From NCBI RefSeq assembly GCF_024700885.2, contig NZ_CP117016.1: 64,000 nt of DNA; one strand, given 5' to 3'. Positions within the stretch are counted from its first letter, which is position 1, and each line of letters opens with the position of its first letter. The stretch comes from Escherichia coli. GTDB taxonomy: Bacteria > Pseudomonadota > Gammaproteobacteria > Enterobacterales > Enterobacteriaceae. Both the position numbers and the translations under genes were made by a program. A model generated the notes under the pieces. It was not told the origin of the DNA. It did no database searches and saw nothing but the letters and a program-made list of their open reading frames with translations. Shown here piece by piece: positions 1 to 64,000 of the stretch.

Positions 1-167
1 CTGAAAAGCTGTTTGGAGTTATCATTTATATCGTTTTGGGTTTTATTGCACTCGATTATCGTCGTATGCACAGTCAGCAGGCGCGCACTATTGCCTTCCC
101 GCTGGCGTTGGTGGTGCTGTACATCATCATTAAACTCGCCACCACAAAAGTACCGTTACTGGGGTAA
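1..167 (+). CDS. sirB2: C-terminal fragment of a small inner-membrane protein (SirB2/YchQ-like); 5' end lies outside the window
   Basis: Open frame runs from the window edge to TAA at 165-167; hydrophobic tail (...LALVVLYIIIKLATTKVPLLG); sits directly upstream of sirB1 and kdsA as in K-12. Confidence 0.5.
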   Translation, partial: EKLFGVIIYIVLGFIALDYRRMHSQQARTIAFPLALVVLYIIIKLATTKVPLLG

Positions 168-170
168 GTC

Positions 171-980
171 ATGAGATCGTTAGCTGATTTCGAATTTAAT
201 AAAGCGCCATTGTGCGAAGGCATGATCCTGGCTTGCGAAGCAATCCGCCGCGATTTTCCCTCGCAAGATGTTTACGACGAACTGGAGCGTCTCGTTAGTC
301 TGGCGAAGGAAGAAATCAGCCAGCTTCTGCCTTTAGAAGAGCAGCTGGAAAAACTGATCGCGCTGTTTTACGGCGACTGGGGATTTAAAGCCTCACGCGG
401 CGTTTATCGTCTTTCCGATGCATTATGGCTGGACCAGGTGTTAAAGAATCGACAGGGCAGTGCCGTATCATTAGGTGCCGTTTTATTATGGGTCGCGAAT
501 CGTCTCGATTTGCCGCTGCTGCCGGTGATTTTCCCTACGCAGCTGATATTGCGCATTGAATGTCCGGATGGCGAAATTTGGCTGATTAATCCTTTTAACG
601 GTGAATCGTTAAGCGAACATATGCTGGACGTATGGTTAAAGGGAAATATCAGCCCGTCGGCGGAACTGTTTTATGAAGACCTTGATGAAGCTGATAACAT
701 TGAGGTAATCCGCAAATTGCTGGATACACTCAAAGCTTCGTTGATGGAAGAAAATCAGATGGAGCTGGCGTTACGCACCAGCGAAGCTTTATTACAATTC
801 AACCCGGAAGATCCCTATGAAATTCGCGATCGCGGGTTGATTTATGCGCAACTGGATTGCGAACACGTTGCGTTGAACGATTTAAGTTATTTCGTTGAAC
901 AGTGTCCGGAAGACCCGATCAGCGAAATGATCCGTGCGCAAATAAATAACATCGCGCATAAACATATTGTGCTGCATTAA
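171..980 (+). CDS. sirB1: SirB1/YchA-like protein (269 aa)
   Basis: Track ORF of 269 aa; position between sirB2 and kdsA matches K-12 synteny. Confidence 0.7.
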   Translation: MRSLADFEFNKAPLCEGMILACEAIRRDFPSQDVYDELERLVSLAKEEISQLLPLEEQLEKLIALFYGDWGFKASRGVYRLSDALWLDQVLKNRQGSAVSLGAVLLWVANRLDLPLLPVIFPTQLILRIECPDGEIWLINPFNGESLSEHMLDVWLKGNISPSAELFYEDLDEADNIEVIRKLLDTLKASLMEENQMELALRTSEALLQFNPEDPYEIRDRGLIYAQLDCEHVALNDLSYFVEQCPEDPISEMIRAQINNIAHKHIVLH

Positions 981-1006
981 TTAATCGACATTTTACTCAA
1001 GATTAA

Positions 1007-1870
<864 letters not shown>

Positions 1871-1891
1871 TCTTTTTTGCTTGAAAACTAA

Positions 1892-1921
1892 AGCCTTAGC
1901 GTTCTGCGTTAAGGCTTTTTT
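1892..1921 (+). terminator. Rho-independent terminator downstream of kdsA
   Basis: Inverted repeat aagccttagcg...cgttaaggc followed by a T-run (ttttttc). Confidence 0.55.
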
Positions 1922-2017
1922 CATGGGGCCGGATACAAAAAAGGCCGCAGGCTGTTACTCCTGCGGCCGGTTTCGGGCGCATATTGCCATCACGGCAGCC
2001 TGACGCCCGTTTTCACC

Positions 2018-2125
2018 TTACTTCCGGTTACGCCACCAGCTGACAATCGCTGCGGTAATAATTCCCGCCAGGATCGGTGTTGCCAGGTCGTGCCAGAAAG
2101 TCATGGCAAACTGCGTGAGCGTCAT
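2018..2125 (-). CDS. ldr: Ldr-family type I toxin peptide (35 aa), copy 1
   Basis: Minus-strand ORF ATG(2125)..TAA(2018) translating to MTLTQFAMTFWHDLATPILAGIITAAIVSWWRNRK, matching the Ldr toxin family; below the 60-aa cut-off of the ORF track. Confidence 0.8.
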   Translation of the reverse strand: MTLTQFAMTFWHDLATPILAGIITAAIVSWWRNRK

Positions 2126-2181
2126 ATAGCCGCCTTGTTGTAATGACAACATTTTGCGGCTATTCTTGAATTGTTCTGGTT

Positions 2182-2242
2182 CAAGATTAGCCCCCGTTCT
2201 GTTGTCAGGTTATACCTCTCAACGTGCGGGGGTTTTCTCTTT
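2182..2242 (+). ncRNA. rdl: Putative Rdl antisense RNA (antitoxin), copy 1; ends approximate
   Basis: Plus-strand stem cccccg...cggggg followed by ttttctcttt, 57-117 nt upstream of the ldr start on the opposite strand, i.e. antisense to the ldr leader. 5' end not determinable from sequence. Confidence 0.4.
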
Positions 2243-2552
2243 CCAGCAACCAATGCCACCAGGGATAGAGCCCCCGCAACATTGCGCCTCACCGGATAAC
2301 GCCGGCTTGGTGTGGATACTACGACTCAATTAATCTTCACTTCATCCCTGAAATGTATGCAATGAAGAGTGCATTCCGGTTTTTCAACAGCTGTTACAGT
2401 CGTTTCATGAGTGCTCTGGATGATGCTTCCAGCTCGGGTTGCCAATATTTACTTGTGGAAGAGATAAAGACAAAAAAGGCCGCAGGCTGTTACCCCTGCG
2501 GCCGGTTTCGGGCGCATATTGCCATCACGGCAGCCTGACGCCCGTTTTCACC

Positions 2553-2660
2553 TTACTTCCGGTTACGCCACCAGCTGACAATCGCTGCGGTAATAATTCC
2601 CGCCAGGATCGGTGCTGCCAGGTCGTGCCAGAAAATCATGGCAAACTGCGCGAGCGTCAT
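2553..2660 (-). CDS. ldr: Ldr-family type I toxin peptide (35 aa), copy 2
   Basis: Minus-strand ORF ATG(2660)..TAA(2553) translating to MTLAQFAMIFWHDLAAPILAGIITAAIVSWWRNRK. Confidence 0.8.
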   Translation of the reverse strand: MTLAQFAMIFWHDLAAPILAGIITAAIVSWWRNRK

Positions 2661-2717
2661 ATAGCCGCCTTGTTGTAATGACAACATTTTGCGGCTATTC
2701 TTGAATTGTTGATGGTT

Positions 2718-2778
2718 CAAGATTAGCCCCCGTTCTGTTGTCAGGTTTTACCTCTCAACGTGCGGGGGTTTTCTCTTT
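2718..2778 (+). ncRNA. rdl: Putative Rdl antisense RNA (antitoxin), copy 2; ends approximate
   Basis: Same hairpin+T-run as copy 1, in the second repeat unit. Confidence 0.4.
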
Positions 2779-3065
2779 CCAGCAACCAATGCCACCAGGG
2801 ATAAAGCCCCCGCAACATTGCGCCTCACCGGATAACGCCGGCTTGGTGTGGATACTACGTCTCAATTCATCTTCACTTCATCCCTGAAATGTTTGCAATA
2901 AAGAGTACATTCCGGCTTTTCAACAGCTGTTGCAGTGGTTTCGTGCAGGTTCTGGTACAGGCTCGCAATTCTGATTAACAACCTGTTCAGGTAGTATGAA
3001 GAAATACAATAAGCAGGAATTTATATTATCTCCCCCGATTTCTGTCATCGGAGGAGATATAACTG

Positions 3066-4166
3066 TCAGGCAAATATCGTCATCAAATAGGCGGCAAACA
3101 GTGCGAGATGCGCTGCGCCATTGAGCACGTTAGTACGTCCGGTGGAGAAGGAGATATGGCACAGCACTAAAGAGGCCACCATCACCACCATTTCTGGCGC
3201 ACCAAGTGCAAACTGCAATTCGTTACCCGTCATAAAGGCAATTAGCGTGACGACAGGTACGGTAAGCGAAATGGTTGCTAACACTGAACCAAAGAACAGA
3301 TTCATCGCGCGCTGGACCTGGTTGTTCAACACTGCTTTTAACGCACCTAAACCTTCCGGCGACAGAATCAACAGAGCCACCAGGAAGCCAGTAAAGGCGA
3401 CAGGGGCATTCATGCTGTCGAGCAATGTCTCCAGTGGGCTGGCGTTCATTTTGGTCACCGCAATAACGGCAATCAGATGGACAATCAACCAGATAGCATG
3501 CCACAGGCTGCTATGGGCAGACGGTTTACCGTGGTGCGGGTCGTCATCATCACTGTCATCTTCGTGCTCGTAGACAAATAAACTTTGATGCGTTTTGGTC
3601 TGGATCAGCAAAAATACGCCATACATTGCCGCAGAAATTAATGCTACCAGTAACGCCTGACCGGTTGAAAAATTCGCCGCAGGCAGAGCCATTGGAAATA
3701 CCAGTACGATTATCGCCAGGGGGAACAGCGCAATTAAATACTGCTTGATACCAAACAGATTCATATATTGGGTGGCAAACTTACGACCGCCCAACAATAA
3801 TGAAAAGCCAACCAGCCCACCGGTAACAATCATAATGATTGAATAGAGCGTATCACGCATTAGCGTTGGTGCGGCGTCGCCGGTTGCCATTAAAGCTGAA
3901 ATCAAACTGACTTCAAGAATAACCACTGAAAGGCTAAGAATAAGCGAACCGTAAGGTTCTCCCAGGCGATGGGCTAATACGTCCGCATGACGGACAACAC
4001 TAAAGGCGCTACTTAAAATACCAATAAGAGCAAGAAGATTGATGGCAATGACCACTGGTAGTGTCTGGCTGCTTCCCCACAGGAACAGCACTACCAGCGC
4101 CAGAACCGGGAAAATAAGCGAAGTCTCCTTGTGGCGGGTTTTTACCGCCTCTTGAGCATTTGACAT
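3066..4166 (-). CDS. chaA: Ca2+/H+ (Na+/H+) antiporter ChaA
   Basis: Polytopic membrane ORF; start moved to the internal ATG at 4166 (MSNAQEAVKTRHK..., 366 aa) because the 29-codon upstream extension of the track ORF is low-complexity with no RBS. Confidence 0.85.
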   Translation of the reverse strand: MSNAQEAVKTRHKETSLIFPVLALVVLFLWGSSQTLPVVIAINLLALIGILSSAFSVVRHADVLAHRLGEPYGSLILSLSVVILEVSLISALMATGDAAPTLMRDTLYSIIMIVTGGLVGFSLLLGGRKFATQYMNLFGIKQYLIALFPLAIIVLVFPMALPAANFSTGQALLVALISAAMYGVFLLIQTKTHQSLFVYEHEDDSDDDDPHHGKPSAHSSLWHAIWLIVHLIAVIAVTKMNASPLETLLDSMNAPVAFTGFLVALLILSPEGLGALKAVLNNQVQRAMNLFFGSVLATISLTVPVVTLIAFMTGNELQFALGAPEMVVMVASLVLCHISFSTGRTNVLNGAAHLALFAAYLMTIFA

Positions 4167-4435
4167 TATGGTTATCCCTTTGCAGATGAATTTATCGAAA
4201 ATGTAAAAAATAGGTAGGAAAAATAACAGAAAGTGTCTGGATGTCGGTAACATTTTACGAATTTTTACCCCGCTGTCGATTTTTTACTCATCGGGCCATA
4301 AAAATAAGCAATGCGTTTAGACAATGTTTGTTTTAGCGTTTCTTAAGAAGAGTCTGACATGAAAATTCTTATGTTTTGGCAAGAGTGGATATTGTTGACC
4401 ACACTTAATGTTCAACTTTGTAAAAGGAGTCAACG

Positions 4436-4666
4436 ATGCCGTATAAAACGAAAAGCGATCTGCCGGAAAGCGTAAAGCACGTGCTACCGTCTCATGCTCA
4501 GGATATCTATAAAGAAGCGTTCAACAGCGCATGGGATCAATATAAAGATAAAGAAGATCGGCGTGATGACGCCAGTCGCGAAGAAACCGCGCATAAAGTG
4601 GCCTGGGCTGCTGTGAAGCATGAATATGCCAAAGGGGATGATGATAAATGGCATAAAAAATCGTAA
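4436..4666 (+). CDS. chaB: Cation transport regulator ChaB (76 aa)
   Basis: 76-aa ORF MPYKTKSDLPESVKHV... next to chaA; K-12 synteny. Confidence 0.8.
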   Translation: MPYKTKSDLPESVKHVLPSHAQDIYKEAFNSAWDQYKDKEDRRDDASREETAHKVAWAAVKHEYAKGDDDKWHKKS

Positions 4667-4823
4667 AACCGGTAGCTTAGTTAAAGCTATTCGTGCGGTG
4701 TTGCCTTGCAAGTGGTCCGTGGATTGCATATTGTCCCGTTAGTGGTTTCAAAATGAGCAGTAAAAATGTCCGGAAGACACCAAAAAGTTGTCGCAGGGAA
4801 GTATGCAGTGGCGGAGGTGTAAG

Positions 4824-5519
4824 GTGATAACGCGTGATTTCTTGATGAATGCCGATTGTAAAACGGCATTTGGTGCCATTGAAGAATCACTCTTATGGTC
4901 AGCAGAGCAACGGGCGGCTTCGCTGGCGGCGACGCTGGCTTGTCGACCTGATGAGGGACCGGTGTGGATCTTCGGTTATGGATCGTTGATGTGGAATCCG
5001 GCACTGGAGTTTACCGAGTCGTGCACCGGTACACTGGTTGGATGGCATCGTGCGTTTTGCCTGCGCCTGACCGCCGGGCGCGGGACTGCGCACCAGCCGG
5101 GACGGATGCTTGCACTGAAAGAGGGCGGACGCACCACAGGCGTCGCCTATCGACTGCCAGAAGAGGCGCTGGAGCAGGAACTAACCCTGTTGTGGAAGCG
5201 CGAGATGATTACCGGCTGTTATCTGCCAACCTGGTGTCAGCTTGATCTTGATGATGGACGCACAGTAAACGCCATTGTGTTTATTATGGACCCGCGACAT
5301 CCAGAATATGAATCTGACACTCGCGCTCAGGTCATAGCGCCGTTGATTGCGGCGGCGAGCGGTCCGCTGGGAACCAATGCACAATACTTGTTTTCACTGG
5401 AACAGGAGCTTATCAAACTGGGAATGCAGGACGATGGGCTGAATGATTTGCTGGTATCGGTAAAAAAACTGCTGGCGGAGAATTATCCGGATGGTGTGTT
5501 ACGGCCGGGATTCGCCTGA
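4824..5519 (+). CDS. chaC: ChaC, gamma-glutamylcyclotransferase-like protein
   Basis: ORF with YGSLMWNP motif; GTG start at 4824 preceded by GGAGGTG gives 231 aa; track ORF begins 36 nt earlier. Confidence 0.8.
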   Translation: MITRDFLMNADCKTAFGAIEESLLWSAEQRAASLAATLACRPDEGPVWIFGYGSLMWNPALEFTESCTGTLVGWHRAFCLRLTAGRGTAHQPGRMLALKEGGRTTGVAYRLPEEALEQELTLLWKREMITGCYLPTWCQLDLDDGRTVNAIVFIMDPRHPEYESDTRAQVIAPLIAAASGPLGTNAQYLFSLEQELIKLGMQDDGLNDLLVSVKKLLAENYPDGVLRPGFA

Positions 5520-5562
5520 GTAAACTTCCCTCATAGTGGGGCGTCAGACGCCCCCTCAAACA

Positions 5563-5916
5563 TTAAAATGTGAGCACTTTATCGGCTGACAGCGTCCATT
5601 GCGCCAGTTCCACAAGCGTACCGATTTCCACCCCATCAATCAGAGGAAGTGTGCTAATCCCGCGCCCGTCGGTACAGGTTTTGCACAATTTCACCGGTAC
5701 ATTCTGAGCGGTAAGGATCTCCAGCATTTGCTGAATGTTGTAGCCTTCCCCTGGTTTTTGCCCGCGCAACCCGGCTGTGACCGCATCAGACATCAGGAAC
5801 AGGCGCAGATCCAGATTGCTCTCCTGCTCTCGTAACGCAATGGCCAGCCGCAAGCTGTTAAACAAGGATTCGCTCCCGTAAGGTGCGCCATTGGCAACGA
5901 TCACGATTTTTTGCAT
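5563..5916 (-). CDS. ychN: DsrE/YchN-family protein (117 aa)
   Basis: 117-aa ORF MQKIVIVANGAPYGSESLFNSLRLA...; position matches K-12. Confidence 0.8.
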   Translation of the reverse strand: MQKIVIVANGAPYGSESLFNSLRLAIALREQESNLDLRLFLMSDAVTAGLRGQKPGEGYNIQQMLEILTAQNVPVKLCKTCTDGRGISTLPLIDGVEIGTLVELAQWTLSADKVLTF

Positions 5917-5933
5917 TATTTACTCCTGTATTC

Positions 5934-6037
<104 letters not shown>

Positions 6038-6065
6038 TTACCAGTAATCGTTATTCTTTAGGGCT

Positions 6066-7496
6066 ATGGTTTTTCATTTTTTACCGGAAGTTACCGACGT
6101 TTTGAGCCGTTTCGTTCCTCGCATTATTCCGTTTTATTTACTCTTGCTGGCGGCAGGCGGTACCGCTAACGCACAATCTACCTTCGAGCAAAAAGCGGCA
6201 AATCCCTTTGATAATAACAATGATGGTCTGCCGGATTTAGGCATGGCACCTGAAAATCATGATGGGGAAAAACACTTTGCTGAAATTGTGAAAGATTTCG
6301 GCGAAACCAGTATGAATGATAACGGGCTGGATACTGGCGAGCAGGCAAAAGCTTTCGCATTGGGAAAAGTCCGCGACGCGCTTAGTCAACAGGTTAATCA
6401 GCACGTAGAGTCCTGGCTATCACCGTGGGGAAATGCCAGTGTTGACGTCAAAGTGGATAACGAAGGACATTTCACCGGCAGTCGTGGAAGCTGGTTTGTG
6501 CCGTTACAAGATAATGATCGTTATCTCACCTGGAGCCAGCTTGGTCTTACTCAGCAGGATGATGGGTTGGTGAGCAATGTGGGCGTTGGGCAACGCTGGG
6601 CGCGCGGCAACTGGCTGGTGGGTTATAACACTTTTTATGACAATTTGCTGGACGAAAATCTTCAGCGAGCGGGCTTTGGTGCCGAAGCGTGGGGCGAATA
6701 TTTGCGACTATCGGCAAACTTTTATCAGCCATTTGCTGCATGGCATGAACAGACAGCCACGCAGGAACAACGGATGGCGCGCGGGTACGACCTGACAGCC
6801 CGGATGCGCATGCCGTTCTATCAACACCTCAATACCAGTGTCAGCGTTGAACAGTATTTTGGTGATCGTGTCGATTTGTTTAACTCTGGTACGGGTTATC
6901 ACAATCCCGTCGCGTTGAGTCTGGGATTAAATTACACCCCTGTGCCCTTAGTCACTGTGACGGCCCAGCATAAACAGGGTGAAAGTGGCGAGAATCAAAA
7001 TAACCTCGGGCTGAATCTTAACTACCGCTTTGGTGTACCGCTCAAAAAACAACTTTCTGCGGGCGAGGTTGCCGAAAGTCAGTCGTTACGTGGTAGTCGC
7101 TATGACAATCCGCAGCGAAATAATCTACCGACTCTTGAGTACCGACAGCGAAAAACGTTAACGGTGTTTCTGGCGACACCGCCGTGGGATCTAAAACCTG
7201 GCGAAACAGTGCCGCTGAAATTACAAATCCGCAGTCGTTACGGTATTCGGCAACTGATTTGGCAGGGCGATACGCAGATATTAAGTTTGACGCCGGGCGC
7301 ACAAGCCAACAGCGCGGAGGGCTGGACGCTGATCATGCCTGACTGGCAAAACGGGGAAGGGGCAAGCAATCACTGGCGATTGTCTGTAGTGGTGGAAGAT
7401 AACCAGGGGCAGCGTGTCTCCTCCAATGAGATCACGCTAACGCTTGTCGAACCGTTCGACGCATTGTCAAACGACGAACTGCGCTGGGAACCGTAA
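6066..7496 (+). CDS. ychO: Putative invasin/intimin-like outer-membrane protein YchO (start uncertain)
   Basis: 476-aa ORF with signal-peptide-like N-terminus and beta-rich body; lies between ychN and narL as in K-12. True start may be downstream. Confidence 0.6.
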   Translation: MVFHFLPEVTDVLSRFVPRIIPFYLLLLAAGGTANAQSTFEQKAANPFDNNNDGLPDLGMAPENHDGEKHFAEIVKDFGETSMNDNGLDTGEQAKAFALGKVRDALSQQVNQHVESWLSPWGNASVDVKVDNEGHFTGSRGSWFVPLQDNDRYLTWSQLGLTQQDDGLVSNVGVGQRWARGNWLVGYNTFYDNLLDENLQRAGFGAEAWGEYLRLSANFYQPFAAWHEQTATQEQRMARGYDLTARMRMPFYQHLNTSVSVEQYFGDRVDLFNSGTGYHNPVALSLGLNYTPVPLVTVTAQHKQGESGENQNNLGLNLNYRFGVPLKKQLSAGEVAESQSLRGSRYDNPQRNNLPTLEYRQRKTLTVFLATPPWDLKPGETVPLKLQIRSRYGIRQLIWQGDTQILSLTPGAQANSAEGWTLIMPDWQNGEGASNHWRLSVVVEDNQGQRVSSNEITLTLVEPFDALSNDELRWEP

Positions 7497-8147
7497 TCAG
7501 AAAATGCGCTCCTGATGCACCCATACCGCTGCTTCCACGCGAGACTTGAGCTTCATTTTCTTCAGCATGTGCTTGACGTGCACTTTTACTGTGCTTTCGG
7601 TGATGTCCAGGCGGCGGGCAATCATCTTGTTCGGCAAACCCTGGGCAATCAGCTTGAGAATATCGCGCTCGCGTGGGGTTAACTGGTTAACATCGCGTTC
7701 AGTCGTGGCACGGTTAGCGCGCAAGCTGGCGGCCAGAACCGGCGTTAATGCTTCGCTTAATACCATTTCGCCAGCAGCTGCCTGATGCAATGCTTTCAGC
7801 AGATCTTCCGGCTCCATATCTTTTAACAGATAGCCATCCGCGCCGCGTTTCAGTGCGGTGACCACATCTTCTTCATGGTTAGAGACGCTGAATACCACAA
7901 TGCGCCCGGAGAGGGACTTTTCGCGCAGTTTATCCAGCGTTTCCAGACCATTCATGCCGGGCATATTGAGATCTAACAGGATCAGATCGGGATCAAGAGA
8001 TTCCGCCAGTTCAATACCCTGTTCGCCATTACTCGCTTCGCCAACCACGGTGATATCTGGTGCCATACTGATAAGCTGTTTTACGCCAGTTCGCAGCATC
8101 GGGTGATCGTCGATCAGCAGGATAGTAGCCGGTTCCTGATTACTCAT
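7497..8147 (-). CDS. narL: Nitrate/nitrite response regulator NarL
   Basis: Start set at ATG 8147 ([25 protein letters not shown]..., 216 aa): receiver domain plus LuxR-type HTH; 8-bp overlap with narX as expected. Confidence 0.9.
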
Positions 8148-9936
8148 GGGTATCTCCTTGGACGTCTGTGAAAGTTTTTTCGGGAATAAAGGTGACAACC
8201 ACTTCGGTGCCACCTGATTCACGACGGCGGACGCGGCAATCGCCTCGTAAACTTTGCGCACGGTCGCGCATTATTATCATGCCGTAGTGATTGCTGCGGA
8301 TGGCATTTTCAGGCACGCCGCAGCCGTTATCCTGGACGGTCAGTTTGACCTGATTATCGTTTTGCGCCACCGTCACCACGACCTCACTCGCTTGCGAATG
8401 TTTGAGGGCGTTACTTAATGCCTCACGGGCAATTTGCAACAAGTGGATTGCCTGATGCGAAGGCACCAGACGAGGCGGCAATTGATAATCCAGCTTCACC
8501 GGGAAGCCAAATTTGGCGCTGTACTCTTCGCAACTCGCCTCCAGCGCTGGACGTAATCCAGGCTCGGTGAGCTGCAAGCGGAATGTGGTGAGCAATTCAC
8601 GCAACTGCGCCCAGGATGCATTCAGTTCGTTACGGATCTGACTTAACAGTTCGCGGCTGCTTTCTGGCAGCGCATCGCCCTGCATCTGTAAACAACTCAC
8701 CTGCATCTTCATGCAAGAGAGAGATTGGGCAATAGAATCATGCAGTTCGCGCGCAATGGTGGCACGCTCTTCCATCACGATCAACTGTTGCTGACGTTCC
8801 TGATGGCGATCCAACGCCAGCGTGGCGGTGAGTTGTTCAACCAGGGTATCCACCAGTTGTTGTTGATCATGGCTAAGATGACGCCCCTGCGGCAGGGTCG
8901 CCAGCAAAATACCGTACTGCGTATGAGAGTCAGCCAGCCGCCACTTCAGGGTTGTGCCGCGATCGCCAACGGGTAATACGCCGCGCGGGCAGAGCTGGCA
9001 GCCTTTATCATCACAAGTCATATCTGGCTGGCAGGTAAACTCCTGATGATTCTCTTCATCATCAGTGTCATACACCCGCAGTTCAATATCACGTAGCAGG
9101 GTCAAATTCTGTAAGCCGTTGAGTACAGGTGACAGGCGTTCACACAGCGGGGCGCGGGAATGCAATCGGCGGTTGGCCTGCCATAAAAAAGAGAGGATCT
9201 GATTTTTATGCTCCAGCCCGGCGGTTTTCTCCTGAACCCGCTGCTCAAGTACGGCATAACTTTCGGCCAGTTCTGCAGACATATTGTTCAATGCAGTTCC
9301 AAGCATCGCCATTTCGTTGCGCCCGCTGATGTTTGCGCGTTGGGTAAAATCGCGATGGCTGACGGCACTCGCCATTGCCAGCAGTTGCCGCCACGGTTGT
9401 AGCAGTCGCGCCCGCAACCAGATAATAGTGAACACCAGTAAAAGTGCCATAAATACCGCCATTACCCGATGGACCAGTACCACTGTCTCAATGCGCATTT
9501 CCGTGGTGCGGTCAAAACCAGATACCAGCTGATCAAGCCCGGCAACAAACTGGCTGACATCCGCTGACACCGTTTCGCGGTTTTGTGCACGCATCAGCGC
9601 AGGGATCAGTTCATTACGCCAGTAATCTTGTAAACCCTGTAATTGCGCCAGTTGTCCGTCTCGTTCCGCTGCTCGAGTCAACTCGGCGCTAAATGCCGTT
9701 TGTTCCATTTCTTTAATTAAGGGCTTGTCTTTCTCGCTTAATGGCACTGCCGCCAACAGACGATAACTTTGCATGCGCAGCGATCCCGCTTTGTTGATCG
9801 CATGGGCGCTACCCTGAACGCCTTGCACCAGCCAGCCAGAAACTGCCATCCCTGCCAGTCCAATAGCAGTAGAAAGCAACACAATAAGCGCAACCTGATT
9901 AACCAGGGTGAGCGGAGAGAGACAACGTTTAAGCAT
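8140..9936 (-). CDS. narX: Nitrate/nitrite sensor histidine kinase NarX
   Basis: 598-aa ORF with N-terminal TM segments, HAMP and histidine-kinase domains (ELHDSIAQ H-box). Confidence 0.9.
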
Positions 9937-10201
9937 GTAAACCTCTTCCTTCAGGCTTTAAATGAGCAATAACCTTAATGAATGTGACGATACATTCTGG
10001 AATGGCAGTATTCTCGGCTATTGGCTGAAGTATACCCATACCCGGAAAGAGTTACTCCTTATTTGCCGTGTGGTTAGTCGCTTTACATCGGTAAGGGTAG
10101 GGATTTTACAGCACCGTGAAAAATCTCATAATTTTTATGAAATCACTGTACTCACTATGGGTAATGATAAATATCAATGATAGATAAAGTTATCTTATCG
10201 T

Positions 10202-10215
10202 TTGATTTACATCAA
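10202..10215. promoter_or_regulatory. FNR-box-like palindrome upstream of narK
   Basis: TTGATTTACATCAA matches the FNR consensus TTGAT-N4-ATCAA; lies about 60 bp upstream of the narK ATG. Confidence 0.55.
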
Positions 10216-10274
10216 ATTGCCTTTAGCTACAGACACTAAGGTGGCAGACATCGAAACGAGTATCAGAGGTGTCT

Positions 10275-11666
10275 ATGAGTCACTCATCCGCCCCCGAAAG
10301 GGCTACTGGAGCTGTCATTACAGATTGGCGACCGGAAGATCCTGCGTTCTGGCAACAACGCGGTCAACGTATTGCCAGCCGCAACCTGTGGATTTCCGTT
10401 CCCTGTCTGCTGCTGGCGTTTTGCGTATGGATGTTGTTCAGCGCTGTTGCGGTGAACTTACCGAAAGTCGGTTTTAATTTTACGACCGATCAGCTATTTA
10501 TGTTGACTGCGCTGCCTTCGGTTTCTGGCGCGTTATTACGTGTTCCATACTCCTTTATGGTTCCTATCTTCGGTGGTCGTCGCTGGACGGCGTTCAGCAC
10601 CGGTATTCTGATTATTCCTTGCGTCTGGCTGGGTTTTGCCGTGCAGGATACCTCCACGCCTTATAGCGTCTTCATCATCATCTCTCTGCTGTGCGGCTTT
10701 GCTGGCGCGAACTTCGCTTCCAGTATGGCAAACATCAGTTTCTTCTTTCCGAAACAGAAGCAGGGTGGCGCGCTGGGTCTGAATGGTGGTCTGGGCAACA
10801 TGGGCGTCAGCGTCATGCAGTTGGTTGCTCCGCTGGTGGTATCACTGTCGATTTTCGCAGTATTTGGTAGCCAGGGTGTCAAACAGCCGGATGGGACTGA
10901 GCTGTATCTGGCGAATGCGTCCTGGGTATGGGTGCCGTTCCTTGCCATCTTCACCATTGCGGCGTGGTTTGGCATGAACGATCTTGCTACCTCGAAAGCC
11001 TCCATCAAGGAGCAGTTGCCGGTACTCAAACGGGGTCATCTGTGGATTATGAGCCTGCTGTATCTGGCAACCTTCGGCTCCTTCATCGGCTTCTCCGCAG
11101 GCTTTGCGATGCTGTCAAAAACGCAGTTCCCGGATGTTCAGATTCTGCAATACGCTTTCTTCGGGCCGTTTATTGGTGCGCTGGCGCGTTCTGCAGGTGG
11201 TGCATTATCTGACCGTCTGGGCGGAACTCGTGTCACACTGGTGAACTTTATCCTGATGGCGATTTTCAGCGGCCTGCTGTTCCTGACCTTACCGACTGAC
11301 GGGCAGGGCGGAAGCTTCATGGCGTTCTTCGCAGTATTCCTGGCGCTGTTCCTGACAGCTGGGCTGGGTAGTGGTTCCACTTTCCAGATGATTTCCGTGA
11401 TCTTCCGTAAACTGACAATGGATCGCGTGAAAGCAGAAGGGGGTTCTGACGAACGTGCGATGCGTGAAGCGGCAACCGACACGGCGGCGGCGCTGGGTTT
11501 CATCTCTGCGATTGGCGCGATTGGTGGCTTCTTTATCCCGAAAGCGTTCGGTAGCTCGCTGGCATTAACGGGTTCGCCAGTCGGCGCAATGAAAGTATTT
11601 TTGATTTTCTATATCGCCTGCGTAGTGATTACCTGGGCGGTATACGGTCGGCATTCTAAAAAATAA
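10275..11666 (+). CDS. narK: Nitrate/nitrite transporter NarK (MFS)
   Basis: ATG at 10275 (MSHSSAPERATGAVITDWRPEDPAFW..., 463 aa) preceded by AGAGG; multi-TM MFS protein. Confidence 0.9.
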   Translation: MSHSSAPERATGAVITDWRPEDPAFWQQRGQRIASRNLWISVPCLLLAFCVWMLFSAVAVNLPKVGFNFTTDQLFMLTALPSVSGALLRVPYSFMVPIFGGRRWTAFSTGILIIPCVWLGFAVQDTSTPYSVFIIISLLCGFAGANFASSMANISFFFPKQKQGGALGLNGGLGNMGVSVMQLVAPLVVSLSIFAVFGSQGVKQPDGTELYLANASWVWVPFLAIFTIAAWFGMNDLATSKASIKEQLPVLKRGHLWIMSLLYLATFGSFIGFSAGFAMLSKTQFPDVQILQYAFFGPFIGALARSAGGALSDRLGGTRVTLVNFILMAIFSGLLFLTLPTDGQGGSFMAFFAVFLALFLTAGLGSGSTFQMISVIFRKLTMDRVKAEGGSDERAMREAATDTAAALGFISAIGAIGGFFIPKAFGSSLALTGSPVGAMKVFLIFYIACVVITWAVYGRHSKK

Positions 11667-11790
11667 ATCTTAATATTTGATTATCCTTTGCGCGGCATGA
11701 TGTCGCGCTTTTTTTATGCATCATTTAGTTACAACATACTAATGTTATATGGCTTATTTCGCCGGATTTCATTAAGAGCCATTAATATGT

Positions 11791-11820
11791 TACCCATGGG
11801 GAATACTCCTTAATACCCAT
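11791..11820. promoter_or_regulatory. Cluster of NarL heptamer-like sites upstream of narG
   Basis: TACCCAT (11791-11797), TACTCCT (11804-11810) and TACCCAT (11814-11820) fit TACYYMT, about 240-270 bp upstream of the narG start. Confidence 0.4.
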
Positions 11821-11953
11821 CTGCATAAAAATCTTAATAGTTTAAATAACTACAGGTATAAAATGCCTTAATTTACAGTCTTTTATGCTGTAACTGTTAA
11901 TTATCCTAAAGGGGTATCTTAGGAATTTACTTTATTTTTCATCCCCATCACTC

Positions 11954-11967
11954 TTGATCGTTATCAA
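11954..11967. promoter_or_regulatory. FNR box of the narG promoter
   Basis: Perfect TTGATCGTTATCAA palindrome about 90 bp upstream of the narG ATG. Confidence 0.6.
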
Positions 11968-12058
11968 TTCCCACGCTGTTTCAGAGCGTTACCTTGCCCT
12001 TAAACATTAGCAATGTCGATTTATCAGAGGGCCGACAGGCTCCCACAGGAGAAAACCG

Positions 12059-15000
12059 ATGAGTAAATTCCTGGACCGGTTTCGCTACTTCAAACAGAAG
12101 GGTGAAACCTTTGCCGATGGGCATGGCCAGCTTCTCAATACCAACCGTGACTGGGAGGATGGATATCGCCAGCGTTGGCAGCATGACAAAATCGTCCGCT
12201 CTACCCACGGGGTAAACTGCACCGGCTCCTGCAGCTGGAAAATCTACGTCAAAAACGGTCTGGTCACCTGGGAAACCCAGCAGACTGACTATCCTCGTAC
12301 CCGCCCGGACCTGCCAAACCATGAACCTCGCGGCTGCCCGCGCGGTGCCAGCTACTCCTGGTATCTTTACAGTGCCAACCGCCTGAAATACCCGATGATG
12401 CGCAAACGCCTGATGAAAATGTGGCGTGAAGCGAAGGCGCTGCATAGCGATCCGGTTGAGGCATGGGCTTCTATCATTGAAGACGCCGATAAAGCGAAAA
12501 GCTTTAAGCAGGCGCGTGGACGCGGTGGTTTTGTTCGTTCTTCCTGGCAGGAAGTGAACGAACTGATCGCCGCATCTAACGTTTACACCATCAAAAACTA
12601 CGGCCCGGACCGTGTCGCTGGCTTCTCGCCAATTCCGGCAATGTCGATGGTTTCTTACGCGTCGGGTGCGCGTTATCTTTCGCTGCTTGGCGGTACTTGC
12701 TTAAGCTTCTACGACTGGTACTGCGATCTGCCTCCTGCGTCTCCGCAAACCTGGGGCGAGCAAACTGACGTACCGGAATCTGCTGACTGGTACAACTCCA
12801 GCTACATCATCGCCTGGGGGTCAAACGTGCCGCAGACGCGTACTCCGGATGCTCACTTCTTTACTGAAGTGCGTTACAAAGGCACCAAAACTGTTGCCGT
12901 CACACCGGACTACGCTGAAATCGCCAAACTGTGCGATCTGTGGCTGGCACCGAAACAGGGCACCGACGCAGCAATGGCGCTGGCGATGGGCCACGTAATG
13001 CTGCGTGAATTCCACCTCGACAACCCAAGCCAGTATTTCACCGACTATGTGCGTCGCTACACCGACATGCCGATGCTGGTGATGCTGGAAGAACGCGACG
13101 GTTACTACGCTGCGGGTCGTATGCTGCGCGCTGCTGATCTGGTGGATGCGCTGGGCCAGGAAAACAATCCGGAATGGAAAACTGTCGCCTTTAATACCAA
13201 CGGCGAAATGGTTGCGCCGAACGGTTCTATTGGCTTCCGCTGGGGCGAGAAGGGCAAATGGAATCTTGAACAGCGCGACGGCAAAACTGGCGAAGAAACC
13301 GAGCTGCAACTGAGCCTGCTGGGTAGCCAGGATGAGATCGCTGAGGTGGGCTTCCCGTACTTTGGTGGCGACGGCACGGAACACTTCAACAAAGTGGAAC
13401 TGGAAAACGTGCTGCTGCACAAGCTGCCGGTGAAACGCCTGCAACTGGCTGATGGCAGCACCGCCCTGGTGACCACCGTTTATGATCTGACGCTGGCAAA
13501 CTACGGTCTGGAACGTGGCCTGAACGACGTTAACTGTGCAACCAGCTATGACGATGTGAAAGCTTACACCCCTGCCTGGGCCGAGCAAATCACTGGCGTT
13601 TCTCGCAGCCAGATTATCCGTATTGCCCGTGAATTTGCCGACAATGCTGATAAAACGCACGGTCGTTCGATGATTATCGTCGGCGCGGGGCTGAACCACT
13701 GGTATCACCTCGATATGAACTATCGTGGTCTGATCAACATGCTGATTTTCTGCGGCTGTGTAGGTCAGAGCGGTGGTGGCTGGGCGCACTATGTAGGTCA
13801 GGAAAAACTGCGTCCGCAAACCGGCTGGCAGCCGCTGGCGTTTGCCCTTGACTGGCAGCGTCCGGCGCGTCACATGAACAGCACCTCTTATTTCTATAAT
13901 CACTCCAGCCAGTGGCGTTATGAAACCGTGACCGCAGAAGAGTTGTTGTCGCCGATGGCGGATAAATCCCGTTATACCGGACATCTGATCGACTTTAACG
14001 TCCGTGCAGAACGTATGGGTTGGCTGCCGTCTGCGCCGCAGTTAGGCACTAACCCGCTGACTATCGCTCGCGAAGCGGAAAAAGCGGGCATGAATCCGGT
14101 GGATTACACCGTGAAATCTCTGAAAGAGGGTTCTATCCGTTTTGCGGCAGAACAACCAGAAAACGGTAAAAACCACCCGCGTAACCTGTTCATCTGGCGT
14201 TCTAACCTGCTCGGTTCTTCCGGTAAAGGTCATGAGTTTATGCTCAAGTACCTGCTGGGGACGGAGCACGGTATCCAGGGTAAAGATCTGGGGCAGCAGG
14301 GCGGCGTGAAGCCGGAAGAAGTGGACTGGCAGGACAATGGTCTGGAAGGCAAGCTGGATCTGGTGGTGACGCTGGACTTCCGTCTGTCGAGCACCTGTCT
14401 CTATTCCGACATCATTTTGCCGACGGCGACCTGGTACGAAAAAGACGACATGAATACTTCGGATATGCATCCGTTTATTCACCCGCTGTCTGCGGCGGTC
14501 GATCCGGCCTGGAAAGCGAAAAGCGACTGGGAAATCTACAAAGCCATCGCGAAGAAATTCTCCGAAGTGTGCGTTGGTCATCTGGGTAAAGAAACTGACA
14601 TCGTCACGCTGCCTATCCAGCACGACTCTGCCGCTGAACTGGCGCAGCCGCTGGATGTGAAAGACTGGAAAAAAGGCGAATGCGACCTGATCCCAGGTAA
14701 AACTGCACCGCACATTATGGTCGTAGAGCGCGATTATCCGGCAACTTACGAACGCTTTACCTCTATCGGCCCGCTGATGGAGAAAATCGGTAACGGCGGT
14801 AAAGGGATTGCCTGGAACACCCAGAGTGAGATGGATCTGCTGCGTAAGCTCAACTACACCAAAGCGGAAGGTCCGGCAAAAGGTCAGCCGATGCTCAATA
14901 CCGCAATTGATGCGGCAGAGATGATCCTGACGCTGGCACCGGAAACCAATGGTCAGGTAGCTGTAAAAGCCTGGGCTGCCCTGAGCGAGTTTACCGGTCG

Positions 15001-15802
15001 TGACCATACGCATCTGGCGCTGAATAAAGAAGACGAGAAGATTCGCTTCCGCGATATTCAGGCACAGCCGCGCAAAATCATCTCCAGCCCGACCTGGTCT
15101 GGCCTTGAAGATGAACACGTTTCTTACAACGCCGGTTACACCAACGTTCACGAGCTGATCCCGTGGCGTACGCTCTCTGGCCGTCAGCAGCTGTATCAGG
15201 ATCACCAATGGATGCGTGATTTCGGTGAAAGCTTGCTGGTTTATCGTCCGCCGATCGACACCCGTTCGGTGAAAGAAGTGATGGGCCAGAAATCTAATGG
15301 CAACCCGGAAAAAGCGCTCAACTTCCTGACGCCGCACCAGAAGTGGGGTATCCACTCCACTTACAGCGACAACCTGCTGATGCTGACTTTAGGTCGCGGT
15401 GGTCCGGTGGTCTGGTTGAGTGAAGCCGATGCCAAAGAGCTGGGTATCGCCGATAACGACTGGATTGAAGTCTTCAACAGCAACGGTGCACTGACTGCCC
15501 GTGCGGTTGTCAGCCAGCGTGTTCCGGCAGGGATGACCATGATGTACCACGCGCAGGAACGTATCGTTAACCTGCCTGGTTCAGAAATCACCAGCCAGCG
15601 CGGCGGTATTCATAACTCGGTCACCCGTATCACGCCGAAACCGACGCATATGATCGGTGGCTATGCCCATCTGGCATACGGCTTTAACTACTACGGCACC
15701 GTAGGTTCTAACCGCGATGAGTTTGTTGTGGTGCGTAAGATGAAGAACATTGACTGGTTAGATGGCGAAGGCAATGACCAGGTACAGGAGAGCGTAAAAT
15801 GA
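12059..15802 (+). CDS. narG: Respiratory nitrate reductase A, alpha subunit
   Basis: 1247-aa ORF; N-terminal Fe-S motif (HGVNCTGSCSWKIY); overlaps narH by 4 nt. Confidence 0.95.
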   Translation: MSKFLDRFRYFKQKGETFADGHGQLLNTNRDWEDGYRQRWQHDKIVRSTHGVNCTGSCSWKIYVKNGLVTWETQQTDYPRTRPDLPNHEPRGCPRGASYSWYLYSANRLKYPMMRKRLMKMWREAKALHSDPVEAWASIIEDADKAKSFKQARGRGGFVRSSWQEVNELIAASNVYTIKNYGPDRVAGFSPIPAMSMVSYASGARYLSLLGGTCLSFYDWYCDLPPASPQTWGEQTDVPESADWYNSSYIIAWGSNVPQTRTPDAHFFTEVRYKGTKTVAVTPDYAEIAKLCDLWLAPKQGTDAAMALAMGHVMLREFHLDNPSQYFTDYVRRYTDMPMLVMLEERDGYYAAGRMLRAADLVDALGQENNPEWKTVAFNTNGEMVAPNGSIGFRWGEKGKWNLEQRDGKTGEETELQLSLLGSQDEIAEVGFPYFGGDGTEHFNKVELENVLLHKLPVKRLQLADGSTALVTTVYDLTLANYGLERGLNDVNCATSYDDVKAYTPAWAEQITGVSRSQIIRIAREFADNADKTHGRSMIIVGAGLNHWYHLDMNYRGLINMLIFCGCVGQSGGGWAHYVGQEKLRPQTGWQPLAFALDWQRPARHMNSTSYFYNHSSQWRYETVTAEELLSPMADKSRYTGHLIDFNVRAERMGWLPSAPQLGTNPLTIAREAEKAGMNPVDYTVKSLKEGSIRFAAEQPENGKNHPRNLFIWRSNLLGSSGKGHEFMLKYLLGTEHGIQGKDLGQQGGVKPEEVDWQDNGLEGKLDLVVTLDFRLSSTCLYSDIILPTATWYEKDDMNTSDMHPFIHPLSAAVDPAWKAKSDWEIYKAIAKKFSEVCVGHLGKETDIVTLPIQHDSAAELAQPLDVKDWKKGECDLIPGKTAPHIMVVERDYPATYERFTSIGPLMEKIGNGGKGIAWNTQSEMDLLRKLNYTKAEGPAKGQPMLNTAIDAAEMILTLAPETNGQVAVKAWAALSEFTGRDHTHLALNKEDEKIRFRDIQAQPRKIISSPTWSGLEDEHVSYNAGYTNVHELIPWRTLSGRQQLYQDHQWMRDFGESLLVYRPPIDTRSVKEVMGQKSNGNPEKALNFLTPHQKWGIHSTYSDNLLMLTLGRGGPVVWLSEADAKELGIADNDWIEVFNSNGALTARAVVSQRVPAGMTMMYHAQERIVNLPGSEITSQRGGIHNSVTRITPKPTHMIGGYAHLAYGFNYYGTVGSNRDEFVVVRKMKNIDWLDGEGNDQVQESVK

Positions 15803-17337
15803 AAATTCGTTCACAAGTCGGCATGGTGCTGAATCTCGATAAGTGCATCGGCTGCCACACCTGTTCAGTTACCTGTAAAAACGTCTGGACCAGCCGCGAA
15901 GGTGTGGAATACGCGTGGTTCAACAACGTGGAAACCAAGCCGGGCCAGGGCTTCCCGACTGACTGGGAAAACCAGGAAAAATACAAAGGCGGCTGGATCC
16001 GTAAAATCAACGGCAAACTGCAGCCGCGCATGGGTAACCGCGCCATGCTGCTGGGTAAAATCTTTGCTAACCCGCATCTGCCGGGTATCGACGATTATTA
16101 CGAGCCGTTCGATTTTGATTATCAGAACCTGCATACCGCGCCGGAAGGCAGCAAATCGCAGCCGATTGCCCGTCCGCGTTCGCTGATTACCGGCGAACGG
16201 ATGGCGAAAATCGAAAAAGGGCCGAACTGGGAAGATGACCTGGGCGGTGAGTTTGACAAGCTGGCGAAAGACAAGAACTTCGACAACATCCAGAAGGCGA
16301 TGTATAGCCAGTTCGAAAACACCTTCATGATGTATTTGCCGCGCCTGTGCGAACACTGCCTGAACCCGGCATGTGTGGCGACCTGCCCGAGTGGTGCGAT
16401 TTACAAGCGTGAAGAAGATGGCATCGTCCTGATCGACCAGGATAAATGCCGTGGCTGGCGTATGTGCATCACCGGATGCCCGTACAAAAAAATCTACTTC
16501 AACTGGAAGAGCGGTAAGTCTGAGAAGTGCATCTTCTGCTATCCGCGTATTGAAGCCGGTCAGCCGACGGTATGCTCTGAAACCTGTGTCGGTCGTATCC
16601 GTTATCTCGGCGTGCTGCTGTACGATGCGGACGCCATTGAACGTGCAGCCAGCACCGAGAACGAGAAAGATCTCTACCAGCGTCAGCTGGAGGTGTTCCT
16701 CGATCCGAACGATCCGAAAGTCATCGAGCAGGCAATTAAAGACGGTATTCCGCTGAGCGTTATTGAAGCCGCACAGCAGTCGCCGGTTTATAAAATGGCG
16801 ATGGAATGGAAACTGGCGCTGCCGCTGCATCCGGAATATCGCACACTGCCGATGGTCTGGTACGTGCCGCCTCTGTCTCCGATTCAGTCTGCAGCAGATG
16901 CGGGCGAGCTGGGCAGCAACGGAATTCTGCCAGACGTCGAAAGCTTGCGTATTCCGGTACAGTATCTGGCGAATCTGCTGACCGCCGGTGATACCAAACC
17001 GGTACTGCGCGCGCTGAAACGTATGCTGGCGATGCGTCATTACAAACGTGCTGAAACCGTTGACGGTAAAGTTGATACCCGTGCGCTGGAAGAGGTCGGT
17101 CTGACCGAAGCCCAGGCACAGGAGATGTACCGTTATCTGGCGATTGCTAACTACGAAGATCGCTTTGTGGTGCCGAGTAGTCATCGTGAACTGGCACGGG
17201 AAGCCTTCCCGGAGAAAAATGGCTGCGGCTTTACCTTTGGTGATGGCTGCCACGGTTCAGATACCAAATTCAATCTGTTCAACAGCCGTCGTATCGATGC
17301 CATCGATGTGACCAGCAAAACGGAGCCGCATCCATGA
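15799..17337 (+). CDS. narH: Respiratory nitrate reductase A, beta subunit
   Basis: 512-aa ORF with multiple ferredoxin-type Cys clusters (CIGCHTCSVTC, CEHCLNPACVATCP...). Confidence 0.95.
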   Translation: MKIRSQVGMVLNLDKCIGCHTCSVTCKNVWTSREGVEYAWFNNVETKPGQGFPTDWENQEKYKGGWIRKINGKLQPRMGNRAMLLGKIFANPHLPGIDDYYEPFDFDYQNLHTAPEGSKSQPIARPRSLITGERMAKIEKGPNWEDDLGGEFDKLAKDKNFDNIQKAMYSQFENTFMMYLPRLCEHCLNPACVATCPSGAIYKREEDGIVLIDQDKCRGWRMCITGCPYKKIYFNWKSGKSEKCIFCYPRIEAGQPTVCSETCVGRIRYLGVLLYDADAIERAASTENEKDLYQRQLEVFLDPNDPKVIEQAIKDGIPLSVIEAAQQSPVYKMAMEWKLALPLHPEYRTLPMVWYVPPLSPIQSAADAGELGSNGILPDVESLRIPVQYLANLLTAGDTKPVLRALKRMLAMRHYKRAETVDGKVDTRALEEVGLTEAQAQEMYRYLAIANYEDRFVVPSSHRELAREAFPEKNGCGFTFGDGCHGSDTKFNLFNSRRIDAIDVTSKTEPHP

Positions 17338-18044
17338 TCGAACTCGTGATTGTATCGCGTCTCCTTGAATATCCGGATGCTGCCTTATGGCAGCATCAAC
17401 AAGAGATGTTTGAGGCGATTGCCGCGTCGAAAAATCTGCCAAAAGAGGATGCCCACGCGCTGGGCATTTTCCTGCGCGATTTAACGGCGATGGATCCGCT
17501 CGATGCTCAGGCCCAGTACAGCGAACTGTTCGACCGTGGCCGCGCCACGTCGTTGTTGCTGTTTGAACATGTGCACGGCGAATCCCGCGACCGCGGTCAG
17601 GCGATGGTAGACCTGCTGGCGCAGTATGAGCAGCACGGTTTGCAGTTAAACAGCCGCGAATTGCCGGACCATCTGCCGCTGTATCTGGAGTACCTGGCGC
17701 AGCTGCCGCAAAGCGAAGCCGTGGAGGGTTTGAAAGATATTGCGCCGATTCTGGCATTGCTGAGTGCGCGTCTGCAACAGCGTGAAAGCCGTTATGCCGT
17801 GCTGTTTGATCTGCTGCTGAAACTGGCGAATACCGCAATCGACAGCGACAAAGTGGCGGAAAAAATTGCCGACGAAGCGCGCGACGATACGCCGCAGGCG
17901 CTGGATGCTGTCTGGGAAGAAGAGCAGGTTAAATTCTTTGCTGACAAAGGCTGCGGTGATTCAGCAATCACTGCCCATCAACGTCGCTTTGCCGGTGCCG
18001 TCGCGCCGCAATATCTGAATATCACCACCGGAGGACAGCACTAA
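17334..18044 (+). CDS. narJ: Nitrate reductase assembly chaperone NarJ
   Basis: 236-aa ORF between narH and narI with overlapping stop/start codons. Confidence 0.9.
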
Positions 18045-18721
18045 TGCAATTCCTGAATATGTTCTTCTTTGATATCTACCCGTACATAGCCGGGGCGGTC
18101 TTCCTGATTGGTAGCTGGCTGCGTTATGACTACGGGCAGTATACCTGGCGCGCGGCGTCCAGCCAGATGCTGGATCGCAAAGGGATGAACCTGGCGTCGA
18201 ACCTGTTCCATATCGGTATTCTGGGGATTTTTGTCGGTCACTTCTTCGGTATGCTGACGCCGCACTGGATGTATGAAGCCTGGCTGCCGATTGAAGTGAA
18301 ACAGAAAATGGCGATGTTTGCTGGTGGTGCCAGCGGCGTGCTGTGTCTGATTGGCGGCGTACTGTTGCTGAAACGTCGTCTGTTCAGCCCACGCGTGCGT
18401 GCAACGACTACCGGAGCGGATATCCTGATCCTGTCGCTGCTCGTTATCCAGTGCGCACTCGGCCTGCTGACCATTCCTTTCTCCGCCCAGCATATGGATG
18501 GTAGCGAGATGATGAAACTGGTTGGCTGGGCGCAGTCGGTGGTGACCTTCCACGGTGGTGCTTCTCAACACCTTGATGGCGTGGCGTTTATCTTCCGTCT
18601 GCACCTGGTACTGGGGATGACGTTATTCCTGCTGTTCCCGTTCTCACGTCTGGTGCACATCTGGAGCGTACCGGTGGAGTATCTGACACGTAAGTATCAG
18701 CTGGTGCGCGCTCGTCACTAA
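18044..18721 (+). CDS. narI: Respiratory nitrate reductase A, gamma subunit (cytochrome b)
   Basis: 225-aa membrane ORF ending the narGHJI operon. Confidence 0.9.
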
Positions 18722-18742
18722 GCGAATTTTAGTTTGCATAGA

Positions 18743-18766
18743 CCCCGCTTCGGCGGGGTTTTTTTA
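18743..18766 (+). terminator. Rho-independent terminator of the narGHJI operon
   Basis: ccccgcttcggcgggg hairpin followed by TTTTTTT, 20 bp after the narI stop. Confidence 0.7.
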
Positions 18767-18779
18767 TGGGCACGGTACG

Positions 18780-18860
18780 GGGTGAGTTGTCGGATGCGCT
18801 TCGCTTATCCGACCTACAGGGGAGGATATTGTAGGTCCGGTAAACGCGGTGCCATTGGGC
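18780..18860. repeat. REP-like extragenic palindromic element(s)
   Basis: gtcggatgcgcttcgcttatccgacctaca...tgtaggtccgg: imperfect inverted repeats of REP type between narI and the tyrT locus. Confidence 0.35.
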
Positions 18861-18902
18861 AGAATTAGCTCGGAGTAACAGGTTTTGAGTATTTACAGGA
18901 AG

Positions 18903-19616
18903 TGATGGTGGTGGGGGAAGGATTACTCAGCGCTGCGCGCTTCACCCTTCGGGTCGTTGCCTGCGGCAACGCTTTCTCGCTGGCGCTCGAGTCGCACCTT
19001 GGTCGAAGCTTCTCATCCTTCCCCGCATGGGCAGAATATTTAATTGCGGATTCGTTTGAGAGTTCACGGACTTTTGAAAAGTGATGGTGGTGGGGGAAGG
19101 ATTACTCAGCGCTGCGCGCTTCGCCCTTCGGGTCGTTGCCTGCGGCAACGCTCTCTCGCTGGCGCTCGAGTCGAACCTTGGTCGAAGCTTCTCATCCTTC
19201 CCCGCATGGGCAGAATATTTAATCGCGGATTCGTTTGAGAGTTCACGGACTTTTGAAAGTGATGGTGGTGGGGGAAGGATTACTCAGCGCTGCGCGCTTC
19301 GCCCTTCGGGTCGTTGCCTGCGGCCACGCTCTCTCGTTGGCGCTCGAGTCGAACCTTGGTCGAAGCTTCTCATCCTTCCCCCGCTTGGGCAGAATATTTA
19401 ATTACGGATTCGTTTGAGAGTTCAGGGACTTTTGAAAGTGATGGTGGTGGGGGAAGGATTACTCAGCGCTGCGCGCTTCGCCCTTCGGGTCGTTGCCTGC
19501 GGCCACGCTCTCTCGCTGGCGCTCGAGTCGAACCTTGGTCGAAGCTTCTCATCCTTCCCCGCATGGGCAGAATATTTAATCGCGGATTCGTTTGAGAGTT
19601 CACGGACTTTTGAAAG
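18903..19616. repeat. rtT: Four tandem ~178-bp repeats of the tyrT-operon distal region (rtT/tpr-type), each starting with a copy of the tRNA-Tyr 3' end
   Basis: Units begin at 18903, 19081, 19259 and 19438 (period 178-179 bp, >95% identical); each starts with gtgatggtggtgggggaaggatt, which is the reverse complement of the tRNA-Tyr acceptor/T-arm 3' end. Confidence 0.85.
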
Positions 19617-19619
19617 TGA

Positions 19620-19704
<85 letters not shown>

Positions 19705-19738
19705 AGGGGTAATTCAAATTTTGAGGTAATGCTTGAGA

Positions 19739-19823
<85 letters not shown>

Positions 19824-19982
19824 ACGGGGTAATGCTTTTTACTGGCCTGCTCCCTTATCGGGAAGCGGGGCGCATCATATCAAATGACGCGCCGCTGTAA
19901 AGTGTTACGTTGAGAAAAATGAACTGGTTGCGTAATTTTCACCCGTAACGGATTAAAGGTAACCAGTTATTTTTGCTGGCGA

Positions 19983-20825
19983 TTAAAGAATAATCGTCCG
20001 ATTACCGTAAACAAAGACGCGCTGCGCCAGTACTTTGTAGAGTGCGCGACTTAAGACGTTTTTCTCGACGTCACGACCTGCGCGCATCATATCTTCAGCT
20101 GTGTAGGTATGATCGACATGAATAACGTCCTGCATGATGATTGGACCTTCGTCCAGATTGTCATTCACATAGTGAGCGGTTGCGCCAATAATCTTCACGC
20201 CACGTTCATAGGCCTGGTGATAAGGACGTGCGCCGATAAACGCTGGCAGGAATGAATGGTGAATATTGATGATCTTATTCGGGAAGCGTGCCACAAATTC
20301 TGGCGTTAATACCCGCATATACTTCGCCAGCACCACGTAGTCAGGCTGATAAGCATCAATGGCATCCGCCATCTTTTGATCGTGCTCGTTGCGGCTTAAC
20401 CCTTCATGGCTTACCAGCTCAAACGGAATATCAAAACGCTCAACCAGAGAACGTAAAGTATCGTGGTTACCAATAACTGCCGCGATTTCGACATCCAGGC
20501 CGCCGTAATTGGCTTTCATCAACAAATCGCCGAGGCAATGCGCCTCTTTAGTGACCAGAATCACTATCCGGCGACGACCGGCAGGATTCAGCTCACGTAC
20601 GGAGCCTTCTGGCAATGCGCTGTCGAGATCCGCCAGCAGGGTGGAATCATTAAAAATTCCTTCCAGTTCCGTGCGCATAAAAAAGCGCCCGGTACGGTGA
20701 TCAACAAATTCATTGTTCTGTACGATATTTAACTCGTGCTTGTAGCAAATATTGGTAATACGTGCGATCAGACCTTTTTGGTCCGGACAAATAGTACGCA
20801 GAACTTTACGTTGGAGTGAATGCAT
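19983..20825 (-). CDS. purU: Formyltetrahydrofolate deformylase
   Basis: 280-aa ORF with N-terminal ACT-like and C-terminal formyltransferase domains; K-12 synteny next to tyrT. Confidence 0.9.
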   Translation of the reverse strand: MHSLQRKVLRTICPDQKGLIARITNICYKHELNIVQNNEFVDHRTGRFFMRTELEGIFNDSTLLADLDSALPEGSVRELNPAGRRRIVILVTKEAHCLGDLLMKANYGGLDVEIAAVIGNHDTLRSLVERFDIPFELVSHEGLSRNEHDQKMADAIDAYQPDYVVLAKYMRVLTPEFVARFPNKIINIHHSFLPAFIGARPYHQAYERGVKIIGATAHYVNDNLDEGPIIMQDVIHVDHTYTAEDMMRAGRDVEKNVLSRALYKVLAQRVFVYGNRTIIL

Positions 20826-20874
20826 TGCTGGAAAAACCTTGTTGAGAGTGTTTGCTAAACCGTACCGTCAACCA

Positions 20875-21333
20875 TTATTGGCCGCAGCACTTTTTAAATT
20901 TTTTACCTGAACCACAAGGGCAGGGATCGTTGCGGCCAAACTGCGGACGTGTACCGTCAATATAGTACCATTGACCGTTTTCTTTCAAAAATCGCGAACG
21001 TTCAATTATTGCACCTGTTTTGCCACCTTCGGTAAATCGCGCAACAAAACTGACAAATCCGATATTGTCGCCGTCCTGCCAACAATGTTCAAATACGGTC
21101 AATCCCAACCATTCAGTATGCGCAAATCCGGCAATCAATTCGGCACGTAACGCCGCCGCTCCACAAGATGGATGCCAGGTCTTTATTAAATAATCTGCGT
21201 CTTGCATCACAAAAGCGCAGTAACGCGAACGCATGAGATGTTCTGGATCAGGTGCAACCTTTTCACCAGACACATAAGGGTGGCAACATAGGCTATACTC
21301 GACAGCACTACCACAGGGACAAAGCTGAGACAC
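20875..21333 (-). CDS. ychJ: YchJ (UPF0225, SEC-C-motif protein)
   Basis: GTG start at 21333 preceded by AGGGAG ([20 protein letters not shown]..., 152 aa); C-terminal [17 protein letters not shown] motif. Confidence 0.75.
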
Positions 21334-21445
21334 AAATAATCTCCCTGGAAACAATAACGGCGTATTAACCGCCTGAGTAGCACTATGTTAACCGAGCAGT
21401 AGCGATGTTGCTACGATTGCATTCCAGGGGAATCTTGCGGGAATA

Positions 21446-22351
21446 ATGAGAAAGATAAAAATAGGGCTGGCGCTGGGATCTGGCGCGGCGAGAGGTTGGT
21501 CGCATATTGGCGTTATTAATGCGCTAAAAAAAGTGGGTATTGAAATTGATATCGTTGCAGGATGTTCAATTGGTTCGCTGGTGGGCGCTGCCTATGCATG
21601 CGATCGATTATCTGCGCTGGAAGATTGGGTGACCTCTTTCAGTTATTGGGATGTTTTACGCCTGATGGATCTCTCCTGGCAGCGCGGTGGGTTACTGCGC
21701 GGCGAGCGTGTCTTCAATCAATATCGCGAAATAATGCCGGAAACAGAGATCGAAAATTGTTCCCGTCGCTTCGCGGCTGTTGCCACCAATTTAAGTACTG
21801 GGCGCGAATTATGGTTTACTGAAGGCGATCTCCATCTTGCTATTCGTGCATCATGCAGTATTCCAGGACTAATGGCACCCGTTGCGCATAACGGCTACTG
21901 GCTGGTTGATGGCGCTGTAGTTAACCCAATTCCTATTTCGCTCACGCGTGCATTGGGTGCTGATATTGTGATAGCGGTCGACCTGCAGCACGATGCTCAT
22001 TTGATGCAACAAGATCTGCTCTCCTTTAATGTCAGTGAAGAAAATAGCGAGAATGGTGATTCTCTGCCGTGGCATGCGCGTCTGAAAGAAAGGTTGGGCA
22101 GCATAACGACACGTCGGGCGGTGACAGCGCCAACGGCAACAGAGATTATGACCACTTCTATCCAGGTGCTGGAGAACCGCCTTAAAAGGAACCGCATGGC
22201 AGGTGATCCGCCCGATATTCTGATTCAACCTGTTTGCCCGCAAATATCTACGCTTGATTTCCATCGCGCGCACGCTGCCATTGCGGCTGGGCAGCTGGCA
22301 GTGGAAAAGAAAATGGACGAACTTTTGCCGTTGGTACGCACCAACATTTGA
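21446..22351 (+). CDS. rssA: Patatin-like phospholipase RssA
   Basis: 301-aa ORF with GxGxxG and GCSIG (GxSxG) patatin motifs. Confidence 0.8.
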   Translation: MRKIKIGLALGSGAARGWSHIGVINALKKVGIEIDIVAGCSIGSLVGAAYACDRLSALEDWVTSFSYWDVLRLMDLSWQRGGLLRGERVFNQYREIMPETEIENCSRRFAAVATNLSTGRELWFTEGDLHLAIRASCSIPGLMAPVAHNGYWLVDGAVVNPIPISLTRALGADIVIAVDLQHDAHLMQQDLLSFNVSEENSENGDSLPWHARLKERLGSITTRRAVTAPTATEIMTTSIQVLENRLKRNRMAGDPPDILIQPVCPQISTLDFHRAHAAIAAGQLAVEKKMDELLPLVRTNI

Positions 22352-22442
22352 CCAGAATTTTTATCTACACTTAAGTTAATTCTGACAGGCGCAGGTGGCA
22401 ATAGCATGCCACTATTGAGTAAAGCCAGTCAGGGGAGAGAAC

Positions 22443-23456
22443 ATGACGCAGCCATTGGTCGGAAAACAGATTCTCATTGTTGAAGATGAGCAGGTATTTC
22501 GCTCGCTTCTGGATTCGTGGTTTTCCTCATTGGGAGCGACAACGGTACTGGCGGCTGATGGGGTGGATGCCCTTGAGTTGCTGGGAGGTTTCACTCCAGA
22601 CCTGATGATATGTGATATCGCGATGCCACGAATGAACGGGCTTAAACTGCTGGAACATATACGCAACAGAGGTGACCAGACACCGGTTCTGGTGATATCT
22701 GCCACTGAAAATATGGCAGATATTGCCAAAGCGTTACGTCTGGGCGTTGAAGATGTTTTGCTGAAACCAGTTAAAGATCTGAATCGCTTGCGCGAGATGG
22801 TTTTTGCCTGTCTCTATCCCAGCATGTTTAATTCCCGCGTTGAGGAAGAGGAAAGGCTTTTTCGCGACTGGGATGCAATGGTTGATAACCCTGCCGCAGC
22901 GGCGAAATTATTACAGGAACTACAACCGCCGGTTCAGCAGGTGATTTCCCATTGCCGGGTTAATTATCGTCAATTGGTTGCCGCGGACAAACCCGGCCTG
23001 GTGCTTGATATTGCCGCACTTTCGGAAAACGATCTGGCATTTTATTGCCTTGATGTCACCCGAGCTGGACATAATGGCGTACTTGCTGCCTTGTTATTAC
23101 GCGCATTGTTTAACGGATTATTACAGGAACAGCTTGCACACCAAAATCAACGGTTGCCAGAGTTGGGCGCGTTATTGAAGCAGGTAAACCATTTACTCCG
23201 TCAGGCCAATCTGCCGGGGCAGTTTCCGCTATTAGTTGGCTATTATCATCGCGAACTGAAAAATCTCATTCTGGTTTCTGCGGGGCTGAATGCGACGTTA
23301 AATACCGGCGAACACCAGGTGCAAATCAGTAATGGTGTTCCGTTAGGCACTTTAGGTAACGCTTATTTGAATCAATTGAGCCAGCGATGCGATGCCTGGC
23401 AATGCCAAATATGGGGAACCGGTGGTCGGCTGCGCTTGATGTTGTCTGCAGAATGA
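22443..23456 (+). CDS. rssB: RpoS-degradation adaptor/response regulator RssB
   Basis: 337-aa ORF with N-terminal receiver domain (ILIVEDEQVFRSLL...); downstream of rssA. Confidence 0.85.
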   Translation: MTQPLVGKQILIVEDEQVFRSLLDSWFSSLGATTVLAADGVDALELLGGFTPDLMICDIAMPRMNGLKLLEHIRNRGDQTPVLVISATENMADIAKALRLGVEDVLLKPVKDLNRLREMVFACLYPSMFNSRVEEEERLFRDWDAMVDNPAAAAKLLQELQPPVQQVISHCRVNYRQLVAADKPGLVLDIAALSENDLAFYCLDVTRAGHNGVLAALLLRALFNGLLQEQLAHQNQRLPELGALLKQVNHLLRQANLPGQFPLLVGYYHRELKNLILVSAGLNATLNTGEHQVQISNGVPLGTLGNAYLNQLSQRCDAWQCQIWGTGGRLRLMLSAE

Positions 23457-23657
23457 GCAAACGATAACGCGGGCTAAATTTGCATTACCAGCTAATGTCG
23501 GCTGGTGGTACTATCGTCGCCATTCGTATAAGTAATTGTCTTAATTATGCTAACTCGCATCCTTTTCAGAACTTAGCCCCTTCGGGGTGCTGATATACTG
23601 GGATGCGATCCAGAAATATGAACACGTTCAAAACACGAACAGTCCAGGAGAATTTAA

Positions 23658-24566
23658 ATGGCTGCCATTAATACGAAAGTCAAAAAAGCCGTTATCCCCG
23701 TTGCGGGATTAGGAACCAGGATGTTGCCGGCGACGAAAGCCATCCCGAAAGAGATGCTGCCACTTGTCGATAAGCCATTAATTCAATACGTCGTGAATGA
23801 ATGTATTGCGGCTGGCATTACTGAAATTGTGCTGGTTACTCACTCATCTAAAAACTCTATTGAAAACCACTTTGATACCAGTTTTGAACTGGAAGCAATG
23901 CTGGAAAAACGTGTAAAACGTCAACTGCTTGATGAAGTGCAGTCTATTTGTCCGCCGCACGTGACTATTATGCAAGTTCGTCAGGGGCTGGCGAAAGGCC
24001 TGGGACACGCGGTATTGTGTGCTCACCCGGTAGTGGGTGATGAACCTGTGGCTGTTATTTTGCCTGACGTTATTCTGGATGAATATGAATCCGATTTGTC
24101 ACAGGATAACCTGGCAGAGATGATCCGCCGCTTTGATGAAACGGGTCATAGCCAGATCATGGTTGAACCGGTTGCTGATGTGACCGCATATGGCGTTGTG
24201 GATTGCAAAGGCGTTGAATTAGCGCCGGGTGAAAGCGTACCGATGGTTGGCGTGGTTGAAAAACCAAAAGCGGATGTTGCGCCGTCTAATCTCGCTATTG
24301 TGGGTCGTTACGTTCTTAGCGCGGATATTTGGCCGTTGCTGGCGAAAACACCTCCGGGTGCTGGTGATGAAATTCAGCTCACCGACGCAATTGATATGCT
24401 GATCGAAAAAGAAACGGTGGAAGCCTATCATATGAAAGGGAAGAGCCATGACTGCGGTAATAAATTAGGTTACATGCAGGCCTTCGTTGAATACGGAATT
24501 CGTCATAACACCCTTGGCACGGAATTTAAAGCCTGGCTTGAAGAAGAGATGGGCATTAAGAAGTAA
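23658..24566 (+). CDS. galU: UTP-glucose-1-phosphate uridylyltransferase
   Basis: 302-aa ORF with nucleotidyltransferase motif ([24 protein letters not shown]). Confidence 0.9.
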
Positions 24567-24589
24567 CTTCTGTATCGGTGTTATCCACG

Positions 24590-24622
24590 AAACGGCGTTG
24601 AGCAATCGACGCCGTTTTTTTA
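24590..24622 (+). terminator. Rho-independent terminator after galU
   Basis: aacggcgttgagcaatcgacgccgtt hairpin followed by TTTTTTT. Confidence 0.65.
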
Positions 24623-24660
24623 TAGCTTATTCTTATTAAATTGTCTTAAACCGGACAATA

Positions 24661-24689
24661 AAAAATCCCGCCGATGGCGGGATTTTAAG
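24661..24689 (-). terminator. Rho-independent terminator after hns
   Basis: On the minus strand, aaatcccgccatcggcgggattt hairpin followed by a T-run, immediately 3' of the hns stop. Confidence 0.6.
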
Positions 24690-24709
24690 CAAGTGTAATC
24701 TACAAAAGA

Positions 24710-25123
24710 TTATTGCTTGATCAGGAAATCGTCGAGGGATTTACCTTGCTCATCCATTGCTTTTTTGATTACAGCTGGAGTACGGCCCTGGCCAGTCCAG
24801 GTTTTAGTTTCGCCGTTTTCGTCAACGTAGCTATATTTTGCCGGACGCTGAGCACGTTTAGCTTTGGTGCCAGATTTAACGGCAGCAAGGCTATTCAGCA
24901 GTTCGTTCGGGTCAATACCGTCAGCGATCAGCATTTCGCGATATTGCTGCAGTTTACGAGTGCGCTCTTCAACTTCAGCAGCAGCCGCGCTTTCTTCTTC
25001 GCGACGTTCGTTAACAACAACTTCTAATTTTTCCAGCATTTCTTCCAGCGTTTCAAGTGTACATTCTCTTGCCTGCGCACGAAGAGTACGGATGTTGTTC
25101 AGAATTTTAAGTGCTTCGCTCAT
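24710..25123 (-). CDS. hns: Nucleoid-associated protein H-NS
   Basis: 137-aa [47 protein letters not shown]... with C-terminal [12 protein letters not shown]-binding motif. Confidence 0.95.
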
Positions 25124-25726
25124 TGTAGTAATCTCAAACTTATATTGGGGTGGTTTGTTGAGGTAATAATAGAGCCTTAAATTCAGTTGTGCAATAGCCA
25201 GGAATGTAAGGAATTCAAAATTGTTCTTTATTTTGTGCCGCCAATAAATATCTTTTCATAAAATTAGCCAGAAAAGACGCGGCATATAGCCCTATTTGCG
25301 CCGATGATTTCGCAGCACGTGAGGTTAAAACTTCCTGATTCATGTCACATTTTATGGGGAGATTATCGTAGGCTGACGACCTTTCAGTCTTCTGTATTAG
25401 TCGTGTTTACGAGAATTCCCTATTAAGCGAATGATGAAAAGTAGAACAGTCGCAATAAGAGCAGGGACTTAGTATTGCACTATCTCCAGGAGGTCAACAG
25501 AGGGCTATTACTTGCACAACAGGTTAAAGATTGTGAATAGTTACCAGCAGTCATTTACCCGCTTATAACAAGCGAGGCAGTTGTAATGATAGCTCAGAAG
25601 GATTATGCAAGGCTTCGTAAGGGAGAACGCATATACTACTTCTATGCATACTGTTGAGCTGAAAAACTGACGAATTATGATAAACTCCAGCCAACTTTAA
25701 TTCATATCATTGAGGGCCTGTGGCTG

Positions 25727-26344
25727 ATGGCACAGCTATATTTCTACTATTCCGCAATGAATGCGGGTAAGTCTACAGCATTGTTGCAATCTTCATACAA
25801 TTACCAGGAACGCGGCATGCGCACTGTCGTATATACGGCAGAAATTGACGATCGCTTTGGTGCCGGGAAAGTCAGTTCGCGTATAGGTTTGTCATCGCCT
25901 GCAAAATTATTTAACCAAAATTCATCATTATTTGATGAGATTCGTGCGGAACATGAACAGCAGGCAATTCATTGCGTACTGGTTGATGAATGCCAGTTTT
26001 TAACCAGACAACAAGTATATGAATTATCGGAGGTTGTCGATCAACTCGATATACCCGTACTTTGTTATGGTTTACGTACCGATTTTCGAGGTGAGTTATT
26101 TATTGGCAGCCAATACTTACTGGCATGGTCCGACAAACTGGTTGAATTAAAAACCATCTGTTTTTGTGGCCGCAAAGCAAGCATGGTGCTGCGTCTTGAT
26201 CAAGCAGGCAGACCTTATAACGAAGGTGAGCAGGTGGTTATTGGTGGTAATGAACGCTACGTTTCTGTATGCCGTAAACACTATAAAGAGGCGTTAGAAG
26301 TCGGCTCATTAACGGCTATTCAGGAAAGGCATCGCCACGATTAA
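25727..26344 (+). CDS. tdk: Thymidine kinase
   Basis: 205-aa ORF with P-loop ([10 protein letters not shown]) and C-terminal zinc-ribbon cysteines. Confidence 0.85.
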
Positions 26345-26602
26345 TAAGAATTTCTTTACTGACAGGGTGAGCAGGGCGCTTTTATCCTGTCAGTTCGTTT
26401 TACTCACTTCATCCGGTGTATATACCCTTCTCGACAGTTCTTTAACGCTACTATACCCCTCACAGAGCGCTTTACAGTGACGTTGACTTGTGACCTGTAA
26501 AGTACAATATCGCTGTGTGTAGGCGTTATACATCGCCGTAAATATGATGAAGGCAAATGCTGTCGGTTTATGGGAAAGTTGCTTTGGGTAAAACAAAAAA
26601 AC

Positions 26603-26627
26603 GGCCCCAGAAGGGACCGTTTATGTT
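26603..26627 (-). terminator. Rho-independent terminator after adhE
   Basis: On the minus strand, acggtcccttctggggccgt hairpin followed by TTTTTTT, just 3' of the adhE stop. Confidence 0.6.
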
Positions 26628-26645
26628 GCCAGACAGCGCTACTGA

Positions 26646-29321
26646 TTAAGCGGATTTCTTCGCTTTTTTCTCAGCTTTAGCCGGAGCGGCTTCTTTTTTC
26701 GCTGCAGTTTCACCTTCTACATAATCACGACCGTAGTAGGTATCCAGCAGAATCTGTTTCAGCTCGGAGATCAGTGGGTAACGCGGGTTAGCACCGGTGC
26801 ACTGGTCATCGAATGCATCTTCAGACAGTTTATCCACATTCGCCAGGAAGTCTGCTTCCTGAACGCCAGCTTCACGGATAGATTTCGGAATACCCAGTTC
26901 AGCTTTCAGCGTTTCCAGCCATGCCAGCAGTTTCTCGATCTTAGCAGCAGTACGGTCGCCCGGTGCGCTCAGACCCAGGTGGTCAGCAATTTCAGCATAA
27001 CGACGGCGAGCCTGCGGACGGTCATACTGGCTGAATGCAGTCTGCTTGGTCGGGTTGTCATTCGCGTTGTAGCGAATAACGTTACAAATCAGCAGGGCGT
27101 TTGCCAGACCGTGCGGAATATGGAACTGGGAACCCAGTTTGTGCGCCATTGAGTGACATACACCCAGGAAGGCGTTCGCAAACGCGATACCCGCGATAGT
27201 TGCTGCACTGTGAACACGTTCACGCGCTACCGGATTTTTAGATCCTTCGTGGTAGGACGCTGGCAGATATTCTTTCAGCAGTTTCAGCGCCTGCAGAGCC
27301 TGACCATCAGAGAACTCAGATGCCAGTACAGAAACATAAGCTTCCATGGCGTGAGTTACTGCGTCCAGACCACCGAAAGCACACAGGGACTTCGGCATGT
27401 CCATAACCAGGTTGGCATCGACAATCGCCATATCCGGGGTCAGCGCATAGTCTGCCAGCGGATATTTCTGACCAGTAGCGTCGTCAGTTACAACCGCAAA
27501 CGGAGTGACTTCAGAACCTGTACCAGAAGTGGTGGTGACAGCGATCATTTTCGCTTTCACGCCCATTTTCGGGAACTTGTAGATACGTTTACGGATATCC
27601 ATAAAGCGCAGCGCCAGTTCTTCGAAGTGAGTTTCCGGATGTTCGTACATGACCCACATGATCTTCGCGGCGTCCATCGGGGAACCACCACCCAGCGCGA
27701 TAATCACGTCTGGTTTGAAGGAGTTTGCCAGTTCTGCACCTTTACGAACGATGCTCAGGGTCGGGTCAGCTTCTACTTCGAAGAAGACTTCAGTTTCAAC
27801 GCCTGCTGCTTTCAGTACGGAAGTGATCTGATCAGCATAACCATTGTTGAACAGGAAGCGGTCAGTCACGATGAGCGCACGTTTGTGGCCATCAGTAATC
27901 ACTTCATCCAGCGCGATTGGCAGAGAGCCACGGCGGAAGTAGATAGATTTCGGAAGTTTGTGCCACAACATGTTTTCAGCTCGCTTAGCAACGGTTTTCT
28001 TGTTGATCAGGTGTTTCGGACCAACGTTTTCAGAGATGGAGTTACCACCCCAGGAACCACAACCCAGAGTCAGGGAAGGTGCGAGTTTGAAGTTATACAG
28101 GTCACCGATACCACCCTGAGAAGCCGGGGTGTTAATCAGGATACGAGCCGTTTTCATTTTCTGACCGAAGTAAGAAACGCGAGCCGGTTGGTTATCCTGG
28201 TCAGTGTACAGGCAAGAGGTATGACCGATACCGCCCATAGCTACCAGTTTCTCTGCTTTTTCTACCGCGTCTTCGAAATCTTTAGCGCGGTACATTGCCA
28301 GAGTTGGGGACAGTTTTTCATGTGCGAACGGTTCGCTTTCATCAACAACGGTCACTTCACCGATCAGAATCTTGGTGTTTTCTGGTACAGAGAAGCCTGC
28401 CAGTTCAGCAATTTTATAGGCTGGCTGACCAACGATAGCCGCGTTCAGCGCACCGTTTTTCAGGATAACATCCTGAACAGCTTTCAGCTCTTTACCCTGC
28501 AACAGATAGCCGCCGTGGGTTGCGAAACGTTCACGTACTGCGTCATAAACAGAGTCAACAACAACAACAGACTGTTCAGACGCACATATTACGCCGTTGT
28601 CGAAGGTTTTGGACATCAGCACAGATGCAACTGCACGTTTGATATCAGCAGTTTCATCGATAACAACTGGCGTGTTACCCGCGCCTACACCGATAGCTGG
28701 TTTACCGGAGCTGTATGCGGCTTTAACCATGCCCGGACCACCAGTCGCGAGGATCAGGTTGATGTCTGGGTGGTGCATCAGTGCGTTAGACAGTTCAACA
28801 GAAGGTTGATCGATCCAGCCGATCAGATCTTTCGGAGCACCGGCAGCGATAGCAGCCTGCAGAACGATATCAGCCGCTTTGTTGGTTGCATCTTTTGCAC
28901 GCGGGTGCGGGGAGAAGATAATGGCGTTACGGGTCTTCAGGCTGATCAGCGATTTGAAGATAGCAGTTGAAGTCGGGTTAGTGGTCGGAACGATACCGCA
29001 AATAATACCGATTGGTTCAGCGATAGTGATGGTACCAAAAGTGTCGTCTTCAGACAGAACACCACAGGTTTTTTCATCTTTATAGGCGTTATAGATATAT
29101 TCAGAAGCAAAGTGGTTTTTGATCACTTTATCTTCGACGATACCCATGCCGGATTCGGCAACGGCCATTTTCGCGAGTGGGATTCGAGCATCTGCAGCAG
29201 CCAGAGCGGCGGCGCGGAAGATTTTGTCTACTTGCTCTTGAGTGAAACTGGCATATTCACGCTGGGCTTTTTTTACACGCTCTACGAGTGCGTTAAGTTC
29301 AGCGACATTAGTAACAGCCAT
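26646..29321 (-). CDS. adhE: Bifunctional aldehyde/alcohol dehydrogenase AdhE
   Basis: 891-aa ORF: N-terminal aldehyde dehydrogenase and C-terminal Fe-alcohol dehydrogenase domains ([26 protein letters not shown]...). Confidence 0.95.
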
Positions 29322-29797
29322 AATGCTCTCCTGATAATGTTAAACTTTTTTAGTAAATCATCTGCTCGAATACGAGAGTATAGTCAGTGCGGTGATGATT
29401 TGCTTAACCGATGAAAATCAAAAGCTTACTCGCGCTCACACTCACTGTGATTTACTAAAAGAGTTTAAACATTAGAGTTATTATCTCTAATGCGTCACTT
29501 CCAGGTGGCGTAAGCAAGATTACTCACTTCTGGGTACTGATTACGTGATCCAAATCAAATTTTTGCAAAGCTGACACCTTTCAGCATCGCTTTTCGCCAT
29601 TATAGCTAACAGTTAATAAATTGTAGTATGATTTGTTGGCTACATTATCATGTTTTGCACAACTAGATAACAATAACGAATGATAGCAATTTTAAGTAGT
29701 TAGGAGGTGAAAAATGCTGTCAAAAGGCGTATTGTCAGCGCGTCTTTTTAACCTTATTTATGGCTAACATTATCCGGCTTTTGCTTCGGAGCTAACC

Positions 29798-30445
29798 GTG
29801 ATTCAGACCCTTTTTGATTTTCCCGTTTACTTCAAATTTTTCATCGGGTTATTTGCGCTGGTCAACCCGGTAGGGATTATTCCCGTCTTTATCAGCATGA
29901 CCAGTTATCAGACAGCGGCAGCGCGAAACAAAACGAACCTTACAGCCAACCTGTCTGTGGCTATTATCTTGTGGATCTCGCTTTTTCTCGGCGACACGAT
30001 TCTGCAACTTTTTGGTATATCAATTGATTCGTTCCGTATCGCCGGGGGCATCCTGGTGGTGACGATAGCGATGTCGATGATCAGCGGCAAGCTTGGCGAG
30101 GATAAACAGAACAAGCAAGAAAAATCAGAAACCGCGGTACGTGAAAGCATTGGTGTGGTGCCACTGGCGTTGCCGTTGATGGCGGGGCCAGGGGCGATCA
30201 GTTCTACCATCGTCTGGGGTACGCGTTATCACAGCATTAGCTATCTGTTTGGTTTCTTTGTGGCTATTGCATTGTTCGCTTTATGTTGCTGGGGATTGTT
30301 CCGCATGGCACCGTGGCTGGTACGGGTTTTACGCCAAACCGGCATCAACGTGATCACGCGTATTATGGGGCTATTGCTGATGGCATTGGGGATTGAATTT
30401 ATCGTTACTGGTATTAAGGGGATTTTCCCCGGCCTGCTTAATTAA
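29798..30445 (+). CDS. ychE: MarC-family integral membrane protein YchE
   Basis: 215-aa multi-TM ORF; position between adhE and oppA. Confidence 0.8.
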   Translation: MIQTLFDFPVYFKFFIGLFALVNPVGIIPVFISMTSYQTAAARNKTNLTANLSVAIILWISLFLGDTILQLFGISIDSFRIAGGILVVTIAMSMISGKLGEDKQNKQEKSETAVRESIGVVPLALPLMAGPGAISSTIVWGTRYHSISYLFGFFVAIALFALCCWGLFRMAPWLVRVLRQTGINVITRIMGLLLMALGIEFIVTGIKGIFPGLLN

Positions 30446-31182
30446 TTCCTTTCAAATGAAACGGAGCTGCCATGCTCCGTTTACTTCGTCATTATTTTTA
30501 CTTTGTACCCGCGCAGTTATCAAAAGCAAAAGGAATAGGTAAAAATATTCTTCTCAAATTACAGTTAGTTATAAGGATTTCCTTAACTGCTTCTCCTCAC
30601 CATCATGTTATTTTCGCCACATCATAATCCTGGGCTTGCTGAAGAATAATTGAAATGATATTAGTAATTCCACTGCCTTTGGTAGAGGAAAGTGCTAAAT
30701 AATAATCAATTGTTAAATTATTGTGCATTTCACTACTGGAACTGTAATCAGAAAAGAGAGACATGCTTAACCAATCTCTATTTGATTGAATTAAAAGATG
30801 TTTGTTAAGACATGGATGCAAGCTATAGATTCTGATACGGTCAATAAAAGAGAATTGCTTAACAATTTTGCAAAATGTATTGGCGAGTAAGAAGCGCATT
30901 TGGTACTTTCCGGGCAACCGCCAGACGATTCTTTATTGGTAATGAGAATAATTAACAATTAAAGAGCGTCGCGAAAGAATAATGTGTCTCGACAGGGGAG
31001 ACACAGTACGAATCGACATAAGGTGATCGTCTGAATCACCAGAATAAATAAAGTCGGTGATAGTAATACGTAACGATAAAGTAACCTGACAGCAGAAAGT
31101 CTCCGAGCCTGTGCAGGGTCCCAATCCGGGATTACACATGCTGGTTAATACCAGTAATTATAATGAGGGAGTCCAAAAAACA

Positions 31183-32814
31183 ATGACCAACATCACCAAG
31201 AGAAGTTTAGTAGCAGCTGGCGTTTTGGCTGCGCTTATGGCAGGGAATGTCGCGCTGGCAGCTGATGTACCCGCAGGCGTCACACTGGCGGAAAAACAAA
31301 CGCTGGTACGTAACAATGGTTCAGAAGTTCAGTCATTAGATCCGCACAAAATTGAAGGTGTTCCGGAGTCTAATATCAGCCGAGACCTGTTTGAAGGCTT
31401 ACTGGTTAGCGATCTTGACGGCCATCCGGAACCTGGCGTCGCTGAATCCTGGGATAATAAAGACGCGAAAGTCTGGACCTTCCATTTGCGTAAAGATGCG
31501 AAATGGTCTGATGGCACGCCAGTCACAGCACAAGACTTTGTGTATAGCTGGCAACGTTCTGTTGATCCGAACACTGCTTCTCCGTATGCCAGTTATCTGC
31601 AATATGGGCATATCGCCGGTATTGATGAAATTCTTGAAGGGAAAAAACCGATTACCGATCTCGGCGTGAAAGCTATTGATGATCACACACTAGAAGTTAC
31701 CTTAAGTGAACCCGTTCCGTACTTCTATAAATTACTTGTTCACCCATCAACTTCACCGGTGCCAAAAGCCGCTATCGAGAAATTCGGCGAAAAATGGACC
31801 CAGCCTGGTAATATCGTCACCAACGGTGCCTATACCTTAAAAGATTGGGTCGTAAACGAACGAATCGTTCTTGAACGCAGCCCGACCTACTGGAACAACA
31901 CGAAAACCGTTATTAACCAGGTAACCTATTTGCCTATTGCTTCTGAAGTTACCGATGTCAATCGCTACCGTAGTGGTGAAATCGACATGACTTATAACAA
32001 CATGCCGATCGAATTGTTCCAGAAGCTGAAAAAAGAGATCCCGGACGAAGTTCACGTTGATCCATACCTGTGCACTTATTATTACGAAATTAACAACCAG
32101 AAACCGCCATTTAACGATGTACGTGTGCGTACCGCACTGAAACTGGGTATGGACCGCGATATCATTGTTAATAAAGTGAAAGCGCAGGGCGACATGCCCG
32201 CCTATGGTTACACTCCACCGTATACTGATGGCGCAAAATTGACTCAGCCGGAATGGTTTGGCTGGAGCCAGGAAAAACGTAACGAAGAAGCGAAAAAACT
32301 GCTGGCTGAAGCGGGTTATACCGCAGACAAACCGTTAACCATCAACCTGTTGTATAACACCTCCGATCTGCATAAAAAGCTGGCGATTGCTGCCTCTTCA
32401 TTGTGGAAGAAAAACATTGGTGTAAACGTCAAACTGGTTAACCAGGAGTGGAAAACATTTCTCGACACCCGTCACCAGGGCACTTTTGATGTGGCCCGTG
32501 CAGGCTGGTGTGCAGACTACAACGAACCAACTTCCTTCCTGAACACCATGCTGTCGAACAGCTCGATGAATACCGCGCATTATAAGAGCCCGGCCTTTGA
32601 CAGCATTATGGCGGAAACGCTGAAAGCGACTGACGAGGCGCAGCGCACAGCTCTGTACACTAAAGCAGAACAACAGCTGGATAAGGATTCGGCCATTGTT
32701 CCTGTTTATTACTACGTGAATGCGCGTCTGGTGAAACCGTGGGTTGGTGGCTATACCGGCAAAGATCCGCTGGATAATACCTACACCCGGAATATGTACA
32801 TTGTGAAGCACTAA
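31183..32814 (+). CDS. oppA: Periplasmic oligopeptide-binding protein OppA
   Basis: ATG at 31183 after GAGGGA; MTNITKRSLVAAGVLAALMAGNVALA signal peptide; 543 aa, SBP family 5. Confidence 0.9.
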   Translation: MTNITKRSLVAAGVLAALMAGNVALAADVPAGVTLAEKQTLVRNNGSEVQSLDPHKIEGVPESNISRDLFEGLLVSDLDGHPEPGVAESWDNKDAKVWTFHLRKDAKWSDGTPVTAQDFVYSWQRSVDPNTASPYASYLQYGHIAGIDEILEGKKPITDLGVKAIDDHTLEVTLSEPVPYFYKLLVHPSTSPVPKAAIEKFGEKWTQPGNIVTNGAYTLKDWVVNERIVLERSPTYWNNTKTVINQVTYLPIASEVTDVNRYRSGEIDMTYNNMPIELFQKLKKEIPDEVHVDPYLCTYYYEINNQKPPFNDVRVRTALKLGMDRDIIVNKVKAQGDMPAYGYTPPYTDGAKLTQPEWFGWSQEKRNEEAKKLLAEAGYTADKPLTINLLYNTSDLHKKLAIAASSLWKKNIGVNVKLVNQEWKTFLDTRHQGTFDVARAGWCADYNEPTSFLNTMLSNSSMNTAHYKSPAFDSIMAETLKATDEAQRTALYTKAEQQLDKDSAIVPVYYYVNARLVKPWVGGYTGKDPLDNTYTRNMYIVKH

Positions 32815-32899
32815 TGGCAATACGTGGGGCAGGCGTGTCCTGCTCCACGGTGTCTGATTTTTATCGCATTACAGAAGGCACAGGCCAGAAGGTAGGGCA

Positions 32900-33820
32900 A
32901 TGTTAAAATTTATTCTACGTCGCTGTCTGGAAGCGATTCCGACGCTATTTATTCTTATTACTATTTCGTTCTTTATGATGCGCCTCGCGCCGGGAAGCCC
33001 TTTTACCGGCGAACGTACTTTACCGCCGGAAGTGATGGCCAATATCGAAGCGAAATATCATCTTAATGATCCGATCATGACACAGTATTTCAGCTACCTG
33101 AAACAACTGGCGCATGGCGATTTCGGTCCATCGTTTAAATATAAAGATTATTCGGTCAACGACCTGGTTGCATCCAGTTTTCCCGTTTCTGCCAAACTGG
33201 GAGCCGCAGCATTTTTCCTTGCGGTAATACTGGGTGTTAGTGCTGGCGTTATTGCCGCATTAAAACAAAACACCAAATGGGACTATACCGTGATGGGGCT
33301 GGCAATGACCGGGGTTGTTATCCCCAGTTTTGTGGTTGCGCCATTATTAGTCATGATATTTGCGATCATTTTGCATTGGCTGCCGGGCGGTGGCTGGAAT
33401 GGTGGGGCGCTTAAATTCATGATATTGCCGATGGTGGCGTTGTCACTCGCCTATATCGCCAGTATTGCGCGTATTACCCGTGGCTCTATGATTGAGGTTT
33501 TACACTCCAACTTTATTCGTACTGCCCGGGCGAAAGGGTTACCTATGCGGCGGATCATTTTACGCCACGCATTAAAACCTGCTCTGTTACCCGTGCTCTC
33601 CTATATGGGCCCCGCATTTGTCGGCATTATTACCGGTTCTATGGTTATCGAAACCATTTATGGTTTGCCGGGGATTGGGCAACTGTTCGTTAATGGCGCA
33701 TTGAACCGTGACTATTCCTTAGTGTTAAGCCTGACTATCCTGGTTGGTGCGTTAACCATTTTGTTTAATGCCATTGTCGATGTGCTATATGCGGTTATCG
33801 ACCCGAAAATCCGTTACTGA
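32900..33820 (+). CDS. oppB: Oligopeptide ABC transporter permease OppB
   Basis: 306-aa membrane ORF following oppA. Confidence 0.9.
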   Translation: MLKFILRRCLEAIPTLFILITISFFMMRLAPGSPFTGERTLPPEVMANIEAKYHLNDPIMTQYFSYLKQLAHGDFGPSFKYKDYSVNDLVASSFPVSAKLGAAAFFLAVILGVSAGVIAALKQNTKWDYTVMGLAMTGVVIPSFVVAPLLVMIFAIILHWLPGGGWNGGALKFMILPMVALSLAYIASIARITRGSMIEVLHSNFIRTARAKGLPMRRIILRHALKPALLPVLSYMGPAFVGIITGSMVIETIYGLPGIGQLFVNGALNRDYSLVLSLTILVGALTILFNAIVDVLYAVIDPKIRY

Positions 33821-33834
33821 TACTGGAGCTCGCG

Positions 33835-34743
33835 ATGATGTTAAGTAAGAAAAACAGCGAGACGCTGGAAAATTTCAGTGAAAAGCTGGAGGTCGAAGGG
33901 CGCAGCTTGTGGCAGGACGCACGTCGACGTTTTATGCATAACCGTGCGGCGGTTGTCAGTCTGATAGTGCTGGTGCTGATCGCGTTATTTGTAATCCTGG
34001 CACCGATGCTTTCGCAGTTTGCCTATGACGATACTGACTGGGCGATGATGTCCAGTGCCCCGGATATGGAGTCCGGTCACTACTTTGGTACTGACTCATC
34101 CGGTCGCGACCTGCTTGTGCGTGTTGCGATTGGCGGGCGTATCTCACTCATGGTCGGTGTTGCTGCGGCACTGGTGGCTGTGGTCGTCGGGACACTTTAT
34201 GGTTCGCTTTCCGGTTATCTGGGCGGTAAAGTGGATTCGGTAATGATGCGTCTGCTGGAAATCCTCAACTCCTTCCCATTCATGTTCTTCGTCATTTTGC
34301 TGGTGACCTTTTTCGGTCAAAACATCCTGCTGATTTTCGTGGCGATTGGCATGGTTTCCTGGCTGGATATGGCTCGTATTGTGCGTGGGCAAACCCTGAG
34401 TCTGAAGCGTAAAGAGTTTATTGAGGCGGCACAAGTTGGCGGTGTATCGACGTCGGGCATTGTTATTCGCCACATTGTGCCGAATGTACTCGGTGTGGTG
34501 GTGGTCTACGCATCACTTCTGGTGCCCAGCATGATCCTCTTTGAATCTTTCCTTAGCTTCCTGGGGTTGGGTACGCAAGAGCCGTTAAGCAGCTGGGGTG
34601 CATTGCTGAGTGATGGCGCGAACTCGATGGAAGTCTCTCCATGGTTATTGTTGTTCCCAGCGGGATTCCTCGTGGTGACACTGTTTTGTTTCAACTTTAT
34701 CGGCGATGGCTTGCGTGATGCCCTCGACCCGAAAGATCGTTAA
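33835..34743 (+). CDS. oppC: Oligopeptide ABC transporter permease OppC
   Basis: 302-aa membrane ORF following oppB. Confidence 0.9.
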   Translation: MMLSKKNSETLENFSEKLEVEGRSLWQDARRRFMHNRAAVVSLIVLVLIALFVILAPMLSQFAYDDTDWAMMSSAPDMESGHYFGTDSSGRDLLVRVAIGGRISLMVGVAAALVAVVVGTLYGSLSGYLGGKVDSVMMRLLEILNSFPFMFFVILLVTFFGQNILLIFVAIGMVSWLDMARIVRGQTLSLKRKEFIEAAQVGGVSTSGIVIRHIVPNVLGVVVVYASLLVPSMILFESFLSFLGLGTQEPLSSWGALLSDGANSMEVSPWLLLFPAGFLVVTLFCFNFIGDGLRDALDPKDR

Positions 34744-34754
34744 GGAGTGCAGCC

Positions 34755-35768
34755 ATGAGCGTAATTGAAACTGCAACTGTGCCGCTCGCACAACAACAGG
34801 CTGACGCACTTCTGAACGTGAAAGATTTGCGTGTCACCTTTAGTACCCCGGACGGCGACGTCACGGCGGTCAATGATTTGAATTTTTCCCTACGTGCCGG
34901 AGAAACGCTGGGCATTGTAGGTGAGTCTGGTTCGGGTAAATCGCAAACTGCATTTGCGTTGATGGGCCTGTTGGCTGCCAACGGACGTATTGGCGGATCG
35001 GCAACCTTCAATGGGCGTGAAATCCTCAATTTGCCAGAGCGTGAACTCAATAAACTGCGCGCTGAACAAATCTCAATGATTTTTCAGGACCCAATGACTT
35101 CGTTGAATCCCTATATGCGCGTCGGTGAGCAGTTGATGGAAGTGCTGATGCTGCATAAGAACATGAGCAAAGCTGAGGCGTTTGAAGAGTCGGTGCGGAT
35201 GCTCGATGCGGTAAAAATGCCGGAAGCGCGTAAACGCATGAAAATGTACCCGCACGAATTTTCTGGCGGCATGCGTCAGCGAGTTATGATTGCGATGGCA
35301 TTGCTATGTCGACCTAAGCTGCTGATTGCGGATGAACCCACTACTGCGCTGGACGTCACCGTACAGGCGCAGATCATGACGCTATTGAATGAACTGAAGC
35401 GGGAATTTAATACCGCCATCATTATGATCACCCACGATCTTGGCGTGGTTGCGGGGATCTGCGACAAAGTGCTGGTAATGTACGCCGGGCGCACGATGGA
35501 ATATGGCAACGCGCGCGATGTCTTTTATCAACCCGTTCATCCTTATTCTATCGGTTTACTCAACGCGGTGCCGCGTCTCGATGCGGAAGGTGAAACAATG
35601 TTGACCATCCCGGGTAATCCGCCAAACCTGTTGCGATTACCGAAAGGTTGCCCGTTCCAGCCACGTTGTCCGCATGCGATGGAAATTTGTAGTAGCGCAC
35701 CGCCGCTGGAAGAGTTTACGCCTGGCCGTCTGCGTGCTTGCTTTAAACCGGTGGAGGAACTGTTATGA
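34755..35768 (+). CDS. oppD: Oligopeptide ABC transporter ATP-binding protein OppD
   Basis: 337-aa ORF with Walker A GESGSGKS and ABC signature. Confidence 0.9.
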   Translation: MSVIETATVPLAQQQADALLNVKDLRVTFSTPDGDVTAVNDLNFSLRAGETLGIVGESGSGKSQTAFALMGLLAANGRIGGSATFNGREILNLPERELNKLRAEQISMIFQDPMTSLNPYMRVGEQLMEVLMLHKNMSKAEAFEESVRMLDAVKMPEARKRMKMYPHEFSGGMRQRVMIAMALLCRPKLLIADEPTTALDVTVQAQIMTLLNELKREFNTAIIMITHDLGVVAGICDKVLVMYAGRTMEYGNARDVFYQPVHPYSIGLLNAVPRLDAEGETMLTIPGNPPNLLRLPKGCPFQPRCPHAMEICSSAPPLEEFTPGRLRACFKPVEELL

Positions 35769-36769
35769 ATGCTGTAACCGAAGGAAGAAAAGTCCTCCTC
35801 GAAATCGCCGATCTGAAAGTGCACTTTGAAATCAAAGATGGCAAACAGTGGTTCTGGCAACCGCCGAAAACGCTCAAAGCCGTCGATGGTGTCACTCTTC
35901 GCCTGTATGAAGGGGAAACATTAGGTGTGGTAGGGGAATCGGGATGCGGTAAGTCCACCTTTGCTCGCGCCATCATTGGTTTGGTCAAGGCGACCGACGG
36001 TCATGTTGCCTGGTTAGGTAAAGAGTTGCTGGGCATGAAGCCCGATGAATGGCGTGCCGTTCGCAGTGATATTCAGATGATTTTCCAGGATCCATTGGCA
36101 TCGCTTAACCCGCGTATGACCATCGGCGAGATTATCGCTGAACCGCTGCGTACCTATCATCCGAAAATGTCACGCCAGGAAGTTCGCGAGCGCGTGAAGG
36201 CGATGATGCTGAAAGTCGGGTTATTGCCTAACCTGATTAACCGCTATCCGCATGAGTTCTCTGGTGGGCAGTGCCAGCGTATCGGGATTGCTCGTGCTCT
36301 TATTCTTGAACCGAAGCTGATTATCTGTGATGAGCCGGTGTCGGCGCTGGACGTGTCAATTCAGGCGCAGGTGGTCAACCTGCTCCAGCAGCTGCAACGC
36401 GAGATGGGATTGTCATTAATTTTTATCGCTCACGACCTGGCCGTGGTAAAACACATTTCCGATCGTGTGCTGGTGATGTATCTCGGCCATGCGGTAGAAC
36501 TGGGGACCTATGATGAGGTCTATCACAATCCGCTACATCCTTACACCAGGGCATTGATGTCGGCAGTCCCCATACCTGATCCGGATCTGGAGAAGAACAA
36601 AACCATCCAGTTACTGGAAGGGGAATTACCGTCGCCGATCAACCCGCCTTCCGGTTGTGTTTTCCGTACCCGTTGCCCGATTGCCGGTCCGGAGTGTGCC
36701 AAAACACGTCCTGTGCTGGAGGGGAGTTTCAGACACGCTGTTTCTTGCCTGAAAGTCGATCCGCTTTAA
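35765..36769 (+). CDS. oppF: Oligopeptide ABC transporter ATP-binding protein OppF
   Basis: 334-aa ORF with Walker A GESGCGKST; 4-nt overlap with oppD. Confidence 0.9.
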   Translation: MNAVTEGRKVLLEIADLKVHFEIKDGKQWFWQPPKTLKAVDGVTLRLYEGETLGVVGESGCGKSTFARAIIGLVKATDGHVAWLGKELLGMKPDEWRAVRSDIQMIFQDPLASLNPRMTIGEIIAEPLRTYHPKMSRQEVRERVKAMMLKVGLLPNLINRYPHEFSGGQCQRIGIARALILEPKLIICDEPVSALDVSIQAQVVNLLQQLQREMGLSLIFIAHDLAVVKHISDRVLVMYLGHAVELGTYDEVYHNPLHPYTRALMSAVPIPDPDLEKNKTIQLLEGELPSPINPPSGCVFRTRCPIAGPECAKTRPVLEGSFRHAVSCLKVDPL

Positions 36770-36776
36770 ACACAAT

Positions 36777-36804
36777 AAGGGCTGACAGTTGTCAGCCCTT
36801 TTTC
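36777..36804. terminator. Bidirectional terminator between oppF and yciU
   Basis: aagggctgacagttgtcagccctt perfect palindrome flanked by a T-run on the plus strand and an A-run 5' of it. Confidence 0.7.
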
Positions 36805-36821
36805 ACGCCAAAAGCGATTAT

Positions 36822-38646
<1,825 letters not shown>

Positions 38647-38788
38647 AGATTAGAAATCCTTTTGAAAGCGCATTGTTATGAGTTTACGCATATGGATTCA
38701 TCTGGCAAATAAAAACGCGGGAAAAGCACTGGTCAGCGTCGGGGGTGGGGGTATAATGACCATTCTGTTATTGCATAGAGTAGTTAAC

Positions 38789-38962
38789 ATGAAGCGGAGT
38801 AGAACGGAAGTGGGGCGCTGGCGCATGCAGCGTCAGGCTAGCCGACGTAAATCGCGTTGGCTTGAGGGGCAGTCGCGCCGAAATATGCGTATCCACAGCA
38901 TCAGGAAGTGCATTCTAAACAAACAGCGTAACTCGTTATTGTTTGCGATCTACAATATCTAA
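38789..38962 (+). CDS. yciY: Small basic protein YciY-like (57 aa)
   Basis: ATG at 38789 gives a 57-aa Arg/Lys-rich peptide (MKRSRTEVGRWRMQRQASRRKSRW...) in the cls-kch intergenic region where K-12 carries a 57-aa gene; the upstream part of the track ORF is rejected. Confidence 0.45.
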   Translation: MKRSRTEVGRWRMQRQASRRKSRWLEGQSRRNMRIHSIRKCILNKQRNSLLFAIYNI

Positions 38963-39016
38963 ATGTACTGGGCACCATTGCGGTGCCCAATAAGTTTACT
39001 CTTCCGTCTTTAAAGT

Positions 39017-40270
39017 CTATTTTTGCGCCGATTCTTTATTGTCAGCTTTCGTTTCTTGTTCATCGTTATCGCTGAAAATACCATGACCGGAGTTCAACAA
39101 CATTGAAACGAGCATATCATTATTAATCTCTTCACCATTTAAAACTCGCGCCAGAATTTCGCTGCCAAACAGTTGCGGTGAGAGAATGATATCCGGATGT
39201 ACCATCTTAATCTTATTCAGGTTTTTGCTATCACTGACGGCGAGAACTGTTTTGACATCACTGCTCATATCTTTTGCCGAGAGTACAACAAACGCGTTAT
39301 CTGCATCGTTATCACTCAGCGCCAGAATGGCCCGGCATCGATCGATTCCCGCTTTCTTTAATACTGAACTGTCATTACTGTCACCGGGGATAACATCAGC
39401 GTTATCGCCTAAGCGTTGCTCAAGTTGCTTGATATCATCTTCAGGCAAGTTGCTGATAACCGTTACGTTTTGTCCGCGTTGATTCAGTTGCAGGATCGTA
39501 TTGATGGCGAGAATCGAATGTCCGCAAACAATAAAATGATCTTTACGATGCATTGTATGATTGTTTCCTTTTACAAGTTTGTTGAATCCCCCGCGGATAA
39601 GCGGACCAAAAATTGAGGTCATAGAGGTGGCAAAAACGGTAATGCCGGAAATAATGACCGAAATAGTGAACAATCGTGCTGATTCAGAAACAGGGACAAT
39701 ATCGCCATAGCCGACGGTTGACATGGTTTCTATCGAAAAATAGAACGCGGTCATCAAACTTTCTATTCGCGGATTAAAACCTTCGCTTAAATAAAGCGCA
39801 CCGTAGGTGGAGTAAAACAGTAACGTCGTGAAACTAATAAATGCGAAAATTGTCCCGGCTGCGGCGCTACTGTGGGAGAAGTCTTTGCGCAGTATCAGCA
39901 AAAACACCAGCGTAAAAATGCAAAATCCAATACTAAATTTCAGCCAGGGATAAAAATGCAGGGTGTAAATTAGCGCTATCAACAACAAAATGATACTGAT
40001 TGCCCATGCGAGCTTTGCCCGGAACAGTAAGCCAATGGAGTTCAGGACAAGAAAGACGCCGAGCATAAATAGTGGGGCGTTTGCCAGCAAGGAGAGATCC
40101 AACTCTGAAAATGCTTTGATATGGAAAATATCAAGCAAATTGACCGACATACCATAGATTGTTTTAAAAATAAGCAATCCATTTAAAAAGACGGCCAGCG
40201 CGAGAATGTCGTGCCGTAGGGTCACCCATAAATTTGTTGCTGTTTGTTTGAATGTAGCCCAGTGACTCAC
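39017..40270 (-). CDS. kch: Voltage-gated potassium channel Kch
   Basis: GTG start at 40270 (VSHWATFKQTATNLW..., 417 aa); selectivity filter TVGYGD present; C-terminal RCK/TrkA domain. Confidence 0.85.
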   Translation of the reverse strand: MSHWATFKQTATNLWVTLRHDILALAVFLNGLLIFKTIYGMSVNLLDIFHIKAFSELDLSLLANAPLFMLGVFLVLNSIGLLFRAKLAWAISIILLLIALIYTLHFYPWLKFSIGFCIFTLVFLLILRKDFSHSSAAAGTIFAFISFTTLLFYSTYGALYLSEGFNPRIESLMTAFYFSIETMSTVGYGDIVPVSESARLFTISVIISGITVFATSMTSIFGPLIRGGFNKLVKGNNHTMHRKDHFIVCGHSILAINTILQLNQRGQNVTVISNLPEDDIKQLEQRLGDNADVIPGDSNDSSVLKKAGIDRCRAILALSDNDADNAFVVLSAKDMSSDVKTVLAVSDSKNLNKIKMVHPDIILSPQLFGSEILARVLNGEEINNDMLVSMLLNSGHGIFSDNDEQETKADNKESAQK

Positions 40271-40570
40271 TGATACCTCTGTAACCACAATTTTGTTTAA
40301 TTATCTCAACGTGCACATTTTCTGAACATACATGCGGCACGTGAATGTGTTAAACAATAGTAGATGACTTTATCCGCAGTAATCAAAGGTTTTGAGTGAG
40401 CAACTCTGCGTCAGGAAAGGGCATTTTTCCTGAATATGCTCACATCATATAAAGAAATACAGATAAAGTTATTATCTGCTTGTGGGGGTGAATGCACTGA
40501 CCGACCTATAAGGAAAGGCCAAACAAGAACACGGTTGCAAAAACCGTGCCCTTAAATATTGAATCTCTAT

Positions 40571-40867
40571 TCAGAACACTTTCTTAAATGGTTTCACTGA
40601 AACGTGTTCATAGACTCCTGCCGCTACGTACGGGTCAGCATCGGCCCAGGCCTGAGCTGCTTCCAGCGATTCAAATTCAGCAATAACGGTTGAGCCAGTA
40701 AATCCCGCAGCCCCTGGATCGTTACTGTCTACCGCTGGCATTGGACCAGCTGTCAACAAACGACCTTCATCATGCAGTAACTGTAAACGTGCTAAATGTG
40801 CCGGACGAACGGAAAGGCGTTTTTCGAGGCTATCAGCTTTGTCTTGAGCGTAAATAACATACAACAC
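40571..40867 (-). CDS. yciI: YciI-like protein (98 aa)
   Basis: GTG start at 40867 preceded by AAGGAG; 98-aa product ([25 protein letters not shown]...). Confidence 0.75.
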
Positions 40868-41090
40868 GGGCACAACTCCTTGTTCGGGAAAGTTGTAAAG
40901 TACGTTATTTGAAAGGGCGAAGATCTGCAACGGAAAGATGATGTCTTTGTTAAGACCATGCATAAAGTAAGGTCAATTACGCCAAAAATGACATTTTCAC
41001 TGATCCTGATCGTCTTGCCTTATTGAATATGATTGCTATTTGCATTTAAAATCGAGACCTGGTTTTTCTACTGAAATGATTATGACTTCA

Positions 41091-41810
41091 ATGACCCTTG
41101 ATTTACCTCGCCGCTTCCCCTGGCCGACGTTACTTTCGGTCTGCATTCATGGTGCTGTTGTGGCGGGTCTGCTCTATACCTCGGTACATCAGGTTATTGA
41201 ACTACCTGCGCCTGCGCAGCCAATTTCTGTCACGATGGTTGCGCCTGCGGATCTCGAACCGCCACAAGCCGTTCAGCCGCCACCGGAGCCGGTGGTAGAG
41301 CCAGAACCGGAACCTGAGCCGATCCCCGAACCGCCAAAAGAAGCACCGGTGGTCATTGAAAAGCCGAAGCCGAAACCTAAGCCAAAACCGAAGCCGGTGA
41401 AAAAGGTACAGGAGCAGCCAAAACGCGATGTCAAACCCGTAGAGTCGCGTCCGGCATCACCGTTTGAAAATACGGCACCGGCACGCCCGACATCAAGTAC
41501 AGCAACGGCTGCAACCAGCAAGCCGGTTACCAGTGTGGCTTCAGGACCACGCGCATTAAGCCGTAATCAGCCGCAGTATCCGGCACGAGCACAGGCATTG
41601 CGCATTGAAGGGCAGGTTAAAGTTAAATTTGACGTCACGCCGGATGGTCGCGTGGATAACGTACAAATCCTCTCAGCCAAGCCTGCGAATATGTTTGAGC
41701 GTGAGGTGAAAAATGCGATGCGCAGATGGCGTTATGAGCCGGGTAAGCCAGGCAGTGGGATTGTGGTGAATATCCTGTTTAAAATTAACGGCACCACCGA
41801 AATTCAGTAA
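41091..41810 (+). CDS. tonB: TonB energy transducer
   Basis: 239-aa ORF from ATG 41091 ([26 protein letters not shown]...) with the EP/KP proline-rich spacer ([15 protein letters not shown]...[12 protein letters not shown]). Confidence 0.95.
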
Positions 41811-41819
41811 GCATAAAGT

Positions 41820-41843
41820 CAAAAGCCTCCGACCGGAGGCTTT
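41820..41843. terminator. Bidirectional terminator between tonB and yciA
   Basis: aaaagcctccgaccggaggctttt palindrome with flanking T/A runs on both strands. Confidence 0.7.
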
Positions 41844-41849
41844 TGACTA

Positions 41850-42248
41850 TTACTCAACAGGTAAGGCGCGAGGTTTTCCTTCAGGATCAACCGCGACATA
41901 CTTAAATAATGCTTCTGTCGCTTTATAGCGTTGCCCGATGGGTTCAGACGCGACTTTTTTCACCCACACTTCAATATTAATGCTGACCGATGTCGTCCCT
42001 TTCTGGACACAGCGTGCATAGCAGCACACCACATCGCCGACCGCAACCGGCCGTAAGAAAGTCATTCCTTCAACCCGCACGGTCACTACGCGACCGTGGG
42101 CAATTTCTTTCGCCAGAATAGCGCCGCCAATATCCATTTGTGACATTAACCAACCACCAAAGATGTCACCATTGGCATTGGTATCGGCGGGCATGGCTAA
42201 AGTACGTAAAACAAGATCGCCCTGAGGGACGTTATGTGTTGTAGACAT
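41850..42248 (-). CDS. yciA: Acyl-CoA thioesterase YciA
   Basis: 132-aa hotdog-fold-like ORF; K-12 synteny. Confidence 0.85.
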   Translation of the reverse strand: MSTTHNVPQGDLVLRTLAMPADTNANGDIFGGWLMSQMDIGGAILAKEIAHGRVVTVRVEGMTFLRPVAVGDVVCCYARCVQKGTTSVSINIEVWVKKVASEPIGQRYKATEALFKYVAVDPEGKPRALPVE

Positions 42249-42352
42249 GGTAAAACCGACTTAAAAGGAAAATCACAGGCGCGATGCTACTATGATTTTC
42301 CTGAGGAGAACAGAGGAGATACAGCGCCAGCCCCGAAGGACTGGCAGTCTGG

Positions 42353-42892
42353 TTAGGATTTATCTTCCTGCGGCATGTGGCGGTAGATATAGATACCGCT
42401 TAACAATGTGAAGATTAAGGTAAGGGCGGTCAGGCCAAAGACTTTAAAGTTGACCCAAATATTTTGCGGCAGCCAGAATGCGATGTAGATGTTTGCCAGA
42501 CCGCAAAGGATAAAGAAAACAGCCCAGGCCAGATTCAGCTTCGACCATACCGGTTGCGGCAGCGTGAGTTCTTTACCCAGCATCCGCTGAATTAGCGGCT
42601 TTTTCATCACCCATTGGCTGACTAACAGGGCTCCCGCAAACAGAGCATAAATGACTGTAACCTTCCATTTAATAAACTCATCATTGTGGAAGAACAGCGT
42701 CAAGCCACCGAAGACGACCACCAGAACAAAAGTGATCAGGGCCATCTTCTCAACCTTACGAAAGCGAACCCAGCTATATATAAGCACAATCGCCGTGGCG
42801 ACGATCAGCGCCGCAGTAGCCGCATAGATGTCATAAATCTTGTAAAACGCGAAAAAGACAACCAGCGGTAAAAAATCAAGAAACTGCTTCAT
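42353..42892 (-). CDS. yciB: Inner-membrane protein YciB (intracellular septation protein family)
   Basis: 179-aa multi-TM ORF. Confidence 0.85.
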
Positions 42893-42921
42893 TTTACGAT
42901 TCCGTAATCAAATGCTTAAGG

Positions 42922-43665
42922 TTATTGGCGAATCAACATATACAGGCGGAACAGATAGATGAGCAGTACGGCTGAAATCAGGTTGCTCAAGGTGTTCGCC
43001 AGTACGGCACCAATTTCCGGGGTTAATGCGGCAAAAGAAGAGGCAAAAAGCAGCAACAGTGTCTTTGCCAGCAACCAGCTCAGTACTGCGGGTGCCACCA
43101 GACGCATATTCGCCCAAGTCAGCCGCATACTGCTACGCATCGAGGCAAAAACGCCCATTTTGTCCTGTACCAACATCACCGGTGCCAGAGCCAGTAAAAT
43201 GGCCATGATAATTCCCGGAACGACCACCAGCATGATGCCAATCTGTACTAAAAGGGTAGTCAGAAAAATCAGAATAAATAACTTTGGCAATATCGGCGCA
43301 CTGGCACCAATAGCTCGAAGCGCACTGACTCTCTGACCCGCAGACACCAGCTGGATAATTAATATTACGCCTCCGGCGAGAATGGCGTTACCGATTAATC
43401 CTGAAAAAGTGGACGCCGCTGAAGCCTGCAGCAAAATTTGTTGCTGTTCCGGTGACATATTCTGAACCAGGTCGAACAACCCACTACTGCCGCTAACGGG
43501 CACGCCGTCATTGAGCTGCGCAAGCTGTGCATCACTGGGTGAGAAAACATGCCCTAACACCACTGTGATAAACGCACATAGCAACGATACCAACAGAATG
43601 GTCATAAATTGATTACGGAAGAAATTTCCGGTGTCACGGTATACGGACTGCGCCGTGATAGACAT
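42922..43665 (-). CDS. yciC: UPF0259 membrane protein YciC
   Basis: 247-aa multi-TM ORF. Confidence 0.85.
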
Positions 43666-44021
43666 GCACTCTCCTTGAGTTTTATGCAGGTGTTAATTAG
43701 CGGGCAATTGTACCCTGGTTAAGCCTCGGGTGGCAGCATCAGGTCTTGTATGGAAAAGCATATCTTTGTAAAGCGGAGGTAATTGCTGGCCTTCAGGCGT
43801 GGGCAAACCGCTGCAAGTGGCGAGCGAGTTAATATTTGCGTAGCGAAAATATGTAAAAATTGATTTAAATCACATTAACCAGGATTTTCAATGCAACTTC
43901 TAAATTAATCCAGATCAATAAAGGGTGAATTATCATATGTAATGTGATCTATGTAGGATCATTTGTTACTCCAATGTAGGTATATTCGTCACGTTTTTAT
44001 AACCATAACGACGGAGCGGAT

Positions 44022-44660
44022 ATGAAAAAGTTAACAGTGGCGGCTTTGGCAGTAACAACTCTTCTCTCTGGCAGTGCCTTTGCGCATGAAGCAGGCGAAT
44101 TTTTTATGCGTGCAGGTTCTGCAACCGTACGTCCAACAGAAGGTGCTGGTGGTACGTTAGGAAGTCTGGGTGGATTCAGCGTGACCAATAACACTCAACT
44201 GGGCCTGACGTTTACTTATATGGCGACCGACAACATTGGTGTGGAATTACTGGCAGCGACGCCGTTCCGCCATAAAATCGGCACCAGGGCGACCGGCGAT
44301 ATTGCAACCGTTCATCATCTGCCGCCAACACTGATGGCGCAGTGGTATTTTGGTGATGCCAGCAGCAAATTCCGTCCTTATGTTGGGGCAGGCATCAACT
44401 ACACCACCTTCTTTGATAATGGATTTAACGATCATGGCAAAGAGGCGGGGCTTTCCGATCTCAGTCTGAAAGATTCCTGGGGAGCTGCCGGGCAGGTGGG
44501 GGTTGATTATCTGATTAACCGTGACTGGTTGGTTAACATGTCAGTGTGGTACATGGATATCGATACCACGGCTAAGTACAAATCTGGTGTTACTACCGTA
44601 AAAGACTCGGTACGACTGGATCCGTGGGTGTTTATGTTCTCCGCAGGATATCGTTTTTAA
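44022..44660 (+). CDS. ompW: Outer-membrane protein W
   Basis: 212-aa ORF with signal peptide (MKKLTVAALAVTTLLSGSAFA) and C-terminal aromatic residue (…YRF) typical of beta-barrel OMPs. Confidence 0.9.
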   Translation: MKKLTVAALAVTTLLSGSAFAHEAGEFFMRAGSATVRPTEGAGGTLGSLGGFSVTNNTQLGLTFTYMATDNIGVELLAATPFRHKIGTRATGDIATVHHLPPTLMAQWYFGDASSKFRPYVGAGINYTTFFDNGFNDHGKEAGLSDLSLKDSWGAAGQVGVDYLINRDWLVNMSVWYMDIDTTAKYKSGVTTVKDSVRLDPWVFMFSAGYRF

Positions 44661-44705
44661 TTTTCTCTGCAAAACCTCTGCAAAACCCCTCTGCAAAACT
44701 GGTCA

Positions 44706-45836
44706 TCAAATGACCAGTTTTTTCCATTCCTTACCGCGTGCATCGTTATAAATATCGGTCATTTTTTGATTCGAATGGCCTAGCAAAATTTTGGTATCAA
44801 CCCCCTGCTCTCTGAACAATCGCTCTGATAAAGATCTCTGCTCATGGAAAGAGGGTGGGGTGCCATTAGCACGCCAGTTGTAATCCACAGAATCCCGGGC
44901 TTTTTTAAATGCAACGGTTAATGTTGCTGGCTTAACCATCCCGCCGCGCTTAGCTGTCCCTTTCGCGTGATGGTGGTGCAATAGCCACGGACTAAGAACG
45001 CAATCGCGGCAGGATGACACTACATCATCCAGGGTGAGATTTAATTTATCGCAACGCAGAGCCAGAGGGATGGCAATCCGGGTTCCTGTTTTTTGCTGTT
45101 CGACATGAAGATAACCATCCCGGATATCCGAAAATTGCATTTTGCAAATATCTGAAAGGCGCTGGCCTGTCATCAGTGCCAGCAGCATACCGCGCTGTAA
45201 AAAGTAACCATCCTTTTCCGCTGCGTTATAAATCATCATCCACTCATCAAAAGTCAGTCGCTGTCTTGATATCCGCACCTGCGGTTTTTTTGCCGATTCT
45301 GCAGGGTTAAAGCCTGGCGGGACATCGCCCGTTTGCTGAGCTTCCCGGAAAACATCGATCAGTACTTTCCTGAAAATTTGTCCCATTCTGTTATGTCCTC
45401 TGGCCTTGTACTCTTCCAGTACTGATACCACATCTTTTACGGTTATGGCATCTAACGGTCTGGTGCCAAAACGTTCATCAAATACCCTGAGAGGGGCCGC
45501 TTTCTGTTTCAGCGTGTTGAGTTTGATCTCGCCGTTTTCATATCTTTCCTGTTGAATTTTTCTGTAATTATTCAGAAAAATGGTAACGGTTGATGAACCG
45601 CCGGTATCACTAATAATTTTCTCCTGCAGACTGAGCATTTGTTCCATTTGCTGCCGGGCAAGACGGCTGTTCGCTTCTGCTGCAATAGTTTCTGCCAGTT
45701 TCTGGTCAATACTGCCGAGACCGTGATTTTTGCCTGTTATGGGATGCCTGTAACGCCAGTAAACTTTGTTATTTCTTTTGTCAAAATACGGAGATAATCC
45801 CGGAACATCGGTTTTATATTTTCGCGGGCGCGCCAT
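44706..45836 (-). CDS. int: Phage tyrosine integrase
   Basis: 376-aa ORF ending at the ompW-proximal junction; C-terminal LLGHSNQKMTDIY box II with catalytic Tyr; overlaps the upstream xis gene by 23 nt. Confidence 0.9.
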   Translation of the reverse strand: MARPRKYKTDVPGLSPYFDKRNNKVYWRYRHPITGKNHGLGSIDQKLAETIAAEANSRLARQQMEQMLSLQEKIISDTGGSSTVTIFLNNYRKIQQERYENGEIKLNTLKQKAAPLRVFDERFGTRPLDAITVKDVVSVLEEYKARGHNRMGQIFRKVLIDVFREAQQTGDVPPGFNPAESAKKPQVRISRQRLTFDEWMMIYNAAEKDGYFLQRGMLLALMTGQRLSDICKMQFSDIRDGYLHVEQQKTGTRIAIPLALRCDKLNLTLDDVVSSCRDCVLSPWLLHHHHAKGTAKRGGMVKPATLTVAFKKARDSVDYNWRANGTPPSFHEQRSLSERLFREQGVDTKILLGHSNQKMTDIYNDARGKEWKKLVI

Positions 45837-46062
45837 CTTCCAGTATCCTCTTCAAAGCAGGGTGATCTGTGGCGATCACCTCCGGCTTGTTTACCATTCC
45901 GACAAAGCGAGCTTGCGGATCCACTCGCCAGCGTCTTCCAACTTTTTTGGGGAGAGGAAATATCATTCCGGCTTTAGCGTATTTACTTAACGTACTCGGA
46001 GTAGGGACCGGTTCACTGAATTCCTCTTTTGCCCACTCAGTGAGCAGAATAAGTCTTGCCAT
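45814..46062 (-). CDS. xis: Excisionase (lambda Xis-like)
   Basis: 82-aa ORF just upstream of and overlapping int; basic winged-helix-like core (GMIFPLPKKVGRRWRV). Confidence 0.65.
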   Translation of the reverse strand: MARLILLTEWAKEEFSEPVPTPSTLSKYAKAGMIFPLPKKVGRRWRVDPQARFVGMVNKPEVIATDHPALKRILEDGAPAKI

Positions 46063-46126
46063 GAGCGTCGTTCGCTAATCATGGTCGCCGCCACTATAGC
46101 TGGTGGGCAACGACCGGGGTTGAACA

Positions 46127-48571
46127 TTAAAAATCAGCCTGATTCGGGATCAGTTTTTGCCAGATAACTGAAACGTATTTTGCCTGGTAACGGGCGTCAT
46201 CAAGTGCATTATGGCGCTCACCTTCGAATGGAATAGCCGTTCTGGCATCGAAGTCTATGGCTTTCCCCAGCTCAACGATTGTGCGTACATCTCGATCGTT
46301 GTAGTAACGCCACGGGCAGGGGATCCCCTGCCGTTCGTATGAACGGCGCAAAATCGTGTTGTCGAAGTTGGCTCCATTTCCCCAGACCTGAACAAAAAAT
46401 TCACCGGAGTTTTCGTCGATAAATTCCCGCAATTGTAACAGTGCATCATCTAACGGGATTTCATCGGTCATAATGGCAGATTGCGCTTCGCGTGATTGCT
46501 TAAGCCACCATTTAATGGTGTCCCGATCAATGACCCCGCCAGCAGTTTCCAGATCGATAGTCTTACTAAATTCCGGTCCCATATCTCCGGTTTGCGGATC
46601 GAAAAATATTGCACCTATTGAGATGATCGGGGCATCAGGATTTTTTCCCATGGTTTCAAGGTCGATCATTAGATGGTCACACGTCCTGCTGGTGGATGTG
46701 ATAATGTAATGATCGTTCACCGTAATTAAGGGATCTGCCGTCTCGCCAGTTTCACTATCGCTGGCGTGATCCTGAGCGCTGCCAGCATTCTCCTTGTGTG
46801 GATGTTCAGCGCCTTCCATTTCCTTCGGATCATTTTCCTGAACTTCAACCTGATTCTCTTCATCGAATGTTTCCTGGTATGTTGCGTCGCCCATCACCGC
46901 GCCACAATCAGGGCAGTTACCGCCGCCGGTCTGACCGCAGGCGGTGCAGACTTTTTCCACTTCCTGTTGCGCCACTGGTTCAGGCTGTTTCGTTTCTGGC
47001 TCGTTTTGTTGCGTATTTGGGCTGTTTTGTTCCGCTTTCTGGTCGTTCTGTTCCGATTCTTGCTGGTTCTGGTTTACAGAATCGCGGGTTTCAATCCCCT
47101 TTACCCATTTCGGATCATTCGGGTCGCTAATCCCTGCAACAAATTCTCCGCGAGAGGCAGCCAGTAATTTGTCTGCATCGACAGGATTTTTGGGCGGAAT
47201 GTTTTTCCGGGCTTCATAGAGTTCTGCCCGCAGTTTCTGATATTTCGCATCAACAGAATTTACCTGTGACTGAGCATCCAGCGGCTGCGTGTCCTGATGA
47301 TGTTCAGTTGCATCCGGTTCCACTGTTTCAGCCGTTGCCTGTTCATCTGCCATTGCGCAAGATGGTTGCAGTTTTTCTTCATCATCCTGTTTTTCTTCTT
47401 CTGTTACACGCTGCGGCATCGGGGCAGAGGAACGACCGCAGGCAATATCCACGATTTCTGGATCAGGGTTGGCATGATCAGTTTCAGTCAGTACTTTGTT
47501 AAGATATTCAGTGACGTGTGCGGGGATAACCTCGATCCCAATTGGTGCTTCTTTTACGGACGCAACCACGATGGCGCGGGAATAATCCAGCCCGCCAGGC
47601 ATGGTGATGAATTTGTCGCGGAAAACAGAAAAGGGCGGTTTATTTTCAGCGATAATTTCCTCGACACGTTTAGCGTGTGCCGGATGAAGGTTATAAATGT
47701 CCACGTCCATTGAACGAGCCAGTACGCCAGTGGCTACGTCGCGCGCCAGTGACGTCAGATCGTGAACGAAACCTTCGCCGCGATCGGTGAGGTTCCCGCC
47801 GCCAGCATTAGCGCCGGAAGCCGTGCGCGTGATGCGTGAAACACGATTTCCTTTCATCCACTCTTTTGTCAGCAGACCGCGATCGGTGTAGTCTGCGTCC
47901 AGGTATGCTTCGAAAAAAGCAGTCATCAGCCCCAGGCTTGAATTGCCTGGATTAGGGAAAACTCTGTCAGTATCACGCACCAGTTTGTGGAGATCGCGAA
48001 TTTCCAGCGGGTCGAGCAGGCTGGTTTTGTGGGAAACAGCCAGGGCAGTAACAGCTGGTAGTTCTTCAGCTCGTGCAATGTGTAATGCCTGTAGTTCGTT
48101 GCGTGAAACGTGCGTTACCGGTTTTTCGCTGCCGTGTTGAGCAAGCCAGCGAATGGGCAGCTCCTGACCGGAAATCGGGAGTAGCATATTCTCCTCAATC
48201 TCCGTCATGTCTTCGCCATTAACATTGGTATTGTCAGTGCTGGCTGGCTTGTCCTGCGCAGAGGATGAGGGCGCGATAAATACCATTGTGATGCCATCTT
48301 CCCCGCCTTTTTCGTAACGGTTGCAGAATTCCGTATCAAATACGCCTTCTGGTGGAAGGTCATCAACAACGGGCAAATTGACGCGAACAGGTTTTTTAAA
48401 GTCATCTTCATCGTAGCCAGCATCGTCAATCGCAACAGCACCACGATAGATGGCAATGGATAATTTTTTCGCTTCAGCCCAGTAGAAACCGCCTTTAATA
48501 CCGAGACGTTTTCTTACTTTGTCATTTTTTGCTTCGTAATACAGTGGGTAAACTTGTTTATCGGTGCTCAT
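46127..48571 (-). CDS. Large early-region protein (814 aa) with C-terminal DEDDh (DnaQ-like) 3'-5' exonuclease domain
   Basis: C-terminal ~180 aa carry Exo I (MIDLETMG), Exo II ([12 protein letters not shown]) and Exo III (HNALDDARY) motifs; the central segment is highly acidic/low-complexity with a CxxC...CxxC zinc ribbon ([16 protein letters not shown]). Confidence 0.6.
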
Positions 48572-48670
48572 TGCTTTTTAACCTCAACTCAGATTAAAAT
48601 TAATGCGAGTGATGAATAAATGTCCCAGGTTCTTCACTCAGGCCTGCACAGTGTGCAGGCTTTCTTTTTT

Positions 48671-48946
48671 TCAGATTTCACCTTTTAATTTCATTGCAAT
48701 CAGAGTTGCCAGAAATTCGGCTTTTTTTTCTGCGGGCAGATTCTTTCCTATGTGCACCAGACACATTTTTTTAACACCATCGTTAAGTGTTTTAACGTTG
48801 CCTGTTGAACTGTCGATATCAACCACAGTGAATGGGGTTTCTTTATTTTCTGTTTTAATCACGTAGCCAATACGTTTTCCCTCCAGGATAACTTCGAGCA
48901 CAATGCCATCAGTAGTAACAATGGTGGCTTCATAACTGTTAATCAT
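48671..48946 (-). CDS. Hypothetical phage protein (91 aa)
   Basis: ATG at 48946 preceded by AAGGAG at 6-nt spacing (MINSYEATIVTTDGIVLEVILEGKRIGYV...); the 16-codon upstream extension in the track is rejected. Confidence 0.5.
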   Translation of the reverse strand: MINSYEATIVTTDGIVLEVILEGKRIGYVIKTENKETPFTVVDIDSSTGNVKTLNDGVKKMCLVHIGKNLPAEKKAEFLATLIAMKLKGEI

Positions 48947-49020
48947 GTTTTTCTCCTTAATTAAGGTTGAGCGAATCTCTGCCATTGCTGGCATAAATTC
49001 AGTTTTGAATAGTCAGTTAA

Positions 49021-49308
49021 TTAAAGTTCGTGTGCCATCTGGTATTTTTCGGCGCATTGCTTACAGCAGTATTTATGCTCCTTACGTGCAATAAGGGAAC
49101 CGTGCATATAAATAATTTCAGCGGTAAAGGCTTTTTCAGGTTCAATTTGTTTATTACAGAGCGTATATGCACAGGGAATTAAATCCGGGTCACCCTTTTG
49201 CTGGAGGATTTTTCTGATTCTCCACAGCCATTTTTTAATTCCGGTGTGACTGATGGTCTGCCTGGAGGCAGGCGTAAAACAATAATCAAGCATGGGGTTC
49301 ATATCCAT
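49021..49308 (-). CDS. Hypothetical Cys-rich phage protein (95 aa), possible zinc-binding
   Basis: ORF with clustered cysteines (PCAYTLC, KYCCKQC); same strand and operon context as neighbours. Confidence 0.4.
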   Translation of the reverse strand: MDMNPMLDYCFTPASRQTISHTGIKKWLWRIRKILQQKGDPDLIPCAYTLCNKQIEPEKAFTAEIIYMHGSLIARKEHKYCCKQCAEKYQMAHEL

Positions 49309-49318
49309 AGCTCCATTT

Positions 49319-49873
49319 TTATTTTAAGGAAAGCAACTGCTCTACGGTCATATTTTTAATTGCGCTCCGGTTTACAAGAGTCCAGCCTTGTTGCTCCAGA
49401 TAAAACAGGAAGGTATCCAGGGTGCAGACCATTGCGCCGTCAGGAACGGTTTCAGTGAATTTGATATTGCCGTGTTCGTCGAGACGGATAACCAGGGTGC
49501 GTCCGTCCCCGTGAATCATTTTGTCGGGAGACGGGGCGTTATTCTGGCGCAGTTCAGCTTCCATGCGGTCGAACTCAGCAATGTATGCCTCTTTAAATGC
49601 AGCGGCTTTTTTGCCAGTGAAGCCCATCACCAGGAAAACGAAGCCGTTTTTGGTGATTTGGTACATTGGGAGTTTGCGCCCGGTTGAGTCGGTGTATTCG
49701 CTCGACACAAAATTGTGCTCAGTGAATTTTGCTGAACAGTCCAGATTGCGAATTTTATCCAACACTCGTTCGTGGCGTTTGCCAAAGAACTCGGCGATCG
49801 CAACAGACGTAGTGACAGCGCGACCATTTTCGATGGTTACGTCAGGGTGAGAAAGGGTAAGGATAGTAGCCAT
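49319..49873 (-). CDS. Rha-family phage regulatory protein (184 aa)
   Basis: ATG at 49873 preceded by GGAGG; N-terminal motif VTTSVAIAEFFGKRHERVLDKIRNL and downstream PMYQITKNGFVFLVMGFTGKKAAAFKEAYIAEFDRME match the pRha pattern. The 100-codon upstream extension of the track ORF reads through a terminator hairpin and is rejected. Confidence 0.65.
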   Translation of the reverse strand: MATILTLSHPDVTIENGRAVTTSVAIAEFFGKRHERVLDKIRNLDCSAKFTEHNFVSSEYTDSTGRKLPMYQITKNGFVFLVMGFTGKKAAAFKEAYIAEFDRMEAELRQNNAPSPDKMIHGDGRTLVIRLDEHGNIKFTETVPDGAMVCTLDTFLFYLEQQGWTLVNRSAIKNMTVEQLLSLK

Positions 49874-50042
49874 GATGGCAGCCTCCGCGATGAATTTGAT
49901 TAACTCACCACCGAGGTTTTCCACGACCATAAGGGTGGTGAGACGTACAGGGGTGGAAATACCGGTCATCACGGAACCCGGCCAGCCTTGCGGCTGCCCT
50001 GCACGCCCCACCATAATGCGAATGTGGCTGTGCTTAACGCAT

Positions 50043-50064
50043 AAAAAAACCGCCTGAGCGCGGT
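50043..50064 (-). terminator. Rho-independent terminator downstream of the DicF-like sRNA
   Basis: On the minus strand, aaccgcgctcaggcggtt hairpin followed by TTTTTTT. Confidence 0.55.
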
Positions 50065-50352
50065 TATGCGCCGTGAATGATTTCGGGTTTCCACGCCCGG
50101 CACCCGTTTTATGAGGTGCAGGTGCACTATAATTCCACCCGTTCTGGTTTTCAATAGCTACATTCAACATTTTCTCTACCTTTCATCACCGAAGTGAACT
50201 TTGTTGATGCGGTGCCTGGTGCCTCCAGGTGATGTTAACCAGTTAACAATTAACGCCGGATACAGAGAATCCACCCATAACACTGTTTTTGGTTTTAACT
50301 GTTCCGCGTGCGCTGAGCCGCATTCACCGCATCACAAAATTCACTTTAAAAA

Positions 50353-50405
50353 GGGCGGCAGAGCAGTCACGGAGTAAAACTGATACCGCCAAAAGTCACC
50401 AGAAA
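50353..50405 (-). ncRNA. dicF: DicF-like sRNA (cell-division inhibitor sRNA of Qin-type prophages)
   Basis: Minus-strand 53 nt TTTCTGGTGACTTTTGGCGGTATCAGTTTTACTCCGTGACTGCTCTGCCGCCC differs at one position from the K-12 DicF sequence as I recall it; followed by a T-run. Confidence 0.65.
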
Positions 50406-50737
50406 ATTGATAACAGAGGGCGTTGCAGCGGAGTTGTCACTTAAGCGTATGGTCAACCTGACAACCCGGTGTCCTCAACGGGGGAAGGAATAACCCCGCC
50501 ATACTTACCGCCGCGCCATTTCGCGGAGTGCCACAACCGGAAGCGCACGGTCGAACTAAATTTAACGACACCGTACAGAGAGACCAATTTCGCCGTGCGC
50601 TTTCGCGTTATGCCCTGACTTTTCAGGGACATATCCTTTCAGTAAACTGTCAGTGCCGGATGTTCACCCGTGTCCGGCGCACGCACTCCACCTGACCCGT
50701 GGAGAACTCCTTAATTACCAACCCTCAGGAGGGTGAA

Positions 50738-51016
50738 ATGGATAAAAAGCAAATTGAGGCCCTGCAATCTATTATTGAAAAACAAGATGAAGCTATCAGG
50801 ATTCTTTCATATCGCACTGATATGATACTAAATATGCTTTCTGCATTAACGGCTGCGCTTGGTGGTACAAAAACAAACGTATACCGCGAAGTTGTTATTC
50901 AACAGATAGATAAATTTGAAAAAACCATACCAGGTATTAATGCTCATCTTGCAGAACAAGAGAAAGACCATGCTCTTATGGCAATTTCTTCAGTAGCTCT
51001 CCCGAAAGTTGAGTAG
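50738..51016 (+). CDS. Hypothetical AT-rich cargo protein (92 aa), convergent to the neighbouring minus-strand operon
   Basis: ATG at 50738 preceded by AGGAGG at 6-nt spacing (MDKKQIEALQSIIEKQDEAIRILSYRTDMILNMLSALTAALGG...); local GC is clearly below the flanks; 3' end overlaps the convergent 137-aa gene by 41 nt. Confidence 0.5.
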   Translation: MDKKQIEALQSIIEKQDEAIRILSYRTDMILNMLSALTAALGGTKTNVYREVVIQQIDKFEKTIPGINAHLAEQEKDHALMAISSVALPKVE

Positions 51017-51389
51017 TTTTAATTGTTGTTTTGAAATAATCACTGCTTTCACATTTGAGTGATTTCATGGCAATCCAAATGCGGGCCTCTGTGCCTGCAT
51101 TTGGTTCCAGTTGCTGTAGACGTTTTGCGTCTTCCAAAAGTAAGGCGATAATGTGTTTCAGCTTCTCATCATTTGCTTGATTCTTGTTTTCAGGCGAATT
51201 CTGTCCGCCGAATAGGCGCTTCTCTTCATACAGACCTATAAAGGCACGACGCACGTTACCGGATATAGTATCGATGGTTTCCTTTTCTACAGTACTCAGG
51301 TCAAGAGTCGCCAGTTGAGAGCGAACCACATTCGATGCCATTTCCTGGAATGGTACTGGTAAATCTTTAAATTCCATCGTCAACCTCAT
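50976..51389 (-). CDS. Hypothetical phage protein (137 aa; alternative start at 51377 after GAGG)
   Basis: ORF whose ATG overlaps the stop of the upstream gene (ATGA), suggesting translational coupling. Confidence 0.5.
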   Translation of the reverse strand: MRLTMEFKDLPVPFQEMASNVVRSQLATLDLSTVEKETIDTISGNVRRAFIGLYEEKRLFGGQNSPENKNQANDEKLKHIIALLLEDAKRLQQLEPNAGTEARIWIAMKSLKCESSDYFKTTIKTTQLSGELLKKLP

Positions 51390-51541
51390 CAGTCAGTGTT
51401 TCTGGTTAACCAGCGACGTGCGCCAGCTTCAGTTTTAAACGTTTTGCTTCTGGTATATGTCATCGCGGTAAACGTGCCGTCCTGGTTGGGAAACACGCCG
51501 CATACCAGAGATTCGTTGTTGCCAAGCTCGATAGTATCCAT
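51389..51541 (-). CDS. Small YdfA-like protein (50 aa)
   Basis: ATG at 51541 preceded by GAGG (MDTIELGNNESLVCGVFPNQDGTFTAMTYTRSKTFKTEAGARRWLTRNTD); it is the first gene after the repressor terminator, as ydfA follows dicA in Qin. The track ORF extends 27 codons upstream. Confidence 0.45.
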   Translation of the reverse strand: MDTIELGNNESLVCGVFPNQDGTFTAMTYTRSKTFKTEAGARRWLTRNTD

Positions 51542-51783
51542 GCTGACCTCATTTCCCCTTAACGCCGGGGTAGCGGAACAAAAACCTGCTGCATAGTTAT
51601 TAAAGTTGAACCCTGCCGTCATGTTCTTACGCCTCGGGCTGGCTACTTACCCCCTGACCACTGCTTGGTAACTCGAAGTATTGCCCGGCGTTCTGTGGGG
51701 CGGGGTGGGTTGGTATGTTGTTAAGGTAACAAGAGTTACCTTTCGAGTCAATACAATGTTGCAAAAGGTACATTTGAGGGCAT

Positions 51784-51807
51784 AAAAAACCCGCAATGAA
51801 TGCGGGT
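51784..51807 (-). terminator. Rho-independent terminator immediately after the cI-like repressor gene
   Basis: On the minus strand, acccgcattcattgcgggt hairpin followed by TTTTTTAT, starting 7 nt after the repressor stop. Confidence 0.6.
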
Positions 51808-51813
51808 TCTGAC

Positions 51814-52488
51814 TCAGTCTAAGTATTGATGTATTTGTGAAACTTTACCTTTAATGGTGTAACCACCATTCAGTTCGATGGGTTTGTAAAGCGGATTCAG
51901 TGACAACAGATAGATGTTTGGTCCGTCAATCGCAACTTTTTTTAGTGTTACGTTTGGCGTTCCTTCCAATTGGATTAAGATTATTTTTCCCACCAGTTCT
52001 CTAATGTTACTTGAGCATGGTGTGATCAGCACGGTAGATCCGTCGGGGATGGTTGGGAGGCCGTTAGAGTTTGTCATCGCATCTCCCTCAACATGCAATA
52101 AAAAAGAGTTTTCAGCGGTTTTTGTCATGACATCAACCCAGTTCTTAATACCAGGAATCTTGGTTACTGGACAACTCATATCCCAATAACCAGCCTGTTC
52201 CCACGTTAAAACGGGCAACCGGGCGATGTTGTCACTAATGTAAGGGTACTGATTCAGACGCAGATCATCGGTTTTATCGTGACCGTCCTTTCCATAAAGA
52301 ATCCATTCAGGAGATTTGGAAAGCAATTTTGACAGTAGATACAAATTCTCACCGTCAGGTTTTGAAGAGCCATTTTCCCATTTTGTTACGGATACACGAG
52401 ATATGCCGATTGCTTTCGCAACCTGCTGTTGGGTTAATCCAACGTCTTTTCGACGATTCCGAATACGTTCGCTGATAGTGTTTTTCAT
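51814..52488 (-). CDS. cI: CI-like prophage repressor (HTH_XRE plus S24 LexA-like peptidase domain)
   Basis: N-terminal XRE HTH (GLTQQQVAKAIGISRVSVTKWENG) and C-terminal S24-like domain; divergent from the cro-like gene. Start chosen at ATG 52488 (MKNTISERIR..., 224 aa, no SD, compatible with a leaderless PRM-type transcript); alternative start at 52530. Confidence 0.8.
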   Translation of the reverse strand: MKNTISERIRNRRKDVGLTQQQVAKAIGISRVSVTKWENGSSKPDGENLYLLSKLLSKSPEWILYGKDGHDKTDDLRLNQYPYISDNIARLPVLTWEQAGYWDMSCPVTKIPGIKNWVDVMTKTAENSFLLHVEGDAMTNSNGLPTIPDGSTVLITPCSSNIRELVGKIILIQLEGTPNVTLKKVAIDGPNIYLLSLNPLYKPIELNGGYTIKGKVSQIHQYLD

Positions 52489-52550
52489 GTAACCAATGTT
52501 ACTACCAAGTGATGTTGCTATGGTTGACATTGTTATGTAACTATTGTTAC
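52489..52550. promoter_or_regulatory. Putative operator/divergent-promoter region between cI and cro
   Basis: Two 14-bp inverted repeats of the same form, GTAACCAATGTTAC (52489-52502) and GTAACTATTGTTAC (52537-52550), plus a TTGACA hexamer at 52524-52529. Confidence 0.4.
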
Positions 52551-52579
52551 CCTTCTGCTCGAAATAACAGGAGAGTTTT

Positions 52580-52795
52580 ATGTTCAAAGATGATGTTCTG
52601 CGCTATTTCAAAAAAAAGCGACTAGTAGCTGAGGCTCTTGGAATTTCACATGTGGCTGTTGTGCGGTGGAAAGCAGTTATTCCCAAACTTCGCGCAATGG
52701 AACTGGATGAAATTACTAACGGTGAATTGAAATACAACCCAGAACTTTACAAGAAGCAGGATAGCACCTCGAACGAAGGAAAGAATGATTCATGA
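52580..52795 (+). CDS. cro: Cro-like / YdaS-family HTH regulator (71 aa)
   Basis: Small HTH ORF (RLVAEALGISHVAVVRWKAVIP) divergent from cI; AGGAG RBS; stop overlaps the next gene (ATGA). Confidence 0.7.
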   Translation: MFKDDVLRYFKKKRLVAEALGISHVAVVRWKAVIPKLRAMELDEITNGELKYNPELYKKQDSTSNEGKNDS

Positions 52796-53217
52796 AAATC
52801 AAGCATGAACACATCCGCATGGCGATGAATGCCTGGGCGCATCCGGACGGCGAAAAAGTACCGGCTGCGAAAATTACCAAAGCGTATTTCGAGCTGGGAA
52901 TGACGTTCCCGGAACTGTATGACGACAGCCATCCGGAAGCCCTGGCCCGTAATACCCAGAAAATTTTCCGTTGGCTGGATAAAGACACCCCTGATGCTGT
53001 TGAAAAAATGCAGGCTCTGTTACCGGCGATCGAAAAGGCGATGCCGCCTTTGCTGGTGGCCCGTATGCGCAGCCACAGTTCTGAATATTACCGTGAGATC
53101 GTCGAACGGAGGGATCGGCTGGTGAAGGATGTCGATGATTTTGTTGCGTCAGCGGTTGTTTTGTATGACCAGATGAATCGCGGCGGCCCGGCAGGGAATG
53201 CTGTGGTGATGCACTAA
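52792..53217 (+). CDS. YdaT-family protein (141 aa), CII-position gene
   Basis: Starts MKIKHEHI and ends ...VVMH, like Rac YdaT; translationally coupled to the cro-like gene. Confidence 0.65.
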   Translation: MKIKHEHIRMAMNAWAHPDGEKVPAAKITKAYFELGMTFPELYDDSHPEALARNTQKIFRWLDKDTPDAVEKMQALLPAIEKAMPPLLVARMRSHSSEYYREIVERRDRLVKDVDDFVASAVVLYDQMNRGGPAGNAVVMH

Positions 53218-53239
53218 AAGCACGGTGTTCGGGGGTTTT

Positions 53240-54202
53240 ATGAGCAGCAAGCTTCATGGTCTTGTCTGGGAAGGGTGCGCCTTCACCGGCATGATCTTAT
53301 CCAGGGTGGCGGTTATGGCCCGTCTTGCAGACTACAGCAATGACGAGGGCGTGTCATGGCCTGCCATTGAAACTATCCGGCGTCAGATCGGTGCAAGAAG
53401 TGAATCCACAGTGAAATCGGCTATTGCAGAACTGGCGAAAGAGGGCTGGCTGACGAAGGAAGAGCGTAAGGTCGGTGGGCGTAATGTAAGCAATATCTAT
53501 CGGCTTAATGTGGAAAAACTCGAAGCAGCTGCGGCGGCGGCGCGTGAGTCATATAAACCGAAAAGAAAAATTAGCCCGGCAAAAAATGACCCGTTAACAG
53601 TTGACCCGTCAAATATTGACCCCTCAACGGTTGACCCGTCAAATTTTGATGGATCAACTGTTGATAAAAAACTGCCGATTAGGGGGCCGATGATTGACCC
53701 CGATCCGTCAGTATTAAAACCTGATCCGTCAGATAAAAGATCTTCTTGTCCGGACGCTTCGCAACCGGACCCGCAGACGGCTGAACAGGATTTTTTAACC
53801 CGACACCCTGACGCGGTTGTGTTCAGTGCGAAAAAACGCCAGTGGGGAAGTCAGGAAGATTTGGTGTGCGCACAGTGGATCTGGGGACGAATCGTGAGTC
53901 TTTACGAGCAGGCGGCCAGCTATGATGGCGAGATCACTAGACCGAAAGAACCCAACTGGACAGCATGGGCCAATGACGTTCGCACAATGCGGATGCTGGA
54001 TGGCAGAACTCACAGACAAATTTGTGAAATGTTTGGGCGTCTCCAGCGGGATTCGTTCTGGGTAAAAAACATCATGAGTCCGGCAAAACTCCGGGAAAAA
54101 TGGGATGAACTGGTTATCCGCCTGGGGCGTTCGCCTGCGCAGCGTTGCGTGAATCACATTTCTGAACCGGACACTGAAATACCGCCGGGATTCAGGGGGT
54201 GA
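53240..54202 (+). CDS. Replication initiator (lambda O-like / YdaU-like) containing the putative origin iterons
   Basis: ATG at 53240 preceded by GGGGG; N-terminal winged-helix-like region; iterons lie inside the coding sequence; followed by a DnaC-like gene. Confidence 0.6.
   Translation: MSSKLHGLVWEGCAFTGMILSRVAVMARLADYSNDEGVSWPAIETIRRQIGARSESTVKSAIAELAKEGWLTKEERKVGGRNVSNIYRLNVEKLEAAAAAARESYKPKRKISPAKNDPLTVDPSNIDPSTVDPSNFDGSTVDKKLPIRGPMIDPDPSVLKPDPSDKRSSCPDASQPDPQTAEQDFLTRHPDAVVFSAKKRQWGSQEDLVCAQWIWGRIVSLYEQAASYDGEITRPKEPNWTAWANDVRTMRMLDGRTHRQICEMFGRLQRDSFWVKNIMSPAKLREKWDELVIRLGRSPAQRCVNHISEPDTEIPPGFRG
53586..53726. repeat. Putative phage replication origin: iterons within the O-like gene
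   Basis: Repeated TGACCCGTCAA-type motifs at 53586-53599, 53600-53614, 53616-53629 and 53629-53644, related ATCCGTCAG copies at 53703-53726, and an A-rich stretch at 53661-53671. Confidence 0.5.
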
Positions 54203-54208
54203 CGTGTC

Positions 54209-54955
54209 ATGAAAAACATTGCGGCAGTTGGGGTTCTTGAACGTATTCGCAGACTTGCACCACAGGGGTCGGTTCCACCGTACCGGACGGTGGAGGAGTG
54301 GCGGGAATGGCAACTTGCTGAAGGACGAAAACGCAGCGAGGAGATTAACCGCCAGAATCGCCAGTTGCGGGTGGAAAAAATCCTGAATCGTTCGGGCATC
54401 CAGCCTCTGCACAGCAAATGCTCGTTTGCAAATTATCAGGTGCAGAACGACGGGCAAAAATACGCGCTGAGCCAGGCCAAATCCATAGCTGACGAACTGA
54501 TGACCGGGTGCACGAATTTTGTGTTCAGCGGTAAAACCGGCACCGGGAAAAATCACCTTGCAGCGGCGATGGGCAACCGGCTGATGGTGAAGGGGCGCAG
54601 CGTGATTATCGTCACCGTGTCTGACGTCATGAGCGTGTTGCATGACAGCTACGACAACGGCAAATCCGGGGAAAAATTTTTACAGGAGCTTTGCGGGGTT
54701 GATTTGCTGGTCCTGGATGAAATAGGCGTTCAGCGGGAGACGAAAAACGAGCAGGTGGTATTGCACCAGATAATTGATCGCCGGACAGCATCACTGTGCA
54801 GTGTCGGGATGTTAACAAACCTGAATCATGCCGCAATGAGTACGCTTCTTGGTGAGAGGATTATGGACCGCATGACCATGAACGGTGGTCGATGGGTGAC
54901 GTTTAACTGGGATAGCTGGCGTCCAAATGTCAGCAATATGAGGGTTGTGAAGTAA
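54209..54955 (+). CDS. DnaC-like helicase loader (IstB-like AAA+ ATPase)
   Basis: Walker A GKTGTGKNHL and Walker B LLVLDEIG; 248 aa; directly after the initiator gene. Confidence 0.8.
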   Translation: MKNIAAVGVLERIRRLAPQGSVPPYRTVEEWREWQLAEGRKRSEEINRQNRQLRVEKILNRSGIQPLHSKCSFANYQVQNDGQKYALSQAKSIADELMTGCTNFVFSGKTGTGKNHLAAAMGNRLMVKGRSVIIVTVSDVMSVLHDSYDNGKSGEKFLQELCGVDLLVLDEIGVQRETKNEQVVLHQIIDRRTASLCSVGMLTNLNHAAMSTLLGERIMDRMTMNGGRWVTFNWDSWRPNVSNMRVVK

Positions 54956-54976
54956 TTTTGTCCGGAGGAAATTTTA

Positions 54977-55747
54977 ATGGAAACCGTATCTGACGCACTG
55001 AAAGCACTGAAAAAAGCCTCTTCACATGTGGTGGCAGCTCGCCTTGGAATCAGTCGTGAAGAGGCTGTCAACGAGCTGTGGGAACTCAAAAGAAATGGCG
55101 TCGTTGATAAAACTGGTCACACCTGGTTTCTGGCTGGCGAAGGTGAATCCCGGGTAACCGAAGAGCGGCCAGTAAAATCTGAAGCACAGGATATGCTGAC
55201 CGGGGAGGTCGAACAAAAAGTTACCGCAGACATGATGATTGAGTTTATCGGTCAGGATGGGGCTAAAACGTGTGAGGAACTGGCGGGTAAGTTCGGTGTC
55301 AGTACTCGCAAGGTTGCTTCCACGCTGGCGGTGGTAACCGCAACGGGGCGGCTGGCACGCGTTAATCAGAACGGTAAATTTCGTTACTGCATGCCGGGCG
55401 ATAATTTACCAGCAGAGCCGAAAGCCGCGCTGGTAACGGAAAGTGATGGTAAGGCCTTTCCTCAGCCAGCAGGTGCTGCGTTACCAGTCCGGGAAGCCGC
55501 AACACAGGAAGAAATTAAAACAGAAACTGTGGCGGACATTGTGCAGCCGTTGCCATCGTTTACCGAAACGCAAGCAGATGAGCTGATTTTTCCGTCCCTT
55601 CGCAGGGCAAACCTGGCGCTGCGCAGGGCGAAAAGTGATGTTCAGAAGTGGGAGCGAGTCTGCGCCGCGCTGCGGGAGCTGAACAAGCACCGGGATATTG
55701 TTCGACAGATTACTGATTCTTCCCGCCGTGTTGTATCGGAAAAGTGA
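54977..55747 (+). CDS. Hypothetical phage protein (256 aa) with two winged-helix-like segments
   Basis: ORF with RBS-like GGAGG upstream; segments VAARLGISREEAVNELWELKRNGVV and CEELAGKFGVSTRKVASTLAVV resemble HTH units. Confidence 0.45.
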   Translation: METVSDALKALKKASSHVVAARLGISREEAVNELWELKRNGVVDKTGHTWFLAGEGESRVTEERPVKSEAQDMLTGEVEQKVTADMMIEFIGQDGAKTCEELAGKFGVSTRKVASTLAVVTATGRLARVNQNGKFRYCMPGDNLPAEPKAALVTESDGKAFPQPAGAALPVREAATQEEIKTETVADIVQPLPSFTETQADELIFPSLRRANLALRRAKSDVQKWERVCAALRELNKHRDIVRQITDSSRRVVSEK

Positions 55748-55762
55748 TTGCCGGAGGCGCTT

Positions 55763-56185
55763 ATGGCAAAAGTATTTACACAAGAAGAGCGGGAAAAAAT
55801 TAAAGGGCAGGTTGTTGAACTTGTACGTCTGAGCGGTCGCGAGACGTTGCGGCAACTGGAAGCCAAGACAGGTGCGACAAGATATCTGATGAGTGTTCTC
55901 GCCAGAGAGCTGGTTGCCAGTGGCGATGTATACAACTCTGTTTACGGGTTATTCCCGTCTGAACAGGCGCGTAAGGACTGGCAAAACGCCCGCAAAAAAC
56001 TCTCAAGGGCAAATCTGAAGAAACCATCTGTGGTTGATCCTGACCTTATCTGGACATTACCCGACGGAGAAATACGCCGCTACGACAGGCGTATGAACAT
56101 AATCTGTCGCGAGTGCCGGAAGAGTGAAGTTATGCAGCGCATATTGTCGTTTTATCAGGGTGATGTTCGGTATTTATTGAAGTGA
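55763..56185 (+). CDS. Hypothetical phage protein (140 aa)
   Basis: ATG at 55763 preceded by GGAGG at 5-nt spacing (MAKVFTQEEREKIKGQVVELV...). Confidence 0.45.
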   Translation: MAKVFTQEEREKIKGQVVELVRLSGRETLRQLEAKTGATRYLMSVLARELVASGDVYNSVYGLFPSEQARKDWQNARKKLSRANLKKPSVVDPDLIWTLPDGEIRRYDRRMNIICRECRKSEVMQRILSFYQGDVRYLLK

Positions 56186-56352
56186 CGAGATTAAAGTGCA
56201 TTAGTTCAGATGCAAATTGACATTTTGTGGCACAGGGTAGAGCTAGCGTGGTTGTCCGCTTTGTGCCAGAAGCGGACATAGCAGGTGCCAGATGCATTTG
56301 TTATTCTTCATTGAATTGAGCAGTATCCTTAACAGGAACTCTGAATACATAA

Positions 56353-56991
56353 ATGAAGATGAAAAACATGTCTGAAGTGTTGACCCAAGAAAAGCTTATT
56401 TTTGTTGCCCAGAGACTAAATGCCCTCGCGCAGTCAGGCCTGACCTATTCAAAAGACGTCTTTGACAAGGAACGCTATGAAGCCTTGCGTGAAATTGCCG
56501 CTGGACTGCTGAGTTCGCAGTTTGATATTAGCCGCAATGATTTGTTTCATGTATCGGAAACGGGTTACGCGACGCCCAAAACAGATGTGCGTGCGTTTAT
56601 CCTGCGTAATAATCGTATTCTGATGGTGAAAGAGGCTGCAGATGGATTATGGAGTCTTCCTGGCGGATGGGCAGATGTTGGAGATACACCTTCTGAAGCT
56701 GTGCGTCGAGAGGTCGAAGAAGAAACCGGATTAAAAGTCAGAGTGACTAAACTATTGGGAGTTTGGGATCGTAATCTTCACGGCCATCCGCCTTTACCCT
56801 GGCATGTTTACAAGCTGATTTTTCTCTGTGAAGAAGTAGGTGGCAGCCTGTCAATCAGCCATGAGTCACTCGATGCTGATTTTTTTGATGTCAACGACCT
56901 GCCTGAATTGTCGCTTTCAAGAATTGTGCCTGAGCAGATTGCTGTCAGCCTGAGAGTAGCGAAAGGTGATGAAAAAACATGGTTTGATTAA
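56353..56991 (+). CDS. NUDIX hydrolase with Nudix_N-type N-terminal domain (prophage cargo)
   Basis: Nudix box GGWADVGDTPSEAVRREVEEETGL (Gx5Ex7REUxEExGU); N-terminal ~60 aa resemble the Nudix N-terminal extension of ADP-ribose pyrophosphatase-type enzymes. Start may be 56359 or 56368. Confidence 0.8.
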   Translation: MKMKNMSEVLTQEKLIFVAQRLNALAQSGLTYSKDVFDKERYEALREIAAGLLSSQFDISRNDLFHVSETGYATPKTDVRAFILRNNRILMVKEAADGLWSLPGGWADVGDTPSEAVRREVEEETGLKVRVTKLLGVWDRNLHGHPPLPWHVYKLIFLCEEVGGSLSISHESLDADFFDVNDLPELSLSRIVPEQIAVSLRVAKGDEKTWFD

Positions 56992-57020
56992 CTTTCTTCT
57001 GCAACCATTAAGGAATGGCA

Positions 57021-57659
57021 ATGATATTCAACGCTAAGGGTTTTTTATTCGATATGGACGGTACGCTGGTTGATTCAACAGCCGTAGTGGAAAGCGTCTG
57101 GAGAGATTTTTGTGCAGAATACGGTCTTGATACTCAGGCTGTGATTGCTTACGCACACGGGCGGCAAACGATTGATACACTGACGCATTTTATTGGTGCA
57201 GGTGAGAAAACCAATAAAATCGCGGCCTCACTCGAAGAGGTTGAAATCAACACGACAGAAGGCGTTACTGAAGTAAAAGGGGCCGCTGCACTCTTATCAA
57301 AACTGCCACCGGATAGCTGGGCACTTGTTACTTCTGCAGGCAGAATGCTTGCCGAAAACAGGATGAAAGCGGCTAATCTCCCCTTACCCATAGTAATGGT
57401 GTGTGCAGAAGATGTAATGACGGGAAAACCAAGTCCCGAGGGTTACATCAAAGCAGCTTTGGCTTTGGGCCTTGAGCCTGGTGAATGCGTGGTATTTGAG
57501 GATGCATCTGCGGGTATAAAAGCAGGGCTGGCAAGTGGAGCTTCGGTAATAGCTGTTCAGCCTGACGCTCTGGGATCATCTGAAGCCCATGCCGTCAGCG
57601 AGCTGTCTGACATTATGGTCAAGATTTCCGGAGAACGTTTCAATATCATCTGTGGTTAA
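57021..57659 (+). CDS. HAD-superfamily phosphatase (beta-phosphoglucomutase-like subfamily)
   Basis: Motif I FDMDGTLVDS, motif II VTSAG, motif IV EDASAGIKAG; ATG at 57021 is 6 nt after AAGGA; 29 bp downstream of the Nudix gene. Confidence 0.8.
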   Translation: MIFNAKGFLFDMDGTLVDSTAVVESVWRDFCAEYGLDTQAVIAYAHGRQTIDTLTHFIGAGEKTNKIAASLEEVEINTTEGVTEVKGAAALLSKLPPDSWALVTSAGRMLAENRMKAANLPLPIVMVCAEDVMTGKPSPEGYIKAALALGLEPGECVVFEDASAGIKAGLASGASVIAVQPDALGSSEAHAVSELSDIMVKISGERFNIICG

Positions 57660-57922
57660 TCACGTTACACAATACGCATCAATGGACGCTGAGTAGTTCG
57701 CGAGTTTTAAACTTCCAACGTCCGCTTTTCGCTCAAAGCGGACTAGAAGGTTAGCTTGCGTCGGACTTGGCGTATTTAAAGAAGTGCTGGTGGTGACTGG
57801 TTGTTGTGTTCCATTTCTACAGAACAAAATCACAGAAACTATACCCAATAGTTGTATTGAATCACTGACGAGACAGCCTCATATTTATCAGGACTGGTGT
57901 ACGTCCAATACAGGAGGTTGTG

Positions 57923-58012
57923 GTGCTGGTTCTCAAATGTGCGCTGGCTATTGCTGCTGTAATGGCAATTTATTGCCTTGCTGTTGTTCTTATGGATCGC
58001 CTTTCTGATTGA
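57923..58012 (+). CDS. Candidate small hydrophobic peptide (29 aa) with strong Shine-Dalgarno
   Basis: AGGAGG at 57912-57917, then GTG at 57923 (or 57920); translation MLVLKCALAIAAVMAIYCLAVVLMDRLSD has a single predicted TM helix and charged tail; not in the ORF track (<60 aa). Confidence 0.3.
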   Translation: MLVLKCALAIAAVMAIYCLAVVLMDRLSD

Positions 58013-58223
58013 TTTCATATTGGCGAGGTGACGGGAGTTAAGTAGAATGGCTGCGGGTGCTTGAGGCTATCTGTCTCAGGCATGAACACCAAAGGCAGAT
58101 AGAGAAAAGCCCCAGTTAACATTACGCGTCCTGCAAGACGCTTAACATTAATCTGAGGCCATATCTATGCTCTACACACGTAGGTTAGCCTCTTACGTGC
58201 CGAAAGGCAAGGAGAAGCAGGCT

Positions 58224-58379
58224 ATGAAGCAGCAAAAGGCGATGCTAATCGCCCTGATCGTCATCTGTTTAACCGTCATGGTGACGGCACTGGTAACGAG
58301 GAAAGACCTCTGCGAGGTACGAATCCGAACCGGCCAGACGGAGGTCGCTGTCTTCACAGCTTACGAACCTGAGGAGTAA
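58224..58379 (+). CDS. hok: Hok/Gef-family type I toxin (51 aa), near-identical to HokD/RelF
   Basis: MKQQKAMLIALIVICLTVMVTALVTRKDLCEVRIRTGQTEVAVFTAYEPEE; the in-frame upstream extension in the track (from 58167) is not the toxin start. Confidence 0.85.
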   Translation: MKQQKAMLIALIVICLTVMVTALVTRKDLCEVRIRTGQTEVAVFTAYEPEE

Positions 58380-58447
58380 GAGACCCGGCGGGGGAGAAAT
58401 CCCTCGCCACCGCTGATGTGTCAGGCATCCTCAACGCACCCGCACTT

Positions 58448-58474
58448 AACCCGCTTCGGCGGGTTTTGTTTTTT
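58448..58474 (+). terminator. Rho-independent terminator after hok
   Basis: aacccgcttcggcgggtt hairpin followed by TTGTTTTTT. Confidence 0.65.
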
Positions 58475-58546
58475 CTGGTCGTTCTGGTTTACAATCCATC
58501 CGTCAGCCTGAACAACTGGCACCTGCTGCGCCAGCAGAGAAAACAG

Positions 58547-58825
58547 ATGGCGCACGATACCAAATTTTACAATTCGGATAACTCTGCCGCCCCTGCCAGC
58601 AGGCACGGGCGGCGTTCTCATGCATTCAAATCTGACTGGTATCAGCACGACCCCTGCACCGAAGAACAGGCTGAATGGCTCATTCAGTGTTACCGCAGGC
58701 GCGGATGCGAGGTTAAAAAAGCCCTTAGCCTCGACTACCGTCACTGGATAATCTCCGTCAGGCTCCCTTACTCAGAACGGCCAGCGCGTCCGTCCCGCAC
58801 ATTCCAGCAACGGATCTGGAGGTAA
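58547..58825 (+). CDS. Hypothetical protein (92 aa), Rem-position gene
   Basis: ATG at 58547 after the hok terminator (MAHDTKFYNSDNSAAPASRHGRR...); occupies the slot between hok and the DUF968-like gene, as rem does in Qin. Confidence 0.4.
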   Translation: MAHDTKFYNSDNSAAPASRHGRRSHAFKSDWYQHDPCTEEQAEWLIQCYRRRGCEVKKALSLDYRHWIISVRLPYSERPARPSRTFQQRIWR

Positions 58826-58826
58826 T

Positions 58827-59885
58827 GTGCGGGTATTACTTCGACCTGTTCTGGTACCGGAACTCGGTCTGGTTATCGTTAAGCCAGGCCGTGAATCAAT
58901 GTCAGCATTCCATAACGGCAGAATACTGGTGGAGCCGGAACCAAAAAGCATGCGTAATCTGCCGTCCGGGGTCGTTCCTGCCGCTCGCCAGCCGCTGGTG
59001 GAAGACAAAACATTGCTGCCGTTTTTCAGTAACGCACGGGTGATTCGTGCTGCTGGTGGTGCTGGTGCATTGTCTGACTGGCTGTTGCGCCATATTAAAT
59101 CCTGCCAGTGGCCACACGGCGATTATCATCACAGCGAAACCGTCATTCACCGTTATGGTACCGGCGCAATGGTGTTGTGCTGGCACTGCGACAACCAGCT
59201 GCGTGACCAGACATCCGAATCACTCGGGCAACTTGCTCATCAAAACCTGTCAGCATGGATGATTGACGTCATCGGTCACGCAATAAGCGGTACGCAGGAG
59301 CGTGAATTATCTCTGGCTGAATTATCCTGGTGGGCGGTCCGCAATCAGGTGGCGGACGCGCTACCGGAAGCGGTATTACGTCGTTCGCTGGGGTTGCGTG
59401 CGGAAAAAATTCGCTCTGTGTACAGTGAAAGCGACATCATACCGGGAGAGCAGACCGCCACCAGCATACTGAAGCAGCGCACAAAAAATATTGCGTTACT
59501 GCCTCACGTCCACCAGCAACAGAACCCACCACAGGAAAAGACGGTGGTCAGCATTGCCGTTGATCCGGAGTCACCGGCTCAGTATCTCCAGCGCCAGAAA
59601 TCACAACGGGAAGAGATGCCTGTATACACGCGCTGGGTAAAAACGCAGAAATGCATGACGTGTGGCAATCAGGCAGATGATCCGCATCACATCATTGGTC
59701 ATGGACTGGGAGGGATGGGAACAAAGGCTGATGATTTGTTTGTTATTCCGTTATGCCGTAAATGCCGTAACGAACTACATGCCGGAGTAAAAGATTTTGA
59801 AGAGAAACACGGCAGTCAGCTGTTGTTGCTGATTCGTTTTTTAATGCACGCGAGAAATTCGGGTGTTCTGAAGTGGAAAGCATAA
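58827..59885 (+). CDS. DUF968-like protein (YdfU-like, 352 aa)
   Basis: GTG at 58827 preceded by GGAGG; Cys/His-rich C-terminal segment (CMTCGNQADDPHHIIGHGLGG...CRKCRNELH); synteny hok-rem-ydfU as in Qin. Confidence 0.55.
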   Translation: MRVLLRPVLVPELGLVIVKPGRESMSAFHNGRILVEPEPKSMRNLPSGVVPAARQPLVEDKTLLPFFSNARVIRAAGGAGALSDWLLRHIKSCQWPHGDYHHSETVIHRYGTGAMVLCWHCDNQLRDQTSESLGQLAHQNLSAWMIDVIGHAISGTQERELSLAELSWWAVRNQVADALPEAVLRRSLGLRAEKIRSVYSESDIIPGEQTATSILKQRTKNIALLPHVHQQQNPPQEKTVVSIAVDPESPAQYLQRQKSQREEMPVYTRWVKTQKCMTCGNQADDPHHIIGHGLGGMGTKADDLFVIPLCRKCRNELHAGVKDFEEKHGSQLLLLIRFLMHARNSGVLKWKA

Positions 59886-60266
59886 ATGACCGAGCGCATA
59901 GAATTTGTTTTACCTTACCCGCCGACGGTGAACACTTACTGGCGACGCCGTGGCAGCACATATTTTATCTCGGAGGAGGGAAAGCGTTATCGCCGGGCTG
60001 TGGCGCTTATTGTTCGCCAGCAGCGGCTGAAATTAAGCCTGTCCGGAAGGCTGGCGATAAAGGTGATTGCAGAGCCACCGGATAAGCGTCGTCGCGACCT
60101 GGACAATATCCTGAAAGCACCGCTGGATGCGCTGACGCATGCGGGAGTGTTAATGGACGATGAGCAGTTTGATGAAATCAATATCGTTCGTGGTCAGCCA
60201 GTATCTGGTGGACGTCTGGGGGTGAAGATTTACCCCATAATGCATGAAGAGCAGGTCAAAAAATGA
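59886..60266 (+). CDS. rusA: RusA-family Holliday-junction resolvase
   Basis: 126-aa ORF with MTERIEFVLPYPPTVNTYWRRRG and the catalytic-region motif DKRRRDLDNILKAPLDALTHAGVLMDDEQF. Confidence 0.75.
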   Translation: MTERIEFVLPYPPTVNTYWRRRGSTYFISEEGKRYRRAVALIVRQQRLKLSLSGRLAIKVIAEPPDKRRRDLDNILKAPLDALTHAGVLMDDEQFDEINIVRGQPVSGGRLGVKIYPIMHEEQVKK

Positions 60267-61084
60267 AACTGGAAGATTTACCGAAATACTACTCCCCAAA
60301 ATCCCCTGGCCTGACCGATGCATCGGCCTCAACGTCAAAAGATGCGCTGAGTATCACTGATGTGATGGCCGCGCAGGGCATGACACAGAATCGGGCTGAG
60401 ATGGGGTTTTCTGCGTTCCTGGGGAAAATGGGCATCAGTATGAATGACAGGGCGCGGGCAACAGAATTACTGGCAGATTATGCACTCAGTCGGTGCGATC
60501 GTGTGGCGGCGTTGAGAAAACTTCCGGCAGAAATAAAACCGGTAGTGATGCGCATTATGGCTTCGTACGCTTTTGAGGATTATGCCCGCAGCGCAGCGAG
60601 TAAAAAGCAGTGCCCCTGTTGCCGAGGGGAAAAATTTATTGAAGGCGAAGTTTTTACAAACAAGGTTCAGTATCCGGATGGCAAGCCGCCAGTATGGGCA
60701 AAGTGTACGAAAGGTGTGTATCCGTCTTACTGGGAAGAATGGAAAAAAATTCGGGAGGTGGTGAAAGTTTCTTGTCCTGAATGTAAAGGGAAGGGGGAGA
60801 TTTCCACTGCCTGTAAAGACTGCCGTGGGCGTGGTGTTGCCATTCATCGTGAAGAGTCGGTAAAACGTGGTATGCCTGTTATCAGAGACTGCCAGCGTTG
60901 TGGTGGTCGTGGCTGTGAAAGACTACCATCAACGGAGGCATTTAATGCCATACGCAAAGTGACGAGTGCTATCACGCTTGATACGTGGAAAAAATCAGTG
61001 AAACGCTTTTACGATACGTTGGTGGTTCGGTTTGACATTGAAGAGGCATGGGCGGAGCGGCAGTTAAAGAGGGTAACGCGATAG
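60263..61084 (+). CDS. Putative late-gene antiterminator (Q-like) with four DnaJ-type CxxCxGxG zinc-finger repeats
   Basis: Position (after rusA, before a strong terminator and the late region) is that of Q; contains CPCCRGEK, CPECKGKG, CKDCRGRG and CQRCGGRG. Confidence 0.5.
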   Translation: MKLEDLPKYYSPKSPGLTDASASTSKDALSITDVMAAQGMTQNRAEMGFSAFLGKMGISMNDRARATELLADYALSRCDRVAALRKLPAEIKPVVMRIMASYAFEDYARSAASKKQCPCCRGEKFIEGEVFTNKVQYPDGKPPVWAKCTKGVYPSYWEEWKKIREVVKVSCPECKGKGEISTACKDCRGRGVAIHREESVKRGMPVIRDCQRCGGRGCERLPSTEAFNAIRKVTSAITLDTWKKSVKRFYDTLVVRFDIEEAWAERQLKRVTR

Positions 61085-61165
61085 TGTTGTTGATTTTTCC
61101 CGAATCTGTGGTAAATTTGCTCTAACGATGGGCGTTTTATGCCTGACGTTAGAAGATTTTTTACA

Positions 61166-61188
61166 CCCCGCCGCCTGGCGGGTTTTTT
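61166..61188 (+). terminator. Rho-independent terminator downstream of the Q-like gene (tR'-like)
   Basis: cccgccgcctggcggg hairpin followed by TTTTTT. Confidence 0.65.
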
Positions 61189-61310
61189 ATGACTGAAATC
61201 GCGTCAGTACAGTAAACGCGCTGGTGGCGGTGAATACCTGTCTTTCAGCTTGCTGGCTTTTTCGACAAGAGTTATTGGTGTGTCACGTTAACCGGAAAAG
61301 GGAAAAAGAC

Positions 61311-61508
61311 ATGCTAAAACAGCAGGATATGACAGAAACCGCCAGAGTGGTGTTTAATGAATTAAGCGTTACCGAACCGGCGACAGTCGGGGAGATAGCG
61401 CAGAATACTTACCTTTCACGCGAACGCTGCCAGTTAATACTGACCCAGCTGGTTATGGCGGGTCTGGCAGACTATCAGTTCGGTTGTTACAGACGCCTTC
61501 AGTCCTGA
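61311..61508 (+). CDS. Small hypothetical protein (65 aa)
   Basis: ATG at 61311 after AAGGGA (MLKQQDMTETARVVFNELSVTEPATVGEIAQN...); ends inside a terminator hairpin. Confidence 0.4.
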   Translation: MLKQQDMTETARVVFNELSVTEPATVGEIAQNTYLSRERCQLILTQLVMAGLADYQFGCYRRLQS

Positions 61509-61518
61509 AGGCTTTTTT
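61494..61518 (+). terminator. Rho-independent terminator
   Basis: gccttcagtcctgaaggc hairpin followed by TTTTTTATTT. Confidence 0.65.
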
Positions 61519-61658
61519 ATTTGTGGTAAATGGGCGGCTGGTGGGTGTTAGGGGCACCCACCAGCCATCTGCTCATGCGTTGGGTTCACAAGCAAACCTC
61601 AGGCCCACTGCTTTGCGCAAAAGCAGAATGAGCCTATCAGAGACAGGCTTAATGATCC

Positions 61659-62708
61659 ATGCTTAATACTGTAAAAATATCCAGTTGTGAGTTAATCAAC
61701 GCCGACTGCCTGGAATTTATCCGGTCGTTACCCGAAAATTCTGTTGACCTGATAGTCACGGACCCGCCGTACTTTAAAGTGAAGCCTGAGGGCTGGGATA
61801 ACCAGTGGAAGGGCGACGATGATTACCTGAAGTGGCTGGACCAGTGTCTGGCGCAGTTCTGGCGGGTGCTGAAACCTGCCGGAAGTCTTTACCTGTTCTG
61901 TGGTCATCGCCTGGCATCTGATATCGAAATCATGATGCGTGAACGCTTCAGTGTGCTGAACCATATTATCTGGGCGAAGCCGTCCGGACGCTGGAACGGA
62001 TGCAACAAGGAAAGCCTGCGGGCGTATTTCCCCGCCACAGAGCGCATTCTGTTCGCGGAACATTATCAGGGGCCGTATCGTCCGAAAGATGCCGGGTATG
62101 CGGCGAAGGGCAGTGCACTGAAACAGCATGTGATGGCCCCGCTGATTTCTTACTTTCGTGATGCGCGCGCGGCCCTGGGGATAACGGCAAAACAGATTGC
62201 AGATGCCACAGGAAAGAAAAACATGGTGTCGCACTGGTTCAGTGCCAGTCAGTGGCAGCTACCGAATGAAAGCGATTATCTGAAATTACAGGCGCTGTTT
62301 GCCCGGGTGGCAGAAGAGAAGCATCGGCGTGGTGAACTGGAAAAGCTCCACCACCAGCTGGTGGATACGTATACCTCACTGAACCGGCAGTATGCGGAGC
62401 TGCTGAGTGAATATAAACATCTGCGGCGGTATTTTGGCGTGACGGTGCAGGTGCCGTATACCGATGTGTGGACGCATAAACCGGTGCAGTTCTATCCCGG
62501 GAAACATCTGTGCGAAAAACCGGCAGAAATGCTGCAGCAGATAATCAGCGCAAGCAGTCGTCCGGGTGACCTGGTTGCAGATTTTTTCATGGGGTCGGGT
62601 TCAACGGTAAAAGCGGCGATGGCACTGGGGCGTCGTGCGATTGGCGTTGAACTGGAGACCGGACGTTTTGAGCAGACAGTCAGGGAAGTTCAGGATTTAA
62701 TCGTTTGA
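61659..62708 (+). CDS. Orphan DNA methyltransferase (beta-class N6-adenine/N4-cytosine type)
   Basis: Motif IV DPPY (LIVTDPPYF) near the N-terminus and AdoMet motif I FFMGSGST near the C-terminus (beta-class order); no adjacent restriction endonuclease gene. Confidence 0.8.
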   Translation: MLNTVKISSCELINADCLEFIRSLPENSVDLIVTDPPYFKVKPEGWDNQWKGDDDYLKWLDQCLAQFWRVLKPAGSLYLFCGHRLASDIEIMMRERFSVLNHIIWAKPSGRWNGCNKESLRAYFPATERILFAEHYQGPYRPKDAGYAAKGSALKQHVMAPLISYFRDARAALGITAKQIADATGKKNMVSHWFSASQWQLPNESDYLKLQALFARVAEEKHRRGELEKLHHQLVDTYTSLNRQYAELLSEYKHLRRYFGVTVQVPYTDVWTHKPVQFYPGKHLCEKPAEMLQQIISASSRPGDLVADFFMGSGSTVKAAMALGRRAIGVELETGRFEQTVREVQDLIV

Positions 62709-62757
62709 AACGGATGAGATTGCAGAATTAATTACGCACCATTATTATTCTGCTTCC

Positions 62758-62833
62758 GGCCCTTTAGCTCAGTGGTGAGAGCGAGCGACTCATAATCGCC
62801 AGGTCGCTGGTTCAAATCCAGCAAGGGCCACCA
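62758..62833 (+). tRNA. Prophage tRNA with CAU anticodon (Ile2/lysidine-type, ileZ-like; Met not excluded)
   Basis: 76 nt folding into a cloverleaf by hand: acceptor GGCCCTT/AAGGGCC, D-stem GCTC/GAGC, anticodon loop CTCATAA, T-arm GCTGG-TTCAAAT-CCAGC, 3' ACCA. Confidence 0.8.
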
Positions 62834-62933
62834 TCACAAACCGCCATTAGCTTATCAGGAAGAGCAGACGACACGATAACAGGGTTGTTGGTGCGGGGGC
62901 GGGTCCCCGATGGCGGTCCATTATCGGTATTCA

Positions 62934-63010
62934 GCGTTGTTAGCTCAGCCGGACAGAGCAATTGCCTTCTAAGCAATCGGTCACTGGTTCGAATCCAGTA
63001 CAGCGCGCCA
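62934..63010 (+). tRNA. Prophage tRNA-Arg (UCU)
   Basis: 77 nt: acceptor GCGTTGT/ACAGCGC, D-arm TAGCTCAGCCGGACAGAGCA, anticodon loop CTTCTAA, T-arm ACTGG-TTCGAAT-CCAGT, 3' GCCA; related to argU-type tRNAs. Confidence 0.8.
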
Positions 63011-63117
63011 TATTCATTCTTCCAGATTCCTTTCGGCAGAGCCTTATACTGAAATATACCTGGCTCAGGATATTGTTGAAAATATTATATGTTTGTCAAA
63101 AATAAAAGTTCTGTTAA

Positions 63118-63474
63118 GTGTTGATTGAGTGTTTGTTATACGGTCTAATGGTTTTTTCAGCATTAAATATTTATCATTCATATGGTGTGGGTAGAGTGAA
63201 TATTGATGAGGCGTCGGGGTGTTTCATCCTTAGGCAGCGTATTGATATAGTCAATGCAGAACGAGCAAAGGCCTTCAGCCGTTTGACAGTTTTGTTCTGT
63301 ACTCCTGATCGTCTTTCGGGAAGAGACGTTATTATTCTGAATAGTGATGCTATACAGAGGGTTTGCGATGAGTTCATGGTGGCTAATTCAGAATTATTTG
63401 CTCTTGTTCAGGAGTACAACAGAATAGCCAGGACCTGTGGTATGGATGAACTTCGGATTACTCATCTGGGGTAG
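63118..63474 (+). CDS. Hypothetical AT-rich cargo ORF (118 aa) in the post-tRNA slot
   Basis: ORF directly downstream of the tRNA pair; low GC; no recognisable motif (MLIECLLYGLMVFSALNIYHSYGVGRVNIDEASGCFILRQRIDIVNAERAK...). Start uncertain (alternative Met at 63148). Confidence 0.4.
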   Translation: MLIECLLYGLMVFSALNIYHSYGVGRVNIDEASGCFILRQRIDIVNAERAKAFSRLTVLFCTPDRLSGRDVIILNSDAIQRVCDEFMVANSELFALVQEYNRIARTCGMDELRITHLG

Positions 63475-64000
63475 ATACATATCTGGATTATCACCGGTTA
63501 CGGTAAAAAGTGATTGCTTACTGTTTTTGTGAATGGCATTGCAGCAGCCGGATAATGTCAGTGCTGGCTGACGGTGTGCTGGTGGCGGGTGTGGTGGTTG
63601 CTGCTTTCCCGTTGCTGAAAAAGAAAACGCCAGACTGTTAGCCGGGTATCAGTTAGCGGGAGAAATTTTTAAATACTTCACAATTCAGGCGGTTGACTGT
63701 TGTCTGGTTTGCGGGGAGTTTGTTAAAAGAAACTGGCATGGTGAATCCCCCTGTGCGGAGGGGCAATCAGCGAGTAGGTATATGGGATAATCGCGGATTC
63801 AGGTGCTGGTACTGAATTCACCGGGAGGCACCCGGCACCATGCAATGGCACATAGCGCCACTCTCCAGCCCCTCTCCGGAGGGGCTGTTTATATTGATTT
63901 TGTCAGATGTGAGTAAACTCCTTATGGACTTTGTTGTTTTAGCCCATAAGGACATATTTGCAGAGTGCAACGGTTATTAAAGCATTCATTCAATACGTTA

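Follow-up and report, generated by a model that had tools for sequence, protein, structure and literature searches.

The interval between kdsA and chaA in the Escherichia coli window analysed here (the whole stretch of 64,000 nucleotides taken from contig NZ_CP117016.1) almost certainly contains a tandem pair of ldr/rdl type I toxin-antitoxin modules, both intact, and represents a natural two-unit allele of the E. coli LDR array. We found nothing at the sequence level that opposes this reading, and the combined anatomy of repeats, reading frames and antisense RNAs could not arise by chance. The feature itself is already known; the locus carries one, two or three copies depending on the strain, and the two-copy form is ordinary and common. 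The window shows the hallmarks of an LDR array, in that kdsA and chaA are separated by tandem units of about 530 bp, every one of which pairs an ldr gene with an rdl gene. In K-12 MG1655, the same interval contains three units, namely ldrA/rdlA, ldrB/rdlB and ldrC/rdlC, in agreement with an earlier note on this DNA. Positions 1-5469 of the window match the finished genome of E. coli strain 1190 (NZ_CP023386.1) at 100% identity with 0 mismatches, a match that is perhaps not independent, as strain 1190 may be the window's own source. The gene order in the strain 1190 record is sirB2/ychQ, sirB1/ychA (171-980), kdsA, two Ldr toxin genes, chaA, chaB and chaC. The array and its flanks are arranged as follows:

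1016-1870 (+): kdsA, the left flank, outside the repeat, placed by its reading frame and by the annotation of the identical strain 1190 locus.
1935-2469: LDR unit 1, 535 bp, nearest to K-12 LDR-A, delimited by direct-repeat families D1 and D2 and by alignment with the K-12 units.
2470-2940: LDR unit 2, the last unit, in which inner-unit homology stops at about 2937-2940.
3066-4166 (-): chaA, the right flank, outside the repeat, placed by its reading frame and by the annotation of the identical strain 1190 locus.

The repeat search paired 1935-2175 with 2470-2710 at 98% and 2177-2476 with 2713-3012 at 86%, with start-to-start distances of 535 and 536 bp, respectively. Two direct repeats, at 1935-2469 and 2470 to about 2940, are thereby placed between the flanking genes that the earlier note had named. 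The tandem arrangement it described stands; its unit length of about 534 bp does not, as the period is 535/536 bp. Tandem Repeats Finder returned nothing at the array because this 535-bp period exceeds its 500-bp limit, and the blank result is not evidence against the repeat. Aligned with each other, the two units are 96.6% identical for ~468 nt from their left ends, with 16 differences (1935-2402 against 2470-2938). Beyond about 2937-2940, unit 2 drifts into chaA-proximal sequence, the same as K-12 LDR-C does in an alignment of all five units (two here, three from K-12), so that 2940 marks the true end of homology. The overall span of 1938-2940 first given for the feature is accordingly accurate, position 1938 lying within the T-run of the ldr-1 mRNA terminator.

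Compared to the K-12 units, unit 1 shows 11 differences to LDR-A (in 535 positions), 20 to LDR-B and 75 to LDR-C. Unit 2 differs from LDR-C at 16 positions over 550 nt, and its first 390 nt contain only 3 differences to LDR-A. Judged by these alignments, unit 2 is a mosaic, LDR-A-like in its left part and LDR-C-like at its right end. Such mosaic differences among the units fit unequal crossing-over together with gene conversion in a tandem array, and the copy number (1, 2 or 3) would shift as the 535-bp units recombine unequally or convert one another. The locus, flanking genes, unit length and internal layout are all shared with K-12 LDR-A, -B and -C. In contrast to the three units there, the window has two, and its unit 2 combines the mosaic structure with a UUGAUGG Rdl 5' end that is absent from K-12 and common elsewhere.

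Each unit encodes one Ldr toxin on the minus strand:

2018-2125 (-): ldr-1 coding sequence, 35 aa, MTLTQFAMTFWHDLATPILAGIITAAIVSWWRNRK, WP_000176714.1 in strain 1190, with a PF13940 match.
2553-2660 (-): ldr-2 coding sequence, 35 aa, MTLAQFAMIFWHDLAAPILAGIITAAIVSWWRNRK, WP_000170955.1, identical to K-12 LdrA/LdrC.

Both reading frames are full-length, in agreement with the initial description of an intact 35-aa Ldr ORF per unit, and both peptides align with residues 1-35 on positions 1-35 of the Pfam profile PF13940 (Ldr_toxin), well above its cut-off of 27 (84.5 bits for Ldr-1, 86 bits for Ldr-2). An NCBIfam profile search of the same peptides gave no matching model. Ldr-1 and Ldr-2 agree at 32/35 residues, and a peptide comparison confirmed T4/A4, T9/I9 and T16/A16 as the only toxin differences; it is Ldr-1 that carries T4, T9 and T16 relative to the K-12 peptides. 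The Fst/Ldr signature combines a P-x-x-x-G motif in a hydrophobic helix with a conserved Trp that follows the helix and a basic C-terminal cluster (PMC2887945, PMC7472228). Both window peptides display it, with the stretch A(T/A)PILAGIITAAIVSWWRNRK, P-x-x-x-G (P17 to G21), W30/W31 and an RNRK tail. The exact sequence of Ldr-1 occurs on 972 public contigs and that of Ldr-2 on at least 1000, both under the Ldr name. The earlier note had held that these genes are missed by length-filtered ORF callers. This is only partly so, as RefSeq records produced by NCBI's current pipeline include both Ldr peptides; it is the Rdl RNA that is left out beyond K-12. The RefSeq record of strain 1190, for instance, names the Ldr peptides and lacks the Rdl RNAs, while rdlA-C are listed only in the curated K-12 record.

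The closest solved structure to the Ldr peptides, and the sole solved relative, is LdrD (5LBJ, E 1.4e-9). In K-12, overproduction of LdrD is toxic and is relieved by RdlD (PMC4147584). The first reported effects of the family members differ: LdrA causes an ATP drop within minutes, whereas LdrD leads to nucleoid condensation (PMC8309996). Ldr is a single-helix peptide of the inner membrane; in K-12, too much of it collapses ATP (LdrA) or condenses the nucleoid (LdrD), and growth stops. Growth-arrest activity would be expected for Ldr-2, which is identical to the LdrA that is toxic in K-12, and may extend to Ldr-1 (T4/T9/T16). The experimentally characterised ldrD/rdlD of K-12 shares its architecture and its Pfam and Rfam families with the window units, and its leader, Rdl target and 3' UTR segments are nearly invariant with theirs. 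It lies at another locus (bcsG-yhjV), and only 18-20/35 residues of LdrD match the window peptides. A wider relationship links Ldr to Fst/RNAI-RNAII (par of pAD1) and its Gram-positive relatives; all fall in one toxin superfamily, marked by P-x-x-x-G within a TM helix, by a conserved Trp and by a charged C-terminus. In Fst systems, however, the antisense RNA reaches across the toxin gene's 3' end, and regulation differs (PMC2887945, PMC7472228).

On the opposite strand, each unit contains an antisense RNA preceded by a putative promoter:

2138-2166 (+): rdl-1 putative promoter, TTGTAA-17 nt-TATTCT, which stops 6 nt short of the Rdl 5' end.
2173-2238 (+): rdl-1 antisense RNA, RF01813 rdlD, 87 bits, E 5e-17, model 1-66.
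2673-2701 (+): rdl-2 putative promoter, TTGTAA-17 nt-TATTCT, which stops 6 nt short of the Rdl 5' end.
2709-2774 (+): rdl-2 antisense RNA, RF01813 rdlD, 83.6 bits, E 3.9e-16, model 1-66.

The opposite-strand hairpins with T-runs had been taken for Rdl from their appearance. An Rfam scan bears this out, both RNAs being full-length and above the gathering score of 50 for RF01813 (rdlD). Their 5' ends lie at positions homologous to those of annotated K-12 rdl genes (rdlA in the case of rdl-1). As in K-12, each is predicted to adopt the consensus hairpin of the family: ~16 unpaired nt at the 5' end precede a long, imperfect stem capped by a 3-nt apical loop, and a U-run follows. The predicted fold of rdl-1 has -26.7 kcal/mol (z -5.3) and the apical loop UAU, while that of rdl-2 has -27.3 kcal/mol (z -4.5) and the loop UUU; one apical-loop base differs between rdl-1 and K-12 rdlA. 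The 66-nt Rdl is fully complementary to the ldr 5' UTR about 48-114 nt upstream of the AUG (AUGs at 2125 and 2660), and the ldr ribosome-binding site is therefore not covered by it. The published layout is the same, with Rdl opposite the ldr 5' UTR and clear of the ribosome-binding site and start codon (PMC4147584). Rdl would be an unstable ~60-nt repressor of Ldr synthesis, read here from the signals of a putative promoter and a terminator hairpin.

The 5' end of rdl-2 reads UUGAUGG with a 1-nt insertion near 2711-2713, compared to GUUCUGG. We considered this insertion as a peculiarity of the present strain and rejected the idea, as the UUGAUGG variant is also found in six other strains, is widespread (E. 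coli 536 and IAI39 included), and 55-aa ORFs built on the insertion have already been deposited. A separate alteration is seen in E. coli strain 122 (O157-like), where the second LDR unit has lost 6 nt (at ~2725-2735 in that strain's own numbering) from the 5' arm of its Rdl hairpin (AGCCCCCGTTCTGTTG to AGCCCTGTTG). This deletion could weaken the antitoxin hairpin while the Ldr ORF stays intact.

The ldr mRNAs are bounded by the following signals:

1938-1968 (-): ldr-1 mRNA intrinsic terminator, GGCCGCAGG ... CCTGCGGCC followed by a T-run, inverted repeat I1.
2316-2321 (-): ldr-1 putative -10 box TAGTAT, with a transcript start placed near 2308, for a predicted mRNA of ~371 nt.
2473-2503 (-): ldr-2 mRNA intrinsic terminator, with a 9-bp GC-rich stem (2503-2478) and T-run, inverted repeat I3.
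2852-2857 (-): ldr-2 putative -10 box TAGTAT, with a transcript start placed near 2844 by the same reasoning as in unit 1.

Every unit therefore comprises two elements of hairpin plus T-run, the Rdl terminator (+) and the ldr mRNA terminator (-). The ldr-1 terminator stem (1968-1943) has 9 pairs, 8 of them G-C, and is kept in K-12 LDR-A to LDR-D. When A/B/C-type units are compared with K-12 LDR-D, homology starts at CGTAG(T/A)ATC (TAGTAT/TAGAAT) and resumes ~7 nt further on at CAAGCCGG. This pattern points to the ldr -10 boxes at 2321-2316 and 2857-2852 and to 5' ends near 2308 and 2844. The rdl promoters match the consensus at 8/12 positions and are invariant across all K-12 units; that of rdl-1 overlaps the opposite-strand ldr translation-initiation region. 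A consensus promoter scan of the locus, which requires 9/12 positions, found no site, so the promoters listed here are placed by position and conservation only. Taken in this way, each unit would produce an ldr mRNA of ~370 nt, composed of a ~183-nt 5' UTR, a 35-codon ORF and a strong terminator, with putative ends.

To place the two-unit state within the species, the joined flanks without the repeats were searched against 5,426 complete E. coli genomes, and the span was read for each match in a sample of 59 usable complete genomes taken at even steps down the ranking. One-unit spans (5453-5471 bp) were present in 16/59, two-unit spans (5997-6001 bp) in 19 and three-unit spans (6533-6536 bp) in 21. 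The kdsA-chaA spacer carried IS insertions in 3/59, namely IS200C in two and a member of the IS5/ISKpn26 family in one. Where annotations were opened, the number of annotated Ldr genes equalled the span-based count (6/6 sampled genomes). The earlier suspicion that copy number varies between strains is thus borne out, and the two-unit state is common and present in several lineages. Numbers of ldr genes were tabulated in 2006, with 4 in K-12, 3 in CFT073, 3-4 in O157, 3-5 in Shigella and 2 in Salmonella (PMC1635323), and their variation was put down in 2010 to duplications and losses in particular lineages (PMC2887945). In 2020, a study encountered a single unit at this locus in strain NRG857c and guessed at an assembly error (PMC7232551). 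Contrary to that guess, our survey suggests that the one-unit allele is real and frequent.

The same doubt applies to the window, where a three-unit, K-12-like array might have collapsed into two during assembly. Units of 535 bp that are ~97% alike are not always resolvable by short reads alone, and the authors of the NRG857c study guessed likewise for their one-unit strain (PMC7232551). The units are nonetheless distinguishable, with 16 differences in the first 468 aligned nt and unlike right ends. Collapse is made unlikely by the complete identity of 1-5469 to the finished genome of strain 1190 (0 mismatches, although perhaps not an independent genome). The finished genome elppa4 likewise spans 6000 bp at this locus, and its flanks are 100% identical. 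Moreover, the two-unit span recurs in 19/59 complete genomes of many lineages and the one-unit span in 16, with six counts confirmed by annotation. The earlier note had named an assembly artefact as one of two outcomes that would overturn its reading; with the two-unit state found in so many complete assemblies, we regard such an artefact as exceedingly improbable.

Alternatively, one or both units could be decaying relics without a working toxin or antitoxin. Chromosomal type I loci sometimes degenerate (PMC2887945), and the 6-nt Rdl-stem deletion in the O157-like strain indicates that decay does occur at this locus. By sequence, Ldr-1 might be read in the same sense, as it has three substitutions relative to LdrA (A4T, I9T, A16T), and so might unit 2, where the 1-nt insertion at the Rdl 5' end joins an upstream UUG ORF in frame with ldr. 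But in Ldr-1 small, polar and hydrophobic residues are exchanged conservatively for one another, all within the N-terminal half, and the exact peptide is found on 972 contigs, while the UUGAUGG variant of unit 2 is widespread. Ldr-2 is the same peptide as K-12 LdrA, which is experimentally toxic (PMC8309996). In both units the ORFs, terminators, putative promoters and Rdl hairpins are all intact and score like the K-12 copies. Decay of either unit is accordingly improbable in our view, and we retain the reading of two intact modules.

Literature on the system establishes a stable ldr mRNA, an unstable antisense RNA, toxicity of the peptide and its repression by Rdl (PMC4147584, PMC8309996, PMC1635323). 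The mechanism by which Rdl blocks translation has been described as "currently unknown" (PMC8309996), and a hok/mok-like coupling via a leader ORF, ldrX, has been proposed by Gerdes and Wagner (PMC4147584, PMC8309996, PMC1635323). In the window units, Rdl would pair with the ldr leader and stop Ldr translation, leaving the Shine-Dalgarno sequence and AUG uncovered. By analogy with hok/sok, the most likely route is that ldr translation depends on a reading frame or hairpin in the leader and that Rdl blocks this element. We therefore word the mechanism as a putative hok-like antisense block of some leader element required for ldr translation. The Rdl-ldr duplex is probably cleaved.

Predicted folds of the full-length ldr mRNAs reach -158.8 and -163.1 kcal/mol, with z of -5.6 and -6.2 against shuffles. 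In these models the Shine-Dalgarno/AUG region is paired with the 3' UTR, and the UTR segments so paired are invariant between A/B/C-type units and LDR-D, whereas the coding region between them has diverged. A consensus fold of six ldr mRNAs contains compensatory changes in only 2/124 pairs, reflecting conservation and not covariation, so that covariation neither supports nor refutes the predicted structure. For a coupling leader ORF such as ldrX there are two candidates, and neither is kept in every unit. One is a 25-codon AUG ORF at mRNA positions 27-104, present in 5/6 units and frameshifted in K-12 LDR-C. The other starts at a UUG after GGGGG inside the Rdl target; in K-12 A, B and C, as in unit 1, it terminates at the ldr AUG (AUAUGA). 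The UUG ORF of unit 2 (2553-2720, -) is instead in frame with ldr because of the 1-nt insertion at the Rdl 5' end, resulting in a 55-aa ORF, MNHQQFKNSRKMLSLQQGGYM-Ldr. Protein entries for nearly the same 55-aa ORF exist for E. coli 536 and IAI39.

A weak resemblance to the hok leader emerged from the Rfam comparison. Read in mRNA sense, the ldr leaders at 2123-2275 (-) and 2658-2811 (-) give full-length matches to RF01794 that end at the ldr AUG. At 30.1 and 27 bits, these matches stay below the gathering score of 59 and were obtained at a relaxed threshold (E ~1e-4 for 1.15 kb). A hok/sok locus is located in the same window at 58055-58229 (+), with 114.7 bits to RF01794, and the ORF at 58167-58379 (+) is an intact Mok/Hok reading frame (…MKQQKAMLIALIVICLTVMVTALVTRKDLCEVRIRTGQTEVAVFTAYEPEE). 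At this genuine locus, the RF01794 "sok" match follows the sense of the hok mRNA and stops at the hok AUG, so RF01794 is really a hok-leader model. The sequence thus hints that the ldr leader weakly resembles a hok leader. In both systems the toxin mRNA is stable and its leader long, and a short, unstable cis-antisense RNA, single-stranded at its 5' tail, is aimed at the leader and not at the toxin start. Leader-ORF coupling has been proposed for both, through mok in hok/sok and ldrX in ldr (PMC4147584). However, Hok of plasmid R1 and of enterobacterial chromosomes is ~50 aa long, belongs to PF01848 and is unrelated to Ldr, and the two systems have been called analogous, not homologous (PMC1635323). 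The window units fall outside the hok/sok family, since their toxin is Ldr rather than Hok and their RF01794 scores lie below the gathering score. By analogy, ldr/rdl may work like hok/sok without belonging to that family.

Further elements were noted elsewhere in the window. Four tandem RtT repeats (123-137.5 bits) at 18906-19823 (-) adjoin two tRNA genes in a tyrT/tyrV-like layout. A prophage-type small RNA cluster at 49931-50404 (-) comprises a C4 antisense RNA (49931-50018), isrK (50043-50119) and DicF (50353-50404). Two tRNA genes, followed by the sRNA STnc100 (132 bits), are located at 62758-63007 (+) and 63707-63896 (+).

The units within an array differ in the middle base of the Rdl apical loop (A/U/G), in the variable 5' tail, including the 1-nt insertion, and in the N-terminal Ldr residues T4/T9/T16. 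There is a slim chance that these differences make each Rdl specific to its own ldr mRNA, and that UUGAUGG units could also yield, from the upstream UUG frame joined to ldr, an extended 55-residue peptide with altered toxicity. The differences may equally be neutral. If Rdl were cognate-specific, arrays of one, two and three units would be functionally distinct sets of non-cross-reacting modules. Beyond correct annotation, the import of the present allele is small, given that the locus, toxin, antisense RNA and variation in ldr number were published between 2002 and 2010 (PMC4147584, PMC1635323, PMC2887945). The annotation gap concerns the antitoxin, as RefSeq genomes other than K-12 name the Ldr peptides and omit the Rdl RNAs. 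As one-, two- and three-unit alleles are all common in finished genomes, an array with fewer units than K-12, such as that of NRG857c (PMC7232551), should not be presumed to be an assembly error.

Follow-up and report, generated by a model that had tools for sequence, protein, structure and literature searches.

Three exact tandem copies of CTCTGCAAAAC stand between ompW and the convergent integrase gene of a prophage in the stretch of Escherichia coli DNA analysed here (64,000 nucleotides, referred to as the window). These repeats are probably integrase-binding sites of the P′ arm, and the hairpin that overlaps the last of them is, with the same confidence, the terminator that the phage supplies for ompW. 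Judged from the alignment of attachment sites, the junction of chromosome and phage is not in this spacer, where the first-pass annotation had put it, but inside ompW, ~100 bases upstream of the 45-bp spacer; from the right edge of the core onwards the DNA belongs to the phage, and with it the final 91 bases of ompW (44570–44660). The prophage, its insertion into ompW, a 121-bp att sequence and excision are already known, and the layout follows the same design as in phage 21 and e14. Two points are refined by the present comparison: the crossover region spans at most 28 bp instead of 121 bp, and the clade appears to carry an arm motif of its own, YCTGCAAAAC. No new mechanism is revealed by the ompW junction.

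The spacer is delimited by two convergent genes. The open reading frame of the chimeric ompW (44022–44660, plus strand) ends with a TAA stop at 44658–44660, and that of the integrase (376 amino acids; 44706–45836, minus strand) with a TGA stop, the complement of 44706–44708; the distance between the two stops is exactly 45 bp, as previously noted. The start of int is overlapped by the gene of an excisionase, Xis (45814–46062, minus strand; Pfam PF07825 Exc, E = 1.3e-7), which is named xisE in LC567822.1. Within the spacer, the copies of CTCTGCAAAAC start at 44665, 44676 and 44689 on the plus strand, i.e. at a spacing of 11 and 13 bp (TRF score of the three repeats, 52–54), and no further exact copy is found anywhere in the 64-kb window. 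We refer to them as the putative arm-type sites P′1 (44665–44675), P′2 (44676–44686) and P′3 (44689–44699); all three are kept in variants and in relatives of the integrase, and the last five bases of the third form the foot of the hairpin. The hairpin and its T-run (44695–44723), a putative bidirectional intrinsic terminator, hold the int stop codon. The arms of the hairpin, 44695–44706 and 44710–44721, are 12 bp long and 100% complementary and enclose the loop CAA; the T-run, 44718–44723, is 3′ of the hairpin, and the right arm codes for the C-terminal end of the integrase (..K K L V I stop). The three tandem repeats, the palindrome and the T-run overlapping the integrase end are thus all present as the first-pass annotation had described them, and they are not a product of chance.

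Four sequences were aligned across the junction: the attL of the window, the attL and the attR of PPompW_132418, and the attB of a prophage-free, K-12-like chromosome. Common to all four is a 28-bp block, CAGTGTGGTACATGGATATCGATACCAC (44542–44569), which shows dyad symmetry (GTGGTA...TACCAC), is identical in attL, attR and attB, occurs as a single copy in the window and lies 89–116 bp upstream of the ompW stop. To the left of this core, attL consists of chromosomal ompW and attR of phage DNA; to its right, attL continues with a diverged ompW 3′ end, and attR with the native 3′ end, the native terminator and yciE. Every polymorphism to the right of the core is of the phage type in attL and of the native type in attR; strand exchange therefore takes place inside 44542–44569. 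A variant core, in which GACACAAC is found in the right half (locus L053), suggests that the exchange occurs within the left ~22 bp of the block. The assignment of the region to the attL side of the insertion, made from the window alone, is upheld, as it represents the integrase-proximal, BOP′-type end of the prophage at ompW.

The phage-borne surrogate of the ompW 3′ end (44570–44662, plus strand) has a diverged middle (44570–44618), which is followed by a near-identical block that extends to TAATT. Prophage-free genomes match the region up to position 44662 only: after TAATT, the K-12-like attB has a wholly different sequence, and both repeats and hairpin are missing from it. The possibility that the repeats are ordinary chromosomal sequence, which had been raised as a test of the att-related reading, is excluded by this comparison. 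The 121-bp “duplication due to insertion” annotated in LC567822.1 (repeat_region 91..211) corresponds to 44542–44662 of the window; it is the extent of ompW-like sequence carried by the phage. As the crossover region, the 121-bp duplication was rejected, its polymorphisms segregating completely between attL and attR.

The same evidence bears on a possible identity of the repeats with all or part of the att core, an idea suggested by their location between the host gene and the integrase gene, where a core is often searched for. It is refuted: neither attB nor the chromosomal flank of attR contains the repeats, the match to prophage-free genomes ending at 44662, the polymorphisms place the exchange at 44542–44569, and the same repeats recur in relatives sited in unrelated genes. 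The att core was accordingly dropped as an identity for either the repeats or the hairpin. Of the three options that the first-pass annotation had left open for the repeats, the absence from attB removes this one, and the arm-type sites are favoured.

The other end of the prophage is outside the window, as had been stated. In E. coli MLI114 (NZ_CP117013.1), which matches the window at 100%, attR is found at a window-equivalent position of ~97,397, and the prophage measures ~52.9 kb from attL to attR. A second copy of the core, the search for which had been suggested, is present as CAGTGTGGTACATGGATATCGATACCAC in the attR of PPompW_132418; the attR of MLI114 holds the displaced native ompW 3′ end, which is annotated as a pseudogene (“OmpW family, missing N-terminus”). 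The junction is widespread: of 5426 complete E. coli genomes, 1646 (~30%) contain a 70-bp stretch comprising repeats and hairpin, adjoining the integrase gene in 30/30 among the matches listed, and its carriers include O157:H7, O145:H28, O111 and EPEC E2348/69. With ~30% of the complete genomes having this junction, the calling of prophage boundaries, the typing of ompW alleles and the design of att-PCRs should allow for it: the boundary of an ompW prophage belongs ~100 bp into ompW and outside the spacer that separates ompW from int.

Lysogens carry a chimeric OmpW. Its codons are chromosomal up to the core, which covers codons ~175–183, and the last ~30 codons, corresponding to loop L4 and strand β8, are phage-encoded; the reading frame stays open across the 3′ end that the phage supplies. 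The OmpW of the window is identical to that of K-12 (PDB 2MHL/2F1T) except for AKYKSGVTTVKDS, which replaces ANYKLGGAQQHDS, and at least four different versions of the phage-encoded 3′ end, and hence of L4, have been seen. The core coincides with the exact end of strand β7, so that each integration swaps the surface loop L4 for a phage-encoded version.

If the repeats are arm-type sites, copies would be expected on both sides of the core, and this is the arrangement found. In the 44-kb PPompW_132418, CTGCAAAAC is present exactly four times, three times in the P′ arm and once in the P arm (at +120, +131, +144 and −133 relative to the core); none of 100 shuffled versions of this sequence contains at least four copies, the mean being 0.49. 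In the P arm of the attR that belongs to the window prophage, the matching place is occupied by TTCTGCAAAAC. P arms were also retrieved from IMG/VR by means of the core sequence, an unbiased procedure, and fall into four lineages that are 67–77% identical: the motif is invariant at exactly −133 in all four and points in the direction of the P′ copies. WATCARNNNNTTA, which is IHF-like by consensus match only, is fixed at −106 in all lineages, just its N positions being variable; in phage 21 and e14, an IHF-like site (again by consensus match only) is located at −99. No IHF (H′-like) consensus was found between core and repeats with ≤1 mismatch allowed, and a search of the P arm for the motif in inverted, P2-like orientation was negative. 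Taken by itself, the motif is repeated in both arms flanking the core and is unrelated to the core sequence.

The variants of attL differ in several parts of the region. The distance from core to repeats is 120 bp in the window and 135 bp in an O25:H16 variant, indicating a geometry with some latitude. The surrogate coding sequence is strongly variable and may include a 15-bp insertion; the repeats are conserved, with the spacer that separates the second copy from the third varying (CCCC, CTCT, CTCC). Replication slippage can make short tandem repeats of this kind, and this variable spacer might be seen as its trace; a functionless duplication of this origin is nevertheless extremely improbable, given that the motif stays constant where the spacers and the adjoining surrogate coding sequence vary, that it is kept in relatives of the integrase down to 53% identity, and that it has a partner copy at a fixed position in the P arm.

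The 45-bp spacer would be the outer portion of the P′ arm of attL in a lambdoid prophage of the PPompW type that resembles phage 21 and e14. Its attP is composed, in this order, of the P arm, the 28-bp core, a replacement copy of the last ~30 codons of ompW, the three 11-mers, the hairpin and the 3′ end of int. Upon integration, strands are exchanged in the 28-bp core; the host retains an intact, chimeric ompW with a phage-derived end, and the native ompW 3′ end is moved ~52.9 kb away to attR. The three copies of CTCTGCAAAAC (P′1–P′3) are presumably contacted by the arm-binding domain at the N-terminus of the adjoining integrase, and the fourth copy is located in the P arm, 133 bp to the left of the core and beside the IHF-like site. 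With such an arrangement, an intasome like that of lambda could form, in which the integrase spans arm and core sites.

The integrase itself is a lambda-type heterobivalent tyrosine recombinase: it matches PF09003 Arm-DNA-bind_1 (E = 7.1e-22, residues 2–71), PF22022 and PF00589 (E = 1.3e-16). Its identity is 100% with the integrase of PPompW, 50.5% with phage 21 Int, 50% with e14 IntE (full length) and 36% with lambda Int. Relatives were collected from viral contigs of IMG/VR, in which flanking sequence is available for 13/80 loci; most of these contigs end exactly at the int stop, where the prophage calls have been clipped, and are uninformative for the downstream arm. Relatives with 53–68% identity are sited in a ushA/cpdB-like gene, in another gene and in the ompW of another species, and all of them keep the triple YCTGCAAAAC. 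In one locus (L088), the triplet is separated from int by ~1 kb with a cargo gene in between and still directly follows the terminator of the host gene. That the triplet adjoins the att junction despite the cargo links the motif to att and not to the int 3′ end. Across these sequences, the putative arm motif goes with the lineage of the integrase and not with target gene or core.

Between integrase classes, the 3′ half of the motif, CAAAAC, is common, and the 5′ halves differ (CTCTG, TTCCC, GTTAT). In phage 21, e14 and the locus L100, a different 5′ half is accompanied by different residues in the N-domain, where PGLS/HGLG in the ompW phage compares with PNLY/HSLG in phage 21 and PNLY/HALG in e14, albeit in a small set. 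The 5′ half of NNNNN-CAAAAC may be read by a few residues of the N-domain. Two extensions of the analysis go further than routine annotation and are rather improbable: that the L4 swap is a form of lysogenic conversion, OmpW being known as a receptor for a colicin or phage, or that a modular arm-site code of the form NNNNN-CAAAAC operates in the clade. If such a code were true, arm specificity would be predictable and could be swapped independently of core specificity. A third and a fourth class of arm motif are added to the phage 21/e14 group of integrases, and these classes could aid the choice of orthogonal lambda-type integrase/att pairs.

A motif that is recognized as conserved and att-linked by comparison could be the target of a protein other than the integrase, namely of the excisionase, of Fis or a further host protein, or of a phage-encoded regulator that controls the expression of int or ompW. 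The binding sites of lambda Xis are tandem direct repeats spaced by about one helical turn and occur in the P arm only; the tandem direct repeats considered here, about one helical turn apart, resemble them. However, the motif is present in both arms, with three copies next to int and one in the far P arm, which is the pattern of the Int sites P′1–3 and P1 of lambda and not that of Xis. Furthermore, the 5′ half of the motif and the N-domain residues of the integrase change together between classes, and the record of phage 21 labels the equivalent triplet as subsites of attP. Binding by a protein other than the integrase is for these reasons unlikely, and the integrase is retained as the presumable ligand of the repeats.

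The hairpin has the properties of an intrinsic terminator. An 81-nt RNA containing it has a predicted folding energy of −17 kcal/mol, compared with −5.35 ± 1.96 for shuffled sequences (z = −5.9), and none of 200 shuffles was as good. Its terminator features comprise the stem CUGGUCAU/AUGACCAG, an extension by A-U pairs and then 6 U, and in ETEC1732 the stem differs by a C>T / G>A pair of changes that compensate each other. A scan for sigma-70 and terminator consensus sequences did not list the hairpin, an omission that may be due to the extension of the stem into the T-run. A hairpin at the int stop is seen in phages that integrate into ompW, namely those of the window type and a 68%-identical lineage (L069); these phages have no separate terminator after the surrogate, the hairpin and T-run following the arm sites. 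In phage 21, e14 and relatives at other genes, a strong stem-loop with T-run directly follows the surrogate stop, and there is no hairpin over the int stop. Hairpin and T-run would accordingly be the terminator with which the phage provides the remodelled ompW, and by virtue of the A-tract on its other side the hairpin may also end the convergent int transcript. The earlier suggestion of a remodelled ompW terminator is therefore apt for the hairpin but does not account for the repeats.

Repeats and hairpin might alternatively form one element that acts at the RNA level, either in the 3′-UTR of int, for instance as a retroregulation signal in the manner of lambda sib, or as plain parts of a terminator that have no role in recombination. 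The overlap of the hairpin with the int stop and with the last repeat would be compatible with this, as would the second, weak hairpin that the minus-strand RNA can fold from the repeats. Such an element is nonetheless very unlikely: in L088 the triplet is ~1 kb from int and still at the att junction, a fourth copy is located in the P arm, far from int, and relatives keep the repeats without the hairpin. Moreover, the element is placed between int and the core and is, unlike sib, found in the phage and the prophage state alike. With the hairpin located between core and int and hence common to both states, sib-like retroregulation by it was rejected. The preferred assignment thus remains a division of labour, in which the repeats would be arm-type sites and the hairpin a terminator.

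The closest known relatives of the prophage are the PPompW prophages of STEC and EPEC (GenBank LC567818-LC567841), for which excision and circularisation after mitomycin C have been described and attP has been amplified by PCR and sequenced (Nakamura et al. 2021, PLoS Pathog 17:e1009073; PMC8112680). In that study, the whole 121 bp is given as the att sequence, and arm-type sites are not mentioned (PMC8112680). They represent the same type of element, inserted into ompW, and their attL region is 99.7% identical to that of the window (LC567818-LC567841). The window prophage differs from them in its P arm, which is 70% identical, and in its cargo.

Phage 21 resembles the window phage in that its core is located in a protein gene and a surrogate 3′ end and a terminator are followed by three tandem arm repeats with the ending CAAAAC, immediately ahead of the int stop. 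Its record annotates the icd surrogate, the terminator and the statement “attP consists of 3 subsites P1P2P3”, with the consensus YYTTCCCCAAAA; a single P-arm copy is found ~130 bp to the left of the core and is followed by the IHF-like AATCAAACGGTTG. The differences concern the target and core, which are those of icd, and the 5′ half of the arm motif, which is TTCCC in phage 21 and CTCTG in the window phage. Moreover, the terminator of phage 21 precedes the arm sites, whereas the hairpin of the window follows them, and its surrogate is longer, the distance from core to P′ being ~230 bp as compared with 120 bp. The attP of phage 21 is reportedly required to include the outermost dodecamers, and the phage is said to need its own arm and core sequences.

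A second parallel is e14 of E. coli K-12, which likewise has an icd surrogate with terminator, a triple GTTATCAAAA and one P-arm copy, the latter followed by the IHF-like AATCAATGAGTTA. It differs in the arm motif, in the icd target and in the presence of ymfD, ymfE and lit between the arm sites and intE, a situation comparable to that in L088. The P arms of the ompW phage, phage 21 and e14 can be aligned colinearly.

The similarity to lambda is more distant. Both phages have an Int with a PF09003 N-domain, and xis adjoins int in both. In the attP of lambda, the 3′ end of int is adjoined by three arm sites in direct tandem order, a co-oriented site is located in the far P arm, and one or more IHF sites are present; the consensus of the lambda arm sites, C/AAGTCACTAT, differs from the motif of the window phage. 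Lambda possesses P2 and H′, whereas no P2-like inverted copy or H′-like site was detected in the ompW phage. The distance of 120 bp from core to repeats is about twice that of lambda, the P′ arm being lengthened by the surrogate of the host gene, and lambda integrates between genes, the ompW phage within one. With ompW instead of icd as its target, the attachment system described here is a sibling of those of phage 21 and e14.

The phage-borne segment of ompW at window positions 44570-44618 encodes extracellular loop L4, which lies between strands beta-7 and beta-8 of OmpW; it was compared with L003, L005, L053 and L069, four loci of viral contigs in IMG/VR. The window and these loci hold at least four distinct versions of the phage-encoded L4, one with a 5-residue insertion, while OmpW outside L4 is identical to K-12. 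Integration therefore exchanges a surface loop of OmpW, a known receptor of colicin and phage.

Directly downstream, all synonymous sites of GATCCGTGGGTGTTTATGTTCTC (window 44619-44641) are unchanged across native E. coli ompW, all phage-carried surrogates of its 3' end and L069, which represents a lineage with 68%-identical Int. In the 49 nt immediately upstream of this tract, by comparison, differences have reached saturation, both synonymous and non-synonymous ones. Such invariance beside a saturated stretch may reflect either gene conversion or a constraint at the DNA level, perhaps imposed by a binding site.

L020 (5357-8105 of IMGVR_UViG_643886067_000001) has the same integrase, int-side P' arm and ompW surrogate as the window type. 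Left of the core, the att identity block, ompW is replaced by a fimbrial usher gene cut mid-domain (PF13954 and PF00577), beyond which come genes for a chaperone and for fimbrial subunits; this arrangement could reflect integration at a secondary site or a prophage-mediated rearrangement. Complete attP-like sites, comprising P arm, core, surrogate, triple repeat and int, are located mid-contig in L009, L013, L015, L019 and L053, and the integrase copies L053 and L059 share a single 97.9-kb contig. These arrangements fit tandem prophages or the ‘attB-in-PP_3’ sequences described in prophages integrated elsewhere (Nakamura et al. 2021, PMC8112680).

Adjoining xis, an 814-aa ORF (46127-48571, minus strand), annotated as an exonuclease in relatives, contains a long, acidic, low-complexity middle region; its counterpart in the published ompW prophage PPompW_132418 is frameshifted. 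In the integrase N-domain, residues 12-15 and 38-41 (window ~45716-45803, minus strand) vary in parallel with the putative arm-type motif: integrases with PGLS and HGLG accompany CTGCAAAAC, those with PNLY and HSLG (phage 21, L100) CCCCAAAA, and that of e14, with PNLY and HALG, TTATCAAAA. Because independent lineages are few, this apparent co-variation is only suggestive. In some relatives, cargo ORFs separate int from the arm sites (L088, ~2630-3650; L065, 2626-3601), and the interval appears to be a recurrent point of cargo insertion; similarly, ymfD, ymfE and lit occupy the corresponding interval of e14.

Follow-up and report, generated by a model that had tools for sequence, protein, structure and literature searches.

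The 814-residue protein encoded at positions 46127 to 48571 (minus strand) of the window, that is, of the whole 64,000-nucleotide stretch of Escherichia coli DNA analysed here, joins the N-terminal region and acidic linker of RecE to a DnaQ/DexA-type DEDDh (3'-5') exonuclease domain. Our preferred explanation, to which we give about even chances, is that it is a 3'-5' DNA exonuclease built on the RecE scaffold and encoded in the early left operon, and that the phage, rich in Chi sites, probably depends on the host RecBCD. Databases already annotate the protein and its two-domain architecture, and its family is very common in E. coli; no experimental work on the RecE-N::DEDDh fusion was found in the searchable literature. 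The fusion bears on RecE itself: RecE/RecT is widely used for recombineering, yet no function is known for the N-terminal ~600 residues of RecE (PMC11611040). In linear-linear recombineering with RecT this N-terminus does matter (Fu et al., 2012, cited in PMC11611040).

Domain composition of the 814-residue protein

The ORF list gives a single reading frame for this interval, namely 814 codons plus a stop codon, and its product is 100% identical to RefSeq WP_032279702.1 ("exonuclease", E. coli MLI114), which confirms as real the gene proposed in an earlier note on this DNA. The checks suggested in that note, a domain search (here Pfam) and structure prediction (AF2, with Foldseek comparisons), supported its C-terminal DEDDh nuclease, but assigned to Exonuc_VIII the N-terminal domain that it had called unknown. 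First, residues 48-616 align with residues 40-591 of Rac RecE at 79% identity (BLASTP), an alignment that covers both the acidic linker and a CxxC...CxxC element, and Pfam Exonuc_VIII (PF06630) matches aa 53-189 with an E value of 2e-36. Second, past RecE residue 591, where the linker meets the nuclease, BLASTP gave no significant alignment. Third, the NCBIfam RecE equivalog NF007259 scored 1171.1 bits against a cut-off of 1269, over profile positions 1-603 of 877 only, and Pfam gave no match in the 814-residue protein to the PD-(D/E)XK nuclease domain (DUF3799/PF12684). Thus, of full-length RecE homology with a PD-(D/E)XK fold, which the earlier note had counted against its own reading, the homology is present over aa 48-616, but it is not full-length and the fold is absent.

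The RecE-derived part comprises two predicted modules and a linker. Module A1, a small alpha/beta domain (aa 1-101; 48269..48571, minus strand), is a diverged allele, its first ~100 residues being 30% identical to those of Rac RecE. Module A2 (aa 114-390; 47402..48232, minus strand) is a helical domain common to RecE, with a conserved Gly-rich loop, GNRVSxIxRTxSGxNAGGGxxTDR, at aa ~241-264. The folded N-terminal domains are under purifying selection, with dN/dS of 0.08-0.12. With a pI of about 5, the N-terminal module is acidic; it matched no solved fold in a PDB search, and the best 50 of its 313 Foldseek/AFDB50 matches were all members of the same family, which gave no functional clue.

The linker (aa 391-620; 46712..47401, minus strand) is acidic and Q/N-rich, common to RecE up to aa 616, and mostly predicted to be disordered, with AF2 pLDDT below 50 at 390-437, 491-540 and 557-628. 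A conserved motif of 23 residues within it (aa 466-488; 47108..47176, minus strand) forms an island of pLDDT 65-80 in the full-length AF2 model, and is a candidate docking motif; GISDPxDPxW occurs in 27 of the 49 long 50%-identity representatives, with both nuclease types. The CxxC...CxxC ribbon previously noticed is indeed there, as a zinc-knuckle-like CxxC-x7-CxxC element (aa 542-556; 46904..46948, minus strand) with CTAC at aa 542, CPDC at aa 553 and a pLDDT of ~62. Rac RecE shares the helical domain, the acidic linker, a ten-residue motif and this element, and because the N-terminal part is the RecE region, acidic linker and zinc ribbon are read as inherited from RecE rather than as special features of the 814-residue protein. 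As a defining feature of the family the ribbon was rejected, being found in only 7 of 49 long representatives.

The acidic, low-complexity character for which the central segment had been singled out was borne out by its composition, since aa 381-620 contain 22% D/E, 8% K/R and 17% Q/N, with a net charge of -34 and a pI of 4.2. These values, together with the place of the gene in an early operon, would fit an anti-restriction or anti-defence function, with the segment as a DNA mimic and the nuclease directed at a defence molecule, for instance retron msDNA or signalling oligonucleotides, which it would destroy; Rac RecE reportedly triggers a retron system via its nuclease activity, which counts on the same side. 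However, the segment is the usual RecE linker, with 73-86% identity to its counterpart in Rac RecE. Its predicted disorder would offer no rigid DNA-shaped surface, and it is the fastest-evolving part of the protein (dN/dS 0.2-0.7, up to 0.74). Moreover, the more distant DEDDh-type relatives have different linkers, without the zinc ribbon, and Pfam, PHROGs and PDB searches showed no likeness in sequence or fold to known anti-restriction proteins of the Ocr/ArdA type. We therefore consider this function very unlikely. Of the functions offered in the earlier note, the unusual recombination exonuclease is the better supported, whereas the DNA mimic found no support in a disordered RecE linker lacking such homology. 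The 814-residue protein probably acts neither as a recombinase of the Red/RecET type nor in anti-restriction.

The C-terminal domain (aa 621-814; 46130..46711, minus strand) is predicted to be a DEDDh 3'-5' exonuclease of the DnaQ/DexA/Rv2179c-like kind, with a polarity opposite to that of the RecE nuclease. Pfam Rv2179c-like (PF16473) matches aa 633-804 over essentially its full length (model positions 2-177 of 177) with an E value of 5e-67; RNase_T (PF00929) gave a weak match to the same domain, and nothing else in Pfam was significant beyond these and Exonuc_VIII. The motifs read by eye earlier thus hold up: D637, E639, D737, H787 and D792 align with D7, E9, D119, H186 and D191 of DexA, and are invariant in all 11 aligned sequences. 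The best solved-structure matches were T4 DexA (8KEL), RNase T and oligoribonuclease, which Foldseek recovered at E <= 0.001 along with CRN-4 and ERI2, followed closely by ERI1 and 3'hExo, in keeping with an RNase H-like alpha/beta fold; since the query was the full-length model, TM-scores reach only modest values (TMt about 0.5). In the AF2 model, block-mean pLDDT lies at 84-94 over aa 631-750 and drops to 42-62 between aa ~751 and the C-terminus. By these alignments, a DexA/Rv2179c-like domain with its five catalytic residues intact occupies the position of the 5'-3' PD-(D/E)XK nuclease of RecE (residues ~600-866). A C-terminal '...ADF', considered as an SSB-tail-like motif, was dropped, as its conservation does not extend to more distant relatives.

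The protein is, as had been remarked, about four times the size of stand-alone DEDDh relatives, which have 180-190 residues. Among the relatives, Rv2179c acts on RNA; the founding member of the Rv2179c-like family has been described as a stand-alone mycobacterial enzyme active on RNA, and PF16473 is named in Pfam as an exoribonuclease. Relatives that act on DNA are DexA and EcD (PMC12153337). In both, the fold is of the DEDDh type and all five catalytic residues are shared; sequence identity is 30% with DexA and 37% with the putative EcD. Unlike the present protein, both are stand-alone enzymes.

Genomic neighbourhood and the exchange of nucleases

The gene belongs to a complete lambdoid prophage integrated at ompW, where it stands distally in the CI-repressed pL operon, as the last of the cargo genes, in agreement with the P_L-type placement suggested earlier. 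Directly upstream are a RacC-like gene (48671..48994, minus strand; NCBIfam PRK09790, 180 bits) and a YdaE-family gene (49021..49308, minus strand; NCBIfam YdaE_coli), as in Rac, where recE has an equal place in the pL operon and the order is racC-recE-recT. Downstream, the ORF list and the PGAP annotation of an identical locus place an excisionase (45814..46062, minus strand), followed by the integrase (44706..45836, minus strand), which is the final prophage gene and adjoins ompW. In Rac, recT, ralR and rcbA lie downstream, whereas none of them does so here. Family scans found no annealase adjoining the gene or among the ORFs of the pL operon, and the PGAP annotation lists none in the ~49 kb prophage stretch from the tail-fibre genes to int. 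Accordingly, the view that this is no standard RecET or Red pair, against which an adjacent annealase had been said to count, stands on inspection: no annealase gene lies between the exonuclease gene and the excisionase, which comes next. Gam, Abc2 and SSB were likewise absent from the prophage stretch, by annotation and PHROGs names only.

This arrangement recurs among relatives. In a database clustered at 90%, near-identical E. coli proteins crowded out all diversity, so the homology search was run on 50% representatives. The neighbourhood survey covered 16 loci, of which 11 are DEDDh-type and five PD-(D/E)XK-type. In all 11 of the former, xis or int follows directly and there is no annealase; RecT is the next gene in four of the latter. 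At the fifth PD-(D/E)XK-type locus, that of the P0149 RecE homologue, the next gene encodes a 271-residue protein, not RecT, without a Pfam or PDB match.

Among homologues with as little as 25-40% identity, the same N-terminal modules are joined to a DEDDh nuclease in some and to a PD-(D/E)XK nuclease in others. The RecE N-terminal region is thus a conserved module under strong purifying selection, combined in nature with two mechanistically opposite nucleases. Since the module goes with both nuclease polarities, and its DEDDh form occurs without RecT, its role should depend neither on RecT nor on 5'-3' resection, so that fewer hypotheses are left for the RecE N-terminus.

Phage relatives differ in what precedes the nuclease. 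First, the 'Exo' of mEp235 and epsilon34 and gp34 of LLS belong to the same DEDDh family, with 58% (mEp235) and 57% (LLS gp34) identity to aa ~632-810, and lie in the same operon; however, they have only ~180-190 residues, without a RecE-type N-terminal module or linker. The mEp235 homologue sits between SSB and Abc2 and adjoins a Rad52-type annealase, forming a Rec module whose partner is absent here, whereas LLS gp34 lies directly before xis-int, as in the present prophage. Second, the 823-residue 'exonuclease' of Tritos, mEp460_ev081 and E. coli EC958 is the full-length form of YdfE of the K-12 Qin prophage, and occupies the same place before xis-int, without an annealase. The EC958 protein is 92% identical to aa 465-814, that is, over the linker motif, zinc ribbon and DEDDh domain, and the DEDDh domains of Tritos and mEp460_ev081 are 98% and 95% identical, respectively. 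Nevertheless, the first ~470 residues of these proteins form another N-terminal module, with only a distant sub-domain common to the RecE type.

Such mosaicism raises the question of whether the gene is a non-functional recombination scar, in which an exchange, illegitimate or homologous, replaced the RecE nuclease, recT and the downstream genes, and the chimera hitch-hikes. The breakpoints do fall in disordered linkers (aa ~102-113, 465 and 616), some copies are pseudogenes (e.g. L003), and between genes that have otherwise diverged the DEDDh segment has a dS of only 0.02-0.04, which shows recent spread by recombination. On the other hand, relatives with as little as 35-40% identity retain the DEDDh architecture and position, no catalytic residue varies, the folded N-terminal domains are constrained as described above, and viable phages carry the gene, namely Tritos, HannyBb, mEp460_ev081 and Stx2a phages. 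A mere scar is, in our estimation, extremely improbable.

Chi sites and possible roles of the nuclease

The prophage is rich in Chi sites, with 12 on the top (conventional) strand and four on the bottom, where 3.0 and 1.0 are expected; within the window, 14 fall in the 19.3 kb prophage part versus nine in the 44.7 kb of adjacent chromosome. The enrichment is oriented in the preferred direction of the chromosome, and may partly reflect amelioration of a resident prophage. Lambdoid Rec modules can contain DnaQ-like 3'-5' nucleases, and a Chi-rich 'Tritos' class of lambdoid phages, already described in 2025 with Tritos as its prototype, has the nuclease only, with Chi counts ranging from 21/6 to 7/2 (Zheng et al., 2025, PMC12315714). 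The present prophage shows the same combination of an early-left-operon nuclease without annealase, SSB or anti-RecBCD gene (by annotation) and abundant Chi, mostly on one strand. As there is no annealase and no recognised RecBCD inhibitor (by annotation only), and as Chi is abundant, the phage probably depends on the host RecBCD-RecA pathway for its recombination-dependent growth.

Under our preferred explanation, the 814-residue protein, a RecE N-terminal scaffold with an acidic disordered linker fused to a DnaQ/DexA-type DEDDh exonuclease, would act during lytic growth as a Mg2+-dependent 3'-5' exonuclease on DNA ends or single-stranded tails, and would probably serve as an accessory processor of DNA ends. 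The RecE-type module and the linker motif would form a targeting or docking unit, whatever the presence of RecT or the polarity of resection. A pro-recombination role is not self-evident, because a 3'-5' exonuclease removes the 3' tails needed by the RecA/RecBCD pathway, and exonucleases of the DnaQ type tend to inhibit recombination (Zheng et al., 2025, PMC12315714).

It is tempting to go further, and to see in the N-terminal module with its GISDPxDPKW motif an autonomous delivery module that docks nucleases of opposite polarity onto a host repair or replication complex, a tentative idea that we think possible, though doubtful. The DEDDh version would then be no passive nuclease, but would actively alter the end-processing of the host, for instance through trimming of 3' tails that biases the choice between the RecBCD and RecF pathways on phage DNA. 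If true, ~600 residues of RecE that have been without an assigned role for decades would be given a first clue to their function.

A different use of the nuclease would be as a prophage defence or superinfection-exclusion factor, whose DEDDh domain degrades incoming phage nucleic acid with the N-terminal region as an auxiliary; candidate targets are modified DNA (as for EcD, the 5hmC DNA of T4, 'HREX') or the 3' ends of RNA-phage genomes (as for the TONDO exonucleases). EcD, a stand-alone E. coli DexA homologue, protects against T4 (Kang et al., 2025, PMC12153337), and the putative EcD (189 residues), chosen by an exact match to the forward cloning primer, a match to the reverse primer but for one base, and the presence of A78, aligns with aa 635-807 at 37% identity (E 2e-33). 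Similarly, prophage DEDDh exonucleases with unrelated auxiliary domains act against MS2 and Qbeta, although that screen covered proteins of less than 500 residues, and TONDO represents a different DEDDh clade (Santos et al., 2026 preprint, PMC13344964). DNA of the DEDDh domain is present in 4047 of 5426 complete E. coli genomes (75%), at up to seven places per genome, including Stx-converting phages and ompW prophages; a real role in phage DNA metabolism or defence would concern much of the biology of E. coli prophages.

Against defence speaks, first, regulation: a consensus scan gave fewer promoter sites than shuffled sequence, none of them upstream of the gene, and with no convincing promoter of its own in a CI-repressed operon, expression in the lysogen is not expected. 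Second, PADLOC gave no match for the gene or its neighbours, and close homologues lie inside a recombination module. Third, W152 and D169 of DexA, its proposed 5hmC readers, align to Y757 and A771, although the D169 region is a loop where the alignment is uncertain. We regard a defence function as unlikely, and continue to favour the recombination-associated DNA exonuclease. Lastly, D90 of DexA, a tetramer residue lost in EcD (A78), is retained in the 814-residue protein as D709.

Domain make-up of the 814-aa exonuclease

The exonuclease gene is a single, unbroken ORF (46127-48571, minus strand) in the ORF list of the window. E. coli MLI114 has a gene of exactly the same DNA sequence (100% identity), whose PGAP product is WP_032279702.1, "exonuclease". 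Pfam recognized two regions, namely, Exonuc_VIII at aa 53-189 (E 2e-36) and Rv2179c-like 3'-5' exoribonuclease at aa 633-804 (E 5e-67). In direct comparison with RecE of the K-12 Rac prophage, aa 48-616 showed 79% identity to RecE 40-591, and past aa 616 no significant alignment to this protein was obtained. The NCBIfam RecE equivalog was matched over profile positions 1-603 of 877, with 1171 bits, below its 1269-bit cut-off. At the level of sequence, the N-terminal part and the linker correspond to the N-terminal three-quarters of RecE, and in place of the PD-(D/E)XK nuclease of RecE there is a DEDDh domain, with the break at the linker end. What the earlier note took for an unknown N-terminal domain is thus the N-terminal region of RecE, whose role was still described as unknown in a 2023 review (PMC11611040). 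The same note described an acidic zinc-ribbon linker; its acidity and CxxC element are real, but it is not special to this protein, being part of the RecE three-quarters.

An AlphaFold2 model, with 50%-identity representatives as input alignment, placed a confident small alpha/beta domain (A1, aa 1-101) before a disordered loop, followed by a confident helical domain (A2, aa ~114-390), an extended acidic stretch that is for the most part disordered (aa ~390-628), and the DEDDh domain. Three islands interrupt the disorder: a helix (439-456), a motif (466-490) and a CxxC knuckle (541-556). Residues 381-620 are 22% D/E and 17% Q/N, with a net charge of -34 and a pI of 4.2. As a separate observation, the best-conserved part of the RecE-type helical domain is a Gly-rich loop, GNRVSxIxRTxSGxNAGGGxxTDR (aa ~241-264; window ~47780-47850, minus strand), whose NAGGG occurs in 20 of 49 representatives and which bears no resemblance to a Walker motif.

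In the nuclease domain, D637, E639, D737, H787 and D792 align with D7, E9, D119, H186 and D191 of T4 DexA, and are invariant across all aligned relatives. By sequence, T4 DexA (8KEL) was the sole significant match in the PDB; by fold, it ranked first, above RNase T, oligoribonuclease and ERI enzymes. Given these invariant residues and the DexA matches, the domain is very probably able to act as a 3'-5' exonuclease; together with Pfam, they uphold the C-terminal DEDDh exonuclease of the earlier note as a predicted fold and active site.

For a role in defence, real precedents exist. E. coli has a stand-alone DexA homologue, EcD, that breaks down 5hmC DNA and gives protection from T4 (PMC12153337), and the "TONDO" enzymes, prophage-encoded DEDDh exonucleases whose auxiliary domains are unrelated, protect cells from RNA phages (preprint PMC13344964). 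A 189-aa stand-alone DEDDh protein, encoded on the minus strand of locus L024 (IMG/VR UViG 2671181127_000013) and at five similar loci, matches the EcD forward cloning primer exactly and the reverse primer with one base off, has A78, and probably represents the EcD described by Kang et al. (2025); its identity is 27% to T4 DexA and 37% to aa 635-807 of the 814-aa exonuclease. However, our gene lies inside a repressed pL operon with no evident promoter of its own, the proposed 5hmC-reading residues align to Y757 and A771, and PADLOC returned no match.

A modular family, its linker motif and selection

Among 1.84 billion representatives clustered at 50% identity, 283 proteins reached E <= 1e-30, and the long homologues were sorted by comparison with segments of the 814-aa protein and with the RecE nuclease. 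RecE-type N-terminal modules were joined to a DEDDh domain in 16 representatives and to the RecE PD-(D/E)XK nuclease in nine, both pairings persisting down to 25-40% identity. These comparisons place our protein in a modular family, as no one-off chimera. A third arrangement is found in the 823-aa "exonuclease" of EC958, Tritos and mEp460_ev081 (L005:4582-7053; L013:6564-9035); the EC958 protein has only aa 465-814 in common with ours (92%), and its N-terminal module is different. The gene order around the 823-aa protein, dicB-ydfD-exo-xis-int, and the YdfE_C Pfam matches, faint to unmarked, on related DEDDh-type representatives suggest that YdfE of the K-12 Qin prophage is a truncated, N-terminal piece of this exonuclease, which all three carry in intact form.

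The breakpoints, at aa ~102-113, 465 and 616, all fall inside predicted disordered segments. The dN/dS ratio was 0.12 for A1 (aa 1-101), 0.08 for A2 (aa 114-380) and 0.2-0.7 for the linker. Against L004, L005 and L013, the DEDDh segment (46130-46711) had a dS of 0.02-0.04, compared with 0.25-0.32 for the adjoining linker in the same prophages, a sign that recombination has recently homogenised the 3' end among otherwise diverged prophages. Of 5426 complete E. coli genomes, 1242 have the full gene (at least 80% of its length covered) and 4047 have DNA of the DEDDh domain, at up to seven places per genome and mostly at >= 95% nucleotide identity; the domain also occurs in Stx2a-converting phages, in EHEC "PPompW" prophages and in complete-genome phage deposits, among them Tritos, HannyBb and PhiR42_1. 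The view that the gene is purely a recombination scar conflicts with its conserved architecture, invariant active site, low dN/dS and carriage by viable phages.

Within the linker, the CxxC...CxxC element occurs in only seven of 49 long representatives, and GISDPxDPxW in 27 of the 49, irrespective of nuclease type. The conserved motif bearing it (aa 466-488; 47108-47176, minus strand) stands in an otherwise disordered, fast-evolving surrounding. From its distribution, this short motif is more likely than CxxC...CxxC to be the functional element of the linker, and some partner may dock on it. The anti-restriction or DNA-mimic function preferred in the earlier note finds no support, since the acidic segment is an ordinary disordered RecE linker, evolves faster than the rest of the protein and is replaced by other linkers in distant relatives.

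Prophage context and proposed role

Genomic context splits the two types of gene. An excisionase or integrase gene directly follows at 11 DEDDh-type loci (the window, ECL27977 with a pseudogene copy, phage 640R1, EC958, Tritos, mEp460_ev081 and the representatives P0133, P0145, P0151, P0131 and P0135), whereas at the five PD-(D/E)XK-type loci the annealase slot is always filled; these loci are non-independent samples, although the pattern spans wide divergence. RecT fills the slot in four (K-12 Rac, P0144, P0148 and P0254). In the fifth, P0149 of a Rac-like prophage, it is replaced by a 271-aa phrog_3657 protein (L043:6565-7380), for which no Pfam or PDB match was found, a candidate for an unrecognised annealase or other RecE partner.

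The host element is a lambdoid prophage integrated beside ompW. In minus-strand order, the cI-type repressor gene (51814-52587) and small pL-operon genes are followed by Rha (49319-50170), a YdaE-family gene (49021-49308), a RacC-like gene (48671-48994), the exonuclease, excisionase (45814-46062), integrase (44706-45836) and ompW. Approximately 49 kb of this prophage, from tail-fibre genes to int, includes genes for terminase, portal, capsid and tail, and the prophage thus looks complete. As the earlier note had it, no annealase adjoins the exonuclease: RecT, Bet, Erf, Sak and NinB are not annotated anywhere in the ~49 kb, and family scans of the remaining pL-operon ORFs gave no annealase match.

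Two phage relatives tie the DEDDh family to lambdoid DNA metabolism. First, mEp235 has a stand-alone homologue, 58% identical to the DEDDh domain, between SSB and Abc2 and beside a Rad52-type annealase, that is, in a canonical Rec module. Second, gp34 of phage LLS, annotated "DnaQ-like exonuclease" and 57% identical, directly precedes xis-int, like our gene. DnaQ-like 3'-5' nucleases are one of four nuclease types of lambdoid Rec modules, with DnaQ-type genes sporadic near int, and the Chi-rich "Tritos" class encodes a nuclease but neither an annealase nor an SSB nor an inhibitor of RecBCD; phages that lack a recombination system of their own were proposed to exploit Chi together with RecBCD of the host (Zheng et al., Genome Res 2025, PMC12315714). 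Our prophage (L045) has 12 Chi on the conventional top strand and four on the bottom, where trinucleotide content predicts 3.0 and 1.0, respectively. Within the window, its 19.3 kb (44706-64000) hold 14 Chi, 10 on the plus strand, compared with nine in the 44.7 kb of chromosome beside it. The exonuclease gene itself contains one of the prophage sites (46688-46695), and another follows it closely (46099-46106). With this Chi content, the prophage fits the nuclease-only "Tritos" class.

Beyond the architecture, intact active site, selection and context documented here, the mEp235 and LLS relatives, the "Tritos" class and the Chi richness lead us to read the protein as an early-left-operon 3'-5' exonuclease mounted on a RecE scaffold, with DNA as its presumed substrate. 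It would act in the lytic cycle and without an annealase, the phage probably relying on host RecBCD-RecA, and the N-terminal module and linker motif may form a targeting or docking unit. Its precise share in recombination is not obvious, since a 3'-5' exonuclease would strip the 3' tails needed by RecA; the enzyme could trim ends, affect the choice of pathway or scavenge.

Public databases already contain the annotated protein and its two-domain architecture, and the nuclease-only class was described in 2025 (Zheng et al., PMC12315714). We found no explicit account of a RecE N-terminal module common to nucleases of opposite polarity, of a RecT partner going only with the PD-(D/E)XK version, or of the conserved linear motif in the linker. 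The protein is filed among RecE-family and lambdoid Rec-module nucleases, as a variant.

Other features of the prophage

Rfam located DicF (50353-50404), isrK (50043-50119) and C4 antisense RNA (49931-50018) in the region 49931-50404 (minus strand), which lies shortly before the 283-aa Rha ORF and overlaps its 5' end; the annotated Rha start is probably too far upstream, and dicB is present only as a fragment. The region looks like a C4/isrK-controlled antirepressor-type module, inserted at the site that dicB-ydfD occupies in related phages. Between the racC-like gene and the exonuclease lies a perfect 10-bp hairpin, GCCTGCACA/TGTGCAGGC (48640-48662), which reads as an intrinsic terminator in the plus (antisense) strand only. 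The nin region (56600-58300; L001:2193-4219) carries a NUDIX hydrolase, a HAD-family hydrolase and a hokD/sok toxin-antitoxin pair whose sok RNA lies at 58055-58229, and beyond this cargo are two tRNA genes (62758-62830 and 62934-63007) and STnc100 (63707-63896).

Follow-up and report, generated by a model that had tools for sequence, protein, structure and literature searches.

A conserved plus-strand terminator in the racC-exonuclease spacer of a Rac-like Escherichia coli prophage probably ends a short antisense RNA

The window, by which we mean the whole stretch of 64,000 nucleotides analysed here, is a piece of the E. coli chromosome with a Rac-like lambdoid prophage integrated beside ompW. 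Gene annotation was taken from strain MLI114, which is 100% identical to the window. The hairpin that is the subject of this work sits within a spacer of 99 nt that is flanked by a racC-like gene and a RecE-type exonuclease gene, both read from the minus strand. The two genes and the elements of the hairpin are as follows.

48671 to 48946, minus strand: racC-like gene, 91 aa from the PGAP start, in an open reading frame that extends to 48994
46127 to 48571, minus strand: RecE-type exonuclease gene, 814 aa, its leader complementary to the antisense RNA predicted below
48640 to 48662, plus strand: terminator stem-loop, identified by its core palindrome, folding, the terminator scan and covariation
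48661 to 48671, plus strand: T-tract TTTCTTTTTTT, directly 3' of the core stem

The minus-strand neighbours of the hairpin are integrase, excisionase, exonuclease, racC-like, YdaE-family and Rha-family genes. The first-pass annotation of this DNA had placed every gene within 2.5 kb on the minus strand, which nearly holds: the nearest plus-strand CDS, at about 50738-51016, starts 2.07 kb rightward of the hairpin and points away from it. The exonuclease is a hybrid, joining a RecE N-terminal domain (PF06630, aa 53-189) to a Rv2179c-like DEDD 3'-5' exonuclease domain (PF16473, aa 633-804), and no recT gene comes after it, the excisionase and integrase genes following directly.

To the left lies the plus-strand host gene ompW, which owns a terminator at 44696-44725, and for this reason read-through from ompW was rejected as the transcript that the spacer hairpin would stop. 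The palindrome concerned, AAAACTGGTCAT-CAA-ATGACCAGTTTTTT, has an A-run and a T-run on its flanks, stands directly after ompW and shares bases with the integrase stop codon of the prophage; by its appearance, ompW and the prophage end use it in common as a bidirectional terminator.

Other RNA genes are found elsewhere in the window. Rfam matches above the gathering score place a C4 antisense RNA at 49931-50018 and IsrK at 50043-50119, both on the minus strand and both inside the Rha/Ash-family CDS at 49319-50170. This CDS has a Pfam Ash-domain match of its own over the C4/IsrK stretch, and either the annotated start lies too far upstream or the stretch carries RNA and protein signals at once. 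DicF (50353-50404, minus strand) is located just upstream of the same CDS, beside a DicB pseudogene. Further RNA genes fall in four intervals (2173-2774, 18906-19823, 58055-58229 and 62758-63896) and comprise two rdlD antitoxin RNAs and four RtT repeats with tRNAs, and also a sok antitoxin in the prophage right arm, two tRNAs and STnc100.

The spacer hairpin is built around a core palindrome, GCCTGCAC-AGT-GTGCAGGC, at 48642-48660, with 8 bp and the loop AGT. On the plus strand the stem is extended to 10 pairs, six of them G-C, by A48640-U48662 and G48641.U48661, closing on a loop of 3 nt. Ten of the 11 bases of the T-tract (48661-48671) are T, and the final T doubles as the first position of the stop codon (TCA, 48671-48673) of the racC-like gene. 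The sequence is thus as the first-pass annotation had described it, a hairpin with a T-tract on the plus strand, and has the form of an intrinsic terminator, in which a GC-rich stem-loop is followed immediately by a U-rich tract. The plus-strand hairpin folds at -16.0 kcal/mol, with a z-score of -4.3 and none of 200 shuffles folding equally well, and the minus-strand hairpin at -14.2 kcal/mol. The latter has 8 pairs and continues into CUGAGUGAAG, without a U-tract; the homologous K-12 hairpin, of 11 bp and with a minus-strand fold of -18.4 kcal/mol, likewise has a minus-strand tail, AUGAACAGUG, without one. A bidirectional terminator carries a U-tract 3' of the stem on both strands, and since the minus-strand RNA here has none, canonical termination is predicted in one direction only.

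It also should be considered how often such a structure would arise by chance. The hairpin was the top match in a consensus terminator scan of 44-54 kb. A stricter scan, run on both strands of the 64-kb window and calling a hairpin of -12 kcal/mol or lower that abuts at least 9 T in 11 bases, returned 5 sites in the whole window as against a mean of 0.3 in 30 dinucleotide shuffles. The palindrome is single-copy in the window, where chance would be expected to supply none. This rarity under the strict scan, together with the uniqueness of the palindrome, marks the hairpin as a real feature, and the earlier suggestion that it could be an artefact of sequence context was rejected. A protein-coding reading of the plus strand was rejected as well, as the 87-aa open reading frame concerned (48603-48866) crosses the terminator and its frame is broken in K-12 by a 4-nt indel and by divergence.

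Of 5426 complete E. coli genomes, 1785 carry the spacer. It occurs in two main types, that of the window and that of the K-12 Rac prophage, which are 76% identical. For comparison we used 133 copies, representing 37 distinct 150-nt variants, drawn from the window, E. coli genome loci and IMG/VR prophage contigs. Across this set a 47-nt block that holds the exonuclease start codon, its Shine-Dalgarno sequence and the motif GATTAAAATT is near-invariant. The ~40 nt beyond the block diverge strongly between the spacer types, and the terminator stem is kept, with a T-rich tail 3' of the stem in 37 of 37 variants. Within the phage collection the spacer is restricted to Rac-like phages and has the same genes around it. 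When 100,044 species genomes were scanned with racC, only 3 loci were recovered, all of them E. coli-like, which puts covariation across species out of reach. A phage labelled 'Actinobacillus phage vB_Apl-pPE4' (PP818812.1; H1/H96) carries a spacer 96% identical to that of E. coli, and racC was also found in metagenome bins (L131, L133) labelled Candidatus Nanosynbacter and 'Proteobacteria bacterium'; these labels probably reflect mislabelled hosts or contamination.

Comparison of the two spacer types reveals swaps within the stem from A-U to G-C and from A-U to U-A. Read on the plus strand, all 188 pair cells of the alignment hold standard pairs, a result that not one column shuffle in 500 equalled; with the 3' partner shifted 1-3 columns along, only 19-45% of the pairs are standard. 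Thirteen of the 188 cells are G.U or U.G, of which 10 lie at the stem base in the window type, two in variants L010 and L045, and one in variant L101. By complementarity these 13 cells would all be C.A mismatches on the minus strand, where 93% of cells would then be paired, about the shuffled mean. Changes of C to T in one arm, which break the symmetry of the DNA and keep G.U pairing, were found in three lineages. At the level of the alignment, then, the stem is maintained by compensatory changes and G.U pairs that suit the plus strand alone, on the strength of a few independent events, essentially two clades and a few singletons.

The terminator loop is free to vary in sequence and length, with at least 11 versions. 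As a separate observation, the loop (48650-48652 in the window, and its counterparts in homologues L006, L047, L128 and L010) is a hot-spot of variation, and some of its variants are exact reverse complements of one another, CAGTG and CACTG in the window type and CCATA and TATGG in the K-12 type. Such pairs are inversions of the loop within a perfect palindrome, the product that template switching in replication would be expected to give.

That an RNA ends at this structure in vivo can be seen in the K-12 homologue. The K-12 Term-seq data of Adams et al. (2021, eLife, PMC7815308, supplementary file 1) contain a plus-strand 3' end at NC_000913.3:1417486. It is classed solely as antisense to racC and is given in three entries, in a file that spans three growth conditions, with scores of 185,664 and 146,140 (PMC7815308). 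The score scales in this table differ by strand, with minima of ~780 for the plus strand and ~26,000 for the minus strand, so that scores can be compared within one strand only; of the 42 plus-strand entries in the same part of the file, the valV tRNA alone outscores 1417486, and the next highest stands at 23,167. When the published 61-mer is mapped to K-12 the 3' end falls at ...CGCAGGCUAUUUCU (also written ...GCAGGCUAUUUCU), in the homologous T-tract, 4-6 nt past the homologous stem and 2 nt before the racC stop codon. The site is not among the Rho termination regions tabulated by Adams et al. (PMC7815308). The first-pass annotation had staked its reading on plus-strand 3' ends mapping to the tract, and in the K-12 homologue a strong one does. 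By homology, the RNA 3' end in the window is predicted at ~48666-48670.

An independent dataset, the Hfq CRAC experiment of Tree et al. in O157:H7 Sakai (2014, Mol Cell, PMC4104026, Table S1B), lists the "recC...racC" spacer (int_1895) as intergenic and at rank 64. Its reads were 2017, 247, 1374, 5561 and 0, all in one strand column, with the other column at zero (PMC4104026). The companions of int_1895 in its column, fnrS, chiX (micM), gadY, SdhX (sucD 3' UTR), lpxC and mutL-miaA, are all plus-strand, and omrA, omrB, csrA, uhpT, infC-thrS and rttR, in the opposite column, are all minus-strand. In Sakai recE and racC lie on the minus strand, and with respect to dbpA and ttcA they are oriented as in K-12. 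Taken together, the plus-strand column and the minus-strand genes make the Hfq-bound RNA antisense to the operon. Plus-strand reads were obtained for the Sakai homologue in four of five CRAC samples and are reported for the 101-nt spacer of the homologues, which fits a short RNA and is no proof of one. The supplementary tables of Bar et al. (2021), which derive from Hfq RIL-seq, hold no entry containing racC or recE, and the EcOnc list of Tree et al. (2014) holds none at Sakai coordinates 19269xx-19270xx. Both lines of experimental support concern K-12-type spacers, those of K-12 and O157 Sakai, and are carried over to the window across the 76% identity given above.

For the RNA itself we sought a promoter and further structure in the spacer, and these predictions, together with a hairpin of the opposing mRNA, are listed here.

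48571 to 48600, plus strand: predicted sigma-70-like promoter TTGCTT-18-TAAAAT, the best weight-matrix site within 350 nt upstream
48606 to 48669, plus strand: predicted antisense RNA of ~60-65 nt, its 3' end placed by homology and its 5' end predicted
48607 to 48639, plus strand: second predicted hairpin, GAGTGA...TCACTC, from folding, immediately upstream of the terminator
48576 to 48601, minus strand: hairpin AAUUUUAAUC..GAGGUUAAAA of the exonuclease mRNA leader, a minus-strand fold predicted to sequester the Shine-Dalgarno GAGG

Promoters were scored with a simple sigma-70-like weight matrix whose base frequencies were chosen by hand. In both spacer types one and the same invariant element scored highest, its K-12 form being TTGTTT-18-TAAAAT. 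It overlaps the exonuclease start codon and Shine-Dalgarno sequence within the near-invariant 47-nt block, and would place the RNA start inside the spacer, downstream of the exonuclease start codon; the first-pass annotation had suggested an antisense transcript reaching over the exonuclease 5' end. Sites that score equally well number 23 per strand per 64 kb, or about one per 2.8 kb, and the predicted promoter has a poor -35 (3 of 6 matches) and an 18-nt spacer, which sits awkwardly with an abundant RNA. Conservation of the block could stem entirely from the exonuclease ribosome-binding site and its sequestering hairpin; the leader hairpin at 48576-48601 is invariant in 133 of 133 homologues, and the coding sequence just downstream is mosaic. 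SMRT-Cappable-seq showed nothing at K-12 14172xx-14174xx.

The K-12-type spacer forms a different upstream hairpin (CAGTG...CACTG) at about the same place as the second hairpin of the window. As the hairpins of the two types fall in different, shifted alignment columns they are not strictly homologous and were not counted as covariation, and a compensatory change proposed for this upstream hairpin was accordingly downgraded. A scan for trans-encoded targets by RNA duplex energies yielded only diffuse, uninterpretable long pairings.

Conservation of the stem and tail, covariation that fits the plus strand, the K-12 Term-seq end and the Sakai Hfq CRAC reads, the last two from homologues, all support the proposal of the first-pass annotation that the hairpin terminates an antisense transcript. 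We hold with considerable confidence that it is a functional plus-strand intrinsic terminator. That the product is a discrete small RNA mostly confined to the spacer is a view towards which we lean, and a regulatory role for this RNA is a tentative one, at somewhat below even odds. For the reading as a whole, in which the hairpin is the terminator of a short antisense RNA (~60-65 nt) acting on the racC-exonuclease mRNA, we would put the probability at roughly 0.62.

How such an RNA might work can be sketched as follows. The window strain would make the same antisense RNA as its homologues, starting at ~48606 from the invariant TTGCTT-18-TAAAAT and yielding a two-hairpin product of ~60-65 nt. 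Its promoter would coincide with the exonuclease ribosome-binding site, and transcription from it would run head-on into that of the early-left operon. The RNA would act in cis on the racC-exonuclease mRNA, pairing perfectly with the exonuclease leader in a duplex of ~60 bp. A duplex of this length would be a suitable RNase III substrate, and its formation could lead to cleavage or to uncoupling of the two cistrons. The outcome might be that exonuclease is limited in lysogens, or that it is uncoupled from racC and the RacC:exonuclease ratio is set. A more elaborate version, which we regard as speculative and distinctly unlikely, holds that the RNA at the racC-recE junction sets the exonuclease:RacC ratio and that the diverse body and loop between the invariant promoter block and the stem could give co-resident Rac-like prophages antisense/target pairs that do not cross-react, like plasmid incompatibility RNAs.

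Among the alternatives, the simplest accepts a working terminator and takes the RNA for noise from spurious promoters of the AT-rich prophage DNA, the function of the hairpin then being to keep antisense polymerase out of racC, kil and the immunity region. The region upstream has no strong consensus promoter, the Bar et al. (2021) tables give no RIL-seq partners, and many antisense 3' ends were reported by Adams et al. (2021, PMC7815308), all of which would be expected of an insulator. However, the 3' end score is very high relative to other plus-strand entries, Hfq crosslinking was reproducible in four of five samples, and both an invariant upstream block and a second hairpin are kept in the two spacer types. 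We consider an insulator alone to be rather unlikely.

It might also be that the hairpin serves the minus-strand mRNA, as a stabiliser of the racC 3' end or a barrier to exonucleases, or as a means of setting different cistron levels, with the plus-strand T-tract incidental. The hairpin begins 11 nt past the racC stop codon and its minus-strand fold is appreciable (-14.2 kcal/mol here, -18.4 kcal/mol in K-12); stable stem-loops without U-tracts can protect 3' ends (Dar and Sorek, 2018); and in two variants pairing is better on the minus strand, at the loop-closing pair in L046 and within the upstream hairpin in L004. Against this, the 13 G.U cells turn into C.A mismatches and bring minus-strand pairing down to the level of the shuffled controls, variant L010 reaches -22.7 kcal/mol as plus-strand RNA and only -13.3 kcal/mol as minus-strand RNA, no variant has lost the T-tract, and the plus-strand 3' end was measured exactly there in K-12. 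As the sole explanation an mRNA element is quite improbable, although stabilisation of the racC mRNA 3' end could coexist with antisense termination as a second role.

The helices cut by RNase III usually span about two turns. The first-pass annotation had offered, as a further option, that the hairpin itself forms a site for RNase III or other processing in the minus-strand polycistronic RNA, and its intercistronic position would suit such a site; the minus-strand stem, however, has only 8 bp here and 11 bp in K-12, short of ~20 bp of double-stranded RNA, and no conserved internal-loop features are present, which makes this very improbable. The antisense:mRNA duplex could still form an RNase III site. 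Equally remote is a DNA-level site, for a dimeric protein or a cruciform, or a chance feature: symmetric changes in both arms would also keep a protein-binding palindrome and the loop inversions show that the DNA hairpin forms when the DNA is replicated, but one-arm C-to-T changes break the symmetry and keep G.U pairs in three lineages, the loop varies freely in sequence and length, the adjacent T-tract and the measured RNA 3' end would be left unexplained, and chance predicts 0.3 sites per window.

To return to the antisense RNA that we favour, its setting lends it some interest. recE is famously silent in lysogens until sbcA mutations activate it. racC has been reported as a blocker, and recE as a trigger, of retron defence (bioRxiv 10.1101/2020.06.22.160242). 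If the RNA regulates the junction between the two genes, prophage recombination and counter-defence would gain a level of post-transcriptional control, and the RNA would offer a simple, testable model of antisense RNA action in a cryptic prophage; if it proves to be an insulator only, it would still be a clean case of a conserved terminator lying antisense within an operon. To our knowledge E. coli K-12 is the genome most thoroughly mined for small RNAs. Here a K-12 plus-strand RNA outscores all non-tRNA plus-strand entries in its part of the Term-seq table, yet has no gene name, and about one in three complete E. coli genomes has its spacer. Neither NC_000913.3, which does list ralA and kilS nearby, nor MLI114 has an annotated ncRNA in the spacer. 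Rfam returned no family at the gathering threshold for the spacer, the best match being OmrA-B at 21 bits against a threshold of 40 (E = 0.09), and a literature search found no paper that links racC, recE and a small or antisense RNA and none that names the RNA. The antisense RNA of the racC-exonuclease spacer is, so far, unnamed and unannotated.

Several known systems bear comparison with the spacer hairpin and its RNA. Bidirectional intrinsic terminators are likewise GC-rich palindromes that separate transcription units and are flanked by an A-run and, opposite it, a T-run; the spacer hairpin differs in that its minus-strand RNA has no U-tract after the stem. OOP of phage lambda and sar of P22 are short, constitutive cis-antisense RNAs that run convergently with an early operon, end at a strong terminator, are fully complementary to an mRNA junction and form a duplex that RNase III can cleave. 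The architecture proposed for the spacer RNA is the same; in position the two differ from it, OOP lying at the 3' end of cII and sar at the ant ribosome-binding site, and neither has sequence similarity to the spacer RNA.

The EcOnc sRNAs of EHEC, such as AgvB and AsxR (Tree et al., 2014), come from the same Hfq CRAC experiment and, like the spacer RNA, are prophage-borne and combine a conserved 3' terminator with a variable 5' body. The spacer RNA is not on the EcOnc list, occupies another position in the prophage and has reads 100-1000 times below those of the top sRNAs. RalA, of the type I toxin-antitoxin pair RalR/RalA of Rac (K-12 1413556-1413734), is likewise a plus-strand sRNA within the all-minus early-left region, and resembles the spacer RNA in being made in the uninduced lysogen. 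RalA has been reported to associate with Hfq (PMC4041452). It differs in that it overlaps rcbA and pairs with ralR through 16 nt, and it has no sequence relation to the spacer RNA, which lies at the racC-recE spacer, has no toxin partner and is unannotated. By analogy with these cases, the spacer RNA may be placed among the cis-antisense phage RNAs that end at an intrinsic terminator, as a candidate comparable to OOP, sar and RalA.

Follow-up and report, generated by a model that had tools for sequence, protein, structure and literature searches.

The window analysed here is a 64,000-nt stretch of Escherichia coli DNA (contig NZ_CP117016.1), whose 44-54 kb part forms the left arm of a Rac-like lambdoid prophage adjoining ompW (44022-44660). 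On the minus strand the genes follow one another in the order int, xis, exonuclease gene, 91-aa gene, 95-aa gene, Rha ORF and other left-operon genes (Table 1). The first-pass annotation, made from the letters of the window, had described two small ORFs on this strand, with a Rha-family gene upstream and a large exonuclease gene downstream, and had placed them in the leftward early operon of a lambdoid phage. Both ORFs were found at the coordinates and on the strand given, the Rha-family ORF lies upstream, the downstream exonuclease measures 814 aa, and the gene order agrees with the leftward operon of a lambdoid (Rac-like) prophage. The two genes had also been regarded as unknown and without a nameable motif. 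This description had to be abandoned, because both match named families, RacC (NF007306) and YdaE (NF041288, PF27493). On these matches they are assigned to two families that are already known and were described from the Rac prophage of E. coli. The locus is best explained by leftward co-transcription of both genes with a Rha-type antirepressor gene upstream and a RecE-family exonuclease gene downstream.

The prophage stretch is 100% identical to E. coli MLI114, whose identical genes carry the RefSeq labels 'hypothetical protein' (91-aa gene) and 'YdaE family protein' (95-aa gene). It retains int, xis, repressor and cro, and recT is absent. The exact arrangement of the window is rare, being present in seven of 5426 complete E. 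coli genomes.

Table 1. Positions of the genes, protein domains and RNA elements in the prophage left arm, numbered from the first letter of the window.
Feature	Position	Strand	Remarks
Integrase gene int	44706-45836	-	
Excisionase gene xis	45814-46062	-	
814-aa exonuclease	46127-48571	-	RecE N-terminal region + DnaQ-like 3'-5' exonuclease domain
racC	48671-48946	-	91-aa RacC ortholog
ydaE-racC intergenic region	48947-49020	-	Holds the AAGGAG ribosome-binding site; conserved 5' flank of the variable slot
Long-form ydaE	49021-49308	-	95-aa ORF; probably 93 aa from ATG 49302
YdaE zinc-finger domain	49021-49179	-	Residues 44-95; Cys4 site + conserved C-terminal QMAHEL tail
YdaE 43-aa N-terminal extension	49180-49308	-	MNPMLDYCF motif, amphipathic helix 22-37, QKGDP linker
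Rha/Ash-type antirepressor ORF	49319-50170	-	PF09669 + PF10554
C4-type antisense RNA	49931-50018	-	Rfam, in 5' third of Rha/Ash ORF
isrK RNA	50043-50119	-	Rfam, in 5' third of Rha/Ash ORF
Terminator-like site	50065-50048	-	isrK 3' end
Promoter-like site	50154-50126	-	Just upstream of isrK
DicF sRNA	50353-50404	-	Rfam
LexA-family repressor	51814-52587		End of listed left-operon genes; divergent cro beyond

Further elements lie to both sides of this region. Between yciC and ompW the annotation shows a 90-nt piece of a YkgJ-family cysteine-cluster gene (43693-43782), the prophage being on the other side of ompW. Further into the prophage, all on the plus strand, are a sok antitoxin RNA of a hok/sok-type module (58055-58229), two tRNA genes (62758-62830 and 62934-63007) and a match to the STnc100 sRNA (63707-63896). 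The chromosomal side of the window holds two rdlD antitoxin RNAs of ldr/rdl repeats (2173-2238 and 2709-2774, plus strand) and four RtT repeats together with two tRNAs (18906-19823, minus strand).

The racC gene and its product

The racC frame begins with an ATG at 48946 and ends with a stop codon at 48671-48673. The AAGGAG ribosome-binding site that had been ascribed to the 91-aa gene was confirmed; it lies 6 nt before this ATG. When the ORF is called mechanically, it reaches an upstream ATG at 48994 and encodes 107 aa, a start that is used in some database entries. This longer form is disfavoured: its start has no ribosome-binding site, three of the four differences in the extension are non-synonymous in the alignment, and the K-12 reference has 91 aa. 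The ribosome-binding site and the 91-aa reference thus favour the start at 48946.

RacC of the window is 88% identical to K-12 RacC (b1351) over all 91 aa, with eleven substitutions. It matches NF007306, the NCBIfam model to which K-12 RacC corresponds, with 180.8 bits against a cut-off of 171 (E=4e-54, profile positions 1-91 of 91), and phrog_4778 with E=2.5e-53. The K-12 Rac prophage shares with the window the ribosome-binding site, the intergenic sequence upstream and the position of racC between ydaE and a RecE-family gene. However, K-12 Rac carries RecE's own nuclease downstream where the window has the DnaQ-like domain, and the window prophage lacks recT. racC-like DNA is present in 1950 of the 5426 complete E. 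coli genomes, and the dN/dS of racC against K-12 is 0.14.

The AF2 model of RacC (pLDDT 85) has five strands and two helices, so that RacC is predicted to be a small alpha+beta protein. Within the family the first ~55 residues are nearly invariant and the C-terminal helices are variable. Three positions with a conservation of at least 90% in the family are changed in the window protein (H17L, G46S and S48T), whose allele is carried by only a single IMG/VR locus and a few E. coli genomes. The gene contains an A8 and an A7 run (48722-48729 and 48766-48772), and the window copy is intact. Many RacC C-termini in the databases read as frameshifted past the two A-runs (e.g. ...KKPNFWQL); such frequent frameshifted copies fit decay in cryptic prophages.

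PADLOC gave no match for RacC or YdaE, and neither protein showed sequence or fold similarity to the anti-restriction, anti-CRISPR and Gam families compared (Ocr, Ral, ArdA, Acr, Gam). Sequence searches of the PDB with the RacC and YdaE family profiles returned nothing meaningful.

The long form of ydaE

The 95-aa ORF begins 11 nt past the Rha stop codon. GGAG lies 2 nt from its first ATG (49308) and 8 nt from the ATG at the third codon (49302), and most homologues start with MNPMLDYCF. From this spacing and these starts a 93-aa protein beginning at 49302 is the more likely one, and it is probably the real ydaE product. Residues 44-95 match NF041288 (YdaE_coli) with 76.2 bits against a cut-off of 35, over profile positions 1-50 of 50, and are 52% identical over 52 aa to K-12 YdaE (b4526, 56 aa). 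phrog_6751 matches the 95-aa protein over its full length, and every close homologue contains the more recent Pfam family PF27493 (YdaE).

K-12 YdaE has the same Cys4 pattern, the same C-terminal YC..CAEK.QMAHEL motif and the same position upstream of racC. It differs in lacking the 43-aa N-terminal extension and in following kilR, whereas ydaE of the window follows a Rha-type antirepressor gene. Members of the family are either short (51-58 aa) or long (86-100 aa), the long ones occurring also in more distant Enterobacteria, and the extension is present in relatives of 88-100 aa down to ~37% identity. Among 80 IMG/VR racC loci, long YdaE was seen only where Rha, not kilR, lies upstream (two of 80). 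Against five homologues (dS about 1-1.7) the dN/dS of ydaE is 0.15-0.20, and for the first 41 codons alone it is 0.10-0.24; the N-terminal extension is under purifying selection. The family is small: an exhaustive HMM search of 1.84 billion representatives with the YdaE profile gave 23 clusters at a 50% identity level and did not turn up distant relatives of informative value. In K-12, disruption of ydaE was described to improve fitness under several chemical stresses and to make cells less susceptible to T6SS attack by Agrobacterium, indirect effects that could be polar.

The predicted zinc site of YdaE

In an alignment of 30 YdaE family members, C46, C51, C81 and C85 are either invariant or conserved to at least 90%, and most members have Ser in place of C82. 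Of the clustered cysteines pointed out by the first-pass annotation, these four are thus conserved and C82 is not. C10 is nearly invariant among close long-form homologues (alignment A1). The model built from the 30-sequence alignment has a pLDDT of 87-93 for residues 41-95, with ~90 in the zinc domain; the N-terminal 20 residues are of low confidence, and a helix at 22-37 reaches ~75. The modelled domain is composed of a knuckle with C46 and C51, a beta-hairpin and a helix with C81 and C85 at its N-terminus. YdaE is modelled as a one-zinc finger with a knuckle like those of SmtA, eL24, TRASH and YacG plus a helix. K-12 YdaE is annotated as 'zinc-binding protein' and is cited as such after Blindauer et al. 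(2002). The small zinc-binding fold first suggested by the richness in cysteine is borne out by the conserved Cys4 set, the confident finger model and the K-12 annotation.

The only PDB sequence match of K-12 YdaE was the metallothionein SmtA, through the motif KCA..C..V..SKAI...YCSEACA. In sequence and in fold YdaE resembles the zinc-finger part only of SmtA/BmtA (PDB 1jjd), and this resemblance, together with a listing in the literature as 'putative Zn2+ chaperone', would fit a zinc chaperone or metallothionein-like metal handler. The four conserved cysteines, however, allow one site only. SmtA reportedly builds its four-zinc cluster with additional Cys and His ligands, and E. coli YdaE is said to have bound a single zinc via four cysteines. 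With only four cysteines conserved, a single zinc site is indicated and not a metallothionein, and the multi-metal cluster of SmtA/BmtA does not extend to YdaE. The family comprises few clusters, moreover, and is restricted to early operons of prophages, next to recombination genes. We consider a role in metal handling very improbable.

Structure comparison of YdaE listed YacG, FCS, TRASH, FYVE and HPV E7 CR3, all with low scores of the kind that any treble-clef finger of 45 residues would obtain. Such a domain could also be read as a zinc finger that binds nucleic acid and controls the operon or an RNA or DNA target of the host, yet the low scores extend over the whole list, which also contains the protein-binding fingers YacG, HPV E7 CR3 and FYVE. 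In addition, YdaE has no basic patch, and its conserved QMAHEL tail is acidic to neutral. Binding of nucleic acid is thus given little probability. YacG, a zinc-finger inhibitor of DNA gyrase (PDB 4tma_I), has no detectable sequence relationship to YdaE and another cysteine spacing. A weak Pfam match of YdaE to Rtr1/RPAP2 (21.7 bits against a cut-off of 33) was dismissed as generic zinc-finger similarity.

RNA elements in the Rha ORF

Matches above the gathering score to the Rfam families RF01394 and RF01695 place isrK and a C4-type antisense RNA inside the Rha ORF, where they share DNA with the Pfam Phage_ASH match of this 283-aa frame. The true start of the antirepressor may be internal to the annotated ORF. 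The layout is similar to that of the isrK-anrP locus of Gifsy-1. In Gifsy-1, read-through of the IsrK terminator gives an mRNA, and the short IsrK RNA switches on its translation. Since ydaE starts 11 nt past the Rha stop codon, co-transcription of the two is probable, and their translation may be coupled. By analogy with Gifsy-1, ydaE and racC may be reached by read-through from the isrK module as well as from pL.

DicF is followed by an 84-nt fragment of dicB only (~50200-50283), which is a pseudogene in the identical RefSeq record. From this remnant, the Rha-ydaE-racC block appears to have replaced the dicB-ydfD genes of Qin-type prophages. The dicB fragment and the missing recT would also suit a reading in which ydaE and racC are functionless passengers of a decaying, mosaic prophage in this strain; the rarity of the exact arrangement and the frameshifted racC copies elsewhere point the same way. 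Both frames are, however, intact and have good ribosome-binding sites, both are under purifying selection in comparison with diverged homologues, and int, xis, repressor and cro are kept. Conservation across related prophages, which the first-pass annotation had asked for, was found: racC-like DNA occurs in 1950 of 5426 genomes, and dN/dS is well below 1 in both frames. That the two genes are mere passengers is therefore considered quite unlikely.

A variable slot upstream of the RecE N-terminal domain

The exonuclease carries the domains PF06630 (Exonuc_VIII) and PF16473 (Rv2179c-like). Its residues 48-616 are 79% identical to residues 40-591 of the N-terminal part of RecE, and it has no similarity to the C-terminal nuclease of RecE. 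It is a chimera in which a DnaQ-like 3'-5' domain replaces the 5'-3' nuclease of RecE. The RecE N-terminal domain (RecE-N) was found in three contexts: joined to the nuclease of RecE itself and followed by recT (K-12; Salmonella); as a free-standing protein of ~650 aa with gam, recT and yqaJ downstream; and fused to a DnaQ-like 3'-5' exonuclease, as in the window. Matches to at least 80% of the length of the last form are present in 1242 of 5426 E. coli genomes. Three sampled genomes have ydfD-dicB or kil-Rha upstream of this RecE-N::DnaQ exonuclease, and no racC-ydaE.

In the window the exonuclease start lies 99 nt past the racC stop. The interval between them contains a GC-rich hairpin with a 10-bp stem (48640-48662). 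Its T-run is on the plus strand, so that its orientation is that of a terminator of antisense transcripts, and K-12 keeps the hairpin with a compensatory change of A-T to G-C.

Two samples of 80 loci were compared, IMG/VR loci recovered with RacC and loci recovered with YdaE (L099-L178). In the first sample ydaE lies 233 nt upstream of racC in 79 of 80 loci, and the RecE-N ORF starts ~375 nt past the racC start in 77. Of the three racC loci without a downstream RecE-N ORF, L014 and L078 are on contigs that end shortly after racC; in L081 the C-terminal part of RecE and recT follow racC, and the N-terminal region is undetectable. In the second sample, 77 of 80 loci have the start of a RecE-N ORF 130-672 nt beyond ydaE, irrespective of what fills the slot between them. 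The co-occurrence analysis across prophages that had been proposed at the outset thus links ydaE with the RecE-N ORF. Counted without dereplication, the slot of the 80 YdaE-recovered loci holds RacC in 32, a family of 110-128 aa (phrog_2016) in 27, a family of 95-98 aa (phrog_2434) in nine and a family of 109-117 aa in three; it is without a gene in seven, and the contig ended in two. Prophages of E. coli, of Salmonella and of more distant enterobacteria share this order almost throughout.

The flanks of the slot, i.e. the end of ydaE with the AAGGAG leader on one side and the stretch just before the exonuclease start on the other, are conserved as DNA between very different cassettes. Over four loci with strongly differing ydaE alleles, the intergenic region upstream of racC has a mean column identity of 98%. 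The same leader precedes unrelated slot genes, where it is seen as a shared 'MPAMAGI..' translation. A distant relationship of RacC to other slot families (phrog_2434 and the 109-117-aa family) was considered and rejected: profile-profile hhalign gave probabilities of 2-10% (2.4% in the RacC test), and single-sequence hhalign of RacC against other slot families gave colinear, non-significant alignments. We conclude that ydaE, a slot for a variable small gene and the RecE-N ORF form a conserved arrangement in which the slot gene is swappable.

Discussion

The racC and ydaE genes of the window are members of a Rac-like prophage operon, and we consider it likely that the former encodes an inhibitor of the retron toxin RcaT; the latter, in its long form, may encode a zinc-stabilised adaptor or inhibitor. 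The evidence on RacC comes from K-12. In a genome-wide over-expression screen, published as a preprint, no other gene blocked RcaT, the toxin of the tripartite retron-Sen2, as strongly as K-12 racC, and the block was seen even without inducer. RcaT of retron-Eco9 was likewise blocked. K-12 RacC rescued every antitoxin-deletion mutant, and therefore it acts on the toxin and not on the antitoxin. RecE, the neighbour of racC in K-12, triggers retron-Sen2 by degrading mature msDNA. The authors of the screen regarded racC-recE as a blocker-trigger pair and presumed direct binding of RcaT, and two later reviews repeat the RacC/RecE result from the published paper. The preprint's main text makes no mention of ydaE.

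The first-pass annotation had guessed at an anti-defence role of the small genes, and for the 91-aa gene the guess can be upheld, as the 88%-identical K-12 RacC blocks the toxin RcaT of retrons Sen2 and Eco9. From this identity and the identical synteny, the window RacC most likely does the same as the K-12 allele. It would act as a counter-defence factor that neutralises RcaT of retron-type abortive-infection systems, presumably by binding, so that the phage could express a nuclease that processes DNA ends and not trigger the retron. The blocking assay concerns the K-12 allele only, and the departures of the window allele at the three conserved positions named above are counted against a transfer of the function. 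The nuclease of the window is, moreover, predicted to be DnaQ-like and 3'-5', not the 5'-3' domain of RecE that degrades msDNA, and so the logic of blocker and trigger may not transfer.

Other phage factors counteract retron defence as well, among them T5 Rad and a phage tRNA-Tyr. RacC differs from these and from lambda Gam in its target, which is the toxin RcaT, whereas the others concern msDNA, tRNA or RecBCD. In lambda, Gam adjoins the recombination genes, just upstream of them in the leftward operon. Its position in the operon is equivalent, but no match to the Gam family was obtained with RacC or YdaE, and prophages related to that of the window carry a separate Gam gene besides.

The near-constant order of ydaE, slot and RecE-N gene, which is kept even with a separate YqaJ or a fused DnaQ-like nuclease, invites a different explanation. 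RacC and YdaE would belong to the recombination/exonuclease module, as accessory subunits or as regulators, and would work with the RecE N-terminal domain rather than in counter-defence, and the block of RcaT would be a side effect of over-expression. This seems unlikely to us. The position of racC is swappable or empty, which is unexpected for an obligatory subunit; the RecE-N::DnaQ exonuclease occurs without racC or ydaE upstream in the three sampled genomes; and RcaT is blocked by RacC without inducer, too. We therefore retain the retron toxin as the likely target of RacC.

For YdaE, the tight linkage to the RecE-N gene is the reason to think of a zinc-stabilised, protein-binding adaptor or inhibitor, with a host factor or the exonuclease module as its supposed target. 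That YdaE may be an inhibitor of a host factor, in the manner of YacG, or a partner of the RecE N-terminal domain is an idea that we hold loosely. It is tempting to speculate further that ydaE, the slot and the RecE-N gene form a counter-defence cassette, in which interchangeable blockers each disarm a different abortive-infection toxin and YdaE is the constant zinc-finger component. The toxins would be those set off by the end-processing nucleases of the phage, and YdaE would work with the RecE N-terminal domain or inhibit a common host sensor. To this extended view we assign only a small probability.

As found, the re-identification of racC and ydaE in the window matters little. RefSeq, however, labels an ortholog of an experimentally supported anti-retron factor 'hypothetical protein', and annotation pipelines and the anti-defence resources consulted appear to miss RacC. 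YdaE, a biochemically characterised zinc protein, gains a clear genomic partner in the RecE N-terminal domain. Finally, a slot that holds at least four unrelated families of small proteins is a cheap and delimited hunting ground for blockers of abortive-infection toxins.
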